Of a stretch of 64,000 nt of DNA, positions 1-64,000 are shown piece after piece. The stretch lies in contig JAVKGW010000004.1 of NCBI GenBank assembly GCA_031460175.1, positions 59,303 to 123,302 on the forward strand, in the 5' to 3' direction. Position 1 is the stretch's first letter. Each line of letters begins with the position of its first letter. The notes beneath the pieces were generated by a model. That model made no database searches, was not told the origin of the DNA, and worked only from the letters and a program-made list of their open reading frames with translations. Both the position numbers and the translations under genes were made by a program. Origin of the DNA: Candidatus Sysuimicrobium tengchongense (GTDB lineage Bacteria; Sysuimicrobiota; Sysuimicrobiia; Sysuimicrobiales; Sysuimicrobiaceae).

Positions 1-2
1 CG

Positions 3-494
3 GACTCCCCCGTCACCATCACCCCGACCCTCCGGGAAGCGGAGGAGGCCATCGGGGCGGGCGCCCACATCCTCGCCCTGGACGCCACCGGCCGGCCCCG
101 ACCCGGAGGGGTCCCGCTTCCACAGCTCGTGCGGGAGATCCGCGGGCGCTGGGGGATTCCCCTCTGGGCGGACGTGAGCAACGTGGAGGAGGGAGTGGAG
201 GCGGCCCGGATGGGATTCGACGTGGTGGCCACCACCCTGGCGGGGTACACGGAGGCCCCCGGACCCCGTGATCCCTATGCTCCGGATTTCGCACTGCTCA
301 AGCGCTTGGTGGAGACGGTGACGGAGCGGTTCGGGGTCCCCGTGGTGGCGGAGGGTCGGATCTGGGAGCCGCATCAGGCGCGGCGGTGTTTGGAGCTGGG
401 CGCATTTGCGGTGGTGGTCGGAAGCGCCATCACCCGCCCTCAGCTCATCACGCGGCGGTTTGTGACGGCCATGAAGGGAGGAGAGCATGCGTAG
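3..494 (+). CDS. nanE: N-acetylmannosamine-6-phosphate 2-epimerase, 5' end runs off the window start
   Basis: The frame is open from the window edge. Its translation, DSPVTITPTLREAEEAIGAGAHILALDATGRPRPGG...VATTLAGYT...DFALLKRLV...VAEGRIWEP...LELGAFAVVVGSAITRP...RRFV, matches the characteristic NanE blocks (ALDAT-RPRP, GTTLSGYT, AEGRI, VVVGSAITRP). Confidence 0.85.
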   Translation, partial: DSPVTITPTLREAEEAIGAGAHILALDATGRPRPGGVPLPQLVREIRGRWGIPLWADVSNVEEGVEAARMGFDVVATTLAGYTEAPGPRDPYAPDFALLKRLVETVTERFGVPVVAEGRIWEPHQARRCLELGAFAVVVGSAITRPQLITRRFVTAMKGGEHA

Positions 495-1728
495 GACCCT
501 GGGCATCGCCATCGCGTCCCTCCTGCTGACCGCGTCGGTCCAGGCGGGAGCGCCGGAGATCCGCCTGGAGTTCTGGACCATCTCCCTGCGGCCTTTCTTC
601 ACGGACTACATCACGGAGCTCGCCCGCACCTACGAGCGGCAGAACCCCGGCGTGCGGGTGCGGTGGGTGGATCAGCCCGTGGGCGCCGTGGTGCAGAAGC
701 TCCTGGGAAGCCTCGCGGCGGGAACCCCCCCGGACGTGGTAAACCTCAACGTCCCCATGACCGCGGAGCTGGCCCAGCAGGGGGGGCTCTTTCCGCTCGG
801 GGATCTGTTGCGGCCCGAGGACCGCGACCGGTACTTCGAGGGGATGCTCCGGTCCTTCGAGATCGCGGGGAAGCTCTACGGCCTCCCCTGGTACGTGGCG
901 CCCCCCGTGGTGGCCTACCACGTGGGGATCTGGCGGCGGGCCGGGCTGGACCCGGATCGCCCGCCCCGCACCGCGGAGGAGCTGGTCGCGTACGCGAAGC
1001 GGATCAAGGACCGCACGGGCCTGTACGGGTTTATGCCCAACGTGGACGGCACGAACCTCCTGCAGCGGTTCCAGGAAGCGGGGCTTCCCATCCTGGCGGG
1101 AGGACGGGCGGTTTTTCACTCCGACCGTCACGTGCGGGAGCTCGAGCGGTGGGTGCGGCTCTTCCGGCAGGACTACTTCCCCGAGGAGACCCTGCGCCGG
1201 GGGTATCTGGGGGCCACGGAGCGCTACACCGCGGGACAGCTCGGCATGCTCATCACGGGCCCGCAGTTCCTGCTCCGGGTGCGGCACGACAACCGCGCGG
1301 TCTACGACCAGACGCGGGTGGGGCCCTATCCCCTCGACCGGGGCCGGGTGATCCACGCACCCCTCATGGGCCTCGCGGTTCCCAGGACCACCCGGCACCC
1401 GCGGGAGGCGGTGCGGTTCGCCCTGTACGTGACGGAGGACCGCAACCAGCTGGCCTTCTGCCGGATCGTCACCATCTTCCCCACCACCAAGGCCGCGGCC
1501 CGGGATCCCTTCTTCACCCGGCTTCCGCCGAAGCCCACCCCGGAGGACCACGCGCGCGTCCTCGACGCCCGCCAGCTCCCCTATGCCCGGGACCTCACCG
1601 TGGTGGTGCCGCACCAGGGGGAGCTCATGAAGGCCTTCCGGGACAACGTGGAGGCCGCCTTCTTCGGCCGCAAGACACCCAAGCAGGCCCTGGACGACGC
1701 GGTGCGCTTTTGGAATGCGCGGCTCTAG
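487..1728 (+). CDS. Sugar ABC transporter substrate-binding protein (CUT1-type, extracellular solute-binding family 1)
   Basis: The N-terminal signal peptide MRRTLGIAIASLLLTASVQA is followed by a fold typical of CUT1 sugar-binding proteins. It overlaps the nanE stop and the downstream permease start. Confidence 0.85.
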   Translation: MRRTLGIAIASLLLTASVQAGAPEIRLEFWTISLRPFFTDYITELARTYERQNPGVRVRWVDQPVGAVVQKLLGSLAAGTPPDVVNLNVPMTAELAQQGGLFPLGDLLRPEDRDRYFEGMLRSFEIAGKLYGLPWYVAPPVVAYHVGIWRRAGLDPDRPPRTAEELVAYAKRIKDRTGLYGFMPNVDGTNLLQRFQEAGLPILAGGRAVFHSDRHVRELERWVRLFRQDYFPEETLRRGYLGATERYTAGQLGMLITGPQFLLRVRHDNRAVYDQTRVGPYPLDRGRVIHAPLMGLAVPRTTRHPREAVRFALYVTEDRNQLAFCRIVTIFPTTKAAARDPFFTRLPPKPTPEDHARVLDARQLPYARDLTVVVPHQGELMKAFRDNVEAAFFGRKTPKQALDDAVRFWNARL

Positions 1729-2638
1729 AGCCCTCTCCCTCGCCCCGGCCCGCTCCCTCGCGGGGCCGCGGCTGCGCACCACCCTCACGGCCTACCTCTT
1801 CCTGGCCCCGGCCCTGGTGCTGCTCGGGGCCTTCACCTTCGCACCCCTCGCCTTCGGCACCCTCCTTGCCTTCGCGGACTACAACGTCCTTGCCCCGCCC
1901 CGGTGGGTGGGAGCGGAGAACTTCCGGACCCTCGCGCGGGATCCCGCCTTCTGGGTGGCCCTCCGGAACTCCCTCCGCTACCTCCTGGTGGTGCCCGCCA
2001 TCCAGGTCGCAGCCCTGGCGCTGGCGCTCCTGGTGAACCGCCGGCTCCCGGGGATCACCCTGTTCCGGGCCGCCTACTACGTCCCCGTGATCACCTCCTT
2101 CGCGGTGGCGGGGTTGATGTGGAACTGGATGTACGCCCAGCACGGGGTGGTGAACTGGGTGGGGCTCCGCCTGGGCCTGCTGGCGCGGCCCTTCGACTGG
2201 CTCAACCACCCCACCCTCGCCCTCTACGCGGTAATGCTCGTCACCTTCTGGAAGGGGATCGGGTACTACATGGTGCTGTACCTGGCGGGCCTGCAGGCGG
2301 TCCCGCAGGAGCTCCTGGAGGCCGCCCGGGTGGACGGCGCGGGTCGGGTTCAGGCGTTCCTCCTCGTCACCCTCCCCCTGCTGCGGCCCACCCTGCTCCT
2401 GTGCACCCTCCTCTCCACCCTGGCCGCGGTGAAGGTCTTCGAGGAGGTGTACGTGATGACGGGAGGAGGGCCGTTCGGGCAGACCACCACGGCCCTCCTG
2501 TACGTCTACCAGAAGGCTTTCCAGGAGTTCCGGTTCGGGCTCGCGGCCGCCGCGGGGCTGTTCGTGGCCGCCCTGGGCCTCGGGCTCTCGCTGCTATACG
2601 TCCGCCTCTTCCGGGAAGGGGGGCTGCGGCCGTGGTGA
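1715..2638 (+). CDS. Sugar ABC transporter permease (MalF-like)
   Basis: Multiple TM segments and an EAA loop (QAVPQELLEAARVDGAGRVQAFLLVTLPLLRPTL). It overlaps the binding-protein stop. Confidence 0.85.
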   Translation: MRGSRALSLAPARSLAGPRLRTTLTAYLFLAPALVLLGAFTFAPLAFGTLLAFADYNVLAPPRWVGAENFRTLARDPAFWVALRNSLRYLLVVPAIQVAALALALLVNRRLPGITLFRAAYYVPVITSFAVAGLMWNWMYAQHGVVNWVGLRLGLLARPFDWLNHPTLALYAVMLVTFWKGIGYYMVLYLAGLQAVPQELLEAARVDGAGRVQAFLLVTLPLLRPTLLLCTLLSTLAAVKVFEEVYVMTGGGPFGQTTTALLYVYQKAFQEFRFGLAAAAGLFVAALGLGLSLLYVRLFREGGLRPW

Positions 2639-3459
2639 GGAAACTCCGGGTCGCCCTGGGTCACGCGCTCCTGTACGGGCTGCTCTGCGGGATCGCCCTG
2701 CTCACCCTCTTCCCATTCCTGTGGACCCTCAGCACGGCCCTGAGCACCGCGGGAGGCGTCTTTACGTTCCCGCCCCGCCTGATTCCGGAACGCCCGGGGC
2801 TTGCGAACTTCGTGGAAGTGGTCCAGGCCCTCCCGGTGGGCCGCTACTTCCTAAACTCCGTGCTCCTCACCGTCTACGGCGTGCTGGGGACGCTTCTCGT
2901 GTGCAGCCTCGCCGCCTACCCGCTGGCCCGGATGGACTTTCCGGGCCGGGACGCGATCCTCGCCGCCCTGCTGGGCACGCTGCTCCTGCCGAACGAGGCC
3001 GGGTTCGTGGTGAACTTCCTCACCCTCGGAAGGCTGGGGCTTGTGAACACCTACACGGGCGTGGTCCTGCCCTCCCTGGCCTCCGTGGTGGGCATTTTCC
3101 TGCTGCGCCAAGCCTACCTCGCCATCCCCCAGGAGCTACTGGATGCGGCCCGGGTGGATGGGGCTTCGGAGCTCCGGATCTGGGCGCGGGTCGTACTTCC
3201 CCTCAGCCGCCCCGCCCTCGCGGCTCTGGGGATCCTCTCCTCCGTGGCCTACTGGAACGCCTTCATCTGGCCCCTCGTGGTCCTCCGGGACCCGGACCGG
3301 TACCCGCTCGCGGTGGGGCTGCTGTACCTGCAGGGGCTGTTCGCCCACAACACCCGTCTCATCGCTGCGGGCACAGTGCTGGCCATGCTGCCGATCCTGG
3401 CGATGTTCGTGTTTGCCCAGCGATCCTTCATGCGGGGACTGGAGGGGGCGGTTCGATGA
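2632..3459 (+). CDS. Sugar ABC transporter permease (MalG-like)
   Basis: The EAA motif (AIPQELLDAARVDGASELRIWARVVLPLSRPAL) is present. Only the 3' part of the long ORF 1903..3459 is protein-like; I chose the GTG start overlapping the upstream permease stop at 2636-2638. Confidence 0.8.
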   Translation: MVRKLRVALGHALLYGLLCGIALLTLFPFLWTLSTALSTAGGVFTFPPRLIPERPGLANFVEVVQALPVGRYFLNSVLLTVYGVLGTLLVCSLAAYPLARMDFPGRDAILAALLGTLLLPNEAGFVVNFLTLGRLGLVNTYTGVVLPSLASVVGIFLLRQAYLAIPQELLDAARVDGASELRIWARVVLPLSRPALAALGILSSVAYWNAFIWPLVVLRDPDRYPLAVGLLYLQGLFAHNTRLIAAGTVLAMLPILAMFVFAQRSFMRGLEGAVR

Positions 3460-4826
3460 CGACACCGCCGATCGTGGAGGTGGACCGGACCTGGGACGTG
3501 ATCGTGGTGGGCGGGGGCACCGCGGGGGCCATGGCGGGAATCGCGGCCGCCCGCATGAAGGCCCGCACCCTGGTGGTGGAGGCCTTCGGGTTTCTGGGCG
3601 GGACCGCCACGGGGGCCCTCGTCACCCCCATGATGCGCAACACCGCGGGCGGGGCGAACCTCAACCGGGGGCTCACGGAGGAGCTCAAGGCCCGGCTACG
3701 AGCCCGCGGAGATGCCGGGATCAGCCCCGACGGCAACGACAACTGGTTCAACCCCGAGGGGATGAAGTTCGTGCTGGAGGAGATGCTGCTCGAGGCCGGC
3801 GGGGAGGTGCTCTACCACACCCACTTCGTGCACCCGGAGGTGGAAGGGGGATGGGTGCACGGGATCCTGGTGCACAACAAGGGGGGGCTATGGCGACTGC
3901 GGGCCCGGGTGTTCGTGGATGCCACCGGGGACGCGGACCTGGCGGCGCGGGCGGGCGCGCCGTACGCAGGCGGGGATGAGGCCGGGGTCCACCAGGCGAT
4001 GACCCTCCGGTTCCACCTGGGCCACGTGGATCTATCCCGCCTCCACGACTTCCTTGTGGGGATCGGCATGCCGCAGCTGGGCCCGCGGTTCCTGCACCTG
4101 TGGATGGTGTGGGGCCGGGGCTCGCCGCTGGAACCCCTCTTCCGGCGGGCCGTGGAGGAGGGGGTGCTGCTCGAGCGGGACGGCGATTACTTCCAGGCCT
4201 TCAGCGTGCCCGGCCGGCCCGGGGAACTCTCCTTCAACTGCCCCCGCATCCGATCCGACCTCCACGACGGCACGGACCCCTGGCAGCTCTCGGCGGCCCA
4301 GGTGGACGGGCGCCGGGCCATCGAGCGGCTCGTGGCGTTTTGCCGTCGTTACCTCCCCGGCTGCGAGCACGCTTACGTGGTGATGGTGGCGCCCATGGTG
4401 GGCGTGCGGGAGACCCGGAGGATCGTGGGCGACTACGTGCTCACCCTGGAGGACATCCTCCAGTGCCGTACCTTCCCGGATGCCATCTGCCGCAACCATT
4501 ACCCCGTGGACATCCACCCGGTGCGGGGCGAGCGGCTCCGGTACGAGGACCGGGGGGAAGCTCCGTACTTCCGGCCCGAGGCCTACCATGAGATCCCGTA
4601 TCGGTGTCTGATCCCGCGGGGGCTGGAGAACGTGCTGGTGGCGGGGCGGTGCATCTCCGCCACCTTCGAGGCCCAGGCTTCCATCCGCATCCAGCAGAAC
4701 GCCCATGCCATGGGCCAGGCTGCGGGCGTGGCCGCGGCTCTCGCGGCCCTGCGGGGCGTGGGCGTGCGGGAGGTGGACGGCCGGGCGCTCCGGGAGCTTT
4801 TGCGGCAGCAGGGGGCGTACCTGTGA
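3456..4826 (+). CDS. FAD-dependent oxidoreductase (GIDA/FAD_oxidored-like Rossmann protein)
   Basis: The N-terminal dinucleotide-binding motif DVIVVGGGTAGAMAGIAAAR is present. The ATG at 3456 overlaps the permease stop (ATGA). The upstream part of ORF 2721..4826 is non-protein-like. Confidence 0.8.
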   Translation: MTTPPIVEVDRTWDVIVVGGGTAGAMAGIAAARMKARTLVVEAFGFLGGTATGALVTPMMRNTAGGANLNRGLTEELKARLRARGDAGISPDGNDNWFNPEGMKFVLEEMLLEAGGEVLYHTHFVHPEVEGGWVHGILVHNKGGLWRLRARVFVDATGDADLAARAGAPYAGGDEAGVHQAMTLRFHLGHVDLSRLHDFLVGIGMPQLGPRFLHLWMVWGRGSPLEPLFRRAVEEGVLLERDGDYFQAFSVPGRPGELSFNCPRIRSDLHDGTDPWQLSAAQVDGRRAIERLVAFCRRYLPGCEHAYVVMVAPMVGVRETRRIVGDYVLTLEDILQCRTFPDAICRNHYPVDIHPVRGERLRYEDRGEAPYFRPEAYHEIPYRCLIPRGLENVLVAGRCISATFEAQASIRIQQNAHAMGQAAGVAAALAALRGVGVREVDGRALRELLRQQGAYL

Positions 4827-6337
4827 CCGTGCTGTTCGTCCCGCCCGATACCCGGCCTCATCCCCTGGACCTTCCCCTGCAGCTGGCGCGGATCGCGGGG
4901 CTGGATGTTCGCACGCCGCCTGCTCCCTGCCTTCCCCGACTCAACGAACCCGGAGATCTCGAGGCCCTGCACGGATGGCTAATGGAGGGGGCCCAGGAGG
5001 CCACGGCAGCCGTGGTGAGCCTTGAAACCCTCACCCTGGGCGGCCTCATCCCCTCCCGGCGGGTGGAGACGCCTGTGGAGGAGGCGGTGCGGAGGCTGGA
5101 AGTGCTCGAGACGCTGCGGGCCCGGGGCGTGCGCATCTACGCGCACGCCACCATCCCCCGGGTGGCCACGGGGGACGATCCCTTCGAGGAGAGGCCGTAC
5201 TACGCGCGATTCGGCCCGCAGCTGCGGTCGTACAGCCTGTGGGCGGACCGGGCCGCGCGAGGAGACCCCGGGGCGGCACAGCGGCTAGAGGAGGTGAGAC
5301 ACGCCCTCCCTCCGGAAGTCCTCGCGGACTTCCTGGTTCTACGGGAGCGCGGCCGAAGGATCCACCTGGAGGCCCTGGAGCTCGTGCGGCGGGGGGTTCT
5401 CAAGCGGCTGCACCTCACCCTGGACGACACCGCGCCCGAGGGCCTTTCCGTGATGGACCGCCGGTTCCTCTCCGAGCGCGTCCGAGCCCTCGGCCTCCAG
5501 GACCGCGTGCGGATCTACCCGGGCGCAGACGAGGTTCCGTGCACCCTCCTTGCCCGGTTGCTGCTGGATGAAGTCGCCCGCAGGCCGCGGGTCCGGGTGA
5601 TCTCCCCCGTGGCAGACCTTGAGCGGATTCCCACCCGGTACGAGGACGAACCCCTGGGAAGATTGCTGCGCGGTCACCTGGAGGCCGCGGGCCTCCGGGA
5701 GGCCGGGCCGGGGGAGGAAGCGGATCTCGTGGTGGCCCTGAACGCGCCGGGCCGGGCCCAGGGCGAGGCCGCGCATCAGCCAGATCCCGGGTGGGTGGAC
5801 ACCCCGGAGCGGGACCTGGGAGCCTTTGTGGACCGCATCGGGGAAGCCGTGCGCGCCGGCTTACCGGTGGCGGTCCTGGACGTGGCCTACGCGAACGGCG
5901 CGGACGACCGGTTCGTGCGCCTCCTGTTGGACCGGGTGGACCCCACCCGGCTTGCGGCCTACGCGGGGTGGAACACCGCGGGAAACACCCTCGGAAGTGG
6001 CCTTGGACTCGGGGTGGCGACCCTGCTCGGGACGAATCCCCTGCCCCGACTGGAGGCGCTCCTCGTGCGGCTCGCGGAGGACTGGCTCTATCAGGCCCGG
6101 GTGCGGCAGGAGGCGGACCGGGCCCTGGAACACCCCGACCCTTACGACCTCGGGCCCCTCTGGCCCCGTGCCCAGGAGGAAGTGCGTGGACGCCTCGTTC
6201 CCCGCATCGAGGCCCTGTGGCGGGAGCACTTCGCCCCGAGGCTTCCTTCTGTCGCCCTCCGCCTGGAGCCGCCGGAGCTCAGTTGGCCTCGGCTGCACGG
6301 CGTCCGGGTCCGGCTGCGGATCGTGCCCGGAGGGTGA
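4823..6337 (+). CDS. Conserved hypothetical protein, about 500 aa (possibly DUF4127 family; recalled, not verified)
   Basis: The GTG at 4823 overlaps the oxidoreductase stop (GTGA). The protein-like translation starts VTVLFVPPDTRPHPLD... The upstream part of ORF 4604..6337 is low-complexity. Confidence 0.6.
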   Translation: MTVLFVPPDTRPHPLDLPLQLARIAGLDVRTPPAPCLPRLNEPGDLEALHGWLMEGAQEATAAVVSLETLTLGGLIPSRRVETPVEEAVRRLEVLETLRARGVRIYAHATIPRVATGDDPFEERPYYARFGPQLRSYSLWADRAARGDPGAAQRLEEVRHALPPEVLADFLVLRERGRRIHLEALELVRRGVLKRLHLTLDDTAPEGLSVMDRRFLSERVRALGLQDRVRIYPGADEVPCTLLARLLLDEVARRPRVRVISPVADLERIPTRYEDEPLGRLLRGHLEAAGLREAGPGEEADLVVALNAPGRAQGEAAHQPDPGWVDTPERDLGAFVDRIGEAVRAGLPVAVLDVAYANGADDRFVRLLLDRVDPTRLAAYAGWNTAGNTLGSGLGLGVATLLGTNPLPRLEALLVRLAEDWLYQARVRQEADRALEHPDPYDLGPLWPRAQEEVRGRLVPRIEALWREHFAPRLPSVALRLEPPELSWPRLHGVRVRLRIVPGG

Positions 6338-6340
6338 GCC

Positions 6341-7216
6341 GTGAGCTCGGTGATCCTGGCCCTGGACATCGGCGGCACCAAGATCGCCGCGGCCCGGGTG
6401 GTGGAAGGGGTTGTGCTGGAGCGGCGGGAGGTCCCCACCCCCGCTCGGGAAGGGCCCCAAGCGGTGATCCGCACCGCCCTGAGCCTCCTCGAGGACTGGA
6501 GGCGGGGGGCCGTGGGGCTCGGGGTGGCGAGCGGAGGGGTCGTCCACCGGGGTCGGGTGGTCCACGCGAACCCCCGCGTCCTGCCCGACTGGGAAGGGTT
6601 GGACCTGAGGGCGGTGTTCCGGGCAACCACGGGGCTACCGGTGGAGGTTTTGAACGACGCCCAGGCCGCGGCCTGGGGGGAGTACCGATACGGCGCGGGC
6701 CGGGGTCTTGAATCCCTGGCCTTCGTCACCGTCTCCACGGGGATCGGCGCGGGGCTGGTGCTCGGAGGCCGGCTCCTCTTGGGTACCGCGGGGCTCGCGG
6801 GCCACCTGGGGCACACGGTCTGCGAGCCGGAGGGGGAAGCGTGCGGGTGCGGCCGGAGGGGGTGCCTGGAGACCGTGGCCTCCGGGATGGCCCTCGCGGA
6901 GGCCGCCCGCCGGCGGTTCGGAGTCCCCCTCGACGCCCGGACGGTGTTGGAGCGGGCTCAGCACGGGAATCCGGAAGCTTGCGCGCTCGTGGACCGTGCG
7001 GCCGAAGCCCTCGCGCAGGCCCTGGGAGATCTCCAGGCCCTCGTGGACCCCCAGGCCGTGGTGCTGGGAGGAGGCGTGGGTCTCAACCCCTATTACCGGG
7101 GGCGCCTGGAGGCCGCCCTCTCCCGCCTTCCCGGTCCCTTCCGCCCCCGCTTGCTCCCCTCCGCCCTGGGACCGGACGCGGGCCTGCTGGGGGTGGCGGA
7201 CCGGGTAGGACTTTGA
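6341..7216 (+). CDS. ROK family sugar kinase (probable N-acetylmannosamine/N-acetylglucosamine kinase)
   Basis: The translation shows LALDIGGTKIAAA, the Zn motif CEPEGEACGCGRRGCLE, and a length of 291 aa as in NanK. It sits 3 nt after the upstream gene. Confidence 0.8.
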   Translation: MSSVILALDIGGTKIAAARVVEGVVLERREVPTPAREGPQAVIRTALSLLEDWRRGAVGLGVASGGVVHRGRVVHANPRVLPDWEGLDLRAVFRATTGLPVEVLNDAQAAAWGEYRYGAGRGLESLAFVTVSTGIGAGLVLGGRLLLGTAGLAGHLGHTVCEPEGEACGCGRRGCLETVASGMALAEAARRRFGVPLDARTVLERAQHGNPEACALVDRAAEALAQALGDLQALVDPQAVVLGGGVGLNPYYRGRLEAALSRLPGPFRPRLLPSALGPDAGLLGVADRVGL

Positions 7217-7553
7217 GGCCGCAATCCCCTAACTCGTTACAACGCGGTCAGGAGGAGGGCTACGGATGGCGGTCCGAATCGACCTGCCCCACATACCCGG
7301 ACCGTGCAGGCCTACCGTCTGGGCCGTGAGGCGGAAGTCCACCACGCCCCCGAGCGGGTGGGCCTGGACCCGGAACTCCCCGGGTTCGAGCTGGAGCCCG
7401 GGCCCGTGTTCGAGGACTGAAAAGGCGAAGCACCCTGAAGGGAGTCTGCTTCTCGGCATCGTGGTCTCCTTAGGCCGGCTCCAGAACCCCTCCATGACCT
7501 CGTCCAGCTCCGCGATACCTCGCCGCGACTGGTAGCGGTACAATCGTCCTGCG

Positions 7554-8327
7554 ATGCCGTTCACCGTGGAGGACTTCCAGGATCTCCTCCGGCTGCTGGA
7601 ACAACAGCCCCACTGGAAGAGTGCCCTGAGGGCGGCTCTGCTGGGCGAGGAGTTCCTGCAGCTCCCCGTCCTGGTCCGGGACCTGGTGGAAGCCCAGCGG
7701 CGCACCGAAGAGGAGTTGCGGCGGCTCGCGGACGCCCAGCGACGCACGGAGGAGCGGCTGGAGCGTCTGGAGCAGGCGGTGGCTCAGCTCGCGGAAGCCC
7801 AGCGGCGCACGGAGGAGCGACTGGAGCGCCTGGAGCAGGTGGTGGCTCAGCTCGCGGAAGCCCAGCGACGCACGGAGGAGACCGTGCGAACCCTTGTTCG
7901 GGAGGTCGGGGCGCTCAAGGGCGAGACTCTGGAGCGCCGCTACCGGGAGAGGGCTGCGAGCTACTTCCAGCGGATCCTCCGTCGCATCCGGGTGGTGGAT
8001 CACCAGCAGCTGGGACTGCTCCTGGACGATGCGCTGGACGCCGGCCACATCAGCCCGGAGGAGCGGGCGGACGTGCTGGAAGCGGACGTGGTGGCGGTGG
8101 GGCTTCGAGACGGCGAGGAGGTGTACCTCCTGGCGGAGGTCTCCGGTACGGTGACCGCCCATGACGTCCGACGTGCCCGGCGCAGGGCCGAGGTCCTGCA
8201 GCGGGCCGTGGGAAGGCCGGTCTTGAGCGCGGTCGCCGGAGAAGTCCTCTCCGACGATCCGGAGACGCTGGCAGAGGCCATGCAGGTGTGGCGCGTCCTG
8301 GACGGTCGGGCCGACCCCCCGGTTTAA
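7554..8327 (+). CDS. Hypothetical coiled-coil protein with tandem 21-aa repeats and a C-terminal restriction-endonuclease-like (Uma2/DUF820-like?) region
   Basis: The translation contains the repeats AQRRTEERLERLEQ[A/V]VAQLAE, then a C-terminal block ...EADVVAVGLRDGEEVYLLAEVSGTVTAHD... A TACAAT box lies 9 nt upstream of the ATG. Confidence 0.6.
   Translation: MPFTVEDFQDLLRLLEQQPHWKSALRAALLGEEFLQLPVLVRDLVEAQRRTEEELRRLADAQRRTEERLERLEQAVAQLAEAQRRTEERLERLEQVVAQLAEAQRRTEETVRTLVREVGALKGETLERRYRERAASYFQRILRRIRVVDHQQLGLLLDDALDAGHISPEERADVLEADVVAVGLRDGEEVYLLAEVSGTVTAHDVRRARRRAEVLQRAVGRPVLSAVAGEVLSDDPETLAEAMQVWRVLDGRADPPV
7691..7885 (+). repeat. In-frame 63-bp tandem repeat, about 3 copies (gcccagcgRcgcacggaggagcgRctggagcgYctggagcaggYggtggctcagctcgcggaa)
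   Basis: Near-identical 63-nt units appear at about 7733-7795 and 7796-7858, with diverged or partial copies on either side. They encode the 21-aa coiled-coil repeat. Confidence 0.8.
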
Positions 8328-8352
8328 GAGCGCCCCACAAACGCGGAGCCTG

Positions 8353-8372
8353 GGGTCCCCTTTGGGGGACCC
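8353..8372 (+). terminator. GC-rich hairpin (GGGTCCCC-TTTG-GGGGACCC) 26 nt after the 7554..8327 stop; possible terminator without a clear U-tract
   Basis: The sequence shows a perfect 8-bp inverted repeat. Confidence 0.3.
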
Positions 8373-8616
8373 GCCCAGTACCAGGGATGTTGGCTGGCTC
8401 TGAGCGGTTTTGTCAGGCGCTCCAGGTGTCGGATGCGCGAACCGGGAGGCTCAGCGCAGGGCCGATGCGGTCGGGCCATTCCAGCTCAAGCGCCCGCATC
8501 CCGGCCCGTAGCGCTTCCCGCAGCCGGGCCCGGCTGCGCGTAGATCCTCGCGATGGCGGATCTGATCCGACAGAGATCCTGGAGGGATTTGCGGGCGCAG
8601 GCTTCTCAGGCCGGAA

Positions 8617-8691
8617 TGGAGCCGGCGGCGGGATTCGAACCCGCAACCTGCGGATTACAAATCCGCGGCTCTTCCCTTGAGCTACGCCGGC
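8617..8691 (-). tRNA. tRNA-Thr (anticodon UGU), CCA encoded
   Basis: The reverse complement is GCCGGCGTAGCTCAAGGGAAGAGCCGCGGATTTGTAATCCGCAGGTTGCGGGTTCGAATCCCGCCGCCGGCTCCA. It folds as a cloverleaf with anticodon loop TTTGTAA. Confidence 0.85.
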
Positions 8692-8810
8692 CCCGTTCCG
8701 AAGTGTAGCACGAGTACAAGGGACCTGGATTCCAGGAATACGTGCGCTTTACAGGCCGCGTCCTCCACGGGTATGGTGTGGGGGAAGATGCAGGGGAGGA
8801 GGAGCATCCC

Positions 8811-9503
8811 ATGTGGAAGACCCTTCGGCATCTGGTACTCGCCGCGGAACCCCGGGGAGATGCGGACGCGGTCCACAGACTCGTGAAGGCAGCCACTGAG
8901 GGAGGGGTGGACGCCATCGCGATGGTCGGGGACCTCACCGGTCCGAACCCCACCGCGGAGACCCTTGCATCCCTCTTCAAGATCCTGGGATCCGCCAACC
9001 TGCCCACCTATCACGTCCCGGGGCCGGACGACGCGCCCATCGTGGACTACCTGCGGGAAGCCTACAACGTCGAGCTCGTCTACCCGTTCATGCACAGTGT
9101 GCACGGCACCTTCTCCATCGGCCCCGGACACGTGGTGTTCGCAGGGATGGGCGGGGAGATCATAGACGAGGCGACCCGCACCCGGGAGGAAGTCACCCGC
9201 CTGCGCTACGAGGCGTGGGAGGTGGAGTACCGCTTGAAGGTGCTGCAGGAGCTGAAGGACTCCCTCAAGGTTTTCCTGTTCACCACCCCGCCCGCGCACC
9301 GAGGTTTGGGGGAAGCGGGAAGCCAGGAGCTCGCCCAGCTCGTGAAGACCTATAACCCGCAGCTCGTGGTGGTGCGCACCCCGGAGTTGCGCACGGAGAC
9401 CCTGGGCGCCTCCCTCGTGGTGAGTCCAGGATTCCTCATCCAGGGATCGGCGGCTCTGTTTGACTTCCGGGAGCGTCGCGTGGAGCGTTTCTCCCTGTCG
9501 TAG
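8811..9503 (+). CDS. Hypothetical protein, possibly a metallophosphoesterase-like (YfcE/MJ0936-type) fold
   Basis: This takes the internal ATG (MWKTLRHLVLAAEP...) of ORF 8742..9503. The translation contains a VGDLTG motif. Start coordinate is ±1: the ORF-track frame implies ATG at 8811-8813 but it reads at 8812-8814 in the displayed sequence, consistent with an extra g near 8760. Confidence 0.5.
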   Translation: MWKTLRHLVLAAEPRGDADAVHRLVKAATEGGVDAIAMVGDLTGPNPTAETLASLFKILGSANLPTYHVPGPDDAPIVDYLREAYNVELVYPFMHSVHGTFSIGPGHVVFAGMGGEIIDEATRTREEVTRLRYEAWEVEYRLKVLQELKDSLKVFLFTTPPAHRGLGEAGSQELAQLVKTYNPQLVVVRTPELRTETLGASLVVSPGFLIQGSAALFDFRERRVERFSLS

Positions 9504-9526
9504 CCCTACACGGGTTCCTCTCCCGC

Positions 9527-11017
9527 TCAGTCCACGGCGGTGAGGACCGCCCACGCCAGATCGGGTTCCAGGTGCTCCTCCCGGTCGTCGATGCGCACCC
9601 GGATGCCCCCCTCGCGTACCTCCAGCACCTCGAGGCGGATTCCCGGAAGGACCCCCTTCTCGGATAGACGACGCAGAACCTCCGGATCCTCGTCCTCCAC
9701 CTCGAGGACGTCCACCACCTCCCCCTCCTGCCGTTCCATCAGCCGCCGGACCGGTTCGAAGGGTTCCCGGACATCTCTCGGAATGCGGGCACCGTGGGGA
9801 TCTCGAACCGGACGACCCAGGGCCTCGTCCAGCTCTGCCGCGAGCTCCCGGGGAGCTAGGTGCTCCAGGCGCTCCGCCTCCGCGTGCACGTCGGTCCACG
9901 GCACGCCCCCGCGGTCCACCAGGTACCGCTCCCACAGGCGGTGGGAGCGCACCAGGGCCACCGCCTGCTCCCGGCCCCGGGAGGTGAGCCGGACCCCACC
10001 GTCCCGCAGTTCCACCAGCCCCTCCTGCGCCGCCCGCCGGGCAAGGGCGAGCACCGCGGAGGGCGCAAGGCCGAGTCGCCGGGCCAGGAGGTCCACGGAG
10101 GCTCCTCCCCCGCGGTCCGCGAGGTAGGCCTGCTTCAACAGGTCCTCCCGCGCCACCCGCCGGGCGGCCTGACGTCGCCGCACCGCGTCCCACAGGACCC
10201 CCTCCCGCGGCCCCAGGAGCACGGCCAGGAGGAAGAGGACGGTGGCCACGAGCACCATGGTGGGGCCGGAAGCCACGTTCAGGTGGTAGGAGAGGTACAG
10301 GCCGCTCAGGCCGGAGACCACCCCCACCCCGACCGCCAGGGGGATCATGCGGGACATGCGGTCCGCCAGGAGGTAGGCGGTCGCCCCCGGTGTGATCAGC
10401 ATGGCCACCACCAGCACGATCCCCACCGCCTGCAGGGACGCCACGATGGTGACGGACAGCAGAAGCATGAGGGTGTAGTGGAGGGCTGCCACCGGGACCC
10501 CCATGGCGCTCGCCGCGGTGGGATCGAACGTCCACAGTACGAGCTCCTTGTAGAAGAGCGCCACCACCCCGAGCACCAGGACACCGGTTGCCGCGGTGAG
10601 CAGGAGGTCGACATCCGAGACGCCGAGCACGTTTCCGAACAGGATGTGGAAAAGGTCAATGGCGCGGCTGCGGATGCGGCTGATGAGCACAAAGCCCAGG
10701 GCGAAGGCTCCGGTAAACAGGATCCCCATGGCGGAGTCTTCCTTGATGCGGGTGTGCCGCTCCACCGCGGAGATCCCGAGCGCCGTCGCCATGCCCGTGA
10801 TCACCGCTCCCAGGAAGAAGGGAAGGTTCAGGAGGTATGCGAAGGCCACGCCAGGCAGCACCGCGTGGGAGACGGCATCCCCCAGCAGGGCCCACCGCTT
10901 CACCAGCAGAAAGCAGCTCAAAACCGCGCAGATCCCGCCCACCATCACCGCGGCCAGGAGGGCTCGCTGCATGAACGCGTACTGCATGGGGGCCACGAAG
11001 ATCTCGTGAAGGATCAT
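9527..11017 (-). CDS. Metal (Mn/Zn/Fe) ABC transporter permease fused to a C-terminal DtxR/MntR-like repressor (HTH + metal-binding + FeoA domains)
   Basis: The N-terminal ~290 aa are a typical ABC-3 permease (MQYAFMQRALLAA...LLGDAVSHAVLPGVA). The C-terminal ~200 aa read ...VDLLARRLGLAPSAVLALARRAAQEGLVELRDGGVRLTSRGREQAVALVRSHRLWERYLVDRGGVPWTDVHAEAERLEH...DPHGARIP... plus an SH3-like FeoA block. Confidence 0.8.
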   Translation of the reverse strand: MILHEIFVAPMQYAFMQRALLAAVMVGGICAVLSCFLLVKRWALLGDAVSHAVLPGVAFAYLLNLPFFLGAVITGMATALGISAVERHTRIKEDSAMGILFTGAFALGFVLISRIRSRAIDLFHILFGNVLGVSDVDLLLTAATGVLVLGVVALFYKELVLWTFDPTAASAMGVPVAALHYTLMLLLSVTIVASLQAVGIVLVVAMLITPGATAYLLADRMSRMIPLAVGVGVVSGLSGLYLSYHLNVASGPTMVLVATVLFLLAVLLGPREGVLWDAVRRRQAARRVAREDLLKQAYLADRGGGASVDLLARRLGLAPSAVLALARRAAQEGLVELRDGGVRLTSRGREQAVALVRSHRLWERYLVDRGGVPWTDVHAEAERLEHLAPRELAAELDEALGRPVRDPHGARIPRDVREPFEPVRRLMERQEGEVVDVLEVEDEDPEVLRRLSEKGVLPGIRLEVLEVREGGIRVRIDDREEHLEPDLAWAVLTAVD

Positions 11018-11772
11018 GGCGCCTCCCCCCCTCTCTGATGTGCGGCCTCCAGCAGGGTGAGACGGCCGCCGTAGGTGCGTTGCAGGAGCTCGGGAGTGAA
11101 GACCCGCTCGGGCGGCCCGTAGGCCACCAGCACCTGGTTGAGGAGCAGGAGGCGATCGAAGGCGGTCTGCGCCCGGCTGAGGTCGTGGGTGGCCACCACC
11201 ACCGTTCGTCCCTCCTGCTGCAGTCGGCGCAGCAGGACATAGATGGTTTCCTCCGTGGCCGCGTCCACTCCCACGAAGGGTTCGTCCAAAAGCAGCACCC
11301 GGGCCTCCTGGGCCAGGGCACGGGCGAGGAAGACCCGTTGCTGCTGGCCGCCCGAGAGCTGCCCGATCTGGCGATCCGCGAATCCCTCCATCCCCACCTG
11401 GCGCAGGGCCTCCCGGGCGATCCTCCGGTCCTCCGGTCCGGGCCGGCGGACCAAGCCCAGGTGGACGAACCGCCCCATGAGGACCACCTCCTCCACCACG
11501 ATGGGGTAGTCCCAGTCCACCTCACTGCGCTGGGGCACGTACGCCACGAGGCGTCGGGTCTGCGAGATGGGTTGGCCGAAGATCCGCACCGCCCCCGTGT
11601 CCGGCACGACCAGCCCCACCAGGGCCTTGAGGAGCGTGGACTTCCCGGCTCCGTTGGGGCCCACGAGGCCCACGAGGAGACCCGGCTCGATCTGGAACGA
11701 CACGTGGCGGACGGCGGGTTGCTCCCGGTAGGAGACCGTAAGGTTGCGAACCTCGATGGCCGGTCTGCTCAT
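11014..11772 (-). CDS. Metal ABC transporter ATP-binding protein (MntA/ZnuC-like)
   Basis: The Walker A motif GPNGAGKST, the LSGGQQQR signature and Walker B LLLDEP are present. There is a 4-nt overlap with the downstream permease. Confidence 0.85.
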   Translation of the reverse strand: MSRPAIEVRNLTVSYREQPAVRHVSFQIEPGLLVGLVGPNGAGKSTLLKALVGLVVPDTGAVRIFGQPISQTRRLVAYVPQRSEVDWDYPIVVEEVVLMGRFVHLGLVRRPGPEDRRIAREALRQVGMEGFADRQIGQLSGGQQQRVFLARALAQEARVLLLDEPFVGVDAATEETIYVLLRRLQQEGRTVVVATHDLSRAQTAFDRLLLLNQVLVAYGPPERVFTPELLQRTYGGRLTLLEAAHQRGGEAP

Positions 11773-12662
11773 CGCAGCGCCTCCACGATCGTCTTCACGT
11801 TGTGGCGCATCATCCCGATGTAGGTGTCCGCCCCCCTCCCCGCAGGTCCCAAGGAGTCCCCGTAGAGCTTGCCGCCGATGCGCACCCCGGCCTCCCGGGC
11901 CACCCGCTCCATGAGCTTGGGGTTGATGGTGGTCTCCACGAAGACCGCGGGAACCCGCTCCCGCCGGATGCGGTCTACGAGGCGCGCGATCTCCTGGGCC
12001 GAGGGCTCATCCTCCGTGCTGATCCCCCAGATGGTCCCCACCACCTGGAAACCGTAGCGATGCCCGAAGTACCGGAAGGCGTCGTGGGTGGTCACGAGTT
12101 TCCGGCGCGCGGGCGGGATCTGCTGGATCTGCTCCCGGATCCAGCGGTGCAGGCGTTCCAGCTCCTGGAGATACCGACGGGCGTTTGCCTCGTACTCCGC
12201 ACGGCCCGCGGGATCAAAGGCCACCAGGGCATCCCGGATGTTCCGGACGTACACCTGTGCGAACACGGGATCCATCCAGAGGTGCGGGTCGGGATCGCCC
12301 CGGTACGGGCCGGTCTCCTGGACGGCGGGCTGCAGGCCCCGGGTGGCCTCCACCAGGACGAACCTTCCGCCCGCGTTCTCCAGCAGCTTCTCCAGCCACT
12401 TCTCCAGCTTGAGGCCGTTGTAGACCACCACCTGCGCCTCCGCGATCCGCTGCACGTCCCGGGGAACGGGCTCGTAGGTGTGGGGGTCGGCGCCCACGGG
12501 GAGAAGGCTGCTGACCTCCAGGCGGTCTCCGGCCACCTGCCGCGTGAGGTCCGCGAGGATGTTGATGGTGGCGACCACGCGGGGTCTGCCCGATGCCGGA
12601 TCCGCCGCGGGCGCCGCGCAGGCGGCCAGGAGGATGGCGAGGAGGGGAAGGAACCGCCTCAC
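11769..12662 (-). CDS. Metal ABC transporter substrate-binding protein (TroA/ZnuA/MntC family)
   Basis: The GTG start at 12662 gives VRRFLPLLAILLAACAAPAA (a lipoprotein-like signal). The rest of ORF 11769..13250 upstream is low-complexity artefact. Confidence 0.85.
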   Translation of the reverse strand: MRRFLPLLAILLAACAAPAADPASGRPRVVATINILADLTRQVAGDRLEVSSLLPVGADPHTYEPVPRDVQRIAEAQVVVYNGLKLEKWLEKLLENAGGRFVLVEATRGLQPAVQETGPYRGDPDPHLWMDPVFAQVYVRNIRDALVAFDPAGRAEYEANARRYLQELERLHRWIREQIQQIPPARRKLVTTHDAFRYFGHRYGFQVVGTIWGISTEDEPSAQEIARLVDRIRRERVPAVFVETTINPKLMERVAREAGVRIGGKLYGDSLGPAGRGADTYIGMMRHNVKTIVEALR

Positions 12663-13312
12663 GGCACAGCCTCCACGAAGACGCTCTCCGCCACCCGCTG
12701 CCCGAGCCGCACCACGGACCCAGAGGGGAGCTGAACCTCCACCCGACCATCCGGGCGCCGTCCCAGAACCCGGGCCCGCCTGCCGGGAAGCAAGCCCAGA
12801 CCCGAGAGCTTCCGCAAGGTGCGGGCGTCGCTGTCCCGTACCCGGACCACGCACACGGGGCCCTCGAGGATCTCGCTGAGGCGGGGGAAGCGTCGTTCCC
12901 GCAGCTCCCCCTCGCGACTGGGGATGGGATCCCCGTGCGGATCCACCGCGGGGTCGCCCAGGGAGGCCGCGATGTGCTCCTCCAGGAGCTCGGAGAGCAC
13001 GTGCTCCAGCCGCTCCGCCTCCCCGTGCACCGCCTCCACGGGGAGGCCCAGACGGTCCGCCAGGTATCGCTCCACGAGCCGATGGTGCCGGATCACCTCC
13101 AGGGCTGCCCGTTCCCCCTTCGGGGTGAGCCGGACCCCGCGATACGGGGTGTGGGTGACGAGGCCCCGGGCGCTCAGGCGCTTGAGCATCTTGGTGACGG
13201 ATGCCGGGGCCACCTTCATGCGCCGGGCGATGGCGTTGGTGCTCACCCACCCGCTCTGCCCCAGCTTGTAGATGGCCTTCAGGTAGTCCTGGACGGCGGC
13301 GGTGGTGGCCAT
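12659..13312 (-). CDS. DtxR-family metal-dependent transcriptional repressor (MntR/SirR-like, with C-terminal FeoA domain)
   Basis: The HTH reads AIARRMKVAPASVTKMLKRLSARGLV and the metal-site blocks RHHRLVERYLADRLGL...EAERLEHVLS are present. It overlaps the binding-protein gene start by 4 nt. Confidence 0.85.
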   Translation of the reverse strand: MATTAAVQDYLKAIYKLGQSGWVSTNAIARRMKVAPASVTKMLKRLSARGLVTHTPYRGVRLTPKGERAALEVIRHHRLVERYLADRLGLPVEAVHGEAERLEHVLSELLEEHIAASLGDPAVDPHGDPIPSREGELRERRFPRLSEILEGPVCVVRVRDSDARTLRKLSGLGLLPGRRARVLGRRPDGRVEVQLPSGSVVRLGQRVAESVFVEAVP

Positions 13313-13323
13313 GGATCCTCCGG

Positions 13324-13343
13324 AATTTAGCTTATGCTAAATT
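13324..13343. promoter_or_regulatory. Candidate DtxR/MntR operator: inverted repeat AATTTAGC-TTAT-GCTAAATT
   Basis: There are 8-bp perfect arms with a 4-nt spacer. The site lies between the -10 box and the start codon of the repressor-led operon. Confidence 0.5.
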
Positions 13344-13356
13344 CGCCCAGGCTAAA

Positions 13357-13384
13357 ATTATAGCACACGTCACCCACCCCCCAA
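13357..13384 (-). promoter_or_regulatory. Promoter of the mntR-like operon: -35 TTGGGG, 16-nt spacer, -10 TATAAT (minus-strand sense)
   Basis: The reverse complement of 13357-13362 is TATAAT and that of 13379-13384 is TTGGGG. This is an AT-rich island within a GC-rich genome. Confidence 0.45.
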
Positions 13385-13396
13385 GGACAGCCAGGA

Positions 13397-14356
13397 CTAC
13401 GGGGAACCGGAGTCCTCCCCGGGCCCGGGGTCGCCCCGCGAGGGGACGGGCGTGCAGCGGGGGCAGGTGGGGCCGCACGGCTCCACGTGGATGGTGATGT
13501 CCGTACCGGGCAGTTCCTCCCGGATGTCCTCCTCCAGGTGATCGCAGAGGGCGTGGGCTTCCCCCACGGAGAGGGTTCGGTGGAGGACGAGGTGGAGGTC
13601 GAGGAAGCGTTGGGGCCCTACTCTGCGGGTCCGCAGGGCGTGGTAGTCGAGGATCTCGTCCCGGTGTGCCTCGAGGATGGCCCGGATCCTGGCCTCCTCC
13701 GGCTCCGGAAGCGACCGGTCCATGAGGCCGCCGAGGGCTTCCCGGTACACCCGCACGCCCATTGCCACGATGTTCAGGCCCACGGTCCCGCCCACCACAG
13801 GATCCAGCCACACCACGCCCGTGAGCCAGACCAAGCCCACGCCTCCCAGGGCCGCGAGGGAGGTCAGGACGTCCGCCAGCAGGTGCCGGGCATCCGCCTC
13901 CAGGGCCAGGGACTCCACCTCGCGGGAGACGCGCAGGAGGAACCGGGCGGTCAGGTAGTTCGCGAGGGTCGCGATGGCCACCAGGCTGAGCCCCCAGTCC
14001 AGGGCCTGGAGGGGCACGGGACGCAGGAGGCGTCTGAAGGCGGTGATCACCACCCATGCCCCGGTCACGGCCACGAGGGCCCCTTCCGTGGCCCCGCTGA
14101 TGTACTCCGCCTTCCCGTGGCCGTACGGGTGCCCCGCGTCCGGAGGCCTTGCGGCCACGGCCAAAGCCACCAGGGCGATGTTCGCCGCCACCACGTTCAC
14201 CACGGACTCCGCGGCATCCGAGAGAAAGGCCACGGACCCCGTGAGGAGGTAGGCGGCGGCCTTCAGCCCCAGGATCCCCACGCTCACGCTCACGGAAACG
14301 AGGGCGGCCCGCAGCGGCGTCGCCCGGTGGCCCGGGCTGGATGGAGGAGGCAACAT
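13397..14356 (-). CDS. Cation diffusion facilitator (CDF) family divalent metal efflux transporter
   Basis: The translation has six TM segments and a C-terminal cytoplasmic domain, and resembles CzcD/MntE-type proteins (...DAAESVVNVVA...HPYGHGKAE...). Confidence 0.85.
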   Translation of the reverse strand: MLPPPSSPGHRATPLRAALVSVSVSVGILGLKAAAYLLTGSVAFLSDAAESVVNVVAANIALVALAVAARPPDAGHPYGHGKAEYISGATEGALVAVTGAWVVITAFRRLLRPVPLQALDWGLSLVAIATLANYLTARFLLRVSREVESLALEADARHLLADVLTSLAALGGVGLVWLTGVVWLDPVVGGTVGLNIVAMGVRVYREALGGLMDRSLPEPEEARIRAILEAHRDEILDYHALRTRRVGPQRFLDLHLVLHRTLSVGEAHALCDHLEEDIREELPGTDITIHVEPCGPTCPRCTPVPSRGDPGPGEDSGSP

Positions 14357-14419
14357 CGTCCTATGCCAGGGGGCGCGTGCGGTCCGGACTCCTCCGGGCG
14401 CCAGGGGAAAAAGCCCGTG

Positions 14420-15475
14420 CTACAGCCACACCAGCCCCGCAATTCGGCGCCAGCGGCGGTCCAGCCGCCACAGCCCGGCCTCCCGGGCGTAGCGGTAGGC
14501 CTGCTCCAGCTCCTCCGGGAAGATGCGGCGGTTGATGTCCCGGTACTTCGGGTCCGTCTTCGCCTTCCACGCAGGATGGTACTGGTCCATGACGTTCACG
14601 TAGGTGTCCCGAGACAGCCGCCCCAGCCAGCGCAGGATTTCCCGGGTGTCCTCCAGCATGCCCGGCATCACCAGGTGCCGCACCAGCAGACCCCGCAGGG
14701 CGATCCCGTCCTCGTCCACCGTGAGGTCCCCCACCTGGGCGTGCATGGCGGCGATCACCTGCCGGGCCACCTCCGGGTAGTCGGGAGCAAGGAGGTAGCG
14801 CCGGGCCCGCTCCCGGTCCCACAGCTTGAAATCGGGCATGTAGATGTCCACCACCCCGTCCATGAGCCGGATGGAGTGGAGACTGTCGTAGGCGCTGGTG
14901 TTGTATACGATGGGGAGTCGCAACCCCTTCTCGATGGCGTACGGAAGGGCCTCGAGGATCTGCGGCACCACGTGCTCGGGGGTCACGAGGTTGATGTTGT
15001 GGCAGCCCAGCTCCTGCAGCCGCAGCATCATGGCCGCCAGTTCCTGAGGCGTCACATCCACCCCTTCCCCGATCTGGCTGGTCTCGAAGTTCTGACAGAA
15101 GACGCATCTCAGGTTGCACCACGAGAAAAAGATGGTCCCGCTTCCCCGCCAGCCCCGCAGCACGTCCTCCTCCCCGAAGTGGGGGAAGAAGGCGGAGACC
15201 CGGGCGTATCGGCCCACCCGGCACACCGCGAACCGGTTCTCCAGGCGGTTCGTGTGGCAGTTCCGGGGGCAGAGCGTGCAGTCGCGCAGGGCCTCCAGGG
15301 CCTCCTCCACCTTCTCCCGCAACCGCCCTTCCTCGTAGGTCCGCAGGTAGGCGGGGGTGAACTCCCGGCGCACGAACCGGCCGTCTCCGTGGACCTCCCG
15401 GGGAATCCCACGCTGTGCGAGCAGCACGTCAACCCCTCCCCTCGCATTCTCCGCGGATCTGAACCCCCGGGGCAA
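14420..15475 (-). CDS. Radical SAM protein, PflX-like (homolog of pyruvate formate-lyase activating enzymes, COG1313-type)
   Basis: The translation shows a CNLRCVFC (CxxxCxxC) cluster motif, GGE-like residues and a length of about 350 aa. Confidence 0.75.
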   Translation of the reverse strand: MPRGFRSAENARGGVDVLLAQRGIPREVHGDGRFVRREFTPAYLRTYEEGRLREKVEEALEALRDCTLCPRNCHTNRLENRFAVCRVGRYARVSAFFPHFGEEDVLRGWRGSGTIFFSWCNLRCVFCQNFETSQIGEGVDVTPQELAAMMLRLQELGCHNINLVTPEHVVPQILEALPYAIEKGLRLPIVYNTSAYDSLHSIRLMDGVVDIYMPDFKLWDRERARRYLLAPDYPEVARQVIAAMHAQVGDLTVDEDGIALRGLLVRHLVMPGMLEDTREILRWLGRLSRDTYVNVMDQYHPAWKAKTDPKYRDINRRIFPEELEQAYRYAREAGLWRLDRRWRRIAGLVWL

Positions 15476-15490
15476 GACGGCTCGATAGGT

Positions 15491-16624
15491 TCAGGGCCTC
15501 AGGGGATCCACGGGGCGCCCCCTGAACCGGACCTCGAAGTGGAGGTGCGGACCGGTGGTGTAGCCCGTACTGCCCACCCGTCCCAGCAGGGCGCCGGCGG
15601 GGACCCGCTGGCCCGGGGAGACCAGGATGGCGGAGAGATGCCCGTAGAGGGTGCTCACCCCTCCCCCGTGGTCCACGAGCACGATCTTCCCATACCCCCC
15701 GAACCACCCTGTGTAGATCACCGTACCCGGGGATGCGGCGCGGACCGGGCTCCCCCAGGGAGCCGCGATGTCCACGCCCGTATGCATCCTGCGGATCCGG
15801 AAGAGGGGATGCAGGCGGACCCCGAAACCGGAGACCACCGGACCCCGGGCCGGCCAGACGAGCCCGGCCCGGATGCGTAGGCTGATCCGCGTGGGCGCAG
15901 CACTCCCCTGCAACCGGCGGATCAGGGCCTCCAGGCGTCGGGAGTCCTCCTCCAGCTCCTCCACCGCCCGCTCGTACAGGGCACGCTCCCTGGAGATGCG
16001 ATCGAGGAGCATGCGCTTGTCCCGCTCGTGCTCCCGGAGGGCTCGGTCCCGGGCCGCCAGGGCCTGCGCGAGGGCCTCCATCTCCCGTCGCCGTGCCCCG
16101 AGCTCTGCCCGGAGCTCCCGCCACGCCCCGTACTCCCGGCGTGTCCGGTCGAGGAGTGCTGTATCCGCCCGCACGATGCGGCTCAGGAACCGGAAGCGGT
16201 TGAGGAACTCCGGAAAGGTGCGGGCTCCCAGGAGCACATCCACGTACCCCGCACGGCCGGCCCGGTAGATGTCCCGGAGCCGCCTTGCAAGCCGCGCCCT
16301 GCTCTGTCGGAGACGGACCTCCGCGGCGATCAAGCGCTCCTGCGTGCGGCGCTCCTCCGCGCGGACCCTTTGGAGCCGGGCCGCCAATCTCTCCCGCTCC
16401 CGCTCCAGAGCTTCCCGGGTGCGCTCGATGCGCTCCAGTTCCGCGAGGACCCGGCGCTCGCGGGCCCTGGTGGCCACCAGGGCCCGCCGCTTTTGGGAGA
16501 GGGCCTCCCGGAGCTCCTGCAGCTTCCGGTCCACGCTCACCGGAAGCCCCAGGGCCGGGGAGGCTAGAAGCACGCCCAGGAGGAGGCCAAGAACTCCCCG
16601 GAACCCGCCCTGCACCGGTCTCAC
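15491..16624 (-). CDS. M23 family peptidase with N-terminal coiled coil (EnvC-like murein hydrolase activator)
   Basis: The C-terminal M23 motifs HTGVDIAAPWGSPV...VDHGGGVSTLYGHL are present. The GTG start at 16624 overlaps the ftsX stop (GTGA). The upstream part of ORF 15491..16999 is artefactual. Confidence 0.8.
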   Translation of the reverse strand: MRPVQGGFRGVLGLLLGVLLASPALGLPVSVDRKLQELREALSQKRRALVATRARERRVLAELERIERTREALERERERLAARLQRVRAEERRTQERLIAAEVRLRQSRARLARRLRDIYRAGRAGYVDVLLGARTFPEFLNRFRFLSRIVRADTALLDRTRREYGAWRELRAELGARRREMEALAQALAARDRALREHERDKRMLLDRISRERALYERAVEELEEDSRRLEALIRRLQGSAAPTRISLRIRAGLVWPARGPVVSGFGVRLHPLFRIRRMHTGVDIAAPWGSPVRAASPGTVIYTGWFGGYGKIVLVDHGGGVSTLYGHLSAILVSPGQRVPAGALLGRVGSTGYTTGPHLHFEVRFRGRPVDPLRP

Positions 16625-17577
16625 GTCCGCGGAAGCCTCAGGGTGCTGACCGCGCTTGCCCCTCCCGCGATCCCGACCCCGCCTGCCAGGAGCACCGCGG
16701 CCAGGAGGGGGATCGCATCCCTCGGGGGAACCACGGGCCAGATGGGCCAGGAGGCCGTGAGCATCCGCACCCCAAGGACGTACCCCACCCCCAACACCCC
16801 CAGGGCCAGCAACGCGGCCACCCCGCCGTGGAGGATTCCCTCCACGAGGAAGGGAGCCCGGATGAAGCCCTCCGTGGCGCCCACCAGCCGCATGATCTCG
16901 ATCTCCGGCCGCCGGGCGTGGATGGCGAGGCGCAGGGTGTTCATGATCACCACCACGGCCACCACCCCCAATACCGCGGTAGCCCCTCCCCCTGCCCACC
17001 GCACCAGGCGGGATGCCGCCAGCACCCGGTCCACCACGTCCCCGCCGTGGACCACCTCCTCGACCCCGGGGACGGATCGGAGGGCCCGGACGATCCGTGG
17101 GAGATCCCCGGGTCTAGATGGGTACACCTCGAGGGTGTCCGGGAGCGGGTTGGTCCGCACCAGGTCCCGCAGATCCACCCCCAGGGATTCCTGGAGCCGG
17201 CGCAGGGCCTCCTCCCTCGTGACGAAGACGACCCGATGGCCCACGCGTTCCGCAGCCTCCACCGCCTTCCGGACCTCTCCGGGGCTCAGCCCCTCCCGGA
17301 GGTAGGCCACCGCCACCAGCTGTCCCTCCACGTGGGCGGCCAGAAGCCGGAGATTGAGGAGCACCAGGAACGAGCTCCCCAGAGCGAGGAGGGCGGCCAT
17401 GAGGGTGGTCATGGAGGCCACGCTCATGGCCGCGTGCCGCCGGACCCCCTGCCATCCGGCCTCCAGGGCGTAACCCGCGGTGGCGAGGACCGCAGCCGCC
17501 CGTTGCCGGAACCCCGGGGACACGGGCTCCTCGACGACACCGATCCACGGGGGCTCACGGACGCCCGAGGTATTCAC
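16621..17577 (-). CDS. ftsX: Cell division ABC transporter permease FtsX
   Basis: The translation has four TM segments and a periplasmic loop. It directly follows ftsE. Confidence 0.85.
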   Translation of the reverse strand: MNTSGVREPPWIGVVEEPVSPGFRQRAAAVLATAGYALEAGWQGVRRHAAMSVASMTTLMAALLALGSSFLVLLNLRLLAAHVEGQLVAVAYLREGLSPGEVRKAVEAAERVGHRVVFVTREEALRRLQESLGVDLRDLVRTNPLPDTLEVYPSRPGDLPRIVRALRSVPGVEEVVHGGDVVDRVLAASRLVRWAGGGATAVLGVVAVVVIMNTLRLAIHARRPEIEIMRLVGATEGFIRAPFLVEGILHGGVAALLALGVLGVGYVLGVRMLTASWPIWPVVPPRDAIPLLAAVLLAGGVGIAGGASAVSTLRLPRT

Positions 17578-18247
17578 CCCACGCCTCGTCCCGAACGACC
17601 CGGCCCTCGCAGAGCTCCACGACCCGGCGGCGGAGGATGTCCACGAGGAGGCGGTTGTGGGTGGCCATCACCACCGTGGTGCCGTGGAGGTGGATGCGCA
17701 CCAGCAGCCGCATGATTTCCCACGAGGTCTCCGGGTCCAGGTTCCCCGTGGGCTCGTCCGCGAGCAGGAGTCCCGGCCGCAGGGCGATGGCCCGGGCGAT
17801 GGCCACCCGCTGCTGCTCCCCTCCCGAGAGCTCGTGGGGGAAGGCATCCGCCCGGTCCAGTAGCCCCACCGTCTCCAGGGCCCACCGGATCCGGGAAGGG
17901 ATCCACCCGGGAGGCACTCCCGTCACCCGGAGGGCGAACCCCACATTCTCGGCCACGGTCCGGTCCCGGAGCAGCTTGAAGTCCTGGAACACCACCCCGA
18001 TCCGGCGCCGGAGGCCGGGCACCTCCCGGGGCCGCAGCCGGTTGACCTCCACCCCGCCCACCCACACGGTGCCCTCCGTAGGGACCTCCGCCCGGTACAG
18101 GAGCCGCAGGAGGGTGGACTTCCCGGCCCCAGAGGCCCCCACCAGGAAGACGAACTCCCCCGGCTCGATGGAGAGGGAGACCCCCCGGAGGGCTGCGACG
18201 CCGTTCGGATACACCTTCGTGACGTTCTGGAGGACGACGCGTGCCAT
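17555..18247 (-). CDS. ftsE: Cell division ABC transporter ATP-binding protein FtsE
   Basis: The Walker A motif GASGAGKST, the LSGGEQQR signature and Walker B LLADEP are present. Confidence 0.9.
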   Translation of the reverse strand: MARVVLQNVTKVYPNGVAALRGVSLSIEPGEFVFLVGASGAGKSTLLRLLYRAEVPTEGTVWVGGVEVNRLRPREVPGLRRRIGVVFQDFKLLRDRTVAENVGFALRVTGVPPGWIPSRIRWALETVGLLDRADAFPHELSGGEQQRVAIARAIALRPGLLLADEPTGNLDPETSWEIMRLLVRIHLHGTTVVMATHNRLLVDILRRRVVELCEGRVVRDEAWGEYLGRP

Positions 18248-18291
18248 GGTTCTCCGGATCTCCGTACGGCACCCTTCTGTTTGAGTTATCC

Positions 18292-18309
18292 GGGAATTCC
18301 CGAAATTCC
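18292..18309. promoter_or_regulatory. Perfect 10-bp palindrome GGGAATTCCC followed by the half-site repeat GAAATTCC, upstream of ftsE
   Basis: The palindrome and repeat are read directly from the sequence at 18292-18309. This is a candidate regulator-binding site. Confidence 0.25.
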
Positions 18310-18359
18310 TCTCGTAGGGGGGTTGGGGAATTTGGGCTCTGATCCCGCCCGCAGCCCCG

Positions 18360-18677
18360 TCAGCGGGCGGCCACGGAGTCCACCAGCCAGGCGAGGTAGT
18401 CGGGGTTCCCCCCCTCGATGGGGAGGGCCACCACCTCGGGCACCGTGTAGCTGTGGAGGGCCCGGACCCGGTCCACGAGGGCGGGAAGGCGCTCCCGGGT
18501 GGTCTTCACCAGCAGCAGGGACTCCTCCGCCTCCTCCACCGCGCCCTTCCACCAGTAGATGGAGTGGAGGCCATGGAGGAGGTTCACGCAGGCCGCGAGG
18601 CGCTCGTGGACCAGGGTCCGGGCGATGCGCAGGGCTTCCTCCTTCGTGGCGCAGGTGATGAGGCAAACGAGGTGCAT
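18360..18677 (-). CDS. cutA: Divalent-cation tolerance protein CutA
   Basis: The protein is 105 aa and its translation is CutA1-like (LVHERLAACVN...YWWKGAVEEAEE...). Confidence 0.85.
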   Translation of the reverse strand: MHLVCLITCATKEEALRIARTLVHERLAACVNLLHGLHSIYWWKGAVEEAEESLLLVKTTRERLPALVDRVRALHSYTVPEVVALPIEGGNPDYLAWLVDSVAAR

Positions 18678-19895
18678 CTAGTCCTGCTCCCGCCACCAGT
18701 CCGCGGAGACGTCCCGCCCCTTGAACACCCGTACCGTGGGTTTGGCGGGTGCTCCGGCCCGCTCCCGGGCAACCCGGGAGCGGAGCGCCTCGTACTCCCG
18801 GAGGTCCGTGAGGACCTTGATGGTGTTCCAGATCGCCTCCTCCAGCTGGCCCGCGCCCTTCGTGAGCAGGGCGAGCAGGGGCTCGATCACGCTCTTGTCG
18901 TGGAGCTTCCCCAGGAGCTTGATGGCGATCCGGCGCACGTCCAGGTCCTCGTCCTCCAGCAGCCGCAGCAGCTCCTCTTTCGACCGGGCTCCCGCCACGT
19001 CGAACAGGGCCCGCATGGCGAACTTCCGCACCTTGGGGTTCGGATGTCCCAGGGCGGCCCGGAGGCTCTCCTCCGTCTGGGGGGAGGCCAGCTTGCGGAA
19101 CGCGGCGGCCACCTGCGGCGGCAGCTGCGCCTCCCGGTCCCCGTGGGGGGGCTCGATCACGCCCCGCTCCTCCAGGCGGGGCAGATGGTTCACCACCGCC
19201 TCCTGCATCCGGCCATCCGCGAGGAACAGGCGGACGAGGGGTTCCACCACCCGCTCGTCCCCCAGCCGGCACAGCAGGGCGATGGCGGACTCCCGGATGT
19301 GGACGTTCTCGTCCTGGAGGGCCGCGAGCAGCGGCTCCACCGCCCGACCGCGGAGGTCCATGATGATGCGCAGGGCCAGGTTCTGCACCCGGCGCCGGCT
19401 GCCGCGGTCCCGGAGGGTTTCCAGAAGCGGCCGGACCGCGGCGGGACCGACGCGCTTGAGGGCGTCCACGGCCGCGGTCTGCAGGTTCCGCTCGCGCCTG
19501 CCCAGCACCCGGACCAGGCCGGCGACCGCCCCGGGATCGGGGGCCTGCAGGATCTGGTTGAGGGCCTCCTGCACCACCTGTTCGGACCGGTCTCCCAGGG
19601 CGAACCGGATGCCCTCCAGGGCCCGGGGATCCCGGTGCCGCAGGCGTCCCAAGGCGTGCACCGCGCTCTTGCGCACGTACTCGTCGGGGTCGTCCAGGAT
19701 GCGGCTGAGGGCCTCGATGGCCCGTCCCACGAGTTCCGCGGGCGCTTCGGGAGCCTCCAGCTTGCCCAAGGTGAGGGCCGCGTCGCTGCGCACCGCCGCA
19801 TCGGGGCTCCGCAGGTTCTCCAACGCGCGTCCGACCATCGCTTCCCAGTTGGCCATCGAGATCGTCCTCCTTTGGGCCTGATCCCATTCTCGCAC
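18678..19895 (-). CDS. HEAT-repeat (PBS lyase-like) protein
   Basis: The translation shows repeated (E/D)xxVRxxAxxALGxL-type HEAT units. The real start may be the internal ATG near 19856 (MANWEAMVGR). Confidence 0.7.
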   Translation of the reverse strand: MREWDQAQRRTISMANWEAMVGRALENLRSPDAAVRSDAALTLGKLEAPEAPAELVGRAIEALSRILDDPDEYVRKSAVHALGRLRHRDPRALEGIRFALGDRSEQVVQEALNQILQAPDPGAVAGLVRVLGRRERNLQTAAVDALKRVGPAAVRPLLETLRDRGSRRRVQNLALRIIMDLRGRAVEPLLAALQDENVHIRESAIALLCRLGDERVVEPLVRLFLADGRMQEAVVNHLPRLEERGVIEPPHGDREAQLPPQVAAAFRKLASPQTEESLRAALGHPNPKVRKFAMRALFDVAGARSKEELLRLLEDEDLDVRRIAIKLLGKLHDKSVIEPLLALLTKGAGQLEEAIWNTIKVLTDLREYEALRSRVARERAGAPAKPTVRVFKGRDVSADWWREQD

Positions 19896-19954
19896 GGGTC
19901 CTTCCCGCTAGGCAAACGCCCTTCGGTTGCAAGGAGGCCCGCGCCCGGGTACAT

Positions 19955-20317
19955 ATGGGAGGGGTGAGCCCTGTGGCTTCTGCGCCGAGCCGGACCACAC
20001 CGCCCAAGTTCGCGAACGCCGTGGAGGCGGAGTTCGCCCGGATCCTGGATTACTACGGGATCCGGTGGGAGTACGAGCCCCGCTCCTTCGTCCTCTCCTG
20101 GGACGAGGAGGGACGTCCCAAGGAGCGGTTCACCCCCGATTTCTACCTCCCGGACTTCGACCTCTACATCGAGCTCACCACCCTCAAGCAGCGGCTGGTG
20201 ACCCGCAAGAACCGCAAGCTCCGGCGGCTGCGGGCCCTCTACCCGGAGGTCCGGATCCAGCTGTGGTACGCCCGGGACGTCCGCAACCTCCTCCGCAAGT
20301 ACGGCATCGTCTCATGA
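19955..20317 (+). CDS. Small hypothetical protein with a PD-(D/E)XK/Vsr-DUF559-like pattern
   Basis: The translation reads ...RWEYEP...RFTPDFYLPDFDLYIELTTLKQ...RKNRKL... Its stop overlaps the hpt start (ATGA). Confidence 0.5.
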   Translation: MGGVSPVASAPSRTTPPKFANAVEAEFARILDYYGIRWEYEPRSFVLSWDEEGRPKERFTPDFYLPDFDLYIELTTLKQRLVTRKNRKLRRLRALYPEVRIQLWYARDVRNLLRKYGIVS

Positions 20318-20873
20318 GCGCGCATCTGGAAGCAGACATCTCCGAAATCCTGATCCCCCCCGATCGGCTTCAGGAGCGCGTCCAGGAGCTTGCCCGGCAG
20401 ATCGAGCGGGACTACGCGGACCTCCGCCCCGTCCTGGTGGGGGTCCTCCGCGGCTCCGTATACTTCCTCACAGATCTCACCCGCCACCTCCGCATCCCAC
20501 ACGAGATCGACTTCATGGCCATCGCCGCCTATGGAACCCGCCACGCCACCACGGGGGCCGTGCGCCTCCTCAAGGACCTGGAGGACGAGATCACGGATCG
20601 CCACGTGATCCTGGTGGAGGACATCGTGGACACCGGCCTCACCGCAGCATACCTCACGCGCCTGCTGCGCGCCCGCAAGCCTGCCAGCTTCACCATCTGC
20701 GTCCTCCTGGACAAGCGGGCCCGCCGGATCGCGGAGGACCTCCCCTTGGGATACATCGGATTCGAGATCCCCGACCGGTTCGTGGTCGGCTACGGGCTGG
20801 ACTTCCGCCAGCTGTACCGGAACCTGCCGTACGTGGGCGTGCTGCGGGAAGAGGTCCTCGCCCAGGAGCCCCC

Positions 20874-20886
<13 letters not shown>
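20314..20886 (+). CDS. hpt: Hypoxanthine-guanine phosphoribosyltransferase
   Basis: The PRPP-binding motif [13 protein letters not shown] is present. The ATG at 20314 lies within ORF 19927..20886. Confidence 0.9.
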
Positions 20887-23339
<2,453 letters not shown>

Positions 23340-23477
23340 CTGCTCCCTGCCCTTCTCCCCTCACCGGATCCCTCCACCAAATCTCCCGATCCTTCCCCTC
23401 CCTTGCATTCCGCGTGCCGGTTCCGGACCCCTCATCCGGAGAAACGAGCCCGGTGGTCTGTTTCTGCCCGCTGCTCC

Positions 23478-23507
23478 AAAACAGAAACCGCCGGAGTTCC
23501 CGGCGGC
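23478..23507 (-). terminator. Intrinsic terminator after greA: hairpin GCCGCCGG-GAACT-CCGGCGGT followed by TTTCTGTTTT (minus-strand sense)
   Basis: The inverted repeat and U-rich tract lie 30 nt downstream of the greA stop. Confidence 0.5.
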
Positions 23508-23536
23508 AGGACCCTCCCCTCCACATCCCCGTGTCC

Positions 23537-24013
23537 TCAGGTCAGGATCTGGACGACCTCGTAGACCGCCCTGCCGCCGGGGGTCTGAACCTCCACCACC
23601 TCTCCGGGACGTCGCCCGAGCACGGCCTGCCCCACCGGGGACTTGTGGGAGATCCGGTTCTGCGCGGGATCCGCCTCCGCAGACCCCACGATCTGGAACT
23701 CGAACTCCTCGCCCGTGCCGAGCTCCCGCAGCCGCACCCGCGAACCGATCTCCACGGTGCCGTTGGAACCGTTCTCCGCGATCACCCGGGCGTTCCGGAG
23801 CAGCGTCTCCAGCTCCCGGATCCTCCCCTCCACGAACGCCTGCTCGTTCTTCGCGTCCTCGTACTCCGAGTTCTCGCTGAGATCCCCGAACTCCTTGGCC
23901 TGCCGGATCCGCTCGGCCACCTCGCGGCGCCGGACCGTCTTGAGGTACTCCAGCTCCTCCTCCAACTTCCTGAACCCGATGGGCGTAAGGAAGATCTCCT
24001 CCATCCGCGTCAC
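23537..24013 (-). CDS. greA: Transcription elongation factor GreA
   Basis: The protein is 158 aa and shows typical GreA blocks (LTPIGFRKLEEELE...SENSEYEDAKNEQAF). Confidence 0.9.
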   Translation of the reverse strand: MTRMEEIFLTPIGFRKLEEELEYLKTVRRREVAERIRQAKEFGDLSENSEYEDAKNEQAFVEGRIRELETLLRNARVIAENGSNGTVEIGSRVRLRELGTGEEFEFQIVGSAEADPAQNRISHKSPVGQAVLGRRPGEVVEVQTPGGRAVYEVVQILT

Positions 24014-24014
24014 C

Positions 24015-25190
24015 TCACCCGGAAAAGAAACACCGTGGACGATCCTCGCCCACAGTGTCGCCGTTGCCCCCGGTGGACCGGGCTGCCCCCATTATAGGGG
24101 ACCGGGAAGATCCTGCCAAGCCCACCCCCCGGGCCCGATCCCGGATGCGATCCACCTCCTCGTCGGGGAGGGTCCGCTCCAGCCGGCGGAAGGCCGCGAG
24201 GCGGAACCCGTGCTTGTCCGCCAGCCGCGCGATCTCCTGGACCTGCTCCACCGTGAGATCCCGCCCCAGGCTGAAGTTCTCGTAGCGGCCCTCCAAGGCG
24301 AGGATCATGGTCTCCGCCATGCAGGCCTCACAGGTGCCCGGCGGATACCCGAAATCGAACCCGAACTCCGCCTCCCCCGGAACCTCGATCACGCTCCCGT
24401 CGATGACCAGCACGTCGTCCCGGTGCTGGTACACAGCCGGGGAGACGTTTCGGGGCCGTGCCACGTCGCACACCACGGCTCCGGGCTTGAGGTCCTCGGG
24501 CTCGATGAGGACCCGGGGGGCGCTCGTGACCGCGAGGACGATGTCCGCATCCGCCACCCCGGTGCGGGGGTCCGTGCTCACCGTCACCTCCGCGTCGGAT
24601 TCCCCCTGAATCCGCTCCCGGAGGGATTCCAGGCGCCTGCGGCTTCTGGCCACGAGCACCAGGGAGGGGACCTTGCGGGCCAGGATGCGGGCGCACACGG
24701 ATCCGATGGACCCGGTGGCGCCCACCACCGCGGCCCGGGCCTCCGAGAGGGGGATCCCCATCCGGTCCGCGGCCCGCAGGGCCCCCTCGATGGCGGTGGC
24801 GGCGGTGTAGGAGTTCCCCGTGGTGACCGCAAGCCGGGTGTTCGCGGCAACCGTCACCCCCGCGTCTCCCACCACCTTCGTGAAGGCCCCCAGGCCCAGG
24901 ATCTTCGCCCCTAACCGCTCTGCCAGCCGAGCACACTGGATGAGCCGGTGGTACACGAACCGGAGGTCGGATTCCAGCAGGGTGCGCGGGGTGAGGGGGA
25001 GCCCGATGAGCCACCCTTCCGCCCGGGAGCCGACGGGGGAGCGGATGCCCGTGATGTGGGAGAGCTCCATGGGGGGGAGGCGCTTGAAGACCTCCTCCAC
25101 CCAGCGGGGCGGAAACCACCGGGTGAAGGCAAACCGCCAGCTGAAGTGCACGGGCTCCAGCGGGTGGAGGACGAACGCGAACCGTTCCAT
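24015..25190 (-). CDS. NAD(P)-dependent oxidoreductase resembling cyanobacterial acyl-ACP reductase (AAR)
   Basis: Several blocks align by eye with AAR: FAFVLHPL, TTGNSYTAA, VAVVGATGSIGSVCARIL, AETMILALEGRYENFSLGRD, EIARLADKHGFR. The start is chosen at the internal ATG (MERFAFVL). Confidence 0.6.
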   Translation of the reverse strand: MERFAFVLHPLEPVHFSWRFAFTRWFPPRWVEEVFKRLPPMELSHITGIRSPVGSRAEGWLIGLPLTPRTLLESDLRFVYHRLIQCARLAERLGAKILGLGAFTKVVGDAGVTVAANTRLAVTTGNSYTAATAIEGALRAADRMGIPLSEARAAVVGATGSIGSVCARILARKVPSLVLVARSRRRLESLRERIQGESDAEVTVSTDPRTGVADADIVLAVTSAPRVLIEPEDLKPGAVVCDVARPRNVSPAVYQHRDDVLVIDGSVIEVPGEAEFGFDFGYPPGTCEACMAETMILALEGRYENFSLGRDLTVEQVQEIARLADKHGFRLAAFRRLERTLPDEEVDRIRDRARGVGLAGSSRSPIMGAARSTGGNGDTVGEDRPRCFFSG

Positions 25191-25215
25191 GGGGGATCCG
25201 CCCCTCCTCTCCATC

Positions 25216-26184
25216 TTAGCGCTCCATGGGCGTGGACCGCGCGGCCTCCCACACCCTCCGGAGGGGGTCGGAGCGAGGCGCGTTCAGCCAGCTCACCCGC
25301 GGCCGGAAGCCGAACCGGTGCATCCACGTCATGTACTCCTCCGGGGTGATGGTCTCCGGATCCTTCCCGGCGAACGCCACCACCAGGGCCTGGAGCACGT
25401 TGGTGGCGAAGGAACGCCCTCCGAGTTCCGGGCCCGTGGTCACCAGCAGGGCCACCCCGCGTTGCCGCAGATCCTCCACGTCCTCCGGGGTGACGGTCTG
25501 CGTCAGCACCACCCGGTCGGGGAGCTCCCGGGGCATGTAGCGCCGGATGTAGTGGAAGTCCCCGCACACCACCTCCGCCCACCGGAAGGCCCAACCGAAC
25601 CGCGGCCGGCGGCGCTCCTGCTTTTCCCCCGTGGGGTAAAACCAGCGGAAGGGCAGGCGGGAGATCACGGGGAGGAGCAGCGCCCCCAGGATCTGGACGC
25701 TGCGCAGGGAGCGTAGGGGAATCGGAAGCCCCAGAGCGAAGAGGAAGTCCCCGTACAGGACCTGCGCCCCGACCTCCGCCAGGGCCTCCGCCATCCCGTA
25801 CCGGTCCACGGAGTTCACCTGGAGCACCCTCCTCCCCCGCAGGGAGAGCCCCACCTCCCGGGGCAGGAACTCCCGCACCAGGTACCGCTCCCAGGTGTGC
25901 TTGATGCCGTTCCCGTCCACCACGGGCGTGTGCCGGACGTCCCGCACCAGGCGCACGATGTCCCGGAGGTAGTAGCGCCGGCGGCCCGTTTCCACGAAGA
26001 GATCCGCGCCTCCGATCCCGATGGCGTCCACCTTCCCGTCCAGCTCCCGGAGCCACCGGCGGAACCGTGCGTAATCTCCGTCCGTCCCGATGCGCTCGAT
26101 GCGCACAGGCTCTCCCAGGAGCACCAGCTCCACCCGGGCGTCCCGCCGGGAGGAGCCCAGGCTCAGGCTGACCACCCGCTTCAT
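25216..26184 (-). CDS. Conserved hypothetical protein (N-terminal VVSLSLGSSRRD block; family not recognised)
   Basis: The ORF is 322 aa. It lies 25 nt upstream of the AAR-like gene on the same strand. Confidence 0.5.
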   Translation of the reverse strand: MKRVVSLSLGSSRRDARVELVLLGEPVRIERIGTDGDYARFRRWLRELDGKVDAIGIGGADLFVETGRRRYYLRDIVRLVRDVRHTPVVDGNGIKHTWERYLVREFLPREVGLSLRGRRVLQVNSVDRYGMAEALAEVGAQVLYGDFLFALGLPIPLRSLRSVQILGALLLPVISRLPFRWFYPTGEKQERRRPRFGWAFRWAEVVCGDFHYIRRYMPRELPDRVVLTQTVTPEDVEDLRQRGVALLVTTGPELGGRSFATNVLQALVVAFAGKDPETITPEEYMTWMHRFGFRPRVSWLNAPRSDPLRRVWEAARSTPMER

Positions 26185-26232
26185 CCCGGGAGTAGGGTAA
26201 CACGGCTCTCCCCCCGCGGGGGGAGAGCCGGT

Positions 26233-27027
26233 TTAGGGAACGCGGAGCTCCGTGCGGTTGCGCAGGTACAGGATGCGCAGGCCCTCCAGCGTGAGGAGAG
26301 GGTCGTGGTGGTCGATGCAGGAGGCCTCGTGGAGGACGAGCTCCGCCCACCCACCGGTGGCCACCACCGTGGCCTTCCCGCCCAGCTCCGCCTTCATGCG
26401 GGCCACAATCCCCTCCACGAGGCCCACCGCGCCCCAGAAGATCCCCGCCTGCATGGCGGCCACGGTGCTGCGGCCGATGACACTTCGGGTGCGGACGAAC
26501 TCCACCCGGCGCAGCTGCGCCGCGTGCTCCACCAGGGCCTCCGCGGAGACCCCGATGCCGGGCGCGATGGCACCGCCCAGGAAATCGCCCTCCCGGGAGA
26601 CCGCGGTGAAGGTGGTGGCGGTCCCCAGATCCACCACGATGGTGGGACCTCCGTATCGGGCGTAGGCGGCCACCGCGTTGCAGATGCGATCCGCGCCGAC
26701 CTCCCGGGGGTTCTCGTACAGGATGCGCATGCCGGTCCGGATCCCCGGCCCCACCATGAGGGGCTCGCATCCGAAGTATTTCTCGCTCAGCCGCTCCATG
26801 GTATCCACCAGGGGCGGGACCACACAGGCCACCGCCACGTGCCGGACGTCCCCGGTTCGAAGGCCATGGTGGTGGAAGAGGGCACCCAGCAGCATCCCGT
26901 ACTCGTCCTCGGTCCGGGCGGGGTCCGTAGCGATCCGCCAGTGCACGACCGGAGGGCCTTCCCGCTCGGGCGGATCGTAGACCGCGGCCTTGATGAGGGT
27001 GTTGTTCACGTTGAGGGCGAGCAGCAT
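26233..27027 (-). CDS. coaX: Type III pantothenate kinase
   Basis: The N-terminus MLLALNVNNTLIKAAVY and the ASKHA fold blocks are present. Confidence 0.9.
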   Translation of the reverse strand: MLLALNVNNTLIKAAVYDPPEREGPPVVHWRIATDPARTEDEYGMLLGALFHHHGLRTGDVRHVAVACVVPPLVDTMERLSEKYFGCEPLMVGPGIRTGMRILYENPREVGADRICNAVAAYARYGGPTIVVDLGTATTFTAVSREGDFLGGAIAPGIGVSAEALVEHAAQLRRVEFVRTRSVIGRSTVAAMQAGIFWGAVGLVEGIVARMKAELGGKATVVATGGWAELVLHEASCIDHHDPLLTLEGLRILYLRNRTELRVP

Positions 27028-27028
27028 C

Positions 27029-27817
27029 CTACACCAGCCGTGCGGCCCTCAGGGCCCGGTACACGGGCACGGTCACCACCACCGCCAGCAGGGCCTCCGG
27101 GAGTCCGTGGGTGGCCCCCACCACCACCGCGGCGCCGGGGGGCATGAGCTGAGGGAACCGCAACACGATCAGTCCCAGCACCCCCACGGTATTCGTGAGC
27201 GTGCCCACCACCGCGGCCGCGGCCACGGGCGCGTGCTCGCCCCGGAGCAGGAGGTACGCCACCCCGGCCACCCCGAGCCCGCCCAGGACCGCCGCCAGGG
27301 GGTGCGGAGCTGTGGTCGAGGTCACCGCGTGGTAGAGGTTCACGAGCCAGCTCGGCTGGATCTTTCCCGCGCGGAAGGCCGCCTCGAAGGCTTTGGCACC
27401 TGGTCCCAGCACCGCATACACCGCGGCCCCACACGCCAGGCACGCGACTCCCCGGGCGGCGCGGCGGCTGAGGACCGCGAAGGCGTAGGCGGCGAGCACC
27501 CCGATGAGGATCCTCGGCCCGAAGGCGATGAGGGGATCCTTGAAGAAGGGGAGGGTGGCGCGGCTGAAGCTGAAGAAGCCGAACACCGCCCCCACCAGTG
27601 CCCCGGCGGCTGGACCCCGCGCGATGCCCGCGAGGATGGCGGGGAGATGCATGGTGGTGGCGGCTCCCGCCGGCGTGGGCGCGGGGATGAAGCCGATCCC
27701 GGGGACGAGGCCCATGACCGCGCTGATGGCCCCCAGGACCCCAACCACGGTGAGATCCCGGGTCTGCAAACGAAACCCCCTCCGCAGCTGCGGAGAGGGC
27801 AGGTCTCCTGCACCCAT
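27029..27817 (-). CDS. Integral membrane protein, possibly an ECF-transporter S component (substrate unknown; adjacency to coaX suggests pantothenate)
   Basis: The translation has multiple TM helices and is Gly/Ala-rich. It is 1 nt from the coaX start. The start codon is uncertain. Confidence 0.45.
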   Translation of the reverse strand: MGAGDLPSPQLRRGFRLQTRDLTVVGVLGAISAVMGLVPGIGFIPAPTPAGAATTMHLPAILAGIARGPAAGALVGAVFGFFSFSRATLPFFKDPLIAFGPRILIGVLAAYAFAVLSRRAARGVACLACGAAVYAVLGPGAKAFEAAFRAGKIQPSWLVNLYHAVTSTTAPHPLAAVLGGLGVAGVAYLLLRGEHAPVAAAAVVGTLTNTVGVLGLIVLRFPQLMPPGAAVVVGATHGLPEALLAVVVTVPVYRALRAARLV

Positions 27818-27974
27818 GCTGCACCTCCGTTCCAGTCTGGATCTTCCAGTACCGGACGGACCGAATCTCCTTCGGTTCGCCGGGTCCGGCTCCTCCGGGA
27901 GGATGCCGGCCAGTTCAGACTAAACCATACCACACCATACCACCGGAATCAGGGGTTGAGCAAGACCGCGGGCT

Positions 27975-28937
27975 TTACCCGGAGACCCCCTCGCCCCGGT
28001 CCCCGAGCCCCGGAACCCCGTGCAGGCCCCGGGCGAGCCGGACGGCCCGCCGGATCGCCTCTGCCACCACCTCCGGGATCACCGCGGCCACCGCGTCGTA
28101 GGCGGCCTCCATCGTCCCCGTGGCGAGGGCGAAGACCACGTCCCCGTCGAGGGAGGTGTGGGAGGGGGAGACCGCCCGGCCGATGCCGTGATGGGCCAGG
28201 CGGGCGAGGCGGTTCGCCGCCACCTTGTCCAGCCGGGCGTTCGTCGCGACCACGCCGATTACCGTGTTCCCCAGCGGCCGAAACCCAACGCCCCGCTTCA
28301 AGAGGGATCGGGAGCCCACAAATGCCCCGGTTTGCGGATCCCGGGTGCCCGCGAGGACCGTCCCGTCCTCCTCCACCACGTCTCCGACCGCGTTCACCAC
28401 CATGAGGGCGCCCACCACCACCCCATCCCCGAGCCACGCAGACCAGCTTCCCACCCCACCCTTCATGGCCCCCGCAGGCCCGAGAAGCTTGCCCACCGTG
28501 GCCCCGGTCCCCGCCCCCACGCTTCCCTCCTCCGCGGGCCCGGAGGTCGCGGCCTCACAGGCCCGGTAGCCCATCTCCGGTCCCGGCCGGACGTCCGACC
28601 GGCCCAGGGCCAGGTCGTAGATCACCGCGGCGGGTACGATGGGTACCCGTGCGACCCCGGTCTCGAACCCCACGCCTCGCTCCTCGAGGTACCGCATCAC
28701 GCCGTCCGCCGCGGCTAGACCGAAAGCACTCCCTCCGGTGAGGAGCACCGCGTGCACCTCTTGCACCGTCGCGAGGGGATGCAGGAGATCCGTCTCCCGG
28801 GTCCCCGGAGCAAATCCCCGGACCTCCACCCCGGCCACAGCCCCCCGCTCGCAAAGCACCACGGTGCACCCGGTGGCCGCCTCGCGGTCCGTGGCGTGCC
28901 CCACCCGGATTCCTTCCACGTCCGTGATGCCCGGCAT
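27975..28937 (-). CDS. P1/S58 family peptidase (DmpA/L-aminopeptidase-like)
   Basis: The ATG at 28937 gives MPGITDVEGIRVGHATD... The upstream part of ORF 27975..29240 is artefactual. Confidence 0.8.
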   Translation of the reverse strand: MPGITDVEGIRVGHATDREAATGCTVVLCERGAVAGVEVRGFAPGTRETDLLHPLATVQEVHAVLLTGGSAFGLAAADGVMRYLEERGVGFETGVARVPIVPAAVIYDLALGRSDVRPGPEMGYRACEAATSGPAEEGSVGAGTGATVGKLLGPAGAMKGGVGSWSAWLGDGVVVGALMVVNAVGDVVEEDGTVLAGTRDPQTGAFVGSRSLLKRGVGFRPLGNTVIGVVATNARLDKVAANRLARLAHHGIGRAVSPSHTSLDGDVVFALATGTMEAAYDAVAAVIPEVVAEAIRRAVRLARGLHGVPGLGDRGEGVSG

Positions 28938-28938
28938 C

Positions 28939-29700
28939 TTACGCCTCCCCCGGGGCGAGCTCCCCCGCCACGACGCGCATGGCGGACCCGTCCGGGAGGC
29001 GCAGGAGGAGGGCTCCATCCCCGTCCACGGCCTCCGCGATCCCCTCGTAGGTTCCGCTGGGGAGGTGGACGCGCACCCGCCGGCCCAGGGTGGTGCTGCG
29101 GTCGCGCCACCACCGGAGGACGGTGGCGAAGTCGTCGCCCCGAAACGCCTCGTACACGACCTCCAACTCCCCGCACACCGCGCAGAACAGGTCCCCGAGA
29201 TCCACGGGTGTGCCGAGTTCCGCGGCAAGGGAGGTGGCACCTTCCGGGAGGTCCGAGGAGGGGTTGGCGTTGAGGCCGATCCCCAGGACCACCCACCGCG
29301 CGTCTGGTCCCGCCTCCGCGAGGACCCCCCCCACCTTTTTCCGGCTCACCAGGAGGTCATTGGGCCAGCGCAGTCCCACCGTCAGCCCGCATGCGCGCTC
29401 GATGGCCCGGGCCGCGGCCACCCCGCCCACGAGGCTGAGTTTGGGGACCTCCGGGGGGGAGACGGGGGGACGGAGGACCACGGAGAGGTAAAGTCCGCCC
29501 CGGGGTGAGACCCAGGGACGGCCCAGGCGGCCCCGGCCCGCGGTCTGCACCTCCGCCACCACCACGGTCCCCTCGGGAGCCTGGGCCGCGGCCAGCTCCC
29601 GGGCCAGATCCTGGGTGGAGGAGACCACCTCGAACACGTGGAGGAGACGTCCCACGTACCGGGTACGCAGCCGGTCACGGATGCCTGCGGCGAGGCTCAC
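28939..29700 (-). CDS. birA: Biotin--[acetyl-CoA-carboxylase] ligase, catalytic and C-terminal domains only (no N-terminal HTH)
   Basis: The translation contains the GRGRLGRPW motif. The GTG at 29700 overlaps the folB stop (GTGA). Confidence 0.8.
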   Translation of the reverse strand: MSLAAGIRDRLRTRYVGRLLHVFEVVSSTQDLARELAAAQAPEGTVVVAEVQTAGRGRLGRPWVSPRGGLYLSVVLRPPVSPPEVPKLSLVGGVAAARAIERACGLTVGLRWPNDLLVSRKKVGGVLAEAGPDARWVVLGIGLNANPSSDLPEGATSLAAELGTPVDLGDLFCAVCGELEVVYEAFRGDDFATVLRWWRDRSTTLGRRVRVHLPSGTYEGIAEAVDGDGALLLRLPDGSAMRVVAGELAPGEA

Positions 29701-30065
29701 GGTGCGGGCTCCCTCAACCGCTCTACCCGTACCGCGGCGTATCCCAGGGCTCCCCCCAGTCGCACGTGCGGCTTGCGGACCTCCACCCGCACGCCCTGGA
29801 CCCTCTCCAGCGCCAGCAGCCGCCGGGCGATCTCCTCCGCCAGCGCCTCGAGGAGCTGACGGGGCGGCCCCTCCACGACCTCCCGCACGGCCCGATACAC
29901 CTCCCGGTAGTCCAGGGTATCCTCCAGGCGGTCGGAGGCACCGGGCCCTCGGAGGTCGCAAACCACCTCCACGTCTACGAAGAAGGGCTGGCCGCGCTCG
30001 CGCTCCTCCGGCCGAACCCCGTGGAACCCGTAAAAGGCCATGTCCTTGAGGAGGATCCGGTCCAC
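29697..30065 (-). CDS. folB: Dihydroneopterin aldolase
   Basis: The protein is 122 aa and shows FolB-like blocks (MDRILLKDMAFYGFHGV...). Confidence 0.9.
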   Translation of the reverse strand: MDRILLKDMAFYGFHGVRPEERERGQPFFVDVEVVCDLRGPGASDRLEDTLDYREVYRAVREVVEGPPRQLLEALAEEIARRLLALERVQGVRVEVRKPHVRLGGALGYAAVRVERLREPAP

Positions 30066-30066
30066 C

Positions 30067-30978
30067 TCACACCTCCGGATCCCGCCACCCCCGGAGCACC
30101 GCGTCCGCTACCCGCATGGCCCGGACCACCGCCCGGACATCGTGCACGCGCACGAGATCTGCCCCGTTCGCCGCGGACAGGACGCAGAGGGCGATGGTCC
30201 CCTCCACCCGCTCCCTGGGAGGTGCGTCCTGGAGGATCCGGCCGATGGTGGACTTGCGGGAGGGACCCACGAGGATGGGGCATCCCAGGGCCCGCAGCTC
30301 TCCGAGCCGTCGGACCAGCTCCAGGTTGTGCTCAGGCCGCTTGCCGAAACCGAACCCCGGGTCCACCACGATCCGGTCCGGGGAGATGCCCTGCTCTCGC
30401 GCGAAGGCGATGCGCTCCGCGAGGAATGCCCGGATCTCCCCCATGACGTCCTCGTAGCGGGGATCCCGCTGCATGTCCCTCGGGGTCCCCTTCATGTGCA
30501 TGAGCACCACGGGACACCCGAACTCCGCCACCACCCGACTCATCTCCGGATCCGCCCGAAGGGCACTGGTGTCGTTCACCATCCAGGCTCCCGCCCGCAG
30601 GGCCCTTCGGGCCACCTCGGCTTTCTGGGTGTCCACGCTGATGGGAACGTCCACGGCCGCGGAGAGGGCCTCCACCACGGGAATCACCCGCCGCAGCTCT
30701 TCCTCGAGAGGCACCGGATCCGCCCCGGGCCGGGTGGACTCGCCGCCCACGTCCAGGAGGTCCGCGCCCGCCGCCACCATCTCCTGAGCCCGGCTCAGGG
30801 CGGCTTCCACGGGATCGGGGAGGCGGAGCAGGCCGTCCCCGCTGAAGGAGTCCGGGGTCACGTTCAGGATCCCCATCACGAGGGTCCGCTCCCCCAACCG
30901 CAGCCGGTATCGGCCGTAAGCGAGCTCGCGCACGGTTTCCAGCATCCCTCTCCCGTGGGCGGCAGACGGAAGCGTCAC
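30067..30978 (-). CDS. folP: Dihydropteroate synthase
   Basis: The motifs GILNVTPDSFSGDG and DVGGESTRPGA are present. Confidence 0.9.
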   Translation of the reverse strand: MTLPSAAHGRGMLETVRELAYGRYRLRLGERTLVMGILNVTPDSFSGDGLLRLPDPVEAALSRAQEMVAAGADLLDVGGESTRPGADPVPLEEELRRVIPVVEALSAAVDVPISVDTQKAEVARRALRAGAWMVNDTSALRADPEMSRVVAEFGCPVVLMHMKGTPRDMQRDPRYEDVMGEIRAFLAERIAFAREQGISPDRIVVDPGFGFGKRPEHNLELVRRLGELRALGCPILVGPSRKSTIGRILQDAPPRERVEGTIALCVLSAANGADLVRVHDVRAVVRAMRVADAVLRGWRDPEV

Positions 30979-31322
30979 TCGCGAATGGGGGAGAAGTGCA
31001 CCACGGTGACCCAGTCGTCCAGGGTGATGGGCCGCCCGTAGATGGCGGAGAGGAACTCTATAAGCTCTTCGTGCCGCCGGAACTCGGGGTTCTCCCGCTC
31101 GATCTCCCGCGGGGTGAGGTCCCGGAGCTGCTTGTACTCCGTCCGGTCGATGACCGCGCAGAAGATCTTCTGGCGTTCCCCGAACTTCCGCCCCACGGTG
31201 ACCCAGACGACCTGCCCCTCCCGGTACTTGTCCCGCTTGTCACCCAGACGCACCGTGGCCGTCTTGCGCCCCTGGCGCAGCTGCTCCGCGAACACGGGGG
31301 AGTAGAAATTCAGCGCATACAC
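30975..31322 (-). CDS. ASCH domain protein
   Basis: This is the C-terminal 115 aa of ORF 30975..31517 starting at a GTG; the N-terminal part of the ORF is low-complexity. It overlaps the folP start by 4 nt. Confidence 0.55.
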   Translation of the reverse strand: MYALNFYSPVFAEQLRQGRKTATVRLGDKRDKYREGQVVWVTVGRKFGERQKIFCAVIDRTEYKQLRDLTPREIERENPEFRRHEELIEFLSAIYGRPITLDDWVTVVHFSPIRE

Positions 31323-31324
31323 GG

Positions 31325-31786
31325 CTACGGCCCTACCAAGGTGATGTTCGCCTGGCGCTGCGTCCGCCTCCGCTCCCCCACCGCCACCTCCCTCTCCCTC
31401 AGGTGGTACCGCACCCGGACCGTCTGGATCTCCGGCGGGTCCGAGGTGAGGAGCGGAAGAACCTGGAACACCCGTTCGGCAACCACCTCCGTGACGTCCG
31501 AGAAGAAGGCCCGCCACCGCTTCCGATCCTGGGGGACCGCCTTGACCCCGTCCAGCACCACCCGGAAATCCGCGGTCCCCGCCTGCAGGCGCACCTCCCG
31601 CACCGTGCCCTCTCCCACCACCCCCTCCACCAACCGCCTCGCGACCACCTCGGGGGGCGGAGGGCGCCGGGCCTGCTCGTAGCGGATCTGCCAGATCGCC
31701 ACCACCACGGCCAGGAGGACCACCATCGCGGCGTATGCCGCGGCGGTCCGCCAGGGAACGTCGGATCTGGATGATCGCTTCGGCAA
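31325..31786 (-). CDS. Hypothetical membrane-anchored protein
   Basis: The translation has an N-terminal TM helix (AAAYAAMVVLLAVVVAIW) and no recognisable domain. Confidence 0.5.
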   Translation of the reverse strand: MPKRSSRSDVPWRTAAAYAAMVVLLAVVVAIWQIRYEQARRPPPPEVVARRLVEGVVGEGTVREVRLQAGTADFRVVLDGVKAVPQDRKRWRAFFSDVTEVVAERVFQVLPLLTSDPPEIQTVRVRYHLREREVAVGERRRTQRQANITLVGP

Positions 31787-31866
31787 CCGGGCACCTCCGT
31801 CCGCCTAGACACCCACTATACTACAGGCGGAAACACCTGCGGAATCTCGTCCGAGGGGGTGGCAGC

Positions 31867-32445
31867 ATGGAGCGCGGCGCGCTCATCATCGTGGATCTCC
31901 AGAACGACTTCTGCCCAGGCGGAGCGCTCCCCGTGCCGGGAGGGCACGACATCGTGTCCGTGGTGAACGCGCTCTCCCTGCGCTTCCAGGAGGCGGGACG
32001 ACCCGTGATCGCCACGCAGGACTGGCACCCCGCGGACCACGTCTCCTTCCAGACCCGGGGAGGCCCTTGGCCCGTGCACTGCGTGCAGGGGACCCCGGGC
32101 GCGGACCTGCATCCGCTCCTGCGTCGGGAGCCCATCACGCACCTCGTCCGGAAGGCGTACCGTCGGGACGAGGAAGCCTACTCGGGCTTCCAGGGGACGG
32201 GGCTTGCGGAGCTGCTGCGGGCCCTGGGGGTGGAGGAGGTGTACGTCTGCGGCCTTGCCATGGACGTGTGCGTGAACTTCACCGCCCTGGATGCGGCGCG
32301 GGCCGGATTCCGCACCACCATCCTCGAGGACGCCACCCGGCCCGTGTTCCCCGAGCAGCTGGAGGAGAAGCGCCGGGCATGGCAGGAGGCCGGGGTGGTG
32401 GTCCGGAGGGCCCAGGACCTGCTGGGGGCTCCGGTGGGGGGATAG
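31867..32445 (+). CDS. pncA: Nicotinamidase/pyrazinamidase (isochorismatase family)
   Basis: The translation reads ALIIVDLQNDFCPGG...VCGLAMDVCV. The ATG is at 31867. Confidence 0.8.
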   Translation: MERGALIIVDLQNDFCPGGALPVPGGHDIVSVVNALSLRFQEAGRPVIATQDWHPADHVSFQTRGGPWPVHCVQGTPGADLHPLLRREPITHLVRKAYRRDEEAYSGFQGTGLAELLRALGVEEVYVCGLAMDVCVNFTALDAARAGFRTTILEDATRPVFPEQLEEKRRAWQEAGVVVRRAQDLLGAPVGG

Positions 32446-32457
32446 GCCCCGTAGAGG

Positions 32458-33171
32458 ATGGAGGAGATCCGGGTCGGCTGCTGCGGGCTCCCGCGCGGCC
32501 TTGCGGAGTATGCCCGCACCTTCCCGGTGGTGGAGATCCAGCAGACCTTCTACCATCCCCCGCTTCCGGGGACCGCGGCCCGATGGCGGACACAGGTCCC
32601 TGAGGAATTCGAGTTCACCCTGAAGGCATGGCAACTGATCACCCACCCGCCCTCCAGCCCCACGTACCGGCGCCTGCGCCAGCCGATTCCGCCCGGAGCG
32701 GAGGACCGGTACGGGTTCTTCGCGCCCACGGAGGAGGTCCGGCAGGCCTGGCAGCGAACCCGGGAGACCGCGGAGGTGCTCCGGGCGCGGATCGTGGTCT
32801 TCCAGTGCCCGGCCCGGTTCACGCCTGACCCGCCGCACCTCCGAAACCTCCGCTCCTTCTTCACCCAGGTGGACCGCGGGGGGATCCGGTGCGCGTGGGA
32901 GCCCAGAGGGAACTGGCCCGCGGAGCTGGTGGCGCAGCTGTGTCAGGAGCTGGACCTCCTCCACTGCGTGGACCCCTTCGTCACCCCTCCCGTGTACGGG
33001 CAACCCAGGTACTTCCGGCTCCACGGCCGCGGGGGATACCGCTACCGGTACACGGACGAGGATCTCCGGGCCCTCCGGGACATGTGCTCAGGAGCCGCAT
33101 ACGTGCTGTTCAACAACGTGCACATGTGGGAGGACGCCCTCCGGTTCCGGGCCCTCCTGCAGACCCCGTGA
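32458..33171 (+). CDS. DUF72 family protein
   Basis: The translation reads IRVGCCG...FPVVEIQQTFYHPP...FEFTLKAWQLITH. Confidence 0.75.
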   Translation: MEEIRVGCCGLPRGLAEYARTFPVVEIQQTFYHPPLPGTAARWRTQVPEEFEFTLKAWQLITHPPSSPTYRRLRQPIPPGAEDRYGFFAPTEEVRQAWQRTRETAEVLRARIVVFQCPARFTPDPPHLRNLRSFFTQVDRGGIRCAWEPRGNWPAELVAQLCQELDLLHCVDPFVTPPVYGQPRYFRLHGRGGYRYRYTDEDLRALRDMCSGAAYVLFNNVHMWEDALRFRALLQTP

Positions 33172-33179
33172 CGGCGAGC

Positions 33180-34196
33180 TCAGAAGAGCTCCCCGCTCCT
33201 CCGGAGGGAGATTCCCAGGTGCGCACAGGCGGCGGGCGTGATGCGGCGGCCCGCGGGGGTGCGCACGAGGAAGCCGATCTTGAGGAGATAGGGTTCCACC
33301 ACCTCCACCAGGGTGTCGGGTTCCTCCTGGAGGGAGGCGGCGATGGCCTCGATCCCCACGGGCCCTCCCCCGTACACCTCCGCGATGACCCGCAGGAAAT
33401 CCCGATCCAGGGCATCCAGGCCCAGCTCGTCCACCCCCTCGAAGGCCAGGGCCTCCGCGGCCACCTCCTGGGTAATCCGGCCGTCTGAGCGCACCTGCGC
33501 GAAGTCCCGCACGCGCCGCAGCAGGCGGTTGGCGATCCGGGGCGTGCCCCGTGAACGGCGGGCGATCTCCATGGCTCCTTCCTGCGCGATCTCCACCCCC
33601 AGGATCCGGGCCGACCTCCGCACCACCTGAGCCAGCTCCTCCGGGGTGTAGAAGTCCAGGTGGAAGAAGATCCCGAACCGCTCCCGCAGGGGGGCGCTCA
33701 GCATTCCCGCCCGGGTGGTGGCGCCGATGAGGGTGAAGGGACGCAGCCGGTACCGGAGGGTACGGGCGTGCACGCCGCGGTCGAGCACGAAGTGCACGCA
33801 GAAGTCCTCCATGGCAGGGTACAGGAGTTCCTCCACCGCCCGGGTCAGCCGGTGGATCTCGTCGATGAAGAGGATATCCCCCTCCTCCAGGTTCGTGAGG
33901 ATGCCCATGAGGTCTCCGCCCCGCTCCAGGGCCGGTCCGGAGGTCTGCACGAGGTTCGCGTGCATTTCCGCGGCGATCACGTGGGCCAGGGTGGTTTTCC
34001 CGAGACCGGGAGGGCCATGCAGGAGGATGTGGTCCAGGACCTCCCCTCGATCCCGGGCGGCCTGGATGGCGATGCGCAGACCCTCCCGTACCCGGGACTG
34101 CCCCACGCACTCGTCGAGGGTGCGGGGCCGGAGGGAGCGCAGAAAGGTCGTGTCCTCCGGAGGCAAGGAAGCGCTCGTGAACCGCTCCCGACTCAC
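33180..34196 (-). CDS. ruvB: Holliday junction branch migration helicase RuvB
   Basis: The Walker A motif [11 protein letters not shown] and the RuvB C-terminal domain are present. Confidence 0.95.
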
Positions 34197-34807
34197 GACC
34201 GAGCCTCCCGCTGCGCCCGGTACACCTCCTGGAAGAGCTCCTCCGCGCTTCGGACCGCGGGGTTACGGCGGAGGGCTTCCTCCACCATGCGCCGGGCCTC
34301 CCCGGGCCGGTGTCCGAGCTGCTTGATGAGGATCTCCAGCACCTCCTCCCGGAAGTCCACCTCCACGGGCGTCCTCGGGATCTCCGGGCGCAGCAGGGCG
34401 AACTTCCCCATCTTCCCGTGGAGGGCCGCCACCACCTTCTCCGCGGTGCGGGCTCCCAGGCCCGGAAGCCGTTTGAGAAAGCCCACGTCGCGCCGTTCGA
34501 TGGCGTCCGCGATCTCGTGCACGGGACGGGCCATGGCCCTCACCGCCCGGGCCGGGCCGAGGCCGTCCACGGTGATGAACCGCTCGAAGAACTCCCGCTC
34601 CACCCAGGTGCGGAATCCCACCAGGAAGGGTTTGGGTTGGTTCGGGCTCGCCTGGTACGAGATGTACAGGGCCACCTCCTCTCCTTCCCGGATCCCCGCG
34701 TCCGCGAGATAGGCGGGGAGCACCACCTCGTACCCCACGCCCCCGCACTCCACCACCACTCCCCCCTCCATCCGGTGCAGGACCTTCCCCCGCAGGTAGC
34801 TGATCAC
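34193..34807 (-). CDS. ruvA: Holliday junction DNA helicase RuvA
   Basis: The N-terminus MISYLRGKV and the HhH domain are present. It overlaps ruvB by 4 nt. Confidence 0.9.
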
Positions 34808-35286
34808 GGTCCCCCCTCCCCCACCCTCCCCAACAGCGCCAGGGCCAGGGCCAGGGCATCCGCGGCGTGATGCGGGAGGTTTCCCTCAACCCCCAGCCGG
34901 GCGCACACGGCGGCCTGCACCTGGGCTTTCGGAGCCCGGCCGTTTCCCGTGATGGCCCGCTTCACCTCCGCGGGCGGGAGGGAGACGACCCGGACTCCCG
35001 CGTGTGCGGCCGCCAGGAACAACACCCCCTGCACGTGTCCGATGCGGATCCCCGCATGCGGGAACCGGAGATGGCTGAAGGCATCCTCCAGGACCGCCAT
35101 GTCCGGCCGGGTCTCCTCCATCAGGGCGCGGGCGTCCGCGTAGATCTCCCCCAGACGCGCCTCCAGGGATCCCTCCAACCGCGTGCGGATCACCCCGGCT
35201 TCCACCAGCACGGAGGCCGTTCCCTCTGCCCGGACCACCGCGTACCCCGTGGCCCGTAAACCCGGATCGAACCCCACCACGATCAT
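34804..35286 (-). CDS. ruvC: Crossover junction endodeoxyribonuclease RuvC
   Basis: The N-terminus MIVVGFDPGLRATGYAV is present. It overlaps ruvA by 4 nt. Confidence 0.9.
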   Translation of the reverse strand: MIVVGFDPGLRATGYAVVRAEGTASVLVEAGVIRTRLEGSLEARLGEIYADARALMEETRPDMAVLEDAFSHLRFPHAGIRIGHVQGVLFLAAAHAGVRVVSLPPAEVKRAITGNGRAPKAQVQAAVCARLGVEGNLPHHAADALALALALLGRVGEGGP

Positions 35287-35351
35287 GGCCGGATGGGCGA
35301 ACCTCTGTTTGATTCTCCGGCCAACCGGATCCTCCCCGCAAGGGGAAAGTT

Positions 35352-36098
35352 TTAGCCCACCCGCTGGAGGATCTCCTCGGGGATGTCGAAGTTCGCGTAA
35401 ACCTGTTGGACGTCGTCCAGGTCCTCCAGGGCCTCCAGGAGCCTCAGGACGCGCTCGGCCTCCGGGCCATGCACGGGGACCGTGGACCTGGGAAGGAGGG
35501 TGATCTCCGCCCGGCCGATCTCGATGCCGGCCCGGGTGAGGGCTTCCCGAACCCGGTTGAGGTCCTCGGGGGCCGTGATCACCTCGTAGACTCCGTCGTC
35601 CGGCCGCACGTCCTCCGCTCCTGCCTCGAGGGCGACCAGCAGGAGGTCGTCCTCAGAGATCCGGCCTCGATCTACCTGGATCACGCCCTTCCGGTCGAAC
35701 ATCCAGGCCACGGCGCCTGCCTCCGCCATGCTCCCCCCCAAGCGGTGGAAGACGGAGCGGATCTCCGCGGCGGTGCGGTTGCGGTTGTCCGTTGCGGCCC
35801 GGACCAGGATGGCCACCCCACCCGGCCCGTACCCCTCGTAGGTCACCTCCTCGTAGTGCTCCCCACCTCCGGCTCCGGCGCCCCGGGTGATGGCCCGCTG
35901 GATGTTCTCGTTGGGCATTCCGGCCTCCCGGGCCCGCTCGATGGCGCTGCGCAGCCGCGGGTTGGCGTCCGGGTTACCGCCTCCCTCGCGGGCGGCCACG
36001 ATGATCTCCCGCGTGAGCTTGCTGAAGAGCTTACCGCGCACGCGGTCCATCTTCTCCTTCTTGATCCGGATGTTGTGCCACCTGGAGTGTCCCGCCAT
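35352..36098 (-). CDS. yebC: YebC/PmpR family DNA-binding transcriptional regulator
   Basis: The N-terminus is MAGHSRWHNIRIKKEKMD... Confidence 0.9.
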   Translation of the reverse strand: MAGHSRWHNIRIKKEKMDRVRGKLFSKLTREIIVAAREGGGNPDANPRLRSAIERAREAGMPNENIQRAITRGAGAGGGEHYEEVTYEGYGPGGVAILVRAATDNRNRTAAEIRSVFHRLGGSMAEAGAVAWMFDRKGVIQVDRGRISEDDLLLVALEAGAEDVRPDDGVYEVITAPEDLNRVREALTRAGIEIGRAEITLLPRSTVPVHGPEAERVLRLLEALEDLDDVQQVYANFDIPEEILQRVG

Positions 36099-36146
36099 AG
36101 CCTTAAACCCCTTTTCCCTTTGGGCTCGAGACCATTGTAGCGCCTG

Positions 36147-38375
36147 CTACCGCTCCGTGACCGTGACCCCGGCGGTGGCCTGGGCACCCCCCGGGCTCCA
36201 GGCGGTCACCGTGATCACGTACCGGGCTCCCAGAAACCCCAGGGGAGAGCCCACGGTGAGGCGAAAGGTCCCGTCCGGTCCTGCCGAGAGCCACTCATCC
36301 CGGAGGAGCACGGGCGTGGCCCCCCCTTCCAGGGTGACGACAACCCGCACCCGGCTTCCGGGCGTGGTCTTCCCCGCCACCTCGAAGGGGGAGGAGACGG
36401 AATCCCCTGCCGCTGGGGCGTGGAGTTTGACCACGTGCCCCGACCCCTCCTCCGGGCCCGTCCGGCCCGCGGGGCCCGGCTCCCCAGGGGCGGGGACCCC
36501 TTCGGGACGCGGGAAGTCCACCGGAGGCCGGTTGACGAGGGCCTCCCTCATGAACCGGGCCCACAGGCGGGCGGGGACGGTCCCTCCCACCACCCCGCGC
36601 ATGGGGGTGTTGTCGTCGTTGCCCACCCACACCGCCGCCACGAGATCCGGGGTGTAGCCCACGAACCAGGCGTTGCGGTAGTCGTCCGTGGTCCCGGTCT
36701 TCCCCGCGGCCGGACGTCCGATGTCCGCGGCGCGTCCGGTTCCCCGGAGGATCACCCCCCGGAGGATGTCCGTCATGGTGTACGCCACCTCCGGTCGGAG
36801 AGCGAGACGGCGCTCCGGGCTGAACTCGTCCAGCACGCGGCCCGCGGCGTCCGTCACCCGGATGATGGCCATGGGCTGGGCGTGAACGCCGTTGGCCGCC
36901 AGGGTGCCGTAGGCGGAGGCCATCTCCAGCACCGTGACCTCCGAGGTGCCCAAGGCGAGGGAGAGGTTGGGTCGGAGGTCGCTCTGGATCCCCATGCGGC
37001 GGGCGGTCTCGATCACCGCCTGCGGTCCCAACTCCGCCAGCACCCGGACCGCGGGCACGTTCCGGGAGTGCTCCACCGCCCGACGGAGGGAGAGGGGACC
37101 CCAGTATGTCCGGTCGTAGTTCTTCGGCTGCCACTCTCCGAATCCCGGGACGCGGTAGCGGACGGGCTCATCCCGGAGGATGTCCTCCGGGGAGGCCCCA
37201 TGTTCCAGGGCGGTCACGTAAATGAAGGGCTTGAAGGCGCTTCCGGGCTGACGGCGCGCCTGCCAAGCCCGGTTGAACTGCGACCGGTGAAAGTCCACGC
37301 CGCCCACCATGGCCTTGATGTGGCCGGTACGCGGATCCAAGGCAACAAGGGCTCCCTGGGAGACCCTGCTTCCCCGGGCTTCCGCGATGCCCTGCGCGAT
37401 GATCCGCTGGGCCAGCTCCTGGAGGCGCACGTCCAGGGTGGTGTAGACCCGCAGACCCCCCCGGTACACCCGTTCCTCCCCGTACCTCTGGAGGAGAAAG
37501 GGGAGGAGATAGGAGACGAAGTACGGGGCGCGGATTCCCACCAGGCCTGCGTTGACCGGGGTCCGGCGAAGCCCCAGGGGAGCCCGCAGGGCGGCCTGCG
37601 CTTGCTCCTCGGAGAGGAAGCCCACCTCCACCATCTTGCGCAGCACCTGCTCCTGCCGGCGTTTGGCGGCTGGGAAGTTCCGGAAAGGATCGTAGCGGGA
37701 GGGGGCCTGGATCAGCCCGGCCAGCAAGCTCGCCTCTGGTAGACCGAGTTCTCCCACCCTCCGGTTGAAGTACACCTGGGCCGCCATCTCCACCCCGTAG
37801 GCGCCGTTCCCGAAGTACACCTGGTTCAGGTAGCGCTCCAGGATCTCGTCCTTGGTGAGGTGGCGCTCCATCTCCAGGGCGAGCAGCATCTCGTGCAGCT
37901 TCCGGGTCAGGGTGCGCTCGGGGGTCAGGAACAGGGTGCGGGCCAACTGCTGGGTGATGGTGCTCCCCCCCTCCAGGATCCGGTTCCGGGTGAGGTTCAC
38001 CCAGAGGGCCCGCGCCACCCCGATGGCGTCCACGCCACGGTGCCGGTAGAACCGCTCGTCCTCGATGGCGATCACCGCCTGCTGCAGGACCCGGGGGATG
38101 GCGGAGAGGGGCACGTAGACGCGGTTCTCGCGGTAAAGGCTCGCGATGAGCTCCCCGTTGGCCGCGTAGATGCGGGTGGCCTGGCTTGGCGGGTGGTAAA
38201 GGACGGAGACATCCGGGAGGGAGGCCCGAGCCGCCAGGAGCAGGGCGGCCACCCCCGCGAGGGACGCCACGGAGAGACTCGCGAGCAGGGCCGAACCCAC
38301 CACCACCCATCGGGCTCTCCCCCGAGGCCGCCTTCGGGAGGACCGGCCATGGCCCTTCATCCGGAACCTCCTCAC
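36147..38375 (-). CDS. Class A penicillin-binding protein (transglycosylase + transpeptidase, PBP1A-type) with a C-terminal β-rich extension
   Basis: The transglycosylase motif EDERFYRHRGVD, the transpeptidase motifs SAFKP and KTG, and an N-terminal TM anchor are present. Confidence 0.9.
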   Translation of the reverse strand: MRRFRMKGHGRSSRRRPRGRARWVVVGSALLASLSVASLAGVAALLLAARASLPDVSVLYHPPSQATRIYAANGELIASLYRENRVYVPLSAIPRVLQQAVIAIEDERFYRHRGVDAIGVARALWVNLTRNRILEGGSTITQQLARTLFLTPERTLTRKLHEMLLALEMERHLTKDEILERYLNQVYFGNGAYGVEMAAQVYFNRRVGELGLPEASLLAGLIQAPSRYDPFRNFPAAKRRQEQVLRKMVEVGFLSEEQAQAALRAPLGLRRTPVNAGLVGIRAPYFVSYLLPFLLQRYGEERVYRGGLRVYTTLDVRLQELAQRIIAQGIAEARGSRVSQGALVALDPRTGHIKAMVGGVDFHRSQFNRAWQARRQPGSAFKPFIYVTALEHGASPEDILRDEPVRYRVPGFGEWQPKNYDRTYWGPLSLRRAVEHSRNVPAVRVLAELGPQAVIETARRMGIQSDLRPNLSLALGTSEVTVLEMASAYGTLAANGVHAQPMAIIRVTDAAGRVLDEFSPERRLALRPEVAYTMTDILRGVILRGTGRAADIGRPAAGKTGTTDDYRNAWFVGYTPDLVAAVWVGNDDNTPMRGVVGGTVPARLWARFMREALVNRPPVDFPRPEGVPAPGEPGPAGRTGPEEGSGHVVKLHAPAAGDSVSSPFEVAGKTTPGSRVRVVVTLEGGATPVLLRDEWLSAGPDGTFRLTVGSPLGFLGARYVITVTAWSPGGAQATAGVTVTER

Positions 38376-38501
38376 AGGATCCCACGCGTCCCCATGGTAC
38401 CAAACAATTCCGACGCCTACCCGGCCCGAAGAGGGGACGAGAGGACTGGCACGGGAGTTGCTTGCAGCGGGAGTGAGGGGATGAGCACGGAACGCACTCC
38501 C

Positions 38502-38577
<76 letters not shown>

Positions 38578-38738
38578 ACGCCGCCCGTGATTTTACCGAA
38601 CCCGCGGGAATCCCGCAACGCCCCGGAACAACCCGTCCTGAGTTCCCGTTAGCAAGGAAGGTGCGGACGAGCTTCGCGGATCCCTTGCCCTCCGTGGTAT
38701 GCTGGGGGCTTGGTGAGAGCCGGGAGGAGGCGGACACC

Positions 38739-39755
38739 ATGAATCCTTCTGCCGCGCAGCTGGTCACCCTGAACGCTCCTCGCCTGGAGCGTCATCCTGA
38801 GAACCCCATCCTCCAGCCCACCACCCACTGGTGGGAGTGCCGGTGGGTGTTCAACCCCGGGGCCGCGGTCCACCGGGGGCGGGTGCACCTCCTGTACCGG
38901 GCCCAGGGGGAGGACTGGATCTCCCGGTTCGGGCTGGCCATCTTGGAGGAGGATGGGGTCCGGGTCGCGTACCGGAGCCCCCTTCCAGTGTTCGAGCCGG
39001 ACGTGAACAACCCCTGGGAACGGCTGGGGGTAGAGGATCCCCGGATCACCCGCATCGCGGATCAGTACTACGTGTGCTACACCGCCGCGAGCCTCTACCC
39101 GGCCCTCAAGCCCAGAACTTACCGGCGGCCGAGCCCCTTTGGGGACACTGGGGTACCGTGGCGTACCCGGATCGCCATCGCCACCACCCGGGACTTCCGG
39201 AACTTCCGGCGACGGGGAATCGCCTTCGGGCAGTGGGAGAACAAGAACGGCGCCCTCTTCCCCACCCGGTTCGAGGGCCGGTACCTGCTGCTCCACCGGA
39301 TCTTCCCGGACATCCACCTGGGATCGAGCAAGGACCTACGCCACTGGCACAACTACGGGCCCCTCCTCCGACCCCGGCCCGGTATGTGGGACAGCAACCG
39401 GGTAGGCGCAGGAGGCCCACCCCTCCGGACCCCGTACGGGTGGCTTCTGATCTACCACGGGGTGGACGAAAACCGGGTCTACCGGCTCGGCGCGGCCCTC
39501 CTGGATCTTCACAACCCCCGACGGGTTCTGGGCCGTTCCACGGAACCCATCCTGGAACCCGAGGAGCCGTACGAGCGGGAGGGACTGGTGCCCAACGTGG
39601 TCTTCACCTGCGGAGCGGTGTTCTACCGAGGCCGGCTCATGGTCTATTACGGGGGTGCGGACCGGGTGGTGGCTGTGGCCTCCGTCCCCACGGGGAGGAT
39701 CCTGACCTGGGCTCGGGAGGTGGCCCTTCGCGCTCAGCGGGACGGCCGGGTCTAA
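38739..39755 (+). CDS. GH130 family glycoside phosphorylase/hydrolase (β-mannoside phosphorylase-like)
   Basis: The ATG at 38739 is preceded by GGGAGGAGG. The translation reads ...ERHPENPILQP...NPGAAVHRGRVHLLYRAQG...EDPRITRIADQYYVCYTA. Confidence 0.8.
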   Translation: MNPSAAQLVTLNAPRLERHPENPILQPTTHWWECRWVFNPGAAVHRGRVHLLYRAQGEDWISRFGLAILEEDGVRVAYRSPLPVFEPDVNNPWERLGVEDPRITRIADQYYVCYTAASLYPALKPRTYRRPSPFGDTGVPWRTRIAIATTRDFRNFRRRGIAFGQWENKNGALFPTRFEGRYLLLHRIFPDIHLGSSKDLRHWHNYGPLLRPRPGMWDSNRVGAGGPPLRTPYGWLLIYHGVDENRVYRLGAALLDLHNPRRVLGRSTEPILEPEEPYEREGLVPNVVFTCGAVFYRGRLMVYYGGADRVVAVASVPTGRILTWAREVALRAQRDGRV

Positions 39756-39757
39756 GC

Positions 39758-40792
39758 TCAGCGCCCTTCCCGCAGGACCCGCTCGTAGGCCCGGAGGTGG
39801 TCCTGCACCATCCGTCGGGCGCTGAACCGTTCCTCCACCCACGCGCGGCAGGCCTCCCGGGAGAGCTCCCGGACCCGCCCGACCGCCTCCACAGCCCCTT
39901 CCAGGTCCTCCACCACGAAGCCCGTGCGGCCGTGGGCCACGACTTCCGGGACCGCGCCCCGTCGGGTGCCGATCACCGGGAGGCCGCATGCCATGGCCTC
40001 GATCATGGTGAGCCCGAAGGCCTCCTCGTATTCCACCAAGTGCAGAAAGGCCAGGGCCTGGCAGCTGAGCCGGTTGCGCTCCTGGGCGGTTACGGGGCCG
40101 ATGAACCGAACGAGGTCCCCGTCCAGGTAGGGCTCTACCTCCTGCGCGAAGTAGGCCTCTTCCTCCGGCGGCACGATCCCCCCGATGACCAGGGGGATCC
40201 GGGTTCGCCGCGCGAGGGCGATGGCGGTGTGCACCCCCTTCACCCGGGCGATCCGTCCCACGAAGAGCAGGAAGTCGCCCGGGGTGTCGCTGAAGGGGAA
40301 GCGCTCCACCTCCACCCCGTGGTGGATGGTGGCCACGTAGCGGAGCTCCGGGAGGAGACGGCGCTCCGCGTGGCTGACGGCGATGTAGGGAAGGTGGCGG
40401 AAGGACCGGTAGAGGACCGCGCTGTCGGGTTCCGCGCCTGAGCCGTGGAGGGTGGTCACCACGGGTCTCGGCACGAAGGGCGTGTACGAGACCACGAAGG
40501 AGCCCGCGTGGTTGTGCACGAGGTCAAAGGCCTCCGCCTGCTCCAGACACCGCACCGCGTGCAGGATCTCATACCCCCGCGCGGCCCGCCGGAGCTCGGG
40601 ATCCTCCATAAGGGGACGGGGGACGACGCTCTCCAGTCTCGCCCGCGTGAGGGAGTCCCCGGTGGCGAACAGCGTGACCTCCACCCCGGCCCGGACCAAT
40701 CCCTCCACCAGGGTGCTGGTGGCCTGCTCCCACCCCCCGTAGTGCCGGGGCGGGCACCGCCAGGCGATGGGCGCGAGGACGGCCACCCGCAT
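39758..40792 (-). CDS. GT4 family glycosyltransferase
   Basis: The C-terminal E-x7-E block (EAFGLTMIEAMACGLPVI) is present. Confidence 0.8.
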   Translation of the reverse strand: MRVAVLAPIAWRCPPRHYGGWEQATSTLVEGLVRAGVEVTLFATGDSLTRARLESVVPRPLMEDPELRRAARGYEILHAVRCLEQAEAFDLVHNHAGSFVVSYTPFVPRPVVTTLHGSGAEPDSAVLYRSFRHLPYIAVSHAERRLLPELRYVATIHHGVEVERFPFSDTPGDFLLFVGRIARVKGVHTAIALARRTRIPLVIGGIVPPEEEAYFAQEVEPYLDGDLVRFIGPVTAQERNRLSCQALAFLHLVEYEEAFGLTMIEAMACGLPVIGTRRGAVPEVVAHGRTGFVVEDLEGAVEAVGRVRELSREACRAWVEERFSARRMVQDHLRAYERVLREGR

Positions 40793-41776
40793 CTAGGCCT
40801 GCAGGCTCAGGGCGGCCAGGAGATAGGCGAGGCACGCCTCGGCTCCGCAGTTCTCGTTGGGGCCTCCGGGGCCGAGGCCGTCCCGGCAGGCTCCGTCCTC
40901 ATCCACGAGAGGCACCCCCAGGAGGTTCTCCCCCAGGAACCATCCCCATGCACGGAGCGCGGCCTCCCGATACCACGGACGTCCCGTCCACCGCCACGCC
41001 TCCATACATGCCTCCACCAATGCCCCGGGATCCACCGGCTGCTGATCCCAGCGGGCCTTGCGTCCTCCCCGCGGATACCACCCTCGGTTCCCGACCGGGA
41101 CCACGATCCCGTCCTCCATCACCACCTCCAGGAGGAAGTCCAGGGTACGCAGGGCCGCATGGGCCCACTCCCCGCGGAGGTGGGCCGCCCGCAGCAGGGC
41201 CAGGGGAACCCGACCCAGCTCGTACGTGAGCACCGGCTCCGGCCACGGCCAGTCCTCCGGGGTGTCCCGCATCTGCCGGTAGAGGGCTTGACCGACTTCC
41301 TCCGCCGCATCCTCAACCCCCGCAGCCAGCAGGCCCAGCAGGGCATTGGCCCGACCGCGACAGGTGCGGAGGCTCCGGACGGTGAACAGAGATCGCCCGA
41401 ACAGCGTCTGCGCCGCCCGTCGCAGGGGGTCCGGCAGGGGCGAAACGATGGTCTCGCCCAGGGCCCACACGCACCGGCCCTGGCAGTCCTCCGAGACCTC
41501 ACAGGCGAGCGGACGACCATCCCCATCCCACAGGTTGTGGAACCACCCGTCGGGCCGCAGGCTACGGGCCAGGAAGTCCAGATAGATCCGGCCCAGCTCC
41601 ACCTGGCCGATCCGGGCCGCCACCACCAGGCCCCGCGCGTTGTCGTCCGCGGTGTAGCCGCTCCCTCGGTCCGGCCGCTTGCCCCGGGCGAACTGGATGA
41701 GCCCGAAGGCGTCCGTGAGGCGTCTCAGGTGAACCCACCGGACCGCTACGAGCGTGGTCCGCTCCGTCCGGCCCAT
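40793..41776 (-). CDS. Hypothetical protein, possibly an (α/α)6 six-hairpin glycosidase-like fold
   Basis: The ORF is 327 aa and Trp-rich, with no firm family match. It is tightly packed between two GT4 genes. Confidence 0.5.
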   Translation of the reverse strand: MGRTERTTLVAVRWVHLRRLTDAFGLIQFARGKRPDRGSGYTADDNARGLVVAARIGQVELGRIYLDFLARSLRPDGWFHNLWDGDGRPLACEVSEDCQGRCVWALGETIVSPLPDPLRRAAQTLFGRSLFTVRSLRTCRGRANALLGLLAAGVEDAAEEVGQALYRQMRDTPEDWPWPEPVLTYELGRVPLALLRAAHLRGEWAHAALRTLDFLLEVVMEDGIVVPVGNRGWYPRGGRKARWDQQPVDPGALVEACMEAWRWTGRPWYREAALRAWGWFLGENLLGVPLVDEDGACRDGLGPGGPNENCGAEACLAYLLAALSLQA

Positions 41777-41785
41777 GGGTCCGCC

Positions 41786-42967
41786 CTACACCGCCGCCTC
41801 CACCTGCACCTGCCGCGCGACTTCCTGGAAGAGGGCCGCGTACGCTTGAGCCACCACGGACCAGCGCATCTGCTGGGCGAACCGCCAGGTCCGCTCCCCG
41901 ATCCGCTCCCGCCGGTCCGGATCCGAGAGGAGGTCGGTCACCGCGGCCGCGATGGCGGCAGGCGACCGGAAGGGCACGAGAACCCCGCGGCCGTCCCCGA
42001 GCACGTCCTGCGCGTAACGGTACGGGGTGCTCACCACCGCGCACCCGCACGCCAGCGCCCAGGAGAGGGTGCCGCTCACGATCTGCTCGGGGTTGAGATA
42101 GGGAGTGAGGTAGACGTCCGTGGCCTGAAGATACCCGATGAGCTCCTCGTCTCCCATGTAGCGGTTCTCGAACCGCACCAGGTCCCCGATCCCCAGGCGC
42201 TGCACCCGCTCCACCAGCATGTTCCGGTACCACTCCCCCTCCCGGCGCCGCAGGTTCGGGTGGGTTTCCCCCAGCACCAGGTACAGCACGTTCGGGAAGA
42301 CCCGGGCCACGGAAGGCAGGGCGTCCAGAACGTCCTCGATGCCTTTGCCGGGGCTCACCAACCCGAAGGTGGTGAGTACCCACCGATCCTCCAGACCCAG
42401 CCGCGCCTTCGCCTCCGACCGGGGAACCCTCTCCACCGCGGGGACTCCGTGCCAGATCATGCGCACCCGACTGCGGGACACCCCGTATCGCTCCTCGAGG
42501 AGATCCACCGCGGAGGGGCTCAGGACCACCACGGCCGCGGAGCGGCGGCAAAGGGTCCGGATGATCTGTCGGGCCCTGGCCGGCGGATTCGAGAGCACCG
42601 TGTGAAGGGTGGTCACCACGGGACGCTCCAGATGATCCAGGAGCTCCAGCAGGTCCTCCCCCCACTCTCCCCCGAAGATCCCGAACTCGTGCTGGATGTT
42701 CACCACGTCCACCCGCTCCCGGTTGAGACGCAACGCCGCGGAGCGGTAGTCCTCCCGGCAGTTCTCCCGGATCTCCCCCATCACCTCCGGGCCGTACCGG
42801 TACGGCCCGTTCTCATCGTTCATGGCCACCACCCTGGGGCACACCCCCAGCTCCCGCAGCCCGCGGGCGAGGTCCCGGCTGAAGGTGGCGATCCCGCACT
42901 CCCGGGGAGGATAGGTGGAGAGGATGACGACGTTCAGACGGTCTTGATTCTCCCGCGCGTTGCGCAC
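41786..42967 (-). CDS. GT4 family glycosyltransferase
   Basis: The GTG at 42967 is preceded by AAGGAGGTGA. The N-terminal ~200 aa of ORF 41786..43582 are artefactual. Confidence 0.8.
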   Translation of the reverse strand: MRNARENQDRLNVVILSTYPPRECGIATFSRDLARGLRELGVCPRVVAMNDENGPYRYGPEVMGEIRENCREDYRSAALRLNRERVDVVNIQHEFGIFGGEWGEDLLELLDHLERPVVTTLHTVLSNPPARARQIIRTLCRRSAAVVVLSPSAVDLLEERYGVSRSRVRMIWHGVPAVERVPRSEAKARLGLEDRWVLTTFGLVSPGKGIEDVLDALPSVARVFPNVLYLVLGETHPNLRRREGEWYRNMLVERVQRLGIGDLVRFENRYMGDEELIGYLQATDVYLTPYLNPEQIVSGTLSWALACGCAVVSTPYRYAQDVLGDGRGVLVPFRSPAAIAAAVTDLLSDPDRRERIGERTWRFAQQMRWSVVAQAYAALFQEVARQVQVEAAV

Positions 42968-43245
42968 ATCTCTCACCTCCTTTGCGAACCGAGTCCGTAG
43001 CCTCGAGTGCCGCAGCGAAGGTGGTGCGACGTCACGCGGGGCCGCGGGCGAAAAGCCCTCTGTCCACTGGAGCGGCCCCCATGGACCGGCCTTGGACAGA
43101 TTGAGACGCGTCTTTAGTATACCGAAATGGTGGCCCGATGGCCACGGAAGGAGGAGAGCACAGAATCGTCGAACATCTTCCCGGGTGATGGATGGCACAC
43201 GCGGCCGACACCAGGTCCTGCTGGATGCGAAAGGAGGAGCGTCCG

Positions 43246-44271
43246 GTGCGGGTCTGCGTGTATTACGAGTACCGTCCCTCCCTTCTTCCCAGTGGCGGGA
43301 TTCGCACCGCATACCGGAACCACATGGAGGCGCTGCGTCTGGCCGGGGTTGAGATCGCCCTCCGGCCCCGAGACCCGCACGACCTCCTGCACCTCCACTC
43401 CACGGGTCCTCTCTCCCTGCTGCTCCTGGAGCGCACCGCGGGCACGCGGCCCGTGGTGGTACACGCCCACACCACCGCGGAGGACTTCGCGAACTCTTTC
43501 CGGTTGAGCGATGCAGTGGCGCCCATGCTGGGACGCTACCTCCGGTACTTCTACAACCGGGCGGACCTCGTGATCGCCCCAAGCCCCTACACGGCCCGGA
43601 TCCTCCGACGGCATGGCGTGGAGGCGCCCGTGGAGGTGGTGAGCAACGGGGTGGACGTGCGACGGTTCACCCCGGATCCCCGGCGGCGCATCCGGGGCCG
43701 GTCCCGGTATCGCCTCAACGGCTTCGTGGTGTTCGCGGTGGGATTGGTGCTCCTGCGTAAGGGGATCGAGCTCTTCTGCGAGACCGCGAGGCGGGTGCCG
43801 GAGGTTCGATTCGTGTGGTTCGGTCCCATCCACAAGGCGGTGAAGTCCGAGACCCTGAGGGTCCTGGAGCGGGCACCCGAGAACGTCCGGTTCACGGGGT
43901 ACGTGGAGAACGTGCTGGACGCTTACGCCGCGGGGGATGTCTTCTTCTTCCCCAGCGCGGTGGAGAATGAAGGGATCGCGGTGCTGGAGGCAGCCGCCTG
44001 CGGAAAGCCCCTCCTGCTGCGCGCGGTGGACTGCTTCCGCGACCGGTTCGCCCACGGGGTGAACTGCCTAATGGCCAACGACCCGGATGCCTTCGCCGCG
44101 TACATCCGCCAGCTCCGGGACGACCCCGAACTCCGGGAACGGCTCGCGCGGCAGGCCCGGGCCTTCGCGGAGCAGCACCGGCTGGAAGTGGTGGGCATCC
44201 GGCTACGGGACCTGTACCAGGACCTGCTCCTCCAGCGCACGGGCGCCCCCCGCGCGAACCCGGTTCCCTGA
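43246..44271 (+). CDS. GT4 family glycosyltransferase
   Basis: I prefer the GTG at 43246, 6 nt after AAGGAGGAG, giving VRVCVYYEY... The alternative ATG is at 43225. The translation includes EGIAVLEAAACGKPLL. Confidence 0.75.
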   Translation: MRVCVYYEYRPSLLPSGGIRTAYRNHMEALRLAGVEIALRPRDPHDLLHLHSTGPLSLLLLERTAGTRPVVVHAHTTAEDFANSFRLSDAVAPMLGRYLRYFYNRADLVIAPSPYTARILRRHGVEAPVEVVSNGVDVRRFTPDPRRRIRGRSRYRLNGFVVFAVGLVLLRKGIELFCETARRVPEVRFVWFGPIHKAVKSETLRVLERAPENVRFTGYVENVLDAYAAGDVFFFPSAVENEGIAVLEAAACGKPLLLRAVDCFRDRFAHGVNCLMANDPDAFAAYIRQLRDDPELRERLARQARAFAEQHRLEVVGIRLRDLYQDLLLQRTGAPRANPVP

Positions 44272-44280
44272 GGCCGGCAC

Positions 44281-45771
44281 CTATGCGGATCGGAGCACGA
44301 GGGAGGTGTTCCCCTTCTGGATGGCCACGTACCGCACCTGAGGCTGCGCGCTCAGGCGCTCCAACAGCACGGCCAGGGAGTTCCGGGAGGCCCCGGCCGC
44401 CCGGCCGCCGTTCCCCTTCACCCCCTGTACCTCTCCCTCCCCCTTCATGATGCAGTGCAGGAGCAGGGTCTCCTCGTCCGCGTGCACCATTCCCAGCTTC
44501 TGCCGGACCACCTCCAGGGGGGCCTCTTCCTCCTCCCGCAGCGCCTCCAACTGGGCGGCGATCTCCCGCGCCCGGGCCCGTCCGAGGATCCGATCCTTCA
44601 CCTCCGGATCCATCCAGGTGTACCCCGAGTCTTCCCCAAAGGCCCCGAGGGCGAACCGGATCACCTCGTCCGTCACCAGCTGGTATCGCTCCCCCGTCAG
44701 CACGTTCAGAGCCGCCTGTGTGGCCACGTGCTGGGAGTAGGGCGTGATCATGATGGGGTACCCGAGGTCTGCCCGGACCCGCACGATCTCCTCCAGGACT
44801 TCCTGCAACCGGTGCTCCATGCGCAGCTCCCGCAGCTGGAACCGCAGGTTGGAGATGACCCCTCCCGGGACCTGGTGCACGTACTGGCCGTAGTCGTACT
44901 CCAAGGGCATCCCCACGGGCCTCCCCTCCCTTCGGGCGAACGCCCACAGCCGCTCCGAAGCCGCCCGCACCGCCTCCTCCTTTACCCGCACCGGCACTCC
45001 CACATACCGGGCGTTGTGCATCACGTTGAACACGGAGGGCTGCGAGGACCCGTTCGCGAGGGGCGGGATGGCGGTGTGCACGACCCGGACTCCCAGCTGA
45101 ATGGCCTCCAGATAGCAGAGGGGCGCGAGCCCCGTGGTGCAGTGCGAGTGGAGCTCCACCGGGACATCCCCCGCGGCCTCCAGGATGGCGGGCAGCAGGG
45201 TCCGGACCCGGTCCGGCGTGAGGAGTCCCCCCTGATCCTTGAGGTAGATGGCATCCGGTTTGAAGGCCAAGAGCTCCCGGGTCTTCTCCGCGTAATACGC
45301 ATCCGTGTGCCGGGGGGAGAGGGTGTACGAGAGGGCGAAGACGATCTGGTAGTTCAGGGATCGCAGGAAGGGGACCAGCCACGGGAAGAGCCGTTTGGGC
45401 TGGTCCATGGTGTTGGCCGTGAGCTGGGCCCGGTTCAACGCCCCGAGGGCCGCCACCCGCTCGAAGAACAGCATGGTCAGGCAGCGGGGATTGACACCCG
45501 CGAAGGGGTTGAGGCTCACGGCGCCCATGCACGCCTTGGTCACGTCCCGGAGGACCCGTGCCACCACCCGACACATCTCCCACGGATCCTCCCGGAGATC
45601 CCGTACGAACTTCTTGAAGTAAATGGGATTTACCGGCACCTCCACCGCCTGGAACTCCGCCCGGACCAGATCCTCCGCCACCTCCGCGATGAGCCGCGTG
45701 GGGATGTCGGAGGCCCACAGGCTTTGGGCTCCGTCCCGAAGCGTCGTGTCCACAAGCCGTACCGGATCCAT
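44281..45771 (-). CDS. Carboxyltransferase (5S subunit-like) of the pyruvate carboxylase subunit B / oxaloacetate decarboxylase alpha family, lacking a biotinyl (AMKM) domain
   Basis: The N-terminus is MDPVRLVDTTLRDGAQSLWAS, a TIM-barrel carboxyltransferase, followed by the PYC_OADA-like region. The C-terminus has no AMKM biotin attachment motif. Confidence 0.7.
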   Translation of the reverse strand: MDPVRLVDTTLRDGAQSLWASDIPTRLIAEVAEDLVRAEFQAVEVPVNPIYFKKFVRDLREDPWEMCRVVARVLRDVTKACMGAVSLNPFAGVNPRCLTMLFFERVAALGALNRAQLTANTMDQPKRLFPWLVPFLRSLNYQIVFALSYTLSPRHTDAYYAEKTRELLAFKPDAIYLKDQGGLLTPDRVRTLLPAILEAAGDVPVELHSHCTTGLAPLCYLEAIQLGVRVVHTAIPPLANGSSQPSVFNVMHNARYVGVPVRVKEEAVRAASERLWAFARREGRPVGMPLEYDYGQYVHQVPGGVISNLRFQLRELRMEHRLQEVLEEIVRVRADLGYPIMITPYSQHVATQAALNVLTGERYQLVTDEVIRFALGAFGEDSGYTWMDPEVKDRILGRARAREIAAQLEALREEEEAPLEVVRQKLGMVHADEETLLLHCIMKGEGEVQGVKGNGGRAAGASRNSLAVLLERLSAQPQVRYVAIQKGNTSLVLRSA

Positions 45772-45780
45772 CCTCCTCCC

Positions 45781-46488
45781 TCAAACCGCAAGATAGGCCT
45801 GCTTCAGCGACTCGTCCCCCAGGAGGGCCTCGTACGTGCCCTGGAACTGTACCTGACCCTTGTCCAGGATGTAGATCCTCGAGCTGAGGCCCGCGGCGAA
45901 CCATAGGTTCTGCTCGGAGAGCAGGATCGCCAGTCCCGTCTCCTTGAGCTTCCGGACCTGTTCCCAGAGGGCCTGGACCACCAAAGGGGCCAGGCCCTCG
46001 GAAGGCTCGTCGAGCAGCAGGATCCTGGGATCCCCCATGAGGGCACGGGCGATGGCCAGCATCCGCTGTTCTCCCCCGCTGAGGGATCGGCCGGGCCGGT
46101 TCTGCAAGGGCTCCAAGGCGGGGAAGAGCTCGAAGATCTTCTCCACCGTCCACCCTTGGCCGCCCCGGGCTTGGGGGCGTCCCTCCGCGCCCACCAGCAG
46201 GTTCTCCAGAACCGTCAACCCGGGGAAGATGCGGCGGTCCTCCGGCACGTACCCGATCCCCATGCGCCGGATGGTATGGGGGGGACGCCCGACCAGGTTC
46301 TGCCCGCGGAAGAGGATGCGCCCTTCCACCTGCGGGACCAGGCCCATGATGGACTTCAGGGTGGTGCTCTTGCCGGCCCCGTTCCGTCCCAGGAGGCACA
46401 CGACTTCTCCTTCCTGGACGGAGAGGGCCACGTCCTGGAGAACCCAGCCGTGGCCATACCCCGCGAACACCCGCTCCAGCACCAGCAT
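45781..46488 (-). CDS. Branched-chain amino acid ABC transporter ATP-binding protein (LivF-like)
   Basis: The Walker A motif GRNGAGKST and the LSGGEQ signature are present. Confidence 0.85.
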   Translation of the reverse strand: MLVLERVFAGYGHGWVLQDVALSVQEGEVVCLLGRNGAGKSTTLKSIMGLVPQVEGRILFRGQNLVGRPPHTIRRMGIGYVPEDRRIFPGLTVLENLLVGAEGRPQARGGQGWTVEKIFELFPALEPLQNRPGRSLSGGEQRMLAIARALMGDPRILLLDEPSEGLAPLVVQALWEQVRKLKETGLAILLSEQNLWFAAGLSSRIYILDKGQVQFQGTYEALLGDESLKQAYLAV

Positions 46489-46494
46489 GGTTCC

Positions 46495-47283
46495 TTACCG
46501 TCCCTCAGGCCTCCCGCTTCCCCGGACCCCCTCCCCGAGGTAGACCCGCCGGACCTCCGGATCCGCCCGGATCTCCTCCGGACGCCCCTCCGCGATCACC
46601 GTGCCCCGGTTCAGCACGGTGATGCGGTCCGCCACGGAGAACACCACGTCCATATCGTGCTCGATGAGCAAGGTGGTGATCCCCCGCGCCTCCACCACCC
46701 TCCGCACCAGGGCCATGAGCGATGGACGCTCCGGGACCGGGATCCCGGAAGTGGGCTCGTCCAACAGCAGAATCTCCGGATCACACGCGAGGGCCAGGGC
46801 CAGCTCCAGCTTCTTGCGGTCTCCGTGCGGGAGCTCCCCTGCCCGTCGGTGGGCCTGCTCCTCCAGGTGCACCTGCCGGAGGATGTCCCACGCCTTCTCG
46901 ACCGCCACCCGGCGGAAGGGCGCGAACGGCTGCCACAGGTGGCCCCCCAGGACCGCACAGGCCAGCTGCACGTTTTCCAGAGCGGTGGCGGTCGGAAAGA
47001 CGCTCGTGATCTGGAACGTCCGTGCGACCCGCTTCTGCACCACCCGATGTGGGGCCAATCCCGTAACGTCCTCCCCCCGGATCCAGATCCGGCCCCGGTC
47101 CGGCCGCAGGAATCCCGTGAGGAGGTGGAAGAGGGTGGTCTTGCCCGCCCCGTTGGGACCGATGATGGCGTGGACGGTCCCCTCGCGCACCGCGAGGTTT
47201 ACCCCGGCCACCGCGGCCACTCCCCCGAACCGCTTCCAGAGGTCCTCGGTGTGAAGGACCCACTCGTGCAAGGCTTCCTTCAC
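46495..47283 (-). CDS. Branched-chain amino acid ABC transporter ATP-binding protein (LivG-like)
   Basis: The Walker A motif GPNGAGKTT is present. Confidence 0.85.
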   Translation of the reverse strand: MKEALHEWVLHTEDLWKRFGGVAAVAGVNLAVREGTVHAIIGPNGAGKTTLFHLLTGFLRPDRGRIWIRGEDVTGLAPHRVVQKRVARTFQITSVFPTATALENVQLACAVLGGHLWQPFAPFRRVAVEKAWDILRQVHLEEQAHRRAGELPHGDRKKLELALALACDPEILLLDEPTSGIPVPERPSLMALVRRVVEARGITTLLIEHDMDVVFSVADRITVLNRGTVIAEGRPEEIRADPEVRRVYLGEGVRGSGRPEGR

Positions 47284-48242
47284 CCCCGCCGTCTACCCCA
47301 CACCTCCACAAGCCCCCTGGGGGCCAGGAAGGCCGCCAACACCAGCAATCCCCCGAGGAAGAACTGCCAGTAGGGCGTGGCCCGGGGAGCCAGGAACGTC
47401 AGGGTTTTGATCACCACGGCCCCCAGTACAGGACCCGCGAACCGGTCTGCCCCTCCCAGCACCACCATGAGGGCCGCTTCCGCAGAGCTCTGCCAGCCCG
47501 CCACCTTGGGGAAGATGCTCCCGTGGTGGAAGACGAACAGACCTCCCGCGAGTCCCGCGAGTCCTCCGGAGAGGGTGAACGCCGCCCACTGCACCCGTCG
47601 CGCGGGGATCCCGATGGCCTCCGCCCGGTGCGGGCTATCCCGCACGGCCCTCAGGGCAGCGCCGAAGGGGGACTCGCAGACCCGCCAAAGCCCCCAGAGG
47701 GCGAGCCCGACCACCACCAGCACCAGGTAGTAGTACATCAGGGGCTCCGTCCAGGGAGCCGGCGGAAACACATCCGTGAGGCCATCGTCGCCGCCCGTCA
47801 ATTCCTTCCACTTCCAGAACACGGTGTACAGGAGCTGGCCGAAGGCGAGGGTGAGCATGACGAAGTAGGCGCCCGCCAGCCGGACACAGAAGTACCCGAC
47901 CCCTGCGGCCGCGAGGATGGCCGCCACGGTCCCCACCCCCACGGTGGCGAACCACGGGAGCCCCACGCGCTTCACGAGGATCCCCGCCACGTACCCGCCG
48001 ACCCCAAAGAAGGCCGCGTGTCCCAGGCTGAGCATGCCGCCGTATCCCACCAGGAGGTTGAGGCTCGTGGCCAGGAGGGCCGCCAGCAGCACGTCCACGG
48101 CCTGCACCACATAGGGGGAGGGGAGGACCAGGGGCACCGCGAGGAGTCCCACAATCCCCACCGTCCCGATGAGGAGCCGTCCCCACGTCCCTGGGCGGGC
48201 GGCCGCGAGCGTCTGTGCGTCCCACAAGCGCTTGGCCTCCAC
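47280..48242 (-). CDS. Branched-chain amino acid ABC transporter permease (LivM-like)
   Basis: The translation is an integral membrane protein. It overlaps the LivG-like start by 4 nt. Confidence 0.85.
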   Translation of the reverse strand: MEAKRLWDAQTLAAARPGTWGRLLIGTVGIVGLLAVPLVLPSPYVVQAVDVLLAALLATSLNLLVGYGGMLSLGHAAFFGVGGYVAGILVKRVGLPWFATVGVGTVAAILAAAGVGYFCVRLAGAYFVMLTLAFGQLLYTVFWKWKELTGGDDGLTDVFPPAPWTEPLMYYYLVLVVVGLALWGLWRVCESPFGAALRAVRDSPHRAEAIGIPARRVQWAAFTLSGGLAGLAGGLFVFHHGSIFPKVAGWQSSAEAALMVVLGGADRFAGPVLGAVVIKTLTFLAPRATPYWQFFLGGLLVLAAFLAPRGLVEVWGRRRG

Positions 48243-48257
48243 GGCTCCCCTCGCCCC

Positions 48258-49127
48258 TCAGTCCACCCCGAACAGCCCTTTCGGTCGCACCATCAGCACC
48301 AGGGCCATGAGGGCGAAGACAAAGGCGATGGCGAACTGCGGAAGCACGAGGATGCCGAAGGCCTGCGTGAGCCCCACCAGGACCGCGGTGGCCGCCGCCC
48401 CGAGAATGCTCCCCAATCCGCCCACCACCACCACCACGAAGGCGTCGATCACCGCGCTCACGTCCATCCCCAAGCTCGCCCCGGAGATGGGCACCACCAG
48501 AACGCCCGCGAGCCCCGCCAGGGCGGTCCCCACCGCGAACACCTGGGTCGCGAGCCGCGATTCGTCCACCCCGCATGCGGCCGCCATCTCCCGATCCTGG
48601 GCCACAGCCCGCACCAGCCGTCCCCACCGGGTACGCTGCACGATCCATCCAAGGACCAGTGCCACCCCTCCGCTTACCCCGATCACCACCGCGTAGTAAC
48701 CGGGGAAGGTTACTCCCCCGATGGAGATCGTCCCGAACCGCCCCAGGACGGGAACGCTCTTCGGGAACTCCCCCCAGATGTACCGACAGAGGTCGGAGAT
48801 CATGAAGATGAGCGCCACCATGGGCAGGAGCTGGACACGGAGGGGCGCCCCATAGAATCTACGGATGAGCACGCGCTCCAGTCCTGCCCCCACAAGACCC
48901 GTGAGCAGGGGGACGGTCCCCATCAGGATCCAGAAGCCTCCCGCCCGATGGAGGAGCAGTTCCCCCAGCGCATACGCCAGGAACCCCGAGAGCATGAAGA
49001 AGGATCCGTGGGCGAGGTTCAGGAACCGGGAGACGCCGAACACAAGCCATACCCCGGCCGCCAGCAGGAACAGGAAGGAGGCGGAGACCAGGGCGCTGAT
49101 GAGCTGGAGGCCCAGGAGGGCGTGCAT
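48258..49127 (-). CDS. Branched-chain amino acid ABC transporter permease (LivH-like)
   Basis: The translation is an integral membrane protein. Confidence 0.85.
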   Translation of the reverse strand: MHALLGLQLISALVSASFLFLLAAGVWLVFGVSRFLNLAHGSFFMLSGFLAYALGELLLHRAGGFWILMGTVPLLTGLVGAGLERVLIRRFYGAPLRVQLLPMVALIFMISDLCRYIWGEFPKSVPVLGRFGTISIGGVTFPGYYAVVIGVSGGVALVLGWIVQRTRWGRLVRAVAQDREMAAACGVDESRLATQVFAVGTALAGLAGVLVVPISGASLGMDVSAVIDAFVVVVVGGLGSILGAAATAVLVGLTQAFGILVLPQFAIAFVFALMALVLMVRPKGLFGVD

Positions 49128-49133
49128 GCCGCG

Positions 49134-50387
49134 CTACCGGCCCAGGGCCCGGAGCCGCTTGATCTGCTCCTCTCCCAGGAGGTACTTCTCCCCCTCCACG
49201 TACCGCGGGTCCGCAAGCCCTGCCCGACCGTAGGTAGAATCCCAGGTGAGCCGCCCGAACCACCAGCCCGCGGTGGACTGGTTGTCGAACGGCCGCAGCC
49301 GGACCCAGCCGTGGGAGGGATGGAGGTAGGTCATGCCCACGAGCGCCTTGGCCAAGGCCTCCCGGTCCACCCGCTTCGCCTTCTCCAGCCCCGCCTTCAG
49401 GAGGTACACGGAGGCGTAGGCATGCACCGCGGCTTCCGTGGGCAGGTGGTTCCACCGCCGCCGGTAGGCCTCCACGAAGGCCCGGAGCTCGGGCCGCGGA
49501 GGGGGATACGGGAGGTCCGAGCCCGTGAGGATCCCCTCCGGGATGTCCTCCCGCCGCAACCCCGCGCTGTTCCCGGGCATGGCCAGGGTGGGATGGAGCC
49601 CCTGGACCTGCTCGAAGAGCCGGAACGCCTTCGCCTGCTTCACGAAGGCCTCCCCCGGCAGCGCCACCATCCCGGCGAACAGCAGGGCGTCCGGCTTCTG
49701 CCCGAGGATGGCGGTGATGTAGGGCGTGAAATCCAGCTGCCCCACAGGGACCCAGTACTGGCATCCGGGGAGCACCTCCACGTCCCGACGGAGGGCCCGG
49801 AGGCTGCCCAGGATCTGGGCCGTGCCGCTCCGGCCGTAGACGAAGTCCACCGCGATGGTGCAGTACCGCCGGGCCGGCAGCTTCGCGATCATCTCCGCGA
49901 AGGCCCGGGTGAAGACCCGTTCGTTCGTGAAGGTCCGGAAGATGTAGGGGTGCCCGTCCTTCTCCGTGATCTCCGCGGTGTAGCCCATGTTCACGAGGTA
50001 GGGGATGTGCAAGTCCCGCGCGAGCGGCGAGGAGGCCAGGACCGTAGCCGCGAAGGAGTGCCCGATGATGGCCACCACTCCCATCCCCGCCAGCTCCCGA
50101 AACGCCTTCACCCCTTCCTCCCCGGAGGACTTGTCGTCCCGGGTGATGAGCTGCAGCGGCCGACCCAGTACCCCGCCCTTCGCGTTGATCTCCTCCACCG
50201 CGAGGGCGGCTCCGTGCTGCCCGTGGTGGTGCACCGCGAAAGCCCCGCTGGCGGAGACGATCTCCCCCACCAGGATGGGCTCCCGCTGCTGGGCCACCGC
50301 GCTCCCCGTCCGCAGCAGGGGAACGGTCAGGACGCCCACCAGCCCGAGGAGGACGCAAACCGCTTCCCACCCCGACATCCGTCGCAT
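49134..50387 (-). CDS. Branched-chain amino acid ABC transporter substrate-binding protein (LivK/LivJ-like)
   Basis: The ATG at 50387 gives MRRMSGWEAVCVLLGLVGVLTVPLL, a signal peptide. The upstream part of ORF 49134..50810 is artefactual. Confidence 0.85.
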   Translation of the reverse strand: MRRMSGWEAVCVLLGLVGVLTVPLLRTGSAVAQQREPILVGEIVSASGAFAVHHHGQHGAALAVEEINAKGGVLGRPLQLITRDDKSSGEEGVKAFRELAGMGVVAIIGHSFAATVLASSPLARDLHIPYLVNMGYTAEITEKDGHPYIFRTFTNERVFTRAFAEMIAKLPARRYCTIAVDFVYGRSGTAQILGSLRALRRDVEVLPGCQYWVPVGQLDFTPYITAILGQKPDALLFAGMVALPGEAFVKQAKAFRLFEQVQGLHPTLAMPGNSAGLRREDIPEGILTGSDLPYPPPRPELRAFVEAYRRRWNHLPTEAAVHAYASVYLLKAGLEKAKRVDREALAKALVGMTYLHPSHGWVRLRPFDNQSTAGWWFGRLTWDSTYGRAGLADPRYVEGEKYLLGEEQIKRLRALGR

Positions 50388-50504
50388 GGCCCCTCGCCTC
50401 CTTTTCCCGGTTTCTGGAACCGCCCCGGCCGGCCACACCCGAGAACGCCCGCACACCCCCGACGCACCCCGGTCATCCGGTCTGTCTATACAAATCCACA
50501 GCAC

Positions 50505-50534
50505 CACTCTATGGAGGTCCTCCCCTCCCGTCAA
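50505..50534 (-). promoter_or_regulatory. Candidate promoter for the liv-like operon: -35 TTGACG, 18-nt spacer, -10 TAGAGT, preceded by an A/T-rich stretch
   Basis: This is the minus-strand reading of the AT-richer segment between tRNA-Pro and the livK-like start. Confidence 0.35.
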
Positions 50535-50580
50535 TCCAAAAAGTTTATCCGGAGGCTGCGAGGGGCCGGAAGGCTCGTGG

Positions 50581-50655
50581 TGGTCGGGGCGGCCGGATTT
50601 GAACCGGCGACCTTCGGCTCCCAAAGCCGACGCGCTGCCCCTGCGCCACGCCCCG
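50581..50655 (-). tRNA. tRNA-Pro (anticodon UGG), C1:G72, CCA encoded
   Basis: The reverse complement is CGGGGCGTGGCGCAGGGGCAGCGCGTCGGCTTTGGGAGCCGAAGGTCGCCGGTTCAAATCCGGCCGCCCCGACCA. Confidence 0.8.
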
Positions 50656-50748
50656 GGGCCGTTCCCACTGTAGCCCTCACCTTCCGGGCCGTCAACGGCC
50701 AGGATTTCGCCCCCGACTGCTCGAATCGCTCGGGAAAGATCCCGCGAA

Positions 50749-52398
50749 ATGGAGAGGGGAACCGTGCGCGGAACTTTTGAGGCGTTGGTGGAGGAAATCC
50801 TACAAGCCACTTTCGACTTCTACCCCCTGTGGGCGAGCGGGCTTGGGCTTCACGCCTACGACGGGGTCGCCGGCAGGTACGACCCGGCCTCCCGGGACGC
50901 TCGCCTGCGAGCCCTCCGGGCCGCCCGGCGGGCGCTGGAGGCCGTGGATCCGCACGTCCTCTCCCCGGAGCAGGTCCTGGACCTCCAAGTGCTGCGGGCC
51001 GCGGTGGAAAAGGAGTGCTTTGAGCTCGAGGAGCTGCGGGAGTTCGAGCGCAACCCCATCCTGTACAGCACCTTTCTCGACACCACCCACTATCTCAAGC
51101 GCGCCTACGCGCCCCTGGATCAGCGCCTGGAGCGGCTGGCAGAGTACCAGCGGCAGGTACCGGGTCTCCTCCAGACGGCGCGGCGGAATCTGGTGGGGCC
51201 CTACGCGAGGCCGCACGTGGAAGTGGCCATGGAGATCTTCCGGGGGATGCTGCGTTACCTGGAGCAGGACCTCCCGCGGGCAACGGCAGCTGCCTCCCCT
51301 GCCGTCCGCCACCGGCTGCTGGCGGCCAATGCCCAGGCCGCGGCCGCGGTTCGGGCGTTTCTGGAATTCCTCCAGGAGGAGGTCCTGCCGAAGGCCGTGG
51401 AGACGTTCGCCCTGGGAGAGACCCTCTATCGCCGGATGCTGTGGGTGGGAGAAAGGCTGGAGATGGACCTCCCCACCCTTCTGAAGATCGGCGAGCAGGA
51501 GATCGTCCGGCTCCGCGAGGCCTGTGAGGAAGTAAGCCGCCGCATCGCTCCCGGTCGCCCTCCGGCGGAGGTGGTCCGCATGCTGGGCGAGGAGCACCCT
51601 CCCGAGGAAGGGTTGATCCCCCTCGCGGGCACCCTCCTCCAGGAGCTCCGGGTCTTCCTGGAAGAGCGAGAGGTGGTCCCCCTCCCCGTGGGAGATCGTC
51701 TGCACGTGGAGCCCACCCCGCCGTTCCTGCGCTGGGCCTTCGCCCTCATGGACACCGCGGGTCCCTTCGAGGAGGTCAGCACGGACTCCTACTACTACCT
51801 CACCCTTCCGGAGGCGGACTGGCCCGCCGAGCAGAAGGAAGAGTGGATGCGGCGGTTCGATCCGTACACCCTGCGGAACACCAGCGTGCACGAGGTTTAT
51901 CCCGGGCACTATGTCCACTTCCTGTACATGCGCCGCGTGCCCAGCAGGGTCCGGAAAGTCTTCCACGCGTACTCCTTCGTGGAGGGATGGGCGCACTACG
52001 CGGAGGAGATGATGGTGGAGGAGGGATACGGGGACGAGAGGCTGCGGCTCGCCCAGCTCTTAGACGCCCTCCTCCGGGCTGTCCGCTTCGTGGTGAGCAT
52101 CCAGATGCACACGGAGGGAATGACGGTGGCACGGGCGGCACGGAGGTTCGTGGAGGACGCGTATCTTGAGCCCCTCCCCGCCTACCGGGAGGCGCAACGG
52201 GGGACCTTCGATCCCGGCTACCTGAACTACACCCTCGGCAAGCTCATGCTCCGGAAGCTGCGGCGGGACTACGAGAGGGAACGTGGGGGCGCTTTCCGAC
52301 TCCGGGAGTTTCACGATCGGTTGCTCCAGCTGGGCGCTCCGCCGATTCCCGTGGCCCGCCAGGTCCTGCTCCGGAATCCGGAAGGATCACTCCTCTGA
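50749..52398 (+). CDS. DUF885 family protein (HExxH-like HEVYPGHY metallopeptidase-type motif)
   Basis: The ORF is 549 aa. Characteristic DUF885 blocks are present. The exact start is uncertain. Confidence 0.75.
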   Translation: MERGTVRGTFEALVEEILQATFDFYPLWASGLGLHAYDGVAGRYDPASRDARLRALRAARRALEAVDPHVLSPEQVLDLQVLRAAVEKECFELEELREFERNPILYSTFLDTTHYLKRAYAPLDQRLERLAEYQRQVPGLLQTARRNLVGPYARPHVEVAMEIFRGMLRYLEQDLPRATAAASPAVRHRLLAANAQAAAAVRAFLEFLQEEVLPKAVETFALGETLYRRMLWVGERLEMDLPTLLKIGEQEIVRLREACEEVSRRIAPGRPPAEVVRMLGEEHPPEEGLIPLAGTLLQELRVFLEEREVVPLPVGDRLHVEPTPPFLRWAFALMDTAGPFEEVSTDSYYYLTLPEADWPAEQKEEWMRRFDPYTLRNTSVHEVYPGHYVHFLYMRRVPSRVRKVFHAYSFVEGWAHYAEEMMVEEGYGDERLRLAQLLDALLRAVRFVVSIQMHTEGMTVARAARRFVEDAYLEPLPAYREAQRGTFDPGYLNYTLGKLMLRKLRRDYERERGGAFRLREFHDRLLQLGAPPIPVARQVLLRNPEGSLL

Positions 52399-53073
52399 GG
52401 GGGGAGACTTGCGGGCCGCGGCCCGGGCCCGGGCCTCCTCGAGGATCCGGCGCCGCTCCGCCGCCCGGGGATCCTCGTCCCCGGGATTTGCCGCGGCCAG
52501 CTCTGCGCTCCGGGCCGGAGCCGGGGCCTCCGGCCTTGCCTGCGGCCGGGCTTCCCGGGCGAGCTCCGTGGTGCGCTGCATGGCGGTCTCGTCGCCCAGC
52601 CACTCCAGCCGCATGAACCGCTCGACCCGCTCCCGGACCTCCCGCACCTTCTCCGCGTCCCCGGCCCGGGCCTCCTGGGCCAGGGTCTTGTCCAACCGGT
52701 AGCTCACCAGCCGCTGCCCATCCGTGAGGTGGATGAGGGGATGCCCCCTGGAGTCCTCGTACACGAGGATGCGCGCCCGGATTCCCAGTCCGTGGGCGAC
52801 GGGTGCCACCTGGTCGTACACCCACTGCAGGTGGGGCGGGAGCATGCGGTTGCGGCCGGGATCCAGGGTCTGCGCCACCGTCCGGTCCCCGAGGGGATTC
52901 TCGAACCGGGGCTGCACCCGGCCACGCCGCTGCTGGGCCTTGCGCCGGGCCTCCGCGAGCTCCTCCCGGACATCCATGCCCGCCACCACGAAGGAGAAGA
53001 GATAGATGAGGAAGACCGCAAAGGTCAAGGCCCAGTAATTCCAGAAGGGATTGTCGAAGAACACCCGCTCCAT
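52387..53073 (-). CDS. Hypothetical membrane protein
   Basis: The internal ATG gives MERVFFDNPFWNYWALTFAVFLIYLFSFVVAG (a TM helix), then a charged and low-complexity tail. It overlaps the DUF885 3' end convergently. Confidence 0.45.
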   Translation of the reverse strand: MERVFFDNPFWNYWALTFAVFLIYLFSFVVAGMDVREELAEARRKAQQRRGRVQPRFENPLGDRTVAQTLDPGRNRMLPPHLQWVYDQVAPVAHGLGIRARILVYEDSRGHPLIHLTDGQRLVSYRLDKTLAQEARAGDAEKVREVRERVERFMRLEWLGDETAMQRTTELAREARPQARPEAPAPARSAELAAANPGDEDPRAAERRRILEEARARAAARKSPPSEE

Positions 53074-53109
53074 CGTTCCCTCCCCGCGCAAGCTCCGGGT
53101 AGGATGGTA

Positions 53110-53706
53110 TCATCCCGCAAGGCTTCTCAGGAACTCGCGGGCCTGCGCCATGGCCTTTCCCCGATGGCTGATGCGGTCCTTCTCGTAAGGAAGGAGCTCC
53201 GCCACCGTCCGCCCCAGGTCCGGGACGTAGAAGATGGGGTCGTAGCCGAATCCCCCGCTCCCCCGGGGCTCAAGGGCGATCCTCCCCTCGCACGTTCCCT
53301 CGAACGTCCTCACGGTCCCGTCTGGCAGTGCCACGGCCACCACCGCCCGGTAGCGGGCGGTGCGCCGCTCCCAGGGAACCCCGGCAAGGCGCCGCAGGAT
53401 CTCCGCGTTGCGCTCCGCGTCCGTGGCATCTTGCCCCAAAAACCGGGCGGAGTGGACGCCGGGCTCCCCGTCCAGGGCGTCCACCTCAAGCCCGGAGTCA
53501 TCCGCGAGGGAGATCTCCCCCGTGGCCTGGGCCACCGCGAGGGCCTTCCGGGTTGCGTTCTCCGCATAGGTGGAGCCCTCCTCGGGCACCGGTGGGAGGT
53601 GCGGGTAGTCCTGGAGGGACCGCAGTTCGAAGGGCAGGTCCTCCAGCAACCGCCGCAACTCCCGGAGCTTCCCCTCGTTGCGGGTGGCCACCACGAGGAC
53701 CCTCAT
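53110..53706 (-). CDS. rdgB: Non-canonical purine NTP pyrophosphatase (RdgB/HAM1)
   Basis: The N-terminus is [16 protein letters not shown] and the FGYDPIF block is present. Confidence 0.9.
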
Positions 53707-54470
53707 CCGCTCCGTTCCTGGAGGACGGCCTTCTGCACCTCCACCAGCCTGCGGATCCCCGCCTCCCCCAGGGTCAGGAGCAGGTCGAGCTCCTCCCGCC
53801 GGAACGGCCGGCCTTCCGCGGTCCCCTGGATCTCCACGAGCTCCCCGGTGTCCGTCATCACCAGGTTCATGTCCACCTGGGCCCGGGCGTCCTCCTCGTA
53901 GTTGAGGTCCAGCATGGGGATCCCGTCCACGATCCCCACGCTCGTGGCGGCCACGAAGGCCCGCACGGGCCAGGCGTCAAGCGCCTGGGTGCGGTACAGA
54001 AGGGAGAGGGCGTCCACCAGCGCCACGAATCCGCCGGTCACCGCAGCGGTCCGGGTTCCGCCGTCCGCCTGGATTACATCGCAGTCCAACCAAATGGTCC
54101 GCTCTCCCAGCTTCTTCAGGTCCACGGCCGCCCGCAGGGACCGACCGATCATCCGCTGGATCTCCGCGGCCCGGCCTCCCGGTTTTCCGCCCTCCCGAGG
54201 CGTGCGCTCCCGGGTGGAGCGGGGGAGCATCCCGTACTCCGCGGTGATCCACCCGGAGCCGGAGCCCCGCAGCCACGGAGGCACCCGTTCTTCCACGGTG
54301 GCGGTGCACACCACCCGGGTTTCCCCCAGCTGGATGAGGGCAGACCCCTCCGCGTGCTTGATGTAGTTGCGGGTGATGCGCACCGAGCGCAGCTCATTGG
54401 GGGCACGTCCATCCGCCCGTCGGATCACGGACTCCCTCATGACGCCCCTCAGCGTACCTCGTAGGTGCAC
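53703..54470 (-). CDS. rph: Ribonuclease PH
   Basis: The translation reads [11 protein letters not shown]...[11 protein letters not shown]. It overlaps rdgB by 4 nt. Confidence 0.9.
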
Positions 54471-55204
54471 AGCTCTTCCGCGCAGACGGTCTGGGGAAAG
54501 ACCGCACGCGCGGCGTTGGCGAGCTCTTCAGGGTCCACGGTGGGGAAGAAGTGGCTGAGGAGCAGCCTGCGCACCCCGGCCGCCTCCGCCAGCTCCCCCG
54601 CCAAGCGGGGGGTGAGGTGCCCCACTTCCCGGGCCACCTCTTCCAGGCCGTCGGGGAAGGTGCACTCCGCCACCAGCAGATCCGCTCCCCGACACAGGCC
54701 CACCACTTCCCCGTCGAAGGCGGTGTCCGCGGTGTAAGCCAGCACCCCGCCGGCCCCCTCCAGGCGGACCGCGTAGGTCTCCAGGGGGTGTCGGGTCCGT
54801 GCGAACCGCACCCGGAACCCGCAGAACTCCCCCTCCTCGCCCGGAGCGATCCGCCGTAGGTCGAACACCCGGAGGCCCCGCTCGGACTGCATGGTGCACG
54901 CGAGGTAGCGCTCCGCATCCGTGGGCCCGAGGGCGGGGAGCCGCCCCTGCCAGGGCTCGGGCGGAAAGCAGCTCCACTCCAGGGCCAAGCGCAGGGCCGG
55001 GACGTCCGCCACGTGGTCCGGGTGCAGGTGGGTGAGGATGAGCCCATGGAGGTCGTAGACGTCCACCCGCTGGAGCAAACGGGAGAGCACCCCGTGACCA
55101 CAGTCCAGGAGGATCCGGCGTCCGTCCTCCTCCACCAGGTATCCGGAGCAGGCGCCGCCCGCGGGAGGAAACCCTCCCCAACGTCCCAGGACCGTCACCC
55201 GCAT
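54449..55204 (-). CDS. MBL-fold metallo-hydrolase (RNase Z-like)
   Basis: The motif LTHLHPDH is present. Confidence 0.75.
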
Positions 55205-55238
55205 GCCACTCCCACTCTACCAGGCGCGCCCCCACCCG

Positions 55239-56999
55239 TCACGGTGCCGGAGGGGGCAAGGAACGGAGGAACCGCAGGATGCCGCGGCCGATGGCCTGAG
55301 CCACGGCCTCCCGGAAGTCCGGAGTGCGCAGGAGGGCTTCGTCCATGGGATTGGTGAGGTAGCCGATCTCCACGAGGACCGCGGGAACGGGGCTGTCCCG
55401 GAGCACCTTGAAGTTCGCGGTGCGGATCCCCCGGTCCGGGATGCCCAGGCTACGGGCCAGCTCCTCCTGGATCAGGGTCGCGAGCCGCATCCCATCGGGT
55501 TTCAGGTAGTACGTCTCCACCCCACGGATGACACTCCGGACGCTGGCGTTCGCGTGGATGCTGACGAACACGGTGGCCCCTTCGCGCAGGGCGATGGGCA
55601 CTCGGGCGCCCAGATCCACGAAGAGGTCCGTCTCCCGGGTCATCACCACCCGGATTCCTTGCCGCTCGAGAAAGGCCCGCAGCCGGAGGCCCACGTCCAG
55701 CACCACGTCCTTCTCCGCAAGCCCCGTCCCCCCGATGGCGCCGGGATCCGTCCCCCCGTGGCCGGGATCGATGGCCACCACGTGCCCGGAGGGAGGACCG
55801 CGGGGCGGTTCGGCCGCGTCGATCAAGATCACCACCCGCCGCCCCCCGTCCTCCGTGGAGATCCGGTAGGGGGCGGGAGTCCGCCACTGGATCACCACCC
55901 GGGTGATCTCCGGGCCTACCTGGAACTGGGCGGCCCGGACCACCTCCACCGGCCCCCCCACCACCAGCTCCTGCTTGACGGGGACGAACACCCCTGAAAG
56001 GTCCACCACCAGGCGCGGCGGATCCCGCAAGGTGGACTCCTGGTAGCGCAGGGGCCGGTCCCCCTGCACGACGATGCGGAACCCGCTCACGTCCCGCACC
56101 GCCCGCACCTCCAAGATGCGAGGTGGATCTTCGGCAGGGCCACCCGCGGGGGAGGGGCCCTCGGATCGAACCGGAGCGGGGCTTTGGGGGTTCGGAACCG
56201 GCGGTTCCGCGGACGGTGGGGAGGGATCCGGAGGCCCGCCGAAGGGTCTCGGCCGAAGCAGCACCTGGAGGTCAAACCCTGCTCCGGGCCTTACCTCAAC
56301 CTCCAGGGAGTTTTCCAGGTCGAGGACCACCCGGGTGATGTAGGGCTTGACCTGCAGCTGCCCCACGCGGATCCGCCGGACCCCCACCTGCCCGATCTCC
56401 TGCTCCCGGGCCTCGATCCGGGAGGCCGCGTGCAGGAGGTCGAGGACCAAGCGGTCGGGATCCCGCAGCCAAGAGGTCCGCGCCTCCACCGGTCCCGTGG
56501 CCTCCACCGTCAGCCGCGCGCCCGAGATCCCGGAGCGCTCGAAGACGAGTCGGACCACCTGGGCGGCCACGTGCAGGGTCTGCTCCTCGGGCTCCCATCT
56601 CACCCAGGCCCCGAGCGCCCGGTACACGAACTCCACGGGCACCATCAGGCGGTCCCCGAGGACGAAGGGAGCGGCGGGGAGTCGGTGGAGGTCGGAGCCC
56701 ACGGAAGCCAGGGGGTCTCCAGCCCGGAGAACCACCACCTCCCCCCGTATCCCACGGACCTCCGCCACGCGGCGCGCGGGGTTCCAGTCGACCGTGACCC
56801 GGTAGGGAACGAAGGCCTGGTCTACGGGAGCGAAGACCACCCCTTCCCGCAGGAGCACCGGGGGATCGGTGGGCAACTCCTCCCCGAGGACCACCAAGCG
56901 CGGGGCGGGCCGTCCCAGGGCCGGCAGGTGGGAGAGCAGGAGGAGGCCAGCGCAGGAGAGCGCGAGCAGGGTGGGTCTGCGAGTTCGGCCAGCCGTCAT
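55239..56999 (-). CDS. N-acetylmuramoyl-L-alanine amidase (Amidase_3 catalytic domain, Pro-rich linker and N-terminal AMIN-like repeats)
   Basis: The C-terminal block reads IDPGHGGTDPGAIG...VSIHANA. The ATG at 56999 is followed by a signal peptide. Confidence 0.8.
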   Translation of the reverse strand: MTAGRTRRPTLLALSCAGLLLLSHLPALGRPAPRLVVLGEELPTDPPVLLREGVVFAPVDQAFVPYRVTVDWNPARRVAEVRGIRGEVVVLRAGDPLASVGSDLHRLPAAPFVLGDRLMVPVEFVYRALGAWVRWEPEEQTLHVAAQVVRLVFERSGISGARLTVEATGPVEARTSWLRDPDRLVLDLLHAASRIEAREQEIGQVGVRRIRVGQLQVKPYITRVVLDLENSLEVEVRPGAGFDLQVLLRPRPFGGPPDPSPPSAEPPVPNPQSPAPVRSEGPSPAGGPAEDPPRILEVRAVRDVSGFRIVVQGDRPLRYQESTLRDPPRLVVDLSGVFVPVKQELVVGGPVEVVRAAQFQVGPEITRVVIQWRTPAPYRISTEDGGRRVVILIDAAEPPRGPPSGHVVAIDPGHGGTDPGAIGGTGLAEKDVVLDVGLRLRAFLERQGIRVVMTRETDLFVDLGARVPIALREGATVFVSIHANASVRSVIRGVETYYLKPDGMRLATLIQEELARSLGIPDRGIRTANFKVLRDSPVPAVLVEIGYLTNPMDEALLRTPDFREAVAQAIGRGILRFLRSLPPPAP

Positions 57000-57116
57000 G
57001 GGTTGCTGCAGGAGCGCTCCCTCCCTCCGGTTCGATCCGGCGGAGCAAGACTCCTGCCGCAAGCCGCGCGATTCAGAAAAAGAAAAGGGCCCCGGCGCTG
57101 CGGGGCCCAGGTCCCC

Positions 57117-57608
57117 TTACCCGCGGCGGCGCTTAGCGCTCAGGGCTTCCAGGAACTCCTCGTGCCGCACCTCGTCTGCCAGGAGCTCCGTGGCCAACTG
57201 GTAGGTGACGGGGTCCTTCCCGAAGGTCAGCTTCGCGAGGCGGTTGTAGACCTCGATGGCCTGCCGCTCTGCCCGGAGCTGGTCCTCCACCATCCCGTCC
57301 GCATCCGACCAGTCCCCCCGGGGAGCCGTCCACGGGGCGTTCGCGCCGGCCTCCCAATCCTTGGGATGCACCACGGGGTCGCCCCCCAGCTCCACGATGC
57401 GAAGGGCCAGCTTCTTTGCGTGCTCCAGTTCCTCCCGGGCCTCCTGCTCGAAGTGCTCCACCAGCTCCTCCCCGTGCCACCCCTCCGCCACCTGCGCGGT
57501 GAGCCAGTACGAGTAGAAGGCGAGGAGTTCGTCCAGGTACGCCCTCTTCAGTTCCTGGACGAGCTGCTCCACATCCAGCTCCACGATGGCGCGACCTTTC
57601 TGTCCCAT
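57117..57608 (-). CDS. dps: Dps family protein (ferritin-like DNA-protection protein)
   Basis: The translation reads ...FYSYWLTAQ...HFEQEAREELEHAKKLALRIVELGGDP...ELLADEVRHEEFL. Confidence 0.7.
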   Translation of the reverse strand: MGQKGRAIVELDVEQLVQELKRAYLDELLAFYSYWLTAQVAEGWHGEELVEHFEQEAREELEHAKKLALRIVELGGDPVVHPKDWEAGANAPWTAPRGDWSDADGMVEDQLRAERQAIEVYNRLAKLTFGKDPVTYQLATELLADEVRHEEFLEALSAKRRRG

Positions 57609-57682
57609 GGGATCCCTCCTTGTCCGGGCGTTCTCTCAACATCGTCTTACAGATGAGCCGACCGCGGAAGCCCCCGGATCGA

Positions 57683-58387
57683 TCAGGTCCTGTCACGGAG
57701 GTGGTCCAAGAGCCGCATCAGGACCTCGCAGTCCTGGCACTCCGGATGGCCCGGAGGGAGCGTGGGGCGCGTCAGAATCTCCCGGGCCCGGCGCAGGAGG
57801 GGCGGGATGATGCCCTCGGGATCGAGACGAACCCGCCGACGAACTGCCCGAAACAGGAGCGCCACCCGGGAACCATCCCGGGTCGGGTGAAACCGCCGGG
57901 GCTCCAGGTACACCAGGGAGAGGCCGGAGAGGGGCGTGTAGCCCAGGCGCTCCGCGATGTACGCGTACCCGTTCAGTTGCACCTCGTAGGCGGCAAGGGC
58001 CCACTCCTGGCTTTCCGTGAGCCGAGCGGTCTTGTAATCCACGATGTGATACGAACCGTCCGCCAATCGGAAGATCTCGTCGGGCTCCCCCCGGAGCACA
58101 AGGCCCAGGCGGCGATCCTCCACCTGGAACACCTGCCACCGGAGCCGATGCGGGGCCACATACCCCACCACCCGGCCCAGCCGGGGAAACCAACCGGGCA
58201 GCGTCCCGTGCCGGTCCACGTGGTCCCGGATGACCTGCTTGGTGGCCCGGTCGATCTCGCCCAGCACTCCGGGGAAGGGCATCTGGTAGGGGACCGGCAG
58301 GTGGTACGTGATCCAGAAGCAACGGGGGCAACCTCCCTCCGTCACCTCCGCCAGGCGCCGCACGGAGATCCGGATCGGCCCGCGCAT
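57683..58387 (-). CDS. PD-(D/E)XK nuclease, RecB/Cas4-like, with 2+2 Cys (CPRC...CQDC)
   Basis: The active-site-like residues ADGSYHIVDYKTARL (D...DYK) and the Q..Y motif QEWALAAYEVQLNGYAY are present. The ATG at 58387 is preceded by GGAGGAGG. The ORF-track TTG start is at 58432. Confidence 0.6.
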   Translation of the reverse strand: MRGPIRISVRRLAEVTEGGCPRCFWITYHLPVPYQMPFPGVLGEIDRATKQVIRDHVDRHGTLPGWFPRLGRVVGYVAPHRLRWQVFQVEDRRLGLVLRGEPDEIFRLADGSYHIVDYKTARLTESQEWALAAYEVQLNGYAYIAERLGYTPLSGLSLVYLEPRRFHPTRDGSRVALLFRAVRRRVRLDPEGIIPPLLRRAREILTRPTLPPGHPECQDCEVLMRLLDHLRDRT

Positions 58388-58480
58388 CCCCCTCCTCCGC
58401 CCGTGCCAAAATTCGAACGCCTGTACGTCCAAATTTTCTCCAACTCTGGCCAGGGTTCCTGCTGGGAGATTCCTGGCGGG

Positions 58481-59560
58481 TCAGGGGCGGGCGGACCGGA
58501 CGAACCGGTGCAGGCGGCGGAGGGCCTCGAGGCGCTCGGTTTCTCCCGTACGGGCACGGCGCAGGGCGTCTTCCAGCACGGCCACGGTGCGGTCGTAGGT
58601 GGGCCGATCCACGGGATAGGGATGGCCGTCCTTTCCGCCGTGGGCGAAGCTGTAGCGGGCCGGATCCCGCCACGAGAGCGGGGTGCCTGCCAGGAGCTCC
58701 GAGAGCAGCGCGAGGGCCCGCAGGGTCTTTGCCCCGAGACCCGGGATCTCCAGAAGGCGCTCGAAGTCCGGAGCCTGAGCCTCGTACGTGCGGAGGAGGA
58801 CGGTGCGCAGTCGTCGGGGGTGGACATCTTCCGGCCGCAGCGCGTGGCGTGCAGGCATCGCCAGAACCCGCGGGAACTCCCGCAAGATCCGCTCTGGGTT
58901 CGCCCGGGCCAGGTCTGCCACCGCCTCCCGGACGGGCTGGGCCTCCTCGGCCACCAGGTTGAGGGTAGGGGTTTGCACATCGCAGCACACCGCGGCGTGG
59001 GGCTCGCACACGAATGACCGGACCGTCTCGCCCAGCCAGTGATACCGCCGGGCGGTGCGGTCTTGAGGGCGCATCCCCTGCTGGATGACGGCCCAGGACC
59101 CATCCAGCGTGGCAAAGAGGGTGTGGTGGTAGAGCTCGTAGCCGTCCTGGACCGCACTGCTGTCCACCTTGGCAGAAAGGCGGCTGCAGCGGGTCAAGAC
59201 GTCCCCGTCCACCCCCAACCGGTCGCCGTAGTGCCGCACTTCCTGCGGGGTGGCCCGGGCGGCTCGTCCCTTGCCCCCGGCCACGAGGAGCCCCAGGTCC
59301 TTCTCCGCGCCCCGCACCGCTTCCTTGAGGGCCCCGCACACGGTGGTGGTGAGGCCGCTGCTGTGCCAGTCGAAGCCCAGTAGACACCCGAAGGCCTGAA
59401 ACCAGAACGGATCGCTGAGCCGGCGCAGCACCCCCCGGGGGCCGATGTCCTCCACCAGGGCCGCAAGCACCGCCCGGCCGAGCCGCACCATGCGCGCGAA
59501 CAGCCACCGGGGGACGGAGCCGGAGTGGAGGGGGAGGATCGCGGTCCCGGTCCGGCGCAC
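58481..59560 (-). CDS. Conserved hypothetical protein with an HhH-like motif (possibly DUF763 family; recalled, not verified)
   Basis: The ORF is 359 aa and contains LLEIPGLGAKTLRALALLSELL. It lies immediately upstream of the nuclease and is co-directional with it. Confidence 0.5.
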   Translation of the reverse strand: MRRTGTAILPLHSGSVPRWLFARMVRLGRAVLAALVEDIGPRGVLRRLSDPFWFQAFGCLLGFDWHSSGLTTTVCGALKEAVRGAEKDLGLLVAGGKGRAARATPQEVRHYGDRLGVDGDVLTRCSRLSAKVDSSAVQDGYELYHHTLFATLDGSWAVIQQGMRPQDRTARRYHWLGETVRSFVCEPHAAVCCDVQTPTLNLVAEEAQPVREAVADLARANPERILREFPRVLAMPARHALRPEDVHPRRLRTVLLRTYEAQAPDFERLLEIPGLGAKTLRALALLSELLAGTPLSWRDPARYSFAHGGKDGHPYPVDRPTYDRTVAVLEDALRRARTGETERLEALRRLHRFVRSARP

Positions 59561-59581
59561 GCCTCTACCTCCGGGCCCAGT

Positions 59582-60640
59582 TTAGCGGGTGCCGGCAAGT
59601 CCCCGTAGGCGGAGGATCCGGAAGGCGTTTCCCGAGAAGATCTGCCGTTTCTTCTCCGGGGGGATGGGCAGGGCGTCCACCGCGCGGATGGCCTCTTCCA
59701 GGTAGGCCCAGCCCTCCTCCGGACCGAAGGGCATATCAGACCCGAACAGCAGACGATCCTCCCCGAAAAACGAGAGGGCACATGCGAGGGCGGGAGCGTT
59801 TCCAAACAGCGCCGTGTCCGCGTAGAACATCCGGAGATCCCCCCAGACCGGCCGCCGCAGCCCCTCCCATGCGGCGAGGTCCCCGGAGTGAAGCACCGCT
59901 CGCTCTAGCCCGCTGCGGGGCCCAAGACGGCCGGCCACGTAGGGCAGGACCCCACCCGCATGGTGCGTGATGATCTTCAGGCTGGGGAACCGGTCGAAGA
60001 TCCCGGAGAAGGCCAGGCGAACCATGAAGGCCGCGGTTTCGTACGGCCAACCCAAGGCCCACCAGATCCCAACCCTCGAGCGTCCCTCCGTGGGATAGTC
60101 CGCGGCCGCCGGTCCCCGGGTGGGGTGGACCCAGATGGGGAGGTCGTAGGCGGCCATGCGCTCAAAGAGGGGCAGGAACTCCGGTCGGTCCAGGGGCTTT
60201 CCGAGCACGTTGGTGAAGATCTGGATCCCGGTGGCGCCCAGCTCCTCCACCGCCCGCTCCGCCTCCCGCACCGCGGCCTCCACGTCGTCCAGGGGCAGGG
60301 AGGCCACGAAGCCCGCGAACCGGTCGGGATAGCGATCTACCAACCGTGCCATCTCATCGTTCGCAAGCCGAGCCAGCTCCGCTGCCTGCACCCCCCGAGC
60401 GAGAACCTCGATGGGAGGGCTTGCCAAGCACAGGACCTGTACATAGGGGTGGACGCGGTCCATGAGCCGGAACCGGGTATCCAGATCCACGAGGGGCGCC
60501 ACGTGGCGGACGGGAGGCTGAAAGGCTCCGGAACCCCCACCTTCTCCGAGAATCCTGGCGACACGGCGGTAGAAGGCTTCCGGGTAGATGTGGCTGAAGA
60601 TGTCCACCTTCAGCGTCCCCGGCGCGCTCTCCCCGTCCAT
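59582..60640 (-). CDS. Amidohydrolase-2 family protein (ACMSD/LigW-like metal-dependent decarboxylase or hydrolase)
   Basis: The ATG at 60640 gives MDGESAPGTLKVDIFSHIYPEAF... The translation contains the HHAGG block. The upstream 500 aa of ORF 59582..62188 are artefactual. Confidence 0.75.
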   Translation of the reverse strand: MDGESAPGTLKVDIFSHIYPEAFYRRVARILGEGGGSGAFQPPVRHVAPLVDLDTRFRLMDRVHPYVQVLCLASPPIEVLARGVQAAELARLANDEMARLVDRYPDRFAGFVASLPLDDVEAAVREAERAVEELGATGIQIFTNVLGKPLDRPEFLPLFERMAAYDLPIWVHPTRGPAAADYPTEGRSRVGIWWALGWPYETAAFMVRLAFSGIFDRFPSLKIITHHAGGVLPYVAGRLGPRSGLERAVLHSGDLAAWEGLRRPVWGDLRMFYADTALFGNAPALACALSFFGEDRLLFGSDMPFGPEEGWAYLEEAIRAVDALPIPPEKKRQIFSGNAFRILRLRGLAGTR

Positions 60641-62412
60641 CCGGATCCTCCCCAACGGCCCGCGGCGTACACCGTGGCCAGCAAGATTCCCACCACCAAC
60701 AGTCCCAGGGCGCTTGCCTCGCCCATGCGCCCGGCGTCGTACAGCTGCCAGATGCGCACACCCGCCACCACGCTCTCCGGCTGATACAGCAGCAGGGCCA
60801 GGGTGCTCTCCCGGTAGTGGGCCACGAAGTGCAGCAGCCACCCCCCGAGGATTCCCGGCAGGATCACGGGGATCAGCACCCGCCGCAGGACCGCGGTCCC
60901 GCTTGCCCCGTAGACCCAGGCTGCCTCTTCCAGCTCCCGACTCACCTGCATCACCGCGGCCCGGGCCGAGCGGCTCACGATCCCCGTGCGGGCCGCGTAC
61001 ACGAGCCCCAGCATCCACACCGTCCCGTACACCCCGTGCCCCACCCAGAGGTACAGAAGCATGGCGGCCAGCCCGAGGACCACGGAGGGAAGGGTGACGG
61101 AGGAGAGCAGCACGTAATCCATGCCGCTCCACACCCGGCCTCCCCGGCGCACATCGAGCCACGCCACCACCACCCCCAACCCCATGGCCAGGGTGGCCCC
61201 GAGCCCGCTCGCCAGGGCACTGTTCCCCAGGGCCCTCCAGGTGGTCTCCTCCCTCAGCACCTGCATCCAGGCCCCCGGATCCCACCGCCCCAGCCGTTGG
61301 AAACCGGTGCTGAAGGCCTCCGGGAAGCCACTCATGACGCCGAGAAGAACGATGGGGCCGAGGGCGAGGAGGGCGGCGAGGATCGTCAGGTATGCAAGGC
61401 CCAGGGCTTGCCCCACCGGCCCCAACTGCACCCCGCCCCCCTGAAATCCCTTGCCCCCGATGGTGGTGTACCGCTCGCTCGCACCCATCCACCGTCTGAG
61501 CCCGGCGAGCGCCGCAAACCCCAGGATCAGTCCCGGAACCGCGAGGGCCGCCACCTTCCCGTACTCCGGCAGGGCGGAGATGGAGTGCACGGCGAAGTAC
61601 AGGGTGCTGCTGTATACCCGGATTCCCGCGGGTGCCCCGAGCAGCAGCGGGATCTCGAAGCTCTCTAGGGCGATGAGGGCGGAGAGGATCCCGGCGGCGC
61701 CGATGGCCGGGCGGAGGAGGGGCCAGACGACCCGCCTCAAGGTCGCTGGCACGGTGGCGCCGGAAACCCAAGCGGCTTCTTCCAGCCGCAGATCCAGTCC
61801 CCGGAGGGCCCCGGAGATGAGGATGAACGTGAGGGGTGCTAGGCCAAGCCCCTGGGCCAGCACCATGCCCGGCATGCTGAAGGCATTGAGGAGGCCTCCC
61901 GAAATCCCCAGCCTCCGGAAGAGCACGTTCACGAGCCCGGTTCCCGGCGCGAACAGGAGGATCCAGCTGATGCTGTGCACCACGGGCGGGACCATGAGGG
62001 GAGCCACCATCAAGGCATAAAAGGCCCGCCGGCCGGGCACGTCCGAGCGCTCCACGAGCCACGCGGCGCTCCCCCCGGCCAGGAGGGCCACGCCCGTGGC
62101 ACCCACCACGTACACGAGGGTGTGCCCGAGCATCCGGCCGTAGGCGGGACCACCACCCAGCAGCTCCTGGTAGTTCCCTAGACCCCACCGGGCCGCCCGC
62201 TCGAAGGGCAGGAGGTTACTGCCCACCCGCAGGCTGCTCAGGACCAGGGTCAATAGCGGCATGAGGAGGAGCCACCCGGCCGCGAGGAGGACGAGGGCCT
62301 CAAAGGACCTCCGGCCGAGCACCTCCGTGAACGTCTTCGCCCGGGCCGGCCAGCTCAGTCCGGAAACCGGTTCCTCGCGGGCTTGGATCCTCAGCTGCAC
62401 TTCCTGCCCCAC
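60610..62412 (-). CDS. Iron(III)/thiamine-type ABC transporter permease (fused double permease, 12 TM)
   Basis: The translation contains two EAA-loop permease modules. Confidence 0.8.
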   Translation of the reverse strand: MGQEVQLRIQAREEPVSGLSWPARAKTFTEVLGRRSFEALVLLAAGWLLLMPLLTLVLSSLRVGSNLLPFERAARWGLGNYQELLGGGPAYGRMLGHTLVYVVGATGVALLAGGSAAWLVERSDVPGRRAFYALMVAPLMVPPVVHSISWILLFAPGTGLVNVLFRRLGISGGLLNAFSMPGMVLAQGLGLAPLTFILISGALRGLDLRLEEAAWVSGATVPATLRRVVWPLLRPAIGAAGILSALIALESFEIPLLLGAPAGIRVYSSTLYFAVHSISALPEYGKVAALAVPGLILGFAALAGLRRWMGASERYTTIGGKGFQGGGVQLGPVGQALGLAYLTILAALLALGPIVLLGVMSGFPEAFSTGFQRLGRWDPGAWMQVLREETTWRALGNSALASGLGATLAMGLGVVVAWLDVRRGGRVWSGMDYVLLSSVTLPSVVLGLAAMLLYLWVGHGVYGTVWMLGLVYAARTGIVSRSARAAVMQVSRELEEAAWVYGASGTAVLRRVLIPVILPGILGGWLLHFVAHYRESTLALLLYQPESVVAGVRIWQLYDAGRMGEASALGLLVVGILLATVYAAGRWGGSGWTGRARRGR

Positions 62413-62419
62413 GGCCGGA

Positions 62420-63448
62420 TCATCGCTCTTCCCCGAGGACGATCCGGCGGATCCGCTCGAAGAGCTCTACCCGGCGCAGGGCGCGCCGTTCATCCTCCAG
62501 GACGATGCGGATGCCGCGCTGGTCGTAGCGCTTGCGGATGAAGGTGCCGCTTCCCGGCGCCACGTCCCAGAAGCCCTCCCGCTCCAGGGCGGCCCGGCCC
62601 TCCCGGGTCATGTACCAGATGGCGAACAGCCGCGCGGCCTCCGGGTGGGGCGCCCCCTGGAGGATGGCCAGGGCGAACTGGGAGGCGTACGTCACGGGCC
62701 CCACGGGAGCCCACTCGAGGGCTACCCCTGCCATCTTCCGCTGCTCCACCTGGTGGGCGAAGGCGCCCACCCAGAGATCCCGATCCCCGCGCAGGACCAG
62801 CTGCTCCACCGCGGTGGGCTGCGGCACCACCGCGAGCCCCATCTCCCGCAGACGGCGGGCGTACTGGAAGGCCCACTCCTCTCCCCGGAGGACCCCGAGC
62901 CCCGCGATCCAGTTCCCCACCGCGATGGCGTCCCCGACCAAGCGGTTCCGCCACCGCTCCTGAAGGAGGTCCTCCCAGGTGCGCGGGACTTCCTCCGCCC
63001 GGATCCGTCCCGGCCGGTACGCCACCGCGTACACCCCGCTGATGAATCGCAGCCCGTACCCGTCCAGGGTAAGCACCCCCACGGGCACCCCGTGCGGCGC
63101 CAGGTCCTCCCGGGCCACGTAGGGACGCAGAAGTCCCCGGCCGCGCACCAGGCTCAGTCCCGGCAGGCTCCAGAGGAGCACGTCGTAGTTCCGTCTCCCC
63201 GCAAGGGCCTCCGCCACCACCCGGCTTGGCGCGTTCGGATCCAGCACGAGCTGCACGCGGACCCCGGGATTGCCCTCCTCGAACCGAAGCCGGAGGGGTT
63301 CCCCGAGCTGGGAGACGCTGGTGAGGAACACCACGGTCCCTTCCCTCCGGGCCCGCTCCCGGAGCTCCGGGAGCGGGGCTGCTCCCTGAACCGCCGCTGC
63401 CCACCCCAGGAGACACACACCAACCAGCAGGCCCAGCCACTTCCGCAT
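62420..63448 (-). CDS. Iron(III)-type ABC transporter substrate-binding protein
   Basis: A signal peptide MRKWLGLLVGVCLLGWAAAVQG is followed by a periplasmic-binding fold. Confidence 0.8.
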   Translation of the reverse strand: MRKWLGLLVGVCLLGWAAAVQGAAPLPELRERARREGTVVFLTSVSQLGEPLRLRFEEGNPGVRVQLVLDPNAPSRVVAEALAGRRNYDVLLWSLPGLSLVRGRGLLRPYVAREDLAPHGVPVGVLTLDGYGLRFISGVYAVAYRPGRIRAEEVPRTWEDLLQERWRNRLVGDAIAVGNWIAGLGVLRGEEWAFQYARRLREMGLAVVPQPTAVEQLVLRGDRDLWVGAFAHQVEQRKMAGVALEWAPVGPVTYASQFALAILQGAPHPEAARLFAIWYMTREGRAALEREGFWDVAPGSGTFIRKRYDQRGIRIVLEDERRALRRVELFERIRRIVLGEER

Positions 63449-63482
63449 CGCCGATCTCTCCCTCCCTCGGACTCCGGAATTC

Positions 63483-63959
63483 TTACGGTACCGGGACCTT
63501 CCGTCCCGTCACTGGGTGCGGGTAGTGGAAGGGGACCACGTAGGGCTCCGGCCACATCCGGGGCGGATCCGCCATGAGCTCGTCAGGGCCGTGGGGATCC
63601 TCGGGATAGGTCTTGGTGAACACGAACACGGGAGGATCCGGCCACTGCGCCCAGCCCCGCTCGTAGTTCGCGATCCAGTACGGCCGATAGTCCAGCACCT
63701 TGATCTTCCAGATCCCGTTCTCCCTCACGTACTCGTTCTCGTATACCCCACCCTCCCACCACTGCCGCCGCACCTGCTCCGCCCGACCGGGCGGGGTGCT
63801 CTCGTGTCGTCCGCCCTGCAGAAAGCACCGGAACCTTCCCCAGGCCCGGCCCGCCTCCACGTCCACGTCGATCACGTCCTGCACGATGATGTGGTCCAGC
63901 AGCACCCCGTACTGCGGCCCGTTGCTCCCGCCCCCGAACCGCTCCCGGAACCGTCCCAA
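63483..63959 (-). CDS. Hypothetical protein, possibly NTF2/SnoaL-like; the frame stays open to the window end, so the true start may lie beyond 64000
   Basis: The frame is open from 63483 through 64000 on the minus strand. The ATG at 63959 is the only in-window start. Confidence 0.4.
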   Translation of the reverse strand: MGRFRERFGGGSNGPQYGVLLDHIIVQDVIDVDVEAGRAWGRFRCFLQGGRHESTPPGRAEQVRRQWWEGGVYENEYVRENGIWKIKVLDYRPYWIANYERGWAQWPDPPVFVFTKTYPEDPHGPDELMADPPRMWPEPYVVPFHYPHPVTGRKVPVP

Positions 63960-64000
63960 GTAGAGCCTCCGTGCCCCTTCCTTGCCCAGGAACCGGCCGC

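Follow-up and report, generated by a model that had tools for sequence, protein, structure and literature searches.

A DUF4127 protein as a candidate ManNAc-releasing enzyme in an operon with NanE, a NanK-type kinase and a CUT1 importer

Introduction

The catabolism of N-acetylmannosamine (ManNAc) by the kinase NanK and the epimerase NanE is textbook knowledge, and in bacteria the catabolic route to free ManNAc that has been well characterised is the cleavage of sialic acid by the lyase NanA. Canonical nan clusters, for example nanATEK of E. coli and the SAT-type ABC clusters of Gram-positive bacteria, combine NanA with NanK, NanE, a transporter and an RpiR or GntR regulator. What, then, could supply ManNAc in an operon that has the kinase, the epimerase and an importer but no nanA? 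We analyzed such an operon at positions 1-7216 of a 64,000-nt stretch of DNA (the window), where the list of open reading frames and our reading of the sequence place genes for NanE, a CUT1 binding protein, two permeases, a PF12831 flavoprotein, a DUF4127 protein and a ROK kinase.

Results

The gene content and coordinates of the original prediction were confirmed by the open reading frames, the sequence itself and Pfam. All genes lie on the plus strand. The window opens within nanE, the gene for ManNAc-6-phosphate 2-epimerase, and holds its 3' part (1..494, ORF 3-494; residues 75-237 of 237 aa; Pfam NanE 1.7e-41, NCBIfam PRK01130 1.4e-49); the start lies 220 nt before the window, and the full gene occupies positions 9295-10008 of the source contig L001, which belongs to an Armatimonadota MAG. 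At 6341..7216 follows a ROK kinase of the NanK (N-acetylmannosamine kinase) type, with a Pfam ROK match of 1.2e-65 and the zinc motif GH..C.CG..GC. It scores barely above the cut-off of the NCBIfam N-acetylmannosamine kinase subfamily model (283.8 bits, cut-off 283) and below that of the NanK equivalog model (264 against 450), and its best PDB matches are the NanK structures 2aa4 (E. coli NanK, 1e-60), 6jdc and 6jdb (range 1e-60 to 1e-57). With these two genes the locus has the NanK-type ManNAc kinase and NanE epimerase of a canonical nan cluster.

By Pfam and NCBIfam, the importer consists of a family-1 binding protein and two MalF/MalG-type permeases, as in CUT1 systems. The binding protein (487..1728) has an N-terminal signal peptide and matches SBP_bac_1 (6e-26) and SBP_bac_8; permease 1 (1715..2638) is UgpA/MalF-like (BPD_transp_1; NCBIfam UgpA and GlcT-like) and permease 2 (2635..3459) UgpE/MalG-like (BPD_transp_1; NCBIfam UgpE-like, 3.8e-39). 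No gene for an ABC ATPase (ABC_tran) was found at the locus; CUT1 loci usually have no ATPase gene of their own, and the ATPase is often encoded elsewhere. The best solved relative of the binding protein is 6wpm, an unnamed binding protein with no named ligand (2.7e-54), followed by the oligosaccharide binders 4qrz and 4r9f, which bind neutral oligosaccharides.

The genes are tightly packed. NanE and the binding protein overlap by 8 nt, the binding protein and permease 1 by 14 nt; the two permeases share a GTGA, permease 2 and the flavoprotein an ATGA, and the flavoprotein and DUF4127 again a GTGA, and 3 nt separate DUF4127 from the kinase. The independent gene calls of the public contig have the same boundaries, with the sole exception of permease 2, which they start one codon earlier (2632). 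Both the calls and the sequence thus bear out the prediction that every junction overlaps or is within 3 nt.

The window was also said to have no nanA, nagA or nagB, and tblastn with the E. coli proteins found none of them in its 64 kb (E <= 1e-2), nor did NagA and SIS-type NagB of Meiothermus find a match there at the same threshold. A nanA just outside the window, which would have completed a canonical pathway, was absent upstream: a RibD_C gene lies 17 nt 5' of nanE, followed further upstream by divergent mgtE, recO and glyQS, and the gene calls of the source contig include no nanA or other DHDPS-family gene within 9.5 kb upstream of the window.

The two remaining genes encode the pair for which no reaction had been assigned, and this held in Pfam, NCBIfam and PDB sequence, profile and fold searches. 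The cytoplasmic FAD-dependent oxidoreductase (3456..4826; Pfam FAD_oxidored 4e-122) covers the PF12831 profile from 1 to 416 of 416 positions with 408.9 bits (cut-off 27), carries the N-terminal dinucleotide-binding motif VVGGGTAG (GGGTAG core) at residues 16-23 and has many invariant Arg residues. Its structure matches are generic two-domain flavoenzyme folds only; these and its FAD-family Pfam match rule out an identity of the NanOx/YjhC type (Gfo/Idh/MocA).

The DUF4127 protein (PF13552; 4823..6337; 504 aa, without signal peptide; Pfam 5e-130) covers profile positions 1-488 of 489 with 434.8 bits (cut-off 27). At 50% identity the family falls into about 2,700 clusters, and the searchable literature contains no mention of it. 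The predicted structure of DUF4127 is a confident globular model (pLDDT 93). A fold search of this model against the PDB gave no whole-protein match and no resemblance to a known glycosidase or lyase; the similarities found were those of a generic three-layer alpha/beta fold, and sequence and profile searches of the PDB assigned it to no solved protein. Because the model resembles none of these, any reaction class is a guess. In the alignment about 70 positions are invariant, with Asp, Glu and Arg prominent among them; together with the model, they look like those of an enzyme. No Lys is invariant among 16 diverse sequences, and the nearly invariant Lys 124 is an Arg in the window protein, which excludes a class I (Schiff-base) pyruvate aldolase mechanism.

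These features bear on the idea that free ManNAc or GlcNAc is imported and that DUF4127, rather than catalysing ManNAc formation, binds sugars, has a regulatory or chaperone-like role, or uses ATP to act on the phosphorylated sugar. The generic nature of the fold similarities and the active-site-like invariant positions argue against such roles, a DNA-binding domain is absent from the protein, related loci already have RpiR or GntR regulators, and CUT1 systems with glycoside hydrolase neighbours usually transport oligosaccharides; we regard this explanation as very unlikely.

The comparative genomics that had been proposed covered 80 DUF4127 loci, collected by scanning species-representative genomes, with carriers of related loci in the Deinococcota, Bacillaceae, Paenibacillus and others across several phyla. 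DUF4127 repeatedly adjoins CUT1 permeases (38 loci), a binding protein (31), ROK (27) and NanE (23), as well as RpiR (21), NagA (15) and SIS-type NagB (14), and the window's binding protein is 35-51% identical to its counterparts in the Deinococcus and Bacillaceae loci. Among the 48 loci flanked by 6 kb or more on each side, 30 have a permease, 28 NanE or ROK, and 12 no partner gene at all; the Sericytochromatia copies lie in unrelated gene contexts. Related operons include genes for GH20, GH3, GH38, GHL10 and esterases, and a sialidase was seen in none of the loci. DUF4127 is also fused to NanE (P0358, on two independent contigs), to ROK (P0315, on two contigs, and P0379) and to PF12831 (P0276). 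Its adjacency to and fusion with NanK and NanE thus recur across phyla.

For the oxidoreductase/DUF4127 pair, whose conserved adjacency to nanE/nanK had been posed as a question, the outcome was less even: the association of DUF4127 with nanE and nanK stood, but the pair as the conserved core did not. PF12831 proteins adjoining DUF4127 form two subfamilies, about 25% identical, with 13 of type A, 19 of type B and 2 of intermediate identity in the 80 loci; the window flavoprotein is of type A and the natural fusion of type B. About half of the loci have no flavoprotein, including the complete operon of Meiothermus granaticius, with the order NanE-SBP-perm-perm-RpiR-99aa-DUF4127-ROK-NagA-SIS. 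There the route from ManNAc to fructose-6-phosphate is otherwise complete, leaving as unassigned DUF4127 and the 99-aa ORF (no Pfam match). The conserved core of the loci is DUF4127.

Could nanA, or another gene for a ManNAc producer, simply lie elsewhere, with DUF4127 and the flavoprotein trimming decorations (acyl, ether, ketal, anomer or ring forms) or handling a by-product? The search for NanA covered 73.5 kb of this genome (the window and upstream), NagA and NagB are also absent from the window and would have to lie elsewhere if the pathway is complete, and Deinococcus operons are visibly fragmented, D. hohokamensis having its DUF4127 gene 37 kb from the permease and flavoprotein genes. 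A true partner should nevertheless co-localise at times, and a NanA-like gene occurs in one of the 80 loci, on the opposite strand and 7.9 kb away, against frequent NanE, ROK and NagA; the fusions with NanE and ROK also argue for a core rather than a peripheral role. We judge a split pathway distinctly unlikely.

Alternatively, DUF4127 might be a non-homologous replacement of NanA that splits an imported acid, sialic or otherwise nonulosonic or ulosonic, or the anhydro or O-acetyl form of such an acid, into ManNAc and pyruvate, with the flavoprotein in the role of NanOx/YjhC, the oxidoreductase that acts for 2,7-anhydro-Neu5Ac. The CUT1, RpiR, esterase, oxidoreductase, NanK and NanE genes each have one counterpart in the nan clusters of Gram-positive bacteria, DUF4127 taking the slot of the lyase, and the many invariant Arg residues of DUF4127 and the flavoprotein would suit a carboxylate substrate. 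In one fusion locus a DcuC-type carboxylate carrier and a hydantoinase-family protein replace the ABC system, beside an SGNH esterase, a hint that the substrate is small and acidic and not an oligosaccharide. However, an invariant Lys for Schiff-base chemistry is missing, as are sialidase genes and, in about half of the loci, the flavoprotein; the GH38, GH3 and GH20 neighbours suggest neutral glycans containing Man or HexNAc; and the hosts, free-living thermophiles, soil Deinococcus and alkaliphilic bacilli, occupy niches not rich in sialoglycans. A replacement lyase therefore seems unlikely to us.

Discussion

We propose that the locus is one operon for the salvage of ManNAc from an imported glycoside, with DUF4127 yielding the free sugar, and put the chances of this at a little below even. 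The recurrence of this arrangement across several bacterial phyla, with DUF4127 in the slot of NanA, makes the protein a good candidate for a new ManNAc-releasing enzyme. The CUT1 system would import a ManNAc-containing, possibly anionic, oligosaccharide, from which cytoplasmic DUF4127 would yield ManNAc in place of the NanA lyase of sialic-acid operons; the NanK-like kinase would convert ManNAc to ManNAc-6-P, and NanE would convert this to GlcNAc-6-P. Conversion to fructose-6-P would fall to NagA and NagB, whose genes lie within the operon in Meiothermus and presumably at another place in this genome. The flavoprotein may be an accessory enzyme by which a modified substrate is prepared or unmasked. 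The glycoside hydrolase neighbours and the oligosaccharide-binding relatives of the binding protein plausibly support an oligosaccharide substrate, and the recurrent GH3, GH20 and GH38 genes would agree with cleavage of a glycoside no less well than with the oxidative or lyase-like step of the original prediction.

The substrate may be fragments of ManNAc-containing cell-wall glycopolymers, for example beta-ManNAc-(1,4)-GlcNAc units from secondary cell-wall polymers or the linkage units of teichoic acids, some of which carry 4,6-pyruvyl or O-acetyl groups; on these DUF4127 would act as a glycosidase or ketal hydrolase with carboxylate catalysis. This source is a guess whose one basis is a broad taxonomic overlap with the phyla that carry DUF4127 loci. 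A more specific version, doubtful as it stands, is that DUF4127 is a new family, of a fold arrangement not in the PDB, that supplies the long-sought ManNAc-releasing activity, as a beta-N-acetylmannosaminidase or by removing pyruvate ketals from ManNAc. Together with PF12831 flavoenzymes it would enable Terrabacteria to recycle or scavenge the secondary cell-wall polymers, pyruvylated and containing ManNAc, by which SLH and OmpM proteins are anchored. Terrabacteria here means Deinococcota, Armatimonadota, Bacillota and cyanobacterial relatives.

The place of NanA is held here by a widespread family of undescribed function, in an association that spans several phyla and is reinforced by fusions. 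Assigning a function to DUF4127 would establish an enzyme family not known before, perhaps one of glycoside hydrolases, and open a first way into the functions of the very large PF12831 family, which recurs in glycan loci; if the cell-wall idea is true, it would also reveal a turnover of ManNAc-containing wall polymers. Thermophilic orthologues from Armatimonadota and Meiothermus should suit biochemistry and crystallography.

Three known systems invite comparison. The 2,7-anhydro-Neu5Ac system of Ruminococcus gnavus and E. coli consists of a SAT2 ABC transporter and the oxidoreductase NanOx/YjhC, NanOx being an NAD-dependent Gfo/Idh/MocA enzyme. The operon in the window likewise has an oxidoreductase gene directly after the ABC importer in a nanE/nanK context, but the enzyme belongs to the FAD proteins of PF12831 and has the generic fold of a two-domain flavoenzyme, and NanA is missing. 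NamZ (DUF1343/GH171), an exo-N-acetylmuramidase, is a precedent for a Rossmann-like DUF that became a glycosidase in cell-wall sugar recycling. DUF4127 has no detectable sequence or whole-fold similarity to any solved protein, and we do not claim membership of that family; common to both are a setting in the cytoplasm or in wall recycling, Rossmann-like alpha/beta domains in place of the TIM barrel of classical glycosidases, and co-located GH3 NagZ-like enzymes. From canonical nan clusters the operon differs in that DHDPS-family NanA is absent at the locus, upstream and in 79 of the 80 related loci, with DUF4127 in its slot, and in that the DUF4127 loci have GH38, GH3, GH20 and GHL10 among their neighbours and no sialidase. 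It resembles them in its NanK-type ROK kinase, NanE and CUT1 importer, to which its relatives add an RpiR regulator, esterases, NagA and NagB, and the same route to GlcNAc-6-P would be expected.

Gene content and surroundings of the operon

DNA reading and ORF tables gave seven genes, all in the same direction, in a region with a G+C content of 70-72%. The first, nanE, is truncated by the window start (3-494, Pfam NanE 1.7e-41) and is followed on the forward strand by genes for a solute-binding protein (SBP; 487-1728, SBP_bac_1 and SBP_bac_8), two permeases of the UgpAE/MalFG type (1715-2638 and 2635-3459, both BPD_transp_1), an FAD-dependent oxidoreductase (3456-4826, FAD_oxidored PF12831 over its full length, 4e-122; here called the flavoprotein), a DUF4127 protein (4823-6337, PF13552 over its full length, 5e-130, with no NCBIfam model) and a ROK kinase (6341-7216, ROK 1e-65). 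The kinase scored narrowly above the cut-off of the NCBIfam N-acetylmannosamine-kinase subfamily (283.8 vs 283), and among solved structures it is closest to those of NanK (2aa4 at 1e-60). ORFs, Pfam and NCBIfam confirmed the gene content that the original prediction had read at 1-7216, namely nanE running off the window start, a CUT1 set, an oxidoreductase, a DUF4127-like protein and a ROK kinase. Its claim of junctions that overlap or lie within 3 nt was likewise borne out; in gene order, the genes overlap by 8 nt, by 14 nt and then at GTGA, ATGA and GTGA, and the last two are 3 nt apart. The public contig has the same boundaries in its gene calls except for a permease 2 start one codon earlier, and a search of the operon for promoters and terminators gave no signal exceeding shuffled expectation. 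A signal peptide is present in the binding protein and in neither DUF4127 nor the flavoprotein, which shows the latter two to be cytoplasmic by prediction.

The operon was also said to stand in a window free of nanA, nagA and nagB, and tblastn over the 64 kb agreed. E. coli NanA, NagA, NagB, NanT and NanQ detected nothing else there, and neither Meiothermus NagA and SIS-type NagB nor the GH, RpiR and esterase families that neighbour DUF4127 in other loci had a match. A nanA just outside the window could have completed a canonical pathway; none was found upstream of nanE in the at least 9.5 kb of the public contig inspected. A gene of the RibD_C family (252 aa, resembling NADPH-dependent reductases; 8520-9278 on the public contig L001) lies on the same strand 17 nt upstream of nanE, which starts at L001 9295, so that the operon probably begins with it. 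L001 is JAVKHH010000005.1 of the Armatimonadota MAG GCA_031460035.1; an exact sequence match puts window position 1 at its position 9515. Of the 80 related loci, one alone has kept the RibD_C gene, that of the close relative Ca. Sysuimicrobium calidum (84% identity). A RibD_C sugar reductase beside a flavin oxidoreductase could form an oxidation-reduction pair. Further upstream are divergent mgtE (two copies), recO, glyQS and others.

Downstream of the kinase are a 340-nt gap, a 257-aa ORF, tRNA-Thr, a metallophosphatase and a metal ABC system. The ORF (7554-8327, forward strand) is among the gene calls of the public contig and has no Pfam match; within it ARAGORN placed a 98-nt 'tRNA-Phe' (7822-7919, forward strand), which is probably a false positive, the Rfam tRNA model having confirmed the tRNAs at 8617-8691, 38502-38577 and 50581-50655 and not this call. 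By precomputed Pfam, a 496-aa protein (9527-11017, reverse strand) combines an ABC-3 metal permease with Fe_dep_repr_C and FeoA, that is, a permease fused to the C-terminal domains of a DtxR-type regulator; an ABC ATPase gene comes after it. A second CUT1-type permease gene, a distant relative (~31% identity), lies at 61639-62190 on the reverse strand, indicating another putative sugar ABC system towards the distal end of the window.

Gene neighbourhoods of DUF4127

Among 1.84 billion representatives, a profile search found 2,691 DUF4127 clusters at E <= 1e-3. The homologues, from Armatimonadota, Meiothermus/Calidithermus, Deinococcus, Truepera, Sericytochromatia and others, are annotated solely as 'DUF4127 family protein'. 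Scanning one genome per species yielded at least 549 confirmed matches, from which 80 loci were kept, and their neighbours were mapped by tblastn with the window proteins, reference proteins and families from all-against-all clustering. Near DUF4127 we found CUT1 permeases in 38 of the 80 loci, an orthologous binding protein in 31, ROK in 27, NanE in 23, RpiR in 21, GH38 in 16, NagA in 15, SIS-type NagB in 14, GH3 in 10, an alpha/beta-hydrolase in 9, GHL10 in 7 and GH20 in 3. Where both flanks covered at least 6 kb (48 loci), permeases occurred in 30, NanE or ROK in 28 and a PF12831 gene in 23, and 12 loci were without all three alike. The conserved adjacency to nanE/nanK considered for the pair of flavoprotein and DUF4127 thus held for DUF4127, but not for the pair, the PF12831 gene being present in fewer than half of these loci.

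Individual gene orders illustrate this. Meiothermus granaticius has GH3 / NanE-SBP-perm-perm-RpiR-99aa-DUF4127-ROK-NagA-SIS and no flavoprotein (perm, permease), an operon with a full route from ManNAc to fructose-6-P in which the sole unassigned proteins are DUF4127 and the 99-aa ORF, which has no Pfam match. Because Meiothermus operons combine NagA, SIS-type NagB and DUF4127, a role of DUF4127 as NagA or NagB substitute was ruled out. Deinococcus irradiatisoli and D. rubellus have (NanE)-SBP-GH20-perm-perm-FADox-hydrolase-DUF4127 (FADox, flavoprotein), D. geothermalis has perm-perm-FADox-hydrolase-DUF4127-ROK, and Pseudalkalibacillus has esterase-SBP-NanE-RpiR-ROK-perm-perm-DUF4127-GHL10-FADox.

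GH38, the alpha-mannosidase family, directly adjoins DUF4127 or ROK at its 16 loci (L007, L010, L011, L014, L021, L022, L030, L038, L039, L046, L058, L059, L063, L069, L072 and L080), and operons bearing it often also have NanE, NagA and NagB; its target might be a residue of alpha-manno configuration in the same substrate. GHL10 (PF02638, a YngK-like putative glycosidase with DUF4985) follows DUF4127 in Bacillaceae (L067 11625-13292; L086 14179-15789) and is near it on one Sericytochromatia contig; by gene context it is one more glycosidase-like, uncharacterised family with a link to DUF4127. D. irradiatisoli has a second DUF4127 paralogue just past its main operon, a shorter one (432 aa; L085 12527-13825, reverse strand) that adjoins a Peptidase_M23 gene; this hints at a cell-wall connection of the family.

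Fusions of DUF4127 and the two flavoprotein lineages

Among the best 150 DUF4127 representatives, four clearly exceed 500 aa in length and proved by Pfam to be fusions, with PF12831 in P0276 (1014 aa), with ROK in P0315 (844 aa) and P0379 (795 aa) and with NanE in P0358 (824 aa); P0358 and P0315 were each found on two independent contigs. The fusions occur in the contexts ROK-DUF4127::FADox-NanE-GntR-SBP-perm-perm, SBP / perm-perm-NanE-RpiR-GH20C-like-DUF4127::ROK and ROK-DcuC-hydantoinase-172aa-FADox-GH38-DUF4127::NanE-SGNH esterase. Together with these repeated contexts, they provide strong genomic evidence that DUF4127 would share a pathway with NanK and NanE. They are poorly compatible with a canonical pathway that has its nanA elsewhere and in which DUF4127 merely trims decorations, and a NanA-like gene is co-localised in only 1 of the 80 loci, 7.9 kb away on the opposite strand; we consider such a split pathway quite unlikely.

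On the metagenome-assembled contig L092 (407-11125; GCA_040777365.1) a DcuC-family carrier stands in place of the ABC system, and a 709-aa hydantoinase/oxoprolinase-family protein, a GH38 without C-terminal domains and an SGNH esterase surround DUF4127::NanE. This suggests that the substrate in this lineage may be small, acidic and possibly cyclic (lactam, lactone or anhydro).

Two PF12831 subfamilies occur near DUF4127, type A, to which the window copy belongs (13 of the 80 loci), and type B (19 of 80). They are ~25% identical overall and have an invariant R-E-x-R-R motif in common. The flavoprotein part of P0276 shares 49% identity with the type B proteins that Trueperaceae and Bacillaceae encode downstream of DUF4127, and aligns with the type A protein of the window in short segments only (~30% identity). 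Two PF12831 lineages therefore appear to have been recruited beside DUF4127, which supports a functional link between the two families, but the P0276 fusion is only indirect evidence for such a link of the type A copy. In D. hohokamensis type A stays with the permeases and DUF4127 is 37 kb away; type A is apparently tightly coupled to the permeases.

No known reaction was assigned to either member of the pair by profile search; such an assignment would have spoken against the original prediction. Sequence and profile matches of the flavoprotein were confined to the dinucleotide-binding motif of other flavoenzymes, structure-based assignment gave generic flavoenzyme folds only, and a full-text literature search on PF12831 yielded nothing useful. 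A relationship of PF12831 proteins to XalA, a xanthan lyase specific for pyruvated mannose, would have tied the flavoprotein to pyruvylated mannose. This lead was dropped, since a review lists XalA as PL8 (PMC10881899).

Sequence and predicted structure of DUF4127

An AlphaFold model built on a 16-sequence alignment was confident (pLDDT 93.1, pTM 0.92). The 16-sequence profile had no match among PDB sequences, and Foldseek of the model against the PDB gave TM values of only 0.13-0.19, which are meaningless scores. Some 70 positions are invariant across these 16 diverse sequences, mostly Asp/Glu pairs (E122-E123, D201-D202, D236-E237 and E274-D275; also D353), with ten Arg and no Lys, His, Cys or Ser among them. 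This pattern would fit carboxylate catalysis, possibly metal-assisted, with a substrate that is anionic or strongly polar. Because no Lys is invariant, a NanA-like class I aldolase (Schiff-base) mechanism was ruled out. Generic domain similarities are the sole support for a non-catalytic DUF4127, or for one with phosphorylated sugars as its substrate, and we regard both as very improbable.

The Arg-rich sites would suit a non-homologous sialate or ulosonate lyase, with the flavoprotein as a NanOx analogue, and the locus resembles Gram-positive nan clusters one-to-one. However, no sialidase was seen in the loci, the neighbours include GH38, GH3 and GH20, the ecology of the hosts is unfavourable and the flavoprotein is dispensable, so that we think a lyase unlikely.

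Proposed role and candidate substrates

We propose instead that the DUF4127 step would supply free ManNAc from an imported compound. This compound is probably a glycoside, since CUT1 systems usually carry oligosaccharides, the solved relatives of the binding protein that have named ligands are oligosaccharide binders, and the exo-glycosidases GH3, GH20 and GH38 occur in related operons. It may carry a carboxylate, given the R-E-x-R-R motif of the flavoprotein and the DcuC-type carboxylate carrier in one locus. ManNAc-containing cell-wall glycopolymers are a plausible, hypothetical source, the link being one of taxonomic overlap only: the phyla in the polymer literature are broadly those with DUF4127 loci. 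The epitope recognised is 4,6-pyruvyl-beta-ManNAc (PMC10628300; PMC6030368). In the searchable literature we found no beta-N-acetylmannosaminidase and no enzyme stripping the pyruvate ketal from ManNAc, and a pyruvylation review had nothing on enzymatic depyruvylation. Full-text searches returned no paper mentioning DUF4127, and nothing relevant on nanE with Deinococcus.

Comparison with known systems

That a sugar operon should contain an orphan enzyme is by itself no great surprise to specialists. What makes DUF4127 a well-justified target for deorphanisation is its fusions, its phyletic breadth and a fold arrangement without a match among solved structures, and the conserved, sharply defined operon is suited to direct biochemical testing. 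Judged from its genes, the locus functions in the manner of nan-type operons for amino-sugar catabolism, and its NanK, NanE and CUT1 parts are ordinary family members. It falls outside the canonical sialic-acid clusters, since NanA, the lyase that defines them, was sought and not found locally. The flavoprotein and DUF4127 are members of Pfam families without an assigned reaction, and what is new here is a predicted ManNAc operon whose entry step is non-homologous and uncharacterised.

Follow-up and report, generated by a model that had tools for sequence, protein, structure and literature searches.

A metal-importer permease fused to a DtxR/MntR-like module, next to a stand-alone MntR paralogue in Candidatus Sysuimicrobium tengchongense

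An importer operon with two DtxR-family members

The window analysed here, a stretch of 64,000 nucleotides (64 kb) of Candidatus Sysuimicrobium tengchongense DNA, contains a four-gene operon in the order dtxR, substrate-binding lipoprotein (SBP), ATPase and permease::DtxR, with the fused gene last (Table 1). The stop codon of dtxR overlaps the GTG start of the SBP gene (GTGA), and ATGA overlaps are present at the SBP/ATPase and ATPase/permease junctions. These overlaps bear out the translationally coupled operon of four genes that had been proposed in a first, sequence-only reading of this DNA. A ZnuA-family SBP, an ABC ATPase and an ABC-3 permease are encoded together, which makes the locus a cluster A-I metal importer operon. 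The best PDB matches of the SBP are MntA, PsaA, YfeA and MntC. The third ligand position of the SBP is His, as in TroA, and both regulators have Mn-type Asp/Glu ligands. The best NCBIfam model for the ATPase is the Mn ABC ATPase MntA of Deinococcus, with a score below the cutoff, and no extra domain was found in its 252 residues in the Pfam search. The imported substrate may be Mn2+, or possibly Fe2+ or Zn2+.

The operon's ABC-3 permease gene is the only one in the whole window. Since the permease gene is single, the permease would form a homodimer and each transporter would carry two fused modules. In the search at Rfam gathering thresholds over positions 6000-17000, no Mn riboswitch or other RNA element was found; the only hit was a tRNA. 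The Treponema TroABCD-TroR, streptococcal PsaBCA/PsaR, MtsABC/MtsR and SloABC/SloR systems belong to the same transporter family and are likewise under DtxR-family Mn/Fe/Zn regulation. There, too, the repressor gene often lies within or adjacent to the operon, but its product is a separate protein.

Table 1. Features of the importer operon and its upstream region (positions in the window)
Feature	Position	Strand	Remarks
Fused gene, ABC-3 permease::DtxR/MntR-like module	9527..11017	-	496 aa + stop; single ORF
Permease domain, aa 1-273	10199..11017	-	nine TM helices; N-terminus outside, C-terminus cytoplasmic (predicted)
Continuous helix, aa 274-300	10118..10198	-	Arg-rich permease tail running into DtxR helix α1, with ligand D292
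Winged-helix domain of fused module, aa 301-345	9983..10117	-	fold kept, DNA-reading residues diverged
Dimerisation/metal-binding domain, aa 346-414	9776..9982	-	PF02742; H359, E363, H378, E382, E385, H386, D406, H408; fusion-specific W362
FeoA/SH3-like ancillary domain, aa 425-496	9530..9745	-	Pfam FeoA; β-rich in AF2 model
ABC ATPase (MntA/PsaB-like), 252 aa	11014..11772	-	Pfam ABC_tran; ATGA overlaps at both ends
Cluster A-I metal-binding lipoprotein (ZnuA family), 297 aa, GTG start	11769..12662	-	Pfam ZnuA, E 2e-98
Stand-alone DtxR/MntR (DR2539-like), 217 aa	12659..13312	-	PF01325, PF02742, FeoA; likely operator-binding repressor
RBS GGAGGA	13316-13321		read from sequence
Operator palindrome GAATTTAGC-ATAA-GCTAAATTC	13323..13344	.	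putative; 9-nt arms, perfect; unique in the 64-kb window
Second, imperfect operator-like site TTTAGCCTGGGCGAA (- strand)	13342..13356	.	overlaps the first; inverted repeat I1
Candidate extended -10 box TGCTATAAT	13357..13365	-	just upstream of the operator sites; assigned by eye

The fused protein and its junction

The fused gene is one frame of 496 codons without an internal stop. Pfam assigns its product to ABC-3 (PF00950; aa 12-267, E 5e-86), Fe_dep_repr_C (PF02742; aa 345-414, E 1e-23) and FeoA (PF04023; aa 425-491, E 7e-10), so a permease and a DtxR/MntR-like module indeed lie in one gene. The NCBIfam model of Thermus-type MntR covers aa 288-491 with an E-value of 1e-35, below the curated cutoff. 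The blocks RSHRLWERYLVD, EAERLEH and DPHG, which had been quoted as marks of a repressor, were all found in the C-terminal part. The module has about 213 residues in three domains, FeoA included, and the mean pLDDT of the AF2 model of the whole protein is 85.4.

The permease domain matches PsaC (7kyp) in Foldseek with a TMt of 0.89, an rmsd of 2.6 Å and 41% identity. PsaC has nine TMs and dimerises via TM2, TM4, TM7 and TM9 (PMC8346216). The topology was assigned from the match to PsaC with its cytoplasmic coupling helices, from loop charges and from the AF2 helices. Because the permease matches PsaC and an Arg-rich segment directly follows the last TM, the DtxR part is predicted to face the cytoplasm, the side on which a topology check had been expected to place it.

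The helix of residues 274-300 is unbroken in the AF2 prediction (block pLDDT 83-90). Among 110 aligned fusions, drawn from NCBI, JGI, ENA and Logan assemblies and from cultured isolates, the segment from TM9 to α1 has no indel, and the junction residues P270, G273 and D292 show little or no variation. As modelled, the permease is joined to α1 via a helix of fixed length with no spare linker.

Independent assemblies from many phyla yielded over 100 protein clusters with the same fusion, down to 46% identity, and its carriers include cultured Saprospiraceae. Since it is conserved in so many independent clusters, the fusion is not a frameshift, the error that the sequence-only reading had named as a risk. 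The unfused order, a permease gene followed by dtxR, does occur naturally (L026, a Spirochaetaceae MAG), but a frameshift or assembly error joining a permease gene with a troR-like gene downstream of it was rejected as having a negligible chance, because the frame is continuous, the junction aligns without gaps across the 110 independent sequences, and the fused domains form a clade of their own with the signature W362. This Trp is present in 110/110 fusions and in 4/121 stand-alone proteins, which have L, V or I instead.

In a neighbour-joining tree the fused and the stand-alone DtxR domains separate into clean clades. The possibility that the neighbouring dtxR was recently duplicated in tandem onto the permease was rejected, as no fused domain lies inside the stand-alone clade. 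The fused module is 43% identical to the stand-alone paralogue of its own operon; in the comparison made with the tree (40% identity) it is no closer to this neighbour than to other stand-alone proteins. An internal start giving a free DtxR domain was also considered. A TTG codon at L294 lies 5 nt after a GGAGG, but it is unlikely to be used because the GGAGG is a by-product of conserved Arg-Glu-Asp codons and the ligand D292 would be lost.

The fusion had been called an unusual architecture. It is that of YtgC-YtgR of Chlamydia, described in 2011-2012; such fusions have been reported in 11 phyla (PMC5599777) and are annotated as such at JGI. The present gene is a genuine member of this widespread YtgC/YtgR-type family and, as it stands, an ordinary instance of a known architecture. 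In C. trachomatis (CT069/CTL0325, ytgABCD) as here, an ABC-3 (TroC-like) permease and a C-terminal DtxR/TroR-like domain are encoded by one ORF of a cluster A-I metal ABC importer operon and the metal-coordinating residues are conserved; this likeness to CT069 is one of described architecture. The two systems also differ. Chlamydia has a second, unfused permease, YtgD, which makes a heterodimer, whereas the single permease here would make a homodimer. YtgR has 139 residues without an SH3/FeoA domain, while the present module includes FeoA. Chlamydia has no other DtxR protein, whereas a canonical paralogue heads the operon here. Finally, cleavage and DNA binding have been shown for YtgR, and the reading head of the present module has diverged.

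Metal sites and DNA-reading heads of the two paralogues

DR2539 of Deinococcus radiodurans is a Mn2+ sensor of the DtxR family with known structures (PDB 8PVT/8PVZ/8PW0). The stand-alone protein scores 172.6 bits against DR2539 (8pvt) and the fused module 77.6 bits, so it is the fused copy that has diverged, the opposite of what had been supposed. The stand-alone protein also scores 68 bits on PF01325. It shares with DR2539 the three-domain layout, all 10 of the 10 metal ligands and a closely similar reading head (VAPASVTKMLKRL, HTPYRGV), in which nine of the 14 DNA contacts are identical and four conservative.

The palindrome near the head of the operon, noted earlier, is real. It spans 13323-13344, and the pattern GAATTTAGC-N4-GCTAAATTC had 0 matches in 100 shuffles. 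Its half-sites and spacing (TTTAG-N6-CTAAA) equal those of the operator ATTTTAGTCGCGCCTAAAAT crystallised with DR2539. The second, overlapping site has one mismatch to TTAGC-N4-GCTAA, a box that is present upstream of related operons in several phyla; further operator copies were not found within the 64-kb window. The consensus promoter scan gave no full -35/-10 pair. The palindrome fits the stand-alone protein and not obviously the fused domain, and the stand-alone protein is probably the operator-binding repressor of the operon.

The fused module retains the fold. It matches the Mn repressor 5zr6 in Foldseek (TMt 0.88, rmsd 2.1 Å, 215 columns). The helix-turn-helix claimed for it therefore stands as a fold, but not as a profile match: PF01325 gave no hit at E<=0.01, where only weak MarR_2/HTH_24 matches appeared. 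Across the family, PF01325 is recorded for about 10/120 fusions versus 120/120 stand-alone proteins.

The claimed metal site is supported. The module shares 9/10 ligands with DR2539 (D292, H359, E363, H378, E382, E385, H386, D406 and H408), that is, every primary-site ligand and all ancillary-site ligands but one, A410 taking the place of Asp130. In the fusion family each ligand position of the dimerisation and metal-binding domain is conserved in at least 109/110 sequences, save H378 (105/110) and E382 (47/110), the latter varying among E, H and D. The idea that the two paralogues sense different metals is unsupported here, as both share the Mn-type primary site Asp, Glu, Glu, His.

Unlike the metal site, the DNA-reading head of the fused module departs from that of DR2539, and the module is covalently tied to a permease. 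Four of the 14 DNA contacts are identical and one is conservative; the nine replaced include the acidic D309 and D339, the latter placed at the Tyr59 position by a one-residue deletion in the wing. The hydrophobic core of the winged helix is conserved and its exposed positions are variable. When compared at matched divergence (dimer-domain identity 0.55-0.65), the recognition helix and wing have an identity of 0.30 among fusions versus 0.58 among stand-alone proteins, while the SH3 domain is about equal (0.33 versus 0.38). No other part of the fused module is as poorly conserved as the recognition helix and wing, and the reading head of the fusion family evolves about twice as fast as that of its stand-alone relatives. 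The recognition helix is still basic, with a net charge of about +3, and R327, R328 and the Ala-Pro pair A318/P319 are kept; in DR2539 the Ala-Pro pair gives thymine specificity. Judged from these alignments, strong constraint acts on the metal site and on the geometry of the junction throughout the fusion family, but not on the DNA-reading surface. A clear divergence in role between the two paralogues agrees with the sub-functionalisation suggested earlier.

Possible roles of the fused module

Because the metal sites and the dimerisation domain are kept and most DNA-contact residues are lost, the fused module most likely acts as a metal sensor built into the transporter on its cytoplasmic side, and not as an operator-binding repressor. 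We infer that it acts on the transporter in cis. Our working proposal, in which repression of the operon falls to the stand-alone protein and the fused module serves the transporter as its sensor, is tentative, and we hold it with a little less than even confidence. Once loaded with metal, the DR2539-like MntR would occupy the TTTAG-N6-CTAAA palindrome, which lies immediately downstream of the candidate -10 box, and silence the whole four-gene operon. In the fused protein, the nine-TM permease would run via the fixed-length basic helix straight into α1 of the cytoplasmic three-domain module, and the permease homodimer would bear two such sensors. Metal bound at D292, E382, E385 and H386 would fix α1 against the dimerisation domain. 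This fixation may throttle import, because TM9 passes into α1 without a break and, in PsaC, belongs to the dimer interface of the permease. Such a mechanism would add a fast post-translational feedback to transcriptional repression.

MetNI and ModBC are ABC importers subject to trans-inhibition, in which a cytoplasmic domain senses the imported substrate and slows transport. Their regulatory domain is on the C-terminus of the ATPase and is unrelated to DtxR, whereas the extra domain here is on the permease, so the resemblance is one of concept only. To our knowledge, no trans-inhibition-type regulation has been described for ABC-3 importers. We also know of no ABC-3 or type II importer with a regulatory domain on its permease, and this counts against the sensor reading.

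The foremost alternative is that a protease releases the C-terminal module as in Chlamydia, and that the free module dimerises, binds Mn2+ or Fe2+ and represses this operon or genes elsewhere, either in addition to the stand-alone protein or redundantly with it. YtgC, the only experimentally studied member of the fusion family, is cleaved from 49 kDa to 28-30 kDa; its C-terminal 139 residues are an Fe-dependent repressor of its own promoter, for which Fe-dependent DNA binding, reporter repression and ChIP were reported (PMC5599777). By this precedent the fused module would be a repressor, and its intact metal ligands and dimerisation domain are compatible with such a role. The retained basic winged-helix fold with A318/P319 and R327/R328 points the same way and away from a sensor. 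So do four fusion loci (L001, L013, L032 and L071) that have an upstream MntR-type box and no stand-alone DtxR gene within 6 kb. However, operators of one type recur across phyla, whereas the recognition helix and wing vary more than any other part of the fused module, and the replacement of 9/14 contacts, two of them by acidic residues, also counts against this reading. A canonical repressor is already encoded beside the fusion here and at eight further loci from several phyla (L002, L003, L007, L008, L034, L055, L081 and L082). The differences from Chlamydia in permease composition, SH3 domain and DtxR content also weigh against release. The junction is a predicted helix of fixed length and not a flexible linker, although this neither proves nor excludes cleavage. 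We consider release of a YtgR-like repressor unlikely, though far from negligible.

Another possibility is that the fused module forms heterodimers with the stand-alone MntR via the conserved dimerisation domain and thereby titrates the repressor at the membrane according to the abundance or state of the transporter, much as some other regulators are retained by transport proteins. The two paralogues closely resemble each other in this domain (RSHRLWERYL... versus RHHRLVERYL...), and both genes occur together in one operon in several phyla. On the other hand, many fusion loci have no stand-alone partner nearby, and the fused and stand-alone domains fall into cleanly separate clades. W362, invariant in fusions and replaced by L, V or I in stand-alone proteins, points to a contact peculiar to the fusions and not to an interface common to both groups. 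Such sequestration therefore seems improbable.

The sequence-only reading had also raised the possibility that an uncleaved, membrane-tethered repressor brings the operator to the membrane. Full-length YtgC did repress in E. coli, and the authors remarked that membrane-anchored LacI can work (PMC5599777). In the DR2539-DNA structure, however, the N-terminus of α1 is at the DNA interface (Ser6, Ser8 and Tyr12). Because this end of α1 contacts DNA in DR2539, the uncleaved fusion would be unable to dock canonically, and because the same end continues as a helix into TM9 in the fused protein, the membrane would occlude the DNA face. With most contact residues of the reading head lost as well, a tethered repressor is very improbable.

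Returning to the sensor reading, it may extend beyond this locus. It is conceivable, though we put less trust in this than in the proposal for the operon itself, that most permease::DtxR fusions outside Chlamydia, this one included, are not repressors and that they represent the first substrate-sensing regulatory domain to be found on the membrane-spanning part of an ABC-3 importer. On this view, a protein that once repressed transcription would have been turned into an in-cis gauge of Mn2+, with its α1 metal switch wired by a rigid helix to the TM9 dimer interface, and the canonical paralogue in the same operon would keep the DNA-binding job.

In the literature we found, YtgC-YtgR is regarded as a special feature of an obligate intracellular pathogen, and our literature search found no study of a permease::DtxR fusion in other bacteria. 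Here the fusion adjoins a canonical repressor in a free-living relative of Armatimonadota. Were the module cleaved off as it is in Chlamydia, the locus would offer a tractable system, with two paralogous regulators and one operator, for asking what purpose this serves. If the fused module does regulate the transporter, it would constitute a new post-translational feedback layer in bacterial manganese homeostasis, and caution would be needed in labelling such proteins as transcription factors; the JGI label on homologues reads 'permease subunit/Mn-dependent DtxR family transcriptional regulator'.

The importer operon and its fused permease

The operon very probably encodes a metal ABC importer of cluster A-I that probably takes up Mn2+ and is repressed at a palindrome by its own metal-loaded stand-alone DtxR, which resembles DR2539, the DtxR-family Mn2+ sensor of Deinococcus radiodurans (PDB 8pvt). 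ORF reading in the window gave four minus-strand genes chained through stop/start codon overlaps. Both regulators have Mn-type Asp/Glu/Glu/His primary sites, and the binding protein is nearest to MntA, PsaA and YfeA. The third ligand of the binding protein, however, is His where the Mn-specific PsaA and MntA have Glu (TTHDAF versus TSEGAF), giving a TroA-like His-His-His-Asp site, so that the imported metal may also be Fe2+ or Zn2+.

Features of the operon and its surroundings (window positions unless stated otherwise)
Feature	Position	Strand	Remarks
dtxR (stand-alone)	12659..13312	-	217 aa
ZnuA-family binding lipoprotein	11769..12662	-	GTG start within GTGA overlap
ABC ATPase	11014..11772	-	ATGA junction
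permease::DtxR fused gene	9527..11017	-	496 aa, ATGA junction
ABC-3	fused protein aa 12-267		Pfam E 5e-86
Fe_dep_repr_C	fused protein aa 345-414		Pfam E 1e-23
FeoA	fused protein aa 425-491		Pfam E 7e-10
In-frame TTG near codon L294	10136..10151	-	5 nt past GGAGG in fused gene
W362 codon	9932..9934		HRLWERYL
Palindrome GAATTTAGC-ATAA-GCTAAATTC	13323-13344		perfect, 9-nt arms
Second, imperfect operator-like copy	13342-13356		adjoins first palindrome
Candidate extended -10 TGCTATAAT	13357-13365		directly upstream of operator sites
GGAGGA, then ATG	13316-13321		downstream of operator
Cation-diffusion-facilitator efflux gene	13397..14356	-	Cation_efflux + ZT_dimer
Hairpin	13393-13416		10-nt arms, spans efflux gene's stop codon
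257-aa repeat ORF	7554..8327	+	tandem ~22-aa repeats (AEAQRRTEERLERLEQxVAQL)
tRNA gene	8620..8691	-	Rfam 70.6 bits
Calcineurin-like metallophosphoesterase	8742..9503	+	convergent with fused gene, 23-bp gap

The sequence-only reading had placed a permease and a DtxR-family repressor in one ORF. This is confirmed by the uninterrupted 496-aa frame, the Pfam domains and the superpositions of a confident AlphaFold2 model (45 homologues as input, mean pLDDT 85.4); in addition, the Thermus-type MntR model of NCBIfam covers aa 288-491. The N-terminal half of the model fits onto the Mn permease PsaC (7kyp; TMt 0.89, rmsd 2.6 Å, 41% identity) and the C-terminal half on the full-length Mn-dependent DtxR-family repressor 5zr6 (TMt 0.88, rmsd 2.1 Å, 215 columns).

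The same reading regarded the architecture as unusual, but a described and experimentally studied precedent exists. In Chlamydia, the ytgABCD operon encodes YtgC (CT069/CTL0325), an ABC-3 permease that ends in a DtxR/TroR-like domain, YtgR, whose functional domain is the C-terminal 139 residues, and the Chlamydia authors report orthologous permease-repressor fusions from 11 bacterial phyla (PMC5599777, PMC7755916, PMC6504234). A full-text literature search found no papers on permease-DtxR fusions beyond Chlamydia. In a search of about 5.8 billion proteins, nearly all top-listed matches, down to 46% identity, had the same architecture. Their sources include NCBI, JGI, ENA and Logan assemblies, and JGI names them 'ABC-type Mn2+/Zn2+ transport system permease subunit/Mn-dependent DtxR family transcriptional regulator'. 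Among the matches listed, the nearest with a named source (89-95%) are Armatimonadota MAGs; further ones are labelled Bacillota/Thermaerobacter, Methylomirabilales, Gemmatimonadota, Bipolaricaulota and Woesearchaeota. When one genome was scanned per GTDB species, the fusion turned up in the cultured Flavilitoribacter nigricans, Lewinella cohaerens and Portibacter marinus, in Symbiobacterium thermophilum and Thermaerobacter MAGs, and in MAGs of Ignavibacteria, Planctomycetota, Euzebyaceae and Acidimicrobiales. This spread across independent sources and several phyla rules out an assembly artefact as well as rarity. The fused gene is thus a further fusion of the known YtgC-YtgR kind, here from an uncultured Armatimonadota lineage.

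Two paralogues and one operator

The stand-alone protein and the fused module are 43% identical. No fused domain falls within the clade that the 121 stand-alone sequences make up in a neighbour-joining tree, which rules out that the fused module is a recent duplicate of the adjacent dtxR. By its sequence the stand-alone protein is the canonical paralogue: PF01325, PF02742 and FeoA are all matched, and it scores 172.6 bits against DR2539, versus 77.6 for the fused module. In its crystal structure with DNA, DR2539 contacts the DNA through Ser6, Ser8, Tyr12, Ser26, Thr27, Gln28, Ala37, Pro38, Ser40, Thr42, Arg46, Lys47, His56 and Tyr59, and binds metal through Asp11, Glu102, Glu105 and His106 (primary site) and His79, Glu83, His98, Asp126, His128 and Asp130 (ancillary site) (10.1101/2024.02.12.579695). 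When these residues were mapped, the stand-alone protein kept 9 of the 14 DNA contacts identically and 4 conservatively, together with all 10 metal ligands. The fused module kept 9 of 10 ligands (A410 replaces Asp130) and only 4 of 14 contacts identically (S307, A318, P319, R327), with one conservative (R328). Its changes are Tyr12 to Leu, Thr27 to Val, Gln28 to Asp, Thr42 to Leu and His56 to Leu, and loss of one wing residue, at the Pro58 position, aligns Asp339 to Tyr59.

The palindrome occurs once in the 64-kb window (0 expected by chance), and its TTTAG/CTAAA half-sites and 6-bp spacing are identical to those of the crystallised DR2539 operator ATTTTAGTCGCGCCTAAAAT. Its assignment to the stand-alone protein, as predicted operator, is the firm part of the regulatory reading. 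The core TTAGC-N4-GCTAA also lies upstream of related unfused operons with divergent mntR (fetched loci L040, L061, L067, L069), in two fusion operons (L001, L007) and, with one mismatch, directly upstream of several orphan fused genes (L013, L032, L071, L076).

Relaxed constraint on the fused reading surface

The comparison set 109 full-length fusion homologues and the query against 120 stand-alone homologues and the stand-alone protein. D292, H359, E363, E385, H386, D406, H408 and W362 are each present in at least 109 of 110 fusions and H378 in 105, while position 382 varies (E 47, H 39, D 21). W362, Trp in all 110 fusions and Leu/Val/Ile in 117 of 121 stand-alone relatives, is a fusion-specific signature at the sequence level.

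Mean pairwise identity in fusions versus stand-alones was 0.26 versus 0.58 for the recognition helix, 0.38 versus 0.72 for the wing and 0.58 versus 0.71 for the dimer/metal domain. To allow for the greater overall divergence of the fusion set, sequence pairs were grouped by the identity of their dimer domains; among those at 0.55-0.65, identity over helix plus wing was still 0.30 versus 0.58, whereas the SH3 domain was about equal (0.33 versus 0.38). In the fusions' winged helix the core hydrophobic positions are conserved but the exposed DNA-facing ones are not, and the residue at position 308 (DR2539 Thr27) is hydrophobic in 75% of fusions versus 2% of stand-alones. A stand-alone winged-helix HMM scores fusions at a median of 22 bits (range 8-47), compared with 85-122 on its stand-alone training sequences and 38-88 on distant stand-alone/unfused DtxR-type ORFs in the fetched loci; PF01325 was recorded in about 10 of 120 fusions versus 120 of 120 stand-alones. 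These comparisons show that the fold persists while the reading surface lacks the constraint of a true repressor of this family, even though the operator type is conserved. Such relaxation is not equal to loss of function, and the fusion recognition helix is still basic (net charge about +3).

Possible roles of the fused module

Each PsaC protomer is built of nine TM helices, with a gate helix on the extracellular side after TM4 and coupling helices on the cytoplasmic side; TM2, TM4, TM7 and TM9 form the dimer contact (PMC8346216). The modelled fused protein has the same nine helices (14-39, 43-62, 67-88, 93-115, 135-154, 176-198, 200-217, 221-246, 250-268). TM9 is followed by a five-residue turn with invariant P270 and G273 and then by one helix, 274-300, whose Arg-rich tail RRRQAARR (8 K/R in aa 267-300) leads into DtxR helix α1 with metal ligand D292. 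The TM9-to-α1 segment has no gaps in 110 aligned fusions, and unfused relatives also have a tail of 10 to 40 residues beyond the last TM (matches extend to query residues 281-314). The module is thus joined end-to-end, with practically no linker, to the permease's own C-terminal helix on the cytoplasmic side. The TTG near L294 stems from conserved Arg-Glu-Asp codons, and a product starting there would lack D292.

Our best explanation, held tentatively, is that the fused module senses metal and acts in cis. In DtxR-family proteins the primary site ties α1 to the dimerisation domain, and in the fused module α1 continues from TM9, which lies at the permease dimer interface. Since the permease is a homodimer, each transporter carries two modules, and with the α1-TM9 continuity a mechanical relay of metal loading to gate or ATPase closure is possible. 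Taken together, the canonical paralogue in the same operon and the divergence of the fused reading head throughout the family suggest that the module may serve as a metal gauge carried by the transporter and not as a repressor.

The main rival reading, somewhat less probable, is that the module is cleaved off and then represses, as in Chlamydia. That route has experimental precedent (PMC5599777, PMC7755916, PMC6504234); the window protein retains the two Arg and the Ala-Pro turn from which the thymine contacts of DR2539 come, and at some fusion loci an operator is present without a stand-alone repressor nearby. The likeness to YtgR is one of domain architecture, drawn from its published description. 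Sequestration of the stand-alone repressor by heterodimerisation with the fused module is a minor possibility. The uncleaved protein is unlikely to bind DNA in the canonical way, because the N-terminal end of α1, which touches the DNA backbone in DR2539, here leads into the membrane.

Context statistics come from a size-limited, similarity-ranked sample of loci. A canonical stand-alone DtxR shares the locus with the fusion in the window and in L002, L003, L007, L008, L034, L055, L081 and L082, including Armatimonadota, Ignavibacteria, Euzebyaceae, Saprospiraceae and Planctomycetota records; none was found within 6 kb of the fusion in L001, L004, L053, L060 and L083. In many Saprospiraceae/Bacteroidota (L006, L010, L012-L025, L027, L031-L033, L036, L039, L076) the fused gene has no companion, neither a binding-protein nor an ATPase gene lying within about 6 kb of it. 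A Planctomycetota MAG (L080) has two tandem permease genes (4460-5857 and 5809-7488), both with the DtxR-like module, implying a heterodimer with two sensor domains, whereas in Chlamydia YtgC alone is fused. The unfused permease-then-troR order of a Spirochaetaceae MAG (L026), with a canonical reading head, is plausibly the ancestral state.

Beside the canonical DtxR of an Ignavibacteriales MAG lies a second DtxR-like ORF (L002 1017-2093) with a dimerisation domain and two FeoA/SH3 repeats, in which no winged helix was detected. Some Bacteroidia loci have binding-protein and ATPase matches in one stop-free frame (L028 4259-6001, L035 2-1024, L037 4156-5991), which may be two same-frame genes rather than a true fusion. 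In the window, the repeat ORF is predicted to be coiled-coil-like and had no significant Pfam match; the tRNA gene lies between it and the metallophosphoesterase gene. The efflux gene, which shares the strand of the uptake operon, ends 84 bp upstream of it, so that metal efflux and uptake genes are adjacent.

Follow-up and report, generated by a model that had tools for sequence, protein, structure and literature searches.

The window analysed here is a 64-kb stretch of DNA (69.8% GC overall) from an uncultured Armatimonadota bacterium, and it contains four minus-strand genes in the order metal-dependent repressor, substrate-binding lipoprotein, ATPase and permease (Table 1). The start of the binding-protein gene overlaps the stop codon of the mntR-like repressor gene by 4 nt, and each gene of the set overlaps the next to the same extent, so that we regard the four as one translationally coupled operon. 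A gene for a CDF exporter, for which the best NCBIfam model is MntE, lies directly upstream on the same strand, and a radical-SAM gene also lies upstream in this orientation. A terminator scan found no terminator between the CDF gene and the promoter described below, and the 3′ region of the CDF gene does not fold unusually well (z=+0.5); on these two results we discarded the possibility that the CDF gene and mntR are separated by a terminator. An Rfam search of the whole window returned three tRNAs only, and no Mn riboswitch.

Table 1. Genes and regulatory features at the metal-uptake locus, in window coordinates.
Feature	Coordinates	Strand	Remarks
ABC-3 permease fused to a complete DtxR-like module (YtgC-YtgR-type architecture)	9527-11017	-	Last gene of the operon
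ABC transporter ATPase, MntA-like	11014-11772	-	4-nt overlap with the binding-protein gene
Cluster A-I metal substrate-binding lipoprotein, ZnuA/TroA fold	11769-12662	-	Ligand pattern His-His-His-Asp
DR2539-type DtxR/MntR-family repressor, 217 aa	12659-13312	-	Pfam, NCBIfam; wHTH, dimerisation/metal domain, FeoA/SH3-like domain
ATG of the DtxR-family gene	13310-13312		Direct reading
Shine-Dalgarno GGAGG	13317-13321	-	4 nt before the ATG
Box 2, perfect palindrome, AATTTAGCATAAGCTAAATT	13324-13343		Arms AATTTAGC and GCTAAATT around ATAA
Box 1, imperfect, AATTTTAGCCTGGGCGAATT	13340-13359		Minus-strand arms and centre AATTTTAGC-CTGG-GCGAATT
Extended -10 (TG, C, TATAAT)	13364-13365 (TG); 13357-13362 (TATAAT)	-	16-nt spacer to the -35; 6/6 match
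-35 element TTGGGG	13379-13384	-	3/6 consensus match; CTTGAC or TTGACx at the aligned position in orthologues
CDF stop codon	13397-13399		Direct reading
CDF exporter, MntE-like	13397-14356	-	Directly upstream, same strand

The spacer between the CDF stop codon and the ATG of the repressor gene (84 bp, 13313-13396, by direct reading) had been described in an initial annotation of this DNA as an AT-rich island, and both its coordinates and its composition hold, the local GC content being 0.50-0.54 in 80-nt windows vs ~0.72 in the flanks. Direct reading of the minus strand likewise bears out the reported TTGGGG and TATAAT hexamers with 16 nt between them, as well as the perfect 8+4+8 inverted repeat between the -10 element and the start codon, whose arms in fact reach 9 bp (13323-13331 and 13336-13344) around the 4-nt centre. 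This repeat, which we refer to as box 2, does not overlap the TATAAT as had been proposed, and lies 13 nt downstream of it; the element that abuts and overlaps the -10 is instead the imperfect box 1, which departs from the box pattern at three positions, located in the inner arm. The partial second half-site noted earlier (GCTAAAATTATAGC) has to be read differently: its GCTAAAA is the outer arm of a full second box, and its TTATAGC is the -10 element together with the TG motif. The two boxes have an AATT in common and are separated by 15 bp from centre to centre. This predicted promoter was missed by a scanner for consensus promoters, and the 3/6 match of the -35 explains the miss; the -10 is perfect and extended by TG, and the spacing of 16 nt falls within the 16-18 nt of sigma70-type promoters.

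From the conventional distance between a -10 element and the start of transcription we predict a transcription start site (TSS) at ~13350-13352. Box 1 would then cover both the last three nucleotides of the -10 and the TSS itself, extending roughly from -8 to +12, with box 2 occupying ~+8 to +28.

The combination of these elements stands out clearly in the window. There are only two stretches of 40 nt with no more than 40% GC, one being the island and the other lying at 58408-58447, and TATAAT occurs twice in the whole window when both strands are counted. Perfect 8+4+8 inverted repeats number 13, and box 2 is the only AT-rich one among them (20% GC; 65-90% in the others). Searching the 64 kb with the 20-mer pattern and allowing up to three mismatches recovers the two overlapping boxes and nothing else, and the same pattern has no match in 100 dinucleotide-preserving shuffles; with the 18-bp core, the boxes score 0 and 3 mismatches, and the next best site has 5. 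The further copies of the palindrome that the initial annotation proposed to look for, for example upstream of the CDF gene, are therefore not found within the window at better than 5 mismatches, the region upstream of the CDF gene included.

The repressor encoded immediately behind these boxes has a homologue of known structure. Its best PDB match is DR2539 of Deinococcus radiodurans (8pvt, E=7e-50, ungapped over residues 5-139), with ~65% identity over the DNA-binding and dimerisation domains; 8pvz and 8pw0, also structures of DR2539, are matched as well, followed by Mycobacterium tuberculosis MntR, ScaR, IdeR and DtxR. The Pfam domains are Fe_dep_repress, Fe_dep_repr_C and FeoA. With DR2539 numbers equal to the window protein numbers plus 2 (residue numbers in the PDB-match alignment run one below the true protein numbering), all 14 metal ligands of DR2539, comprising four primary, six ancillary and four 'tertiary' ligands, are present at the aligned positions, the primary site being of the Asp/Glu/Glu/His type and the ancillary site binuclear. 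The 'tertiary' metal site thus occurs outside Deinococcus too. The closest homologues of the repressor, at 94%, 86% and 82% identity, come from Armatimonadota metagenome-assembled genomes.

DR2539 has been crystallised with Mn on a box from the dr1709 (mntH) promoter, ATTTTAGTCGCGCCTAAAAT, binding to which requires a divalent metal and is abolished by EDTA; specificity is provided by Ala37, Pro38 and Ala39, which contact thymine methyl groups, and by the wing residue Tyr59 in the minor groove (bioRxiv 10.1101/2024.02.12.579695). In electrophoretic mobility shift assays, binding of DR2539 to the mntH promoter is Mn- or Fe-dependent (PMC3327659). Nearly all of the DNA-reading residues are kept in the window repressor, including the VAPASVT reading head, Tyr10 (Tyr12 of DR2539), His54 and the wing residue Tyr57 (Tyr59 of DR2539), so that the Ala/Pro/Ala, Ser, Thr, Arg/Lys, His, wing Tyr and Tyr12 contacts are all represented. 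The sole notable change among the contacts is at the fifth residue of recognition helix alpha3, a lysine (Lys41) where DR2539 has a glycine (Gly43), and the base preference may therefore differ in detail.

Comparison with related promoters shows which parts of the spacer are maintained. Orthologous loci were obtained by exact-protein look-ups (L081-L088, 69-94% repressor identity), and one more, L198, came from the metagenome scan described below; assemblies with orthologues include GCA_025059775.1, GCA_031432595.1, GCA_031458675.1 and ERZ650669. The content of the operon is identical in all of these, the permease-DtxR fusion included, and the gene upstream differs, encoding a CDF protein, a radical-SAM protein or, in divergent orientation, a methyltransferase-like protein; the adjacency of a CDF gene and the operator is kept in relatives. 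The orthologous promoters retain the -35, the -10 and both boxes, with the blocks CTTGAC (-35), TAnAAT (-10), TTTAGC, AAwTTwGC and GCTAAA apparent in the aligned upstream regions, whereas the box centres and spacers and the remainder of the leader vary, and the stretch from box 2 to the start codon has indels of 10-20 nt.

An alignment of twelve promoters of the Armatimonadota type, which adds the more distant loci L001, L003, L004, L138 and L163, accommodates the double box without a single gap and yields the consensus ATTTTAGCCnGGGCTAATTTAGCCTnGGCTAAATC. The positions that are invariant over all twelve are TTTA, AA, TT, C and AA, and the left arm of box 1, TTTAG, is itself invariant. In L003 and L163 the -10 (TATGAT or TACGAT) runs directly into box 1, with a TTGACx 16-18 nt upstream, and the double-box module comes directly after a CDF gene sharing 66-72% identity with that of the window. 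The operon downstream is a different one in these two loci, and encodes a two-domain multicopper oxidase with a Tat signal, a ZIP-like transporter and an mntR-like protein; we note that a multicopper oxidase-ZIP pair driven by this sister module would also fit iron uptake. The operon downstream in L001 is of the form SBP-ATPase-permease-permease-mntR, and the short contig L138 has the same order of CDF gene and boxes.

We also asked how the box is distributed over a wider phylogenetic range, using a profile scan of GTDB representative genomes that retrieved mntR-like genes at 80 loci distributed over many phyla, none of them from a close relative (best identity 63%). The core TTTAG-N6-CTAAA, with no more than one mismatch, occurs 32 times within the 130 nt upstream of the mntR-like gene, in 28 of the 80 loci, vs 14 occurrences over the other 852 kb, so that its density is ~190-fold that of the rest of the loci; several of the matches counted as elsewhere precede a transporter operon that contains mntR (L001, L003, L004 and L074). 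Nineteen other permutations of the half-site, used as a control for composition, give three matches or fewer each, and so do other spacer lengths from 2 to 10. We conclude from these controls that the box is a specific autoregulatory site in wide use among repressors of this subfamily, its distance from the start codon varying across phyla. Its use extends well beyond Deinococcus, to Actinomycetota, Chloroflexota, Armatimonadota and other phyla, and the motif can therefore serve in the annotation of Mn/Fe regulons in metagenome-assembled genomes. A metagenome scan with the tandem-box pattern gave at least 120 loci; among the matches listed, 113 have an overall GC content of 0.52 or less and no adjacent homologue of the proteins of the window operon, and we take these to be chance matches, the tandem pattern being too AT-rich for specificity. 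The seven high-GC loci among the matches listed are three related mntR loci (L138, L163 and L198), two in which the boxes lie before ArsR-like genes (L150 and L175), and two that are unexplained.

Taking these observations together, we consider it highly probable, on sequence grounds, that the island serves as promoter and operator for a metal-uptake operon under autoregulation (mntR-SBP-ATPase-permease) and that it is bound by the adjacent repressor. Four independent lines of evidence support reading it as an operator: the gene context, the phylogenetic footprint, the family-wide association of box and gene, and the structural homologue. The locus has the TTTAG-N6-CTAAA dyad (20-21 bp), a three-domain cognate repressor with its full ligand set, placement of the boxes at the promoter and predicted TSS, and conservation of these features in relatives. 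The proposal in the initial annotation that this is a DtxR/MntR autorepression operator at a metal-uptake promoter is thus well supported, by the same context, footprint and association and by the homology to DR2539.

The most likely mechanism is autorepression by promoter occlusion, for which we infer that the repressor binds and in what stoichiometry, where transcription starts, which metal is sensed and that read-through is roadblocked. In a metal-replete cytoplasm the 217-residue repressor would have metal in its primary, ancillary and tertiary sites, which would make it competent for DNA binding. One dimer would then be expected to occupy each of the overlapping 20-bp boxes, probably two dimers in all, and the 15-bp spacing of the centres suggests that these would sit on roughly opposite faces of the helix. 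Occupation of boxes 1 and 2 would block binding of RNA polymerase, open-complex formation or promoter escape, and could also obstruct read-through from the upstream CDF exporter gene, a role that the lack of a detectable terminator after that gene would allow. When metal is scarce, the repressor would be released and the operon transcribed, including the repressor gene itself.

It is also conceivable that the permease-fused DtxR-like module binds the boxes, additionally or instead, and autoregulates the operon once it has been released by proteolysis. This C-terminal module (residues ~280-496) is complete, is 43% identical to the free repressor, keeps the metal motifs HAEAERLEH and DPHG, and is maintained as a fusion in all of the close orthologues; there is moreover a precedent in Chlamydia, where cleavage separates the YtgR domain from YtgC to give a repressor of the ytg promoter (PMC5599777). 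The initial annotation had named both DtxR-like proteins as candidate binders. However, the fused module has no wing tyrosine equivalent to Tyr59 of DR2539 and Tyr57 of the free repressor, its reading head is APSAVLALARR vs APASVTKMLKR, and its phosphate contacts are Ser-Val-Asp vs Ser-Thr-Gln/Asn. Because of these lost contact residues it is an unlikely binder, and of the two candidates it is the free repressor, with the full set of DR2539 DNA contacts and encoded directly behind the operator, that appears suited to the role. In addition, L003 and L163 have the same tandem boxes and a free mntR-like gene, but no match to the permease part of the fusion in the locus DNA examined. We therefore regard binding by the fused module as very improbable. 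The motif by itself does not name its binder, since two unrelated metagenome contigs of high GC content (L150 and L175) have similar TTTAGC...CTAAATTAGC...CTAAA tandems in front of ArsR-like genes, and a regulator encoded elsewhere, of the ArsR/SmtB type or with another winged helix-turn-helix, could in principle be responsible; alternatively the AT-rich tract could simply be promoter architecture, akin to an UP-element or discriminator, AT-rich promoters being conspicuous in any genome of 70% GC. Either is extremely improbable in our estimation, as the box stays with mntR-like genes in different phyla and where the operon behind it is a different one, permuted half-sites and other spacers are not enriched upstream of these genes whereas TTTAG-N6-CTAAA is present in 28 of the 80 loci, and a homologue with ~65% identity has been crystallised on a box of the same type.

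A palindrome in a 5′ leader might also act as RNA rather than as a binding site for protein on DNA, influencing mRNA stability or translation or forming part of a riboswitch. The predicted leader RNA does form a hairpin, just 5′ of the Shine-Dalgarno sequence, with a folding energy of -16.3 kcal/mol (z=-2.6; 5 of 200 shuffles fold as well). But the region has no Rfam family match at E<=1, and the twelve related promoters give no indication that pairing is maintained: arm pairing is 77.1% vs 75.1% in shuffles, with between 62 and 134 of 500 shuffles being as good, and changes in the arms are mostly uncompensated, with no covariation above that in the shuffles. What is conserved is the sequence of the half-sites, and this conservation extends to box 1, at and upstream of the predicted TSS, while the same box is found at varying distances from the start codon in many phyla. 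Given the absence of both an Rfam match and arm covariation we reject the RNA interpretation, which we consider scarcely credible, in favour of a DNA operator.

The identity of the regulating metal is a separate question, and we have moderate confidence that it is Mn2+, the most probable choice, with Fe2+ or Zn2+ as alternatives. The repressor has the Asp9/Glu100 signature where DtxR and IdeR have methionine and cysteine, it is homologous to DR2539, the neighbouring CDF protein is MntE-like, and among solved structures the binding protein best matches the Mn-binding proteins MntA, PsaA, YfeA and MntC, all of which points to Mn. A firm assignment is tempered by the finding that several metals activate DR2539 in vitro (bioRxiv 10.1101/2024.02.12.579695; PMC3327659). 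Furthermore, the binding protein has a histidine where PsaA has Glu205 (within TTHDAF), giving a His3Asp site like those of TroA and AztC and not the His-His-Glu-Asp site of PsaA, and it scores about equally on the models for AztC (Zn) and MntC.

Some aspects of the arrangement are modestly new, namely the strictly conserved double box with its 15-bp offset, its fixed position directly after a CDF gene, and the presence of a free repressor alongside a DtxR-like sensor fused to the permease. A more elaborate scheme can be imagined, in which a fixed tandem module, comprising promoter and boxes, is placed in Armatimonadota directly after the CDF gene and before whichever importer operon the lineage uses (an ABC transporter, or a multicopper oxidase with a ZIP transporter), such that the repressor both occludes the importer promoter and roadblocks read-through from the exporter gene, while the permease-fused YtgR-like sensor gates transport post-translationally. 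This would constitute a compact three-level metal homeostat of a kind not described for the DtxR family; it is a speculative proposal that we think rather unlikely to be correct in full. The simpler model of autorepression by the free repressor leaves the understanding of DtxR-family regulation unchanged, and the locus would be a clean and ordinary example of classical metal-dependent autorepression. Its value lies in providing a precise operator model, a TTTAG-N6-CTAAA tandem with a 15-bp offset, for a DR2539-type sensor in a poorly studied and uncultured phylum.

Among the systems with which the locus can be compared, the MntR proteins of Bacillus subtilis and Escherichia coli are similar in that they are Mn-responsive DtxR-family repressors of Mn importers, acting at AT-rich dyad operators at promoters. 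They match the window repressor weakly, however (E about 1e-13 to 1e-14), and are two-domain proteins without the SH3/FeoA-like domain that the window repressor has; the binuclear site of B. subtilis MntR includes Glu11, which is replaced by Lys12 here. A two-domain MntR of the B. subtilis type is ruled out by this lysine and by the FeoA/SH3-like domain.

DtxR of Corynebacterium and IdeR of Mycobacterium are metal-activated repressors that bind as two dimers per operator on opposite faces of the DNA, with the operator placed over the -10 and TSS. They share family and fold with the window repressor, but their Met10/Cys102 ligands correspond to Asp9/Glu100 here (by alignment to IdeR, 1fx7), and their 19-bp iron box, TTAGGTTAGCCTAACCTAA, differs from the window box in both sequence and half-site spacing. 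In addition, each dimer at the window operator would have a box partly its own, where the two dimers of DtxR and IdeR share a single 19-mer. An iron-type DtxR/IdeR box and sensor are thus ruled out by the Asp/Glu ligands, the box sequence and the spacing.

The troABCDR operon of Treponema resembles the window operon in organisation, since the DtxR-family repressor TroR is encoded in one operon with a cluster A-I ABC metal importer; the His-His-His-Asp site of the binding protein is that of TroA, TroA (1toa) is among its structural matches, and the metal specificity of the tro system is likewise debated. The likeness in operator position comes from the literature, where the tro operator is described as dyad-symmetric, ~18 bp long and situated at a sigma70-like promoter (PMC2628430). 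The repressor gene is the last in the tro operon and the first in the window operon, and the operator sequences differ. The ytgABCD operon of Chlamydia has in common with the window an ABC-3 permease with a C-terminal DtxR-like module, encoded in an autoregulated metal ABC operon, but it has no separate free DtxR-family protein, whereas the window has a free DR2539-type repressor as well as a fused module that has lost several DNA-contact residues.

The box bound by DR2539, ATTTTAG-N6-CTAAAAT, and that of the window, AATTTAG-N6-CTAAATT, have the same half-site and spacing, and the conserved T residues of TTTAG here correspond to Thy4 and the reverse Thy16 of the DR2539 complex. Both proteins have a lysine at the position of Glu11 in B. 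subtilis MntR, as reported previously for DR2539 (PMC3327659), and a metal importer is the target of DR2539, as it would be of the window repressor. The systems differ in that a single box is described for DR2539 and two overlapping boxes 15 bp apart are present in the window, in that the target of DR2539 is mntH and that of the window repressor would be its own ABC-transporter operon, and in that the window host belongs to another phylum, the Armatimonadota.

The module of a promoter followed by two overlapping MntR/DtxR boxes (core TTTAG-N6-CTAAA, centres 15 bp apart) also occurs ahead of other operons, and in four Armatimonadota-type contigs (L003, L004, L138 and L163) it lies directly 3′ of a CDF exporter gene whose identity to the CDF of the window is 66–72%. 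Pfam assignments, which covered L003 and L163, show that the module there heads a different operon, with genes for a two-domain multicopper oxidase bearing a Tat signal and for a ZIP-like transporter, together with an mntR-like gene; for L138 and L004 the observation is of the order CDF gene, then boxes. The L003 and L163 operon may be an oxidase-dependent system for uptake of Mn or Fe, controlled by a repressor of the same type.

Related boxes are found at genes for other putative regulators and in another phylum. In two metagenome contigs of GC content 0.6–0.7 (L150 and L175), tandems of the form TTTAGC-N6-CTAAATTAGC-N6-CTAAA lie just 5′ of putative ArsR/SmtB-like genes, as judged by eye from the translated N-termini, and other wHTH regulators may therefore use similar dyads. 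A variant box, TTTGGCATGCCATAAT, recurs in the promoters of actinobacterial loci, from Solirubrobacterales and related groups (L006–L013, L030, L036, L064, L065, L071 and L078), about 30–50 nt 5′ of the mntR-like start; its right arm is also the −10 hexamer (CATAAT), such that operator and promoter overlap even more tightly.

Features of the window and of related contigs
Feature	Sequence	Position	Strand
Permease–DtxR-like fusion gene	window	9527-11017	-
Metal-binding protein gene	window	11769-12662	-
Free repressor gene ('tertiary' site ligands E72, H76, E108, E111)	window	12659-13312	-
tRNA gene	window	8620-8691	-
tRNA gene	window	38505-38577	-
tRNA gene	window	50584-50655	-
Ferritin-like gene	window	57117-57608	
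PD-(D/E)XK nuclease gene	window	57683-58387	
AT-rich island	window	58408-58447	
DUF763 gene	window	58481-59560	
Tandem-box module locus	L003	3600-6700	
Tandem-box module locus	L004	3600-6633	
Tandem-box module locus	L138	1380-1546	
Tandem-box module locus	L163	4958-8843	
TTTAGC-type tandem	L150	about 4161-4191	
TTTAGC-type tandem	L175	1548-1578	

Within the window, no significant terminator structure was found 3′ of the CDF stop (13385-13430; z=+0.5), and the best match to an MntR box in the short intergenic stretch that separates the radical-SAM gene from the CDF gene (14357-14419) has five mismatches (14408-14425). Read-through could join these two genes, and possibly the mntR operon as well. 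The three tRNA genes are the sole Rfam matches in the window at the gathering threshold; a Mn (yybP-ykoY) riboswitch was not found there.

The sole further AT-rich island in the window is flanked by the DUF763 and PD-(D/E)XK nuclease genes, with the ferritin-like gene following the latter. On the minus strand it reads as an imperfect palindrome, AAAATTTGGACG-TACAGG-CGTTCGAATTTT, containing CGAAC-N4-GTACG, which is similar to a Cheo/LexA box; the island could be an SOS-type operator.

The proteins of the metal-uptake operon can be compared with known systems. DR2539, the Deinococcus radiodurans metal sensor, has a 'tertiary' Mn site that its paper regarded as a Deinococcus peculiarity (bioRxiv 10.1101/2024.02.12.579695); the window's Armatimonadota repressor retains all four ligands of that site. 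In the binding protein, the residue corresponding to PsaA Glu205 is a histidine (motif TTHDAF); its metal specificity is ambiguous, because the resulting His-His-His-Asp site resembles that of TroA/AztC, yet its top structural matches are Mn-binding proteins. The third case is the ABC-3 permease carrying a complete DtxR-like module in a single gene, a fusion present in every close orthologue. This module shares 43% identity with the free repressor and retains the metal motifs; the wing Tyr is absent and the recognition helix altered. Rather than binding DNA, the module may sense metal while tethered to the membrane. The architecture of the fusion is that of Chlamydia YtgC-YtgR.

Follow-up and report, generated by a model that had tools for sequence, protein, structure and literature searches.

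A linked AAR/PigE-type reductase and 322-residue partner in Candidatus Sysuimicrobium tengchongense, a candidate two-subunit acyl-thioester reductase

In this study, we undertook a computational analysis of a 64,000-nucleotide stretch of DNA from Candidatus Sysuimicrobium tengchongense, referred to here as the window, with emphasis on two neighboring genes whose products have 322 and 391 residues. Both open reading frames were found on the minus strand, 25 nt apart and with the 322-aa gene upstream, as a first-pass annotation of the sequence had described. The locus is laid out as follows.

Positions 26233-27027, minus strand: context gene coaX, type III pantothenate kinase (PF03309, public gene table), 48 nt upstream of the partner gene.
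Positions 25216-26184, minus strand: gene for the 322-aa partner (P322), an ORF whose product starts MKRVVSLSLGSSRRD.
Positions 25191-25215, minus strand: 25-nt spacer between partner and reductase, with a Shine-Dalgarno-like GGAGG at 25207-25203.
Positions 24015-25190, minus strand: gene for the reductase, 391 aa as an ORF and also in the public gene call for the same contig.
Positions 23537-24004, minus strand: context gene greA, starting 10 nt past the reductase stop codon.

Both ORFs are real genes, not chance reading frames of DNA with 70% GC, because each protein has thousands of homologs at ~60% identity. The reductase has an alternative in-frame ATG at 25214, 1 nt past the TAA of the partner, that would give a 399-aa product, and its C-terminal ~35 codons are unconserved among homologs. 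No promoter-like or terminator-like site was seen in the spacer, and an Rfam scan of positions 23300-28000 returned chance miRNA matches only.

As judged from profile matches, the 391-aa protein is an NADPH-dependent acyl-thioester reductase of the AAR/PigE type and not AroE. Its best match was to the N-terminal region of the NCBIfam model for PigE (NF053554; 218.7 bits, E-value 1.6e-64, model positions 46-355), and it also matched the AAR model TIGR04058 (122 bits, 3.2e-35); matches in the PDB were to PigE (4ppm, 2.6e-39) and AAR (6jzq, 1e-27). Neither family cut-off was reached, the score being 219 against 850 bits for whole-protein PigE and 122 against the curated whole-protein equivalog cut-off of 449.7 bits for AAR. 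The kinship with cyanobacterial acyl-ACP reductase (AAR) proposed in the first-pass annotation holds for the family, the motifs and the catalytic cysteine, but the protein is nearer to the reductase domain of PigE and lies far under the AAR equivalog cut-off. PigE is the best-scoring relative over the whole reductase domain and shares the catalytic motif CMAET, and thioester-to-aldehyde reduction has been reported for its N-terminal domain (NF053554; PDB 4PPM; PMC8341465). PigE differs in having a C-terminal class-III aminotransferase and a prodigiosin cluster, whereas the 391-aa protein ends after the reductase domain and no aminotransferase gene was found within ±10 kb of it.

The public annotation would make the two proteins shikimate and quinate 5-dehydrogenases of aromatic metabolism, a reading that follows the NCBI names and the one Pfam match of the 391-aa protein (PF01488, 47 bits), which covers the NAD(P) domain only. 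That identity is refuted by the profile scores and we give it a negligible probability: AroE models (TIGR00507 and related) scored just 19-21 bits (~1e-4) against cut-offs of 200-295, the AAR and PigE models scored 6-10 times higher, and no shikimate-binding N-terminal domain was detected in the profile search. Placement in the AAR clade rather than in AroE proper, the point on which the first-pass annotation had staked its assignment, is therefore borne out by ~20 bits for AroE versus 122 for AAR and 219 for the PigE region. The 322-aa protein matches no dehydrogenase model and lacks a glycine loop, and its dehydrogenase name probably spread from fused proteins that match PF01488. The public names "quinate 5-dehydrogenase", "shikimate dehydrogenase" and "serine carboxypeptidase" are all unsupported.

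The motifs of the 391-aa protein, which include all those quoted earlier as AAR-like (TTGN, GATGSIG, EACMAETMILALEG with NFSLGR, and HGF), were verified at the following positions.

Positions 24813-24824, minus strand: TTGN motif, where the N-terminal lobe meets the dinucleotide-binding lobe; T123, G125 and N126 are invariant in 40 homologs.
Positions 24702-24722, minus strand: GATGSIG dinucleotide-recognition loop, residues 157-163, aligned with AAR 162-GATGDIG-168.
Positions 24633-24650, minus strand: ARSRRR segment, in which R182 and R186 align with AAR R189 and R193.
Positions 24288-24329, minus strand: EACMAETMILALEG helix followed by RYENFSLGR, carrying Cys290 (24321-24323), the nucleophile predicted by alignment to form the acyl-enzyme.
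Within positions 24261-24266, minus strand: R310, aligned with AAR R314.
Positions 24204-24212, minus strand: HGF motif, by sequence check.

The glycine loop reads AAVVGATGSIGS in the window, a slight difference in wording from the VAVVGATG.IGS given in the first-pass annotation.

Cys290 (in EACMAET) aligns with C294 of AAR (in ACFAEA, 6jzq) and with the GCMAET segment of PigE, and is invariant across the 40 homologs. In AAR, C294 is the catalytic, acyl-accepting cysteine at the start of a C-terminal helix, and R189, R193 and R314 hold the extra phosphate of NADPH (PMC7089970). In a related TAD structure, the equivalent of the Thr-Thr-Gly touches the catalytic cysteine (bioRxiv 10.1101/2024.10.28.620694). 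The 391-aa protein thus shares with AAR (TIGR04058; PDB 6JZQ; PMC7089970) the fold, the sequence family, TTGN, GATGxIG, the three NADPH-phosphate arginines, the VxSx loop and the acyl-accepting cysteine, and its expected chemistry would be the same, namely reduction of a thioester to an aldehyde via an acyl-enzyme. It differs in having a dedicated 322-aa partner or a fused N-terminal module, neither of which AAR has, and in its distribution, as AAR is cyanobacterial whereas the 391-aa family occurs in Armatimonadota/CSP1-3, Chloroflexota, Acidobacteriota and Bacillota. A further difference is that no aldehyde-deformylating oxygenase (ADO) partner lies in the window, as the first-pass annotation had stated: tblastn of the 64 kb with an ADO sequence gave no match at E≤0.01, and the Pfam gene table for ±10 kb contains no ferritin-like gene.

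The reductase gene is located directly downstream of the partner gene at 56 of 75 informative genome loci, including those of lineages in which all other synteny has been lost. In addition, single-chain fusions of partner and reductase, in the same order and 680-830 aa long, form more than 100 clusters at 90% identity and were found at 80 metagenome loci, with Chloroflexota, Acidobacteriota, Wallbacteria and Riflebacteria as the fusion-bearing phyla. A functional tie between the two genes is strongly supported by this combination of adjacency and widespread fusion, and the suggestion that the two proteins act as a pair gains by it. Pairing is not obligatory in cis, since the partner is without an adjacent reductase at 19 loci and the reductase without the partner at one Thermaerobacter locus; a search of the 19 reductase-less loci for a conserved replacement gave none. 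In one fusion (P0281) the partner is combined with an alpha-oxoamine synthase-like enzyme, and the reductase is missing. The gene upstream of this fusion (locus L088) was considered as a possible reductase and rejected, being unrelated to it.

Searches of Pfam, NCBIfam and the PDB gave no match to the 322-aa protein, either with the single sequence or with a 52-member diverse profile and member-wise scan. Its family comprises at least 915 clusters at 50% identity and has no Pfam or NCBIfam model and no solved structure, and our literature search found no paper on it or on free-standing non-cyanobacterial AAR homologs. Among 151 diverse members with mutual identities of 29-69%, ~10 residues are kept in at least 95%, most of them polar or glycine, and the strictly conserved polar site consists of S8, R31, D49, D90, R128, D146, D209 and N262. 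Its main elements are located as follows.

Positions 26140-26175, minus strand: N-terminal strand and loop VVSLSLGSSRRD; S8 and G10 are present in at least 95% of the 151 diverse members.
Positions 25900-25920, minus strand: VDGNGIK, with near-universal D90 and G91, at the position of the TTGN junction motif of the reductase, as suggested by the parallel order of secondary-structure elements.
Positions 25795-25815, minus strand: NSVDRYG, following strand one of the second lobe, at the place taken by GATGSIG in the reductase.
Within positions 25747-25752, minus strand: D146, invariant, at the end of the next strand after NSVDRYG.
Positions 25366-25419, minus strand: GRSFATNVLQALVVAFAG with Asn262 (25399-25401), which falls at the Cys290 position of the reductase in a non-significant hhalign register.

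At the NSVDRYG site the family consensus is S-[AG]-h-D-R-[YWF]-G and the glycine-rich dinucleotide loop is absent. The position tentatively equivalent to Cys290 is Asn in 130 and Asp in 10 of the 151 members and Cys in none, and the partner motif there, N-x-x-E-A, resembles C-x-A-E-T of the reductase. With so many invariant polar residues, the partner fits an enzyme or a ligand binder better than it does a passive scaffold.

At the level of fold, modeling suggests that the partner is not without relatives. It looks like a two-lobed AAR-like fold that lacks the glycine loop and the catalytic cysteine, in other words a degenerate paralog of the AAR type, so that the earlier description of a protein of no recognizable family stands for its sequence but not for its fold. 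In the AlphaFold model of a fused protein the order of secondary-structure elements runs parallel in the two halves, and the families have in common the motif relics hhGhGG/A, (D/T)G, N/C-x-x-E and GF(R)(P/L). A direct hhalign comparison of the two families was non-significant (E 0.21 with shallow alignments and 0.06 with diverse ones, probability <1%), and the register that both runs shared over the C-terminal 110 residues serves here as a tentative residue mapping only. In Foldseek searches of the PDB, AAR was the top match of the partner by TM, at a value of just 0.42-0.44 that was no better than that of glutamate dehydrogenase, and periplasmic binding proteins and amino-acid dehydrogenases beat it on E-value. 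Since the pTM of the fused-protein model was only 0.68, a defined, fixed interface cannot be claimed.

The second-best fold match of the partner was an NRPS terminal domain. The TAD of the NRPS CarI (PDB 9E4S; bioRxiv 10.1101/2024.10.28.620694) has a GxGxxG loop and an invariant cysteine and occurs as a fusion with NRPS modules. By contrast, the 322-aa protein is free-standing or fused to the reductase and has no NRPS neighbors, cysteine or glycine loop. Pairs of an enzyme and a dead paralog occur in lipid and polyketide synthesis, examples being HadAB and the KS/CLF of type II PKS, in which the active-site cysteine is replaced by glutamine. By analogy, the genes described here may resemble KS/CLF in encoding, side by side, a catalytic subunit and a homologous subunit whose nucleophilic cysteine has become an amide residue. 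KS/CLF and HadAB have another fold and another chemistry, and the analogy is a lead only.

On balance, we lean towards the two proteins forming a two-subunit acyl-thioester reductase that makes an aldehyde for lipid metabolism, a reading of the sequences that we regard as somewhat favored. Both modules would be subunits of one enzyme, which in many other phyla would be a single chain. An acyl group from acyl-ACP or acyl-CoA would be transferred to Cys290 of the 391-aa subunit, and NADPH, seated at GATGSIG and anchored by R182, R186 and R310, would reduce the acyl-enzyme to free aldehyde. The 322-aa subunit would be an ancient, diverged paralog with the same two-lobed fold and a conserved polar site of its own; with the glycine loop and the cysteine lost (Asn262 instead), it could not carry out the reductase reaction. 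Together with the reductase it may form a pseudo-dimer, with the task of either presenting the acyl-thioester or accepting the aldehyde once formed. The most likely product would be a medium- or long-chain fatty aldehyde, which separate dehydrogenases may convert to the alcohol for neutral or envelope lipids.

Alternatively, the 322-aa protein may itself be catalytic and act one step before or after the reductase (aldehyde reduction, hydration, condensation or preparation of the acyl donor), with a site of Asp90, Asn262, Arg128 and Asp146 in place of the Thr-Gly, Cys and Gly-loop; the fusion would then be a channel between two enzymes. This is rather unlikely in our estimation, but it would account for the conservation of ~10 mostly polar or glycine residues across such divergent sequences, for the persistence of the partner under selection at loci without an adjacent reductase and for its fusion to the alpha-oxoamine synthase-like enzyme. 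It would also suit the invariant Asp146, whose location at the end of the second strand of a Rossmann-like lobe appears typical of adenosine-ribose binding. Against it, Asp127 replaces the second glycine of the dinucleotide loop and would be expected to clash with a pyrophosphate, and the presence of separate alcohol dehydrogenase genes (Fe-ADH, FAR-like SDR) beside the fused genes speaks against an aldehyde reductase being built in.

The link to lipids comes from the fused genes. Lipid-type genes were found near them at 30 of 85 loci and in 14 of 35 lineages (70% identity); counted per locus, these are WS/DGAT (11), Fe-ADH (10), PhaR/phasin (8), FAR-like SDR (7), PlsC-type acyltransferase (6) and patatin (4). 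Eight of the 10 Fe-ADH genes are directly adjacent and divergent. Queries for the same six types and for ADO gave no match in the 64-kb window or at 80 unfused genome loci, and unbiased clustering of the neighbors at unfused loci returned housekeeping genes only (coaX, ECF, greA, clpC, ridA, glmU). The proposal of the first-pass annotation that the pair generates or handles an aldehyde or alcohol for lipids therefore fits the neighbors of the fused genes in other phyla, but has no such link in the window, where the context of the pair is purely housekeeping. The role suggested for the pair in the fused-gene lineages, supplying reduced acyl chains beside WS/DGAT, phasin-like and acyltransferase genes, would resemble that of the SDR-type fatty acyl-CoA reductases (FAR; PF07993; PRK07201) that feed WS/DGAT in wax-ester-forming bacteria. 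FAR belongs to an unrelated protein family, and FAR-like SDR genes occur beside the fused gene without replacing it.

The position of the pair in a coaX/ECF-transporter operon raises the question of whether, in this lineage, it converts malonyl- or another short acyl-thioester to a semialdehyde for the synthesis of beta-alanine, pantothenate or CoA. The order ECF S-component, coaX, partner, reductase is kept in CSP1-3/Armatimonadota relatives, and the partner is still found 3 nt after coaX where the reductase gene is missing. However, the coaX link is limited to one clade, in which an old housekeeping synteny (folP-folB-birA...greA-clpC) embeds the pair, it is absent in Fimbriimonadales (where ridA and glmU are neighbors) and in all fused forms, and neither an aminotransferase nor a pan gene was found within ±10 kb. 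We therefore consider a role in cofactor synthesis improbable. A role in secondary metabolism, with the aldehyde released for amination or cyclization as in PigE, TamH and the NRPS terminal TAD, is more doubtful still. It would agree with the PigE reductase domain and the NRPS terminal domain being, respectively, the top profile match of the reductase and the second-best fold match of the partner, and with one Wallbacteria locus where genes for a class-III aminotransferase and an aldehyde dehydrogenase precede the fused gene by 2-5 kb. That single case excepted, no PKS, NRPS, aminotransferase or other cluster genes were found near the pair in the window or at 165 related loci, and the family is too widespread and conserved (~60% identity across phyla) for a specialized metabolite.

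Apart from a few pigment pathways, work on AAR-type reductases has been confined almost entirely to cyanobacteria, with alkane biofuels as the aim, and thousands of their non-cyanobacterial homologs carry the label "shikimate dehydrogenase". Adjacency, fusion and the fold link turn two mis-annotated families into one testable system, and the partner and reductase would be a clean case of an enzyme keeping a degenerate paralog as its partner. For the Candidatus Sysuimicrobium tengchongense genome, the practical outcome is a corrected annotation. More tentatively, and with less confidence than we place in the two-subunit reductase, the unit may be a widespread and so far overlooked bacterial fatty acyl reductase system. 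In Chloroflexota, Acidobacteriota, Armatimonadota/CSP1-3, Wallbacteria and Riflebacteria it would provide the fatty aldehyde or alcohol that goes into wax esters and into other neutral or envelope lipids. The 322-aa module would then be no dead scaffold but a new AAR-fold-derived enzyme family that uses an Asp-Gly/Asn site, in place of Thr-Gly/Cys, for a new step on the acyl-thioester or aldehyde. If the association with WS/DGAT, Fe-ADH and phasin genes reflects function, the system could explain the source of fatty alcohol for wax esters in bacteria of the Chloroflexota and Acidobacteriota type, and would provide a new two-module reductase for engineering fatty aldehydes and alcohols. Fused in other phyla and neighbored there by wax-ester genes, the pair points to a way of making fatty aldehydes or alcohols that has not been described in bacteria.

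The two genes lie within a minus-strand gene order of folP, folB and birA, an S58 peptidase, an ECF S-component, coaX, the 322-aa gene, the 391-aa gene, greA and clpC, in a window with a GC content of 70%:

26233-27027, minus strand: coaX
25216-26184, minus strand: 322-aa gene, encoding the partner
24015-25190, minus strand: 391-aa gene, encoding the reductase
23537-24004, minus strand: greA

These neighbors are housekeeping genes that give no hint of function. The two proteins are identical to MDR7417217.1 and MDR7417216.1, from hot-spring MAGs labeled Armatimonadota, and the nearest named genome locus is that of "Candidatus Sysuimicrobium calidum" (91-93% amino-acid identity). The 25-nt spacer between the 322-aa and 391-aa genes contains GGAGG at 25207-25203, and a scan of it revealed no promoter-like or terminator-like sites. 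An alternative in-frame ATG for the 391-aa gene is at 25214, 1 nt past the stop of the 322-aa gene. Separately, the last ~35 non-conserved reductase codons, just 5' of greA (ATG at 24004), contain a near-consensus sigma-70 promoter on the minus strand (24119-24091; TTGGCA-17 nt-TATAAT, 11/12 matches; chance expectation about 0.2 for this stretch at 70% GC) and, downstream of it, a 14-bp hairpin with a T-tract (24059-24029, minus strand). Together, these elements (24029-24119) may give greA a promoter of its own, followed by a leader or attenuator. Further upstream (27975-30978), folK is absent from between folB and birA, since the public gene table has these two in direct succession; at locus L081 (2012-6244) a 389-aa HPPK (folK) and deoxynucleoside-kinase fusion occupies that position.

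Judged from its sequence, the 391-aa protein is a thioester reductase of the type represented by cyanobacterial acyl-ACP reductase (AAR) and PigE, the prodigiosin-pathway reductase-aminotransferase, based on profile ranks, structure matches and conserved AAR functional elements. Its only Pfam match was an NAD(P) domain (PF01488, 47 bits). In NCBIfam, it matched the N-terminal region of PigE (218.7 bits, E 1.6e-64, model positions 46-355 of 837) and AAR (122 bits, E 3.2e-35), versus about 20 bits for AroE models, so the first-pass annotation of the protein as AAR-like rather than AroE proper held, and the motifs it had quoted were all found at verified coordinates. The annotated shikimate/quinate dehydrogenase function is thereby effectively refuted. 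The best solved structures were PigE (4PPM, 2.6e-39) and AAR (6JZQ, 1e-27), each over ~300 residues. The functional elements of AAR include a GATGDIG loop, a VASM loop and Cys294 as acyl-enzyme nucleophile, with R189, R193 and R314 surrounding the extra phosphate of NADPH (PMC7089970). All have kept equivalents in the 391-aa protein (GATGSIG 157-163, VTSA 221-224, Cys290 and R182/R186/R310), and Cys290, G157, G160, G163, S223 and R182 were invariant in 40 reductase homologs. Although it shares the loop, Cys and Arg set of AAR and the N-terminal reductase region of PigE, the protein is an equivalog of neither, because its AAR score is under the cut-off (449.7), a query with an approximate sequence of aldehyde-deformylating oxygenase found nothing in the window or the 80 unfused genome loci, and it has no aminotransferase domain. 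In PigE, that domain reportedly consumes the aldehyde which the N-terminal domain produces from a thioester (PMC8341465). We consider it very improbable that the pair belongs to a secondary-metabolite pathway.

The two genes are functionally linked, though not absolutely, as indicated by their adjacency and, more tellingly, by single-chain fusions. Of the 80 genome loci that the 322-aa protein retrieved, 75 extended far enough downstream to be judged; the reductase gene came directly next in 56, with gaps mostly of 3-150 nt. The synteny with coaX and the ECF gene suggests a cofactor-related role for the pair, a possibility to which we give little credence; the 56 include Fimbriimonadales loci where coaX, greA and clpC have left the neighborhood. 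The fusions (680-830 aa) have an N-terminal partner module and a C-terminal reductase module, matching the gene order. They occur in the 50% representative library (P0265, P0303, P0342 and P0362), in over 100 clusters at 90% identity, whose members come from Candidatus Wallbacteria, Candidatus Riflebacteria, Anaerolineae/Chloroflexota and Blastocatellia/Acidobacteriota, and in 80 metagenome loci. An AlphaFold model of one fused protein had a pLDDT of 87.5 but a pTM of 0.68, too low to define an interface; partner and reductase are presumed to interact physically. In 19 loci, L081 among them, no reductase was found within 6 kb of the partner.

Each gene was also observed alone. In 'Ca. Thermofontivivens' (L081:7183-8927) the partner is 3 nt past coaX and is followed by an ABC sugar transporter, the reductase being absent, and in a Thermaerobacter MAG (L089:8001-9107) a lone reductase is flanked by an S1-domain gene and lon, in sporulation and housekeeping surroundings that include a yabP-yabQ-divIC block. 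In P0281 (L088:1364-3652, 762 aa) the 322-aa module is fused C-terminally to an alpha-oxoamine synthase-like PLP enzyme of the BioF/Kbl/SPT family (bioF model, 212 bits) in place of the reductase; the preceding gene bears no relation to the reductase. This single metagenome contig hints that the partner module serves acyl-thioester-using enzymes in general.

Lipid-gene queries found nothing in the window or the 80 unfused loci. The fused genes have as neighbors WS/DGAT (11 loci, often directly adjacent), an iron alcohol dehydrogenase (10 loci, in eight directly upstream and divergent), PhaR-like or phasin genes (8), a FAR-like SDR (PRK07201/thioester-reductase domain; 7), a PlsC-type acyltransferase (6) and patatin (4). 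Such neighbors combined were present in 30/85 loci, 14/35 lineages at 70% identity and 23/56 loci having at least 3 kb of flank; by a rough estimate, not a computed test, a gene with a few copies per genome would fall within +-8 kb in ~1/85 loci by chance. This context of neutral lipid, wax ester and fatty alcohol metabolism fits an enzyme making fatty aldehyde. Seven fused loci in six lineages (L084:12599-13027, L107:2771-3232 and five more) also have, adjoining the fused gene, a gene for a 142-154-aa protein that neither Pfam nor NCBIfam recognizes, often in the company of genes for the FAR-like SDR, the acyltransferase and WS/DGAT. On one Candidatus Wallbacteria contig (L085:3106-6077), the fused gene is preceded at a distance of 2-5 kb by genes for an aldehyde dehydrogenase and a class-III aminotransferase and followed immediately by phasin and PhaR-like genes; the aminotransferase recalls the reductase-transaminase logic of PigE, here in trans.

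The partner had been described as of no recognizable family, and this was borne out at the sequence level: the 322-aa protein matched no Pfam or NCBIfam model and no PDB sequence, a profile built from 52 members (30-69% identity) had no PDB match either, and Pfam scans of each member matched no family. The family is large, with >4,600 matches in the 90%-identity cluster database and 915 clusters at 50% identity, 208 of them below 1e-30. Foldseek ranked AAR first by TM score, yet at only 0.42-0.44, a less decisive result. Profile-profile comparisons with the reductase family were not significant (E 0.21 and 0.06), with identical register over the last 110 residues in both runs. From that register and the parallel secondary-structure order, reductase TTGN corresponds to partner V-D90-G91-N-G, GATGSIG to NSVDRYG, C290-x-A-E at the catalytic helix start to N262-x-x-(E/Q), and HGFRL to FGFRP. 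In a diverse set of 151 members, none has Cys at position 262, where 130 have Asn and 10 have Asp; D90, G91, D146, R31, S8 and G208 are each conserved in at least 95% of the set. Homology of the partner to AAR-fold reductases is thus likely, and as a diverged paralog it would be incapable of Cys-dependent thioester reduction and would have a conserved polar site of its own. That the partner is instead a genuine second enzyme appears unlikely to us; the separate alcohol dehydrogenases adjoining the fused gene argue that it is not simply an aldehyde reductase.

Public names for these proteins conflict and lack support. The partner is called "quinate 5-dehydrogenase", a name that probably spread from fused proteins matching PF01488. 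Entries for the reductase read "shikimate dehydrogenase" or "predicted amino acid dehydrogenase", and those for the fusion "serine carboxypeptidase", "dehydrogenase" or, once, "pentatricopeptide repeat protein". The partner name, both reductase names and "serine carboxypeptidase" had no backing from any profile result.

We lean toward a two-subunit acyl-thioester reductase, in which the 391-aa subunit would carry out AAR/PigE chemistry and the 322-aa subunit, a degenerate paralog paired with it, would handle substrate or product, yielding a fatty aldehyde destined for lipid metabolism. Our literature search turned up no publication dealing with the partner family or with AAR homologs that are free-standing and non-cyanobacterial, the nearest subjects being AAR, PigE and the NRPS terminal amidation domain (TAD). 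The enzyme type is already known; previously undescribed are the partner module and the physiological setting inferred here.
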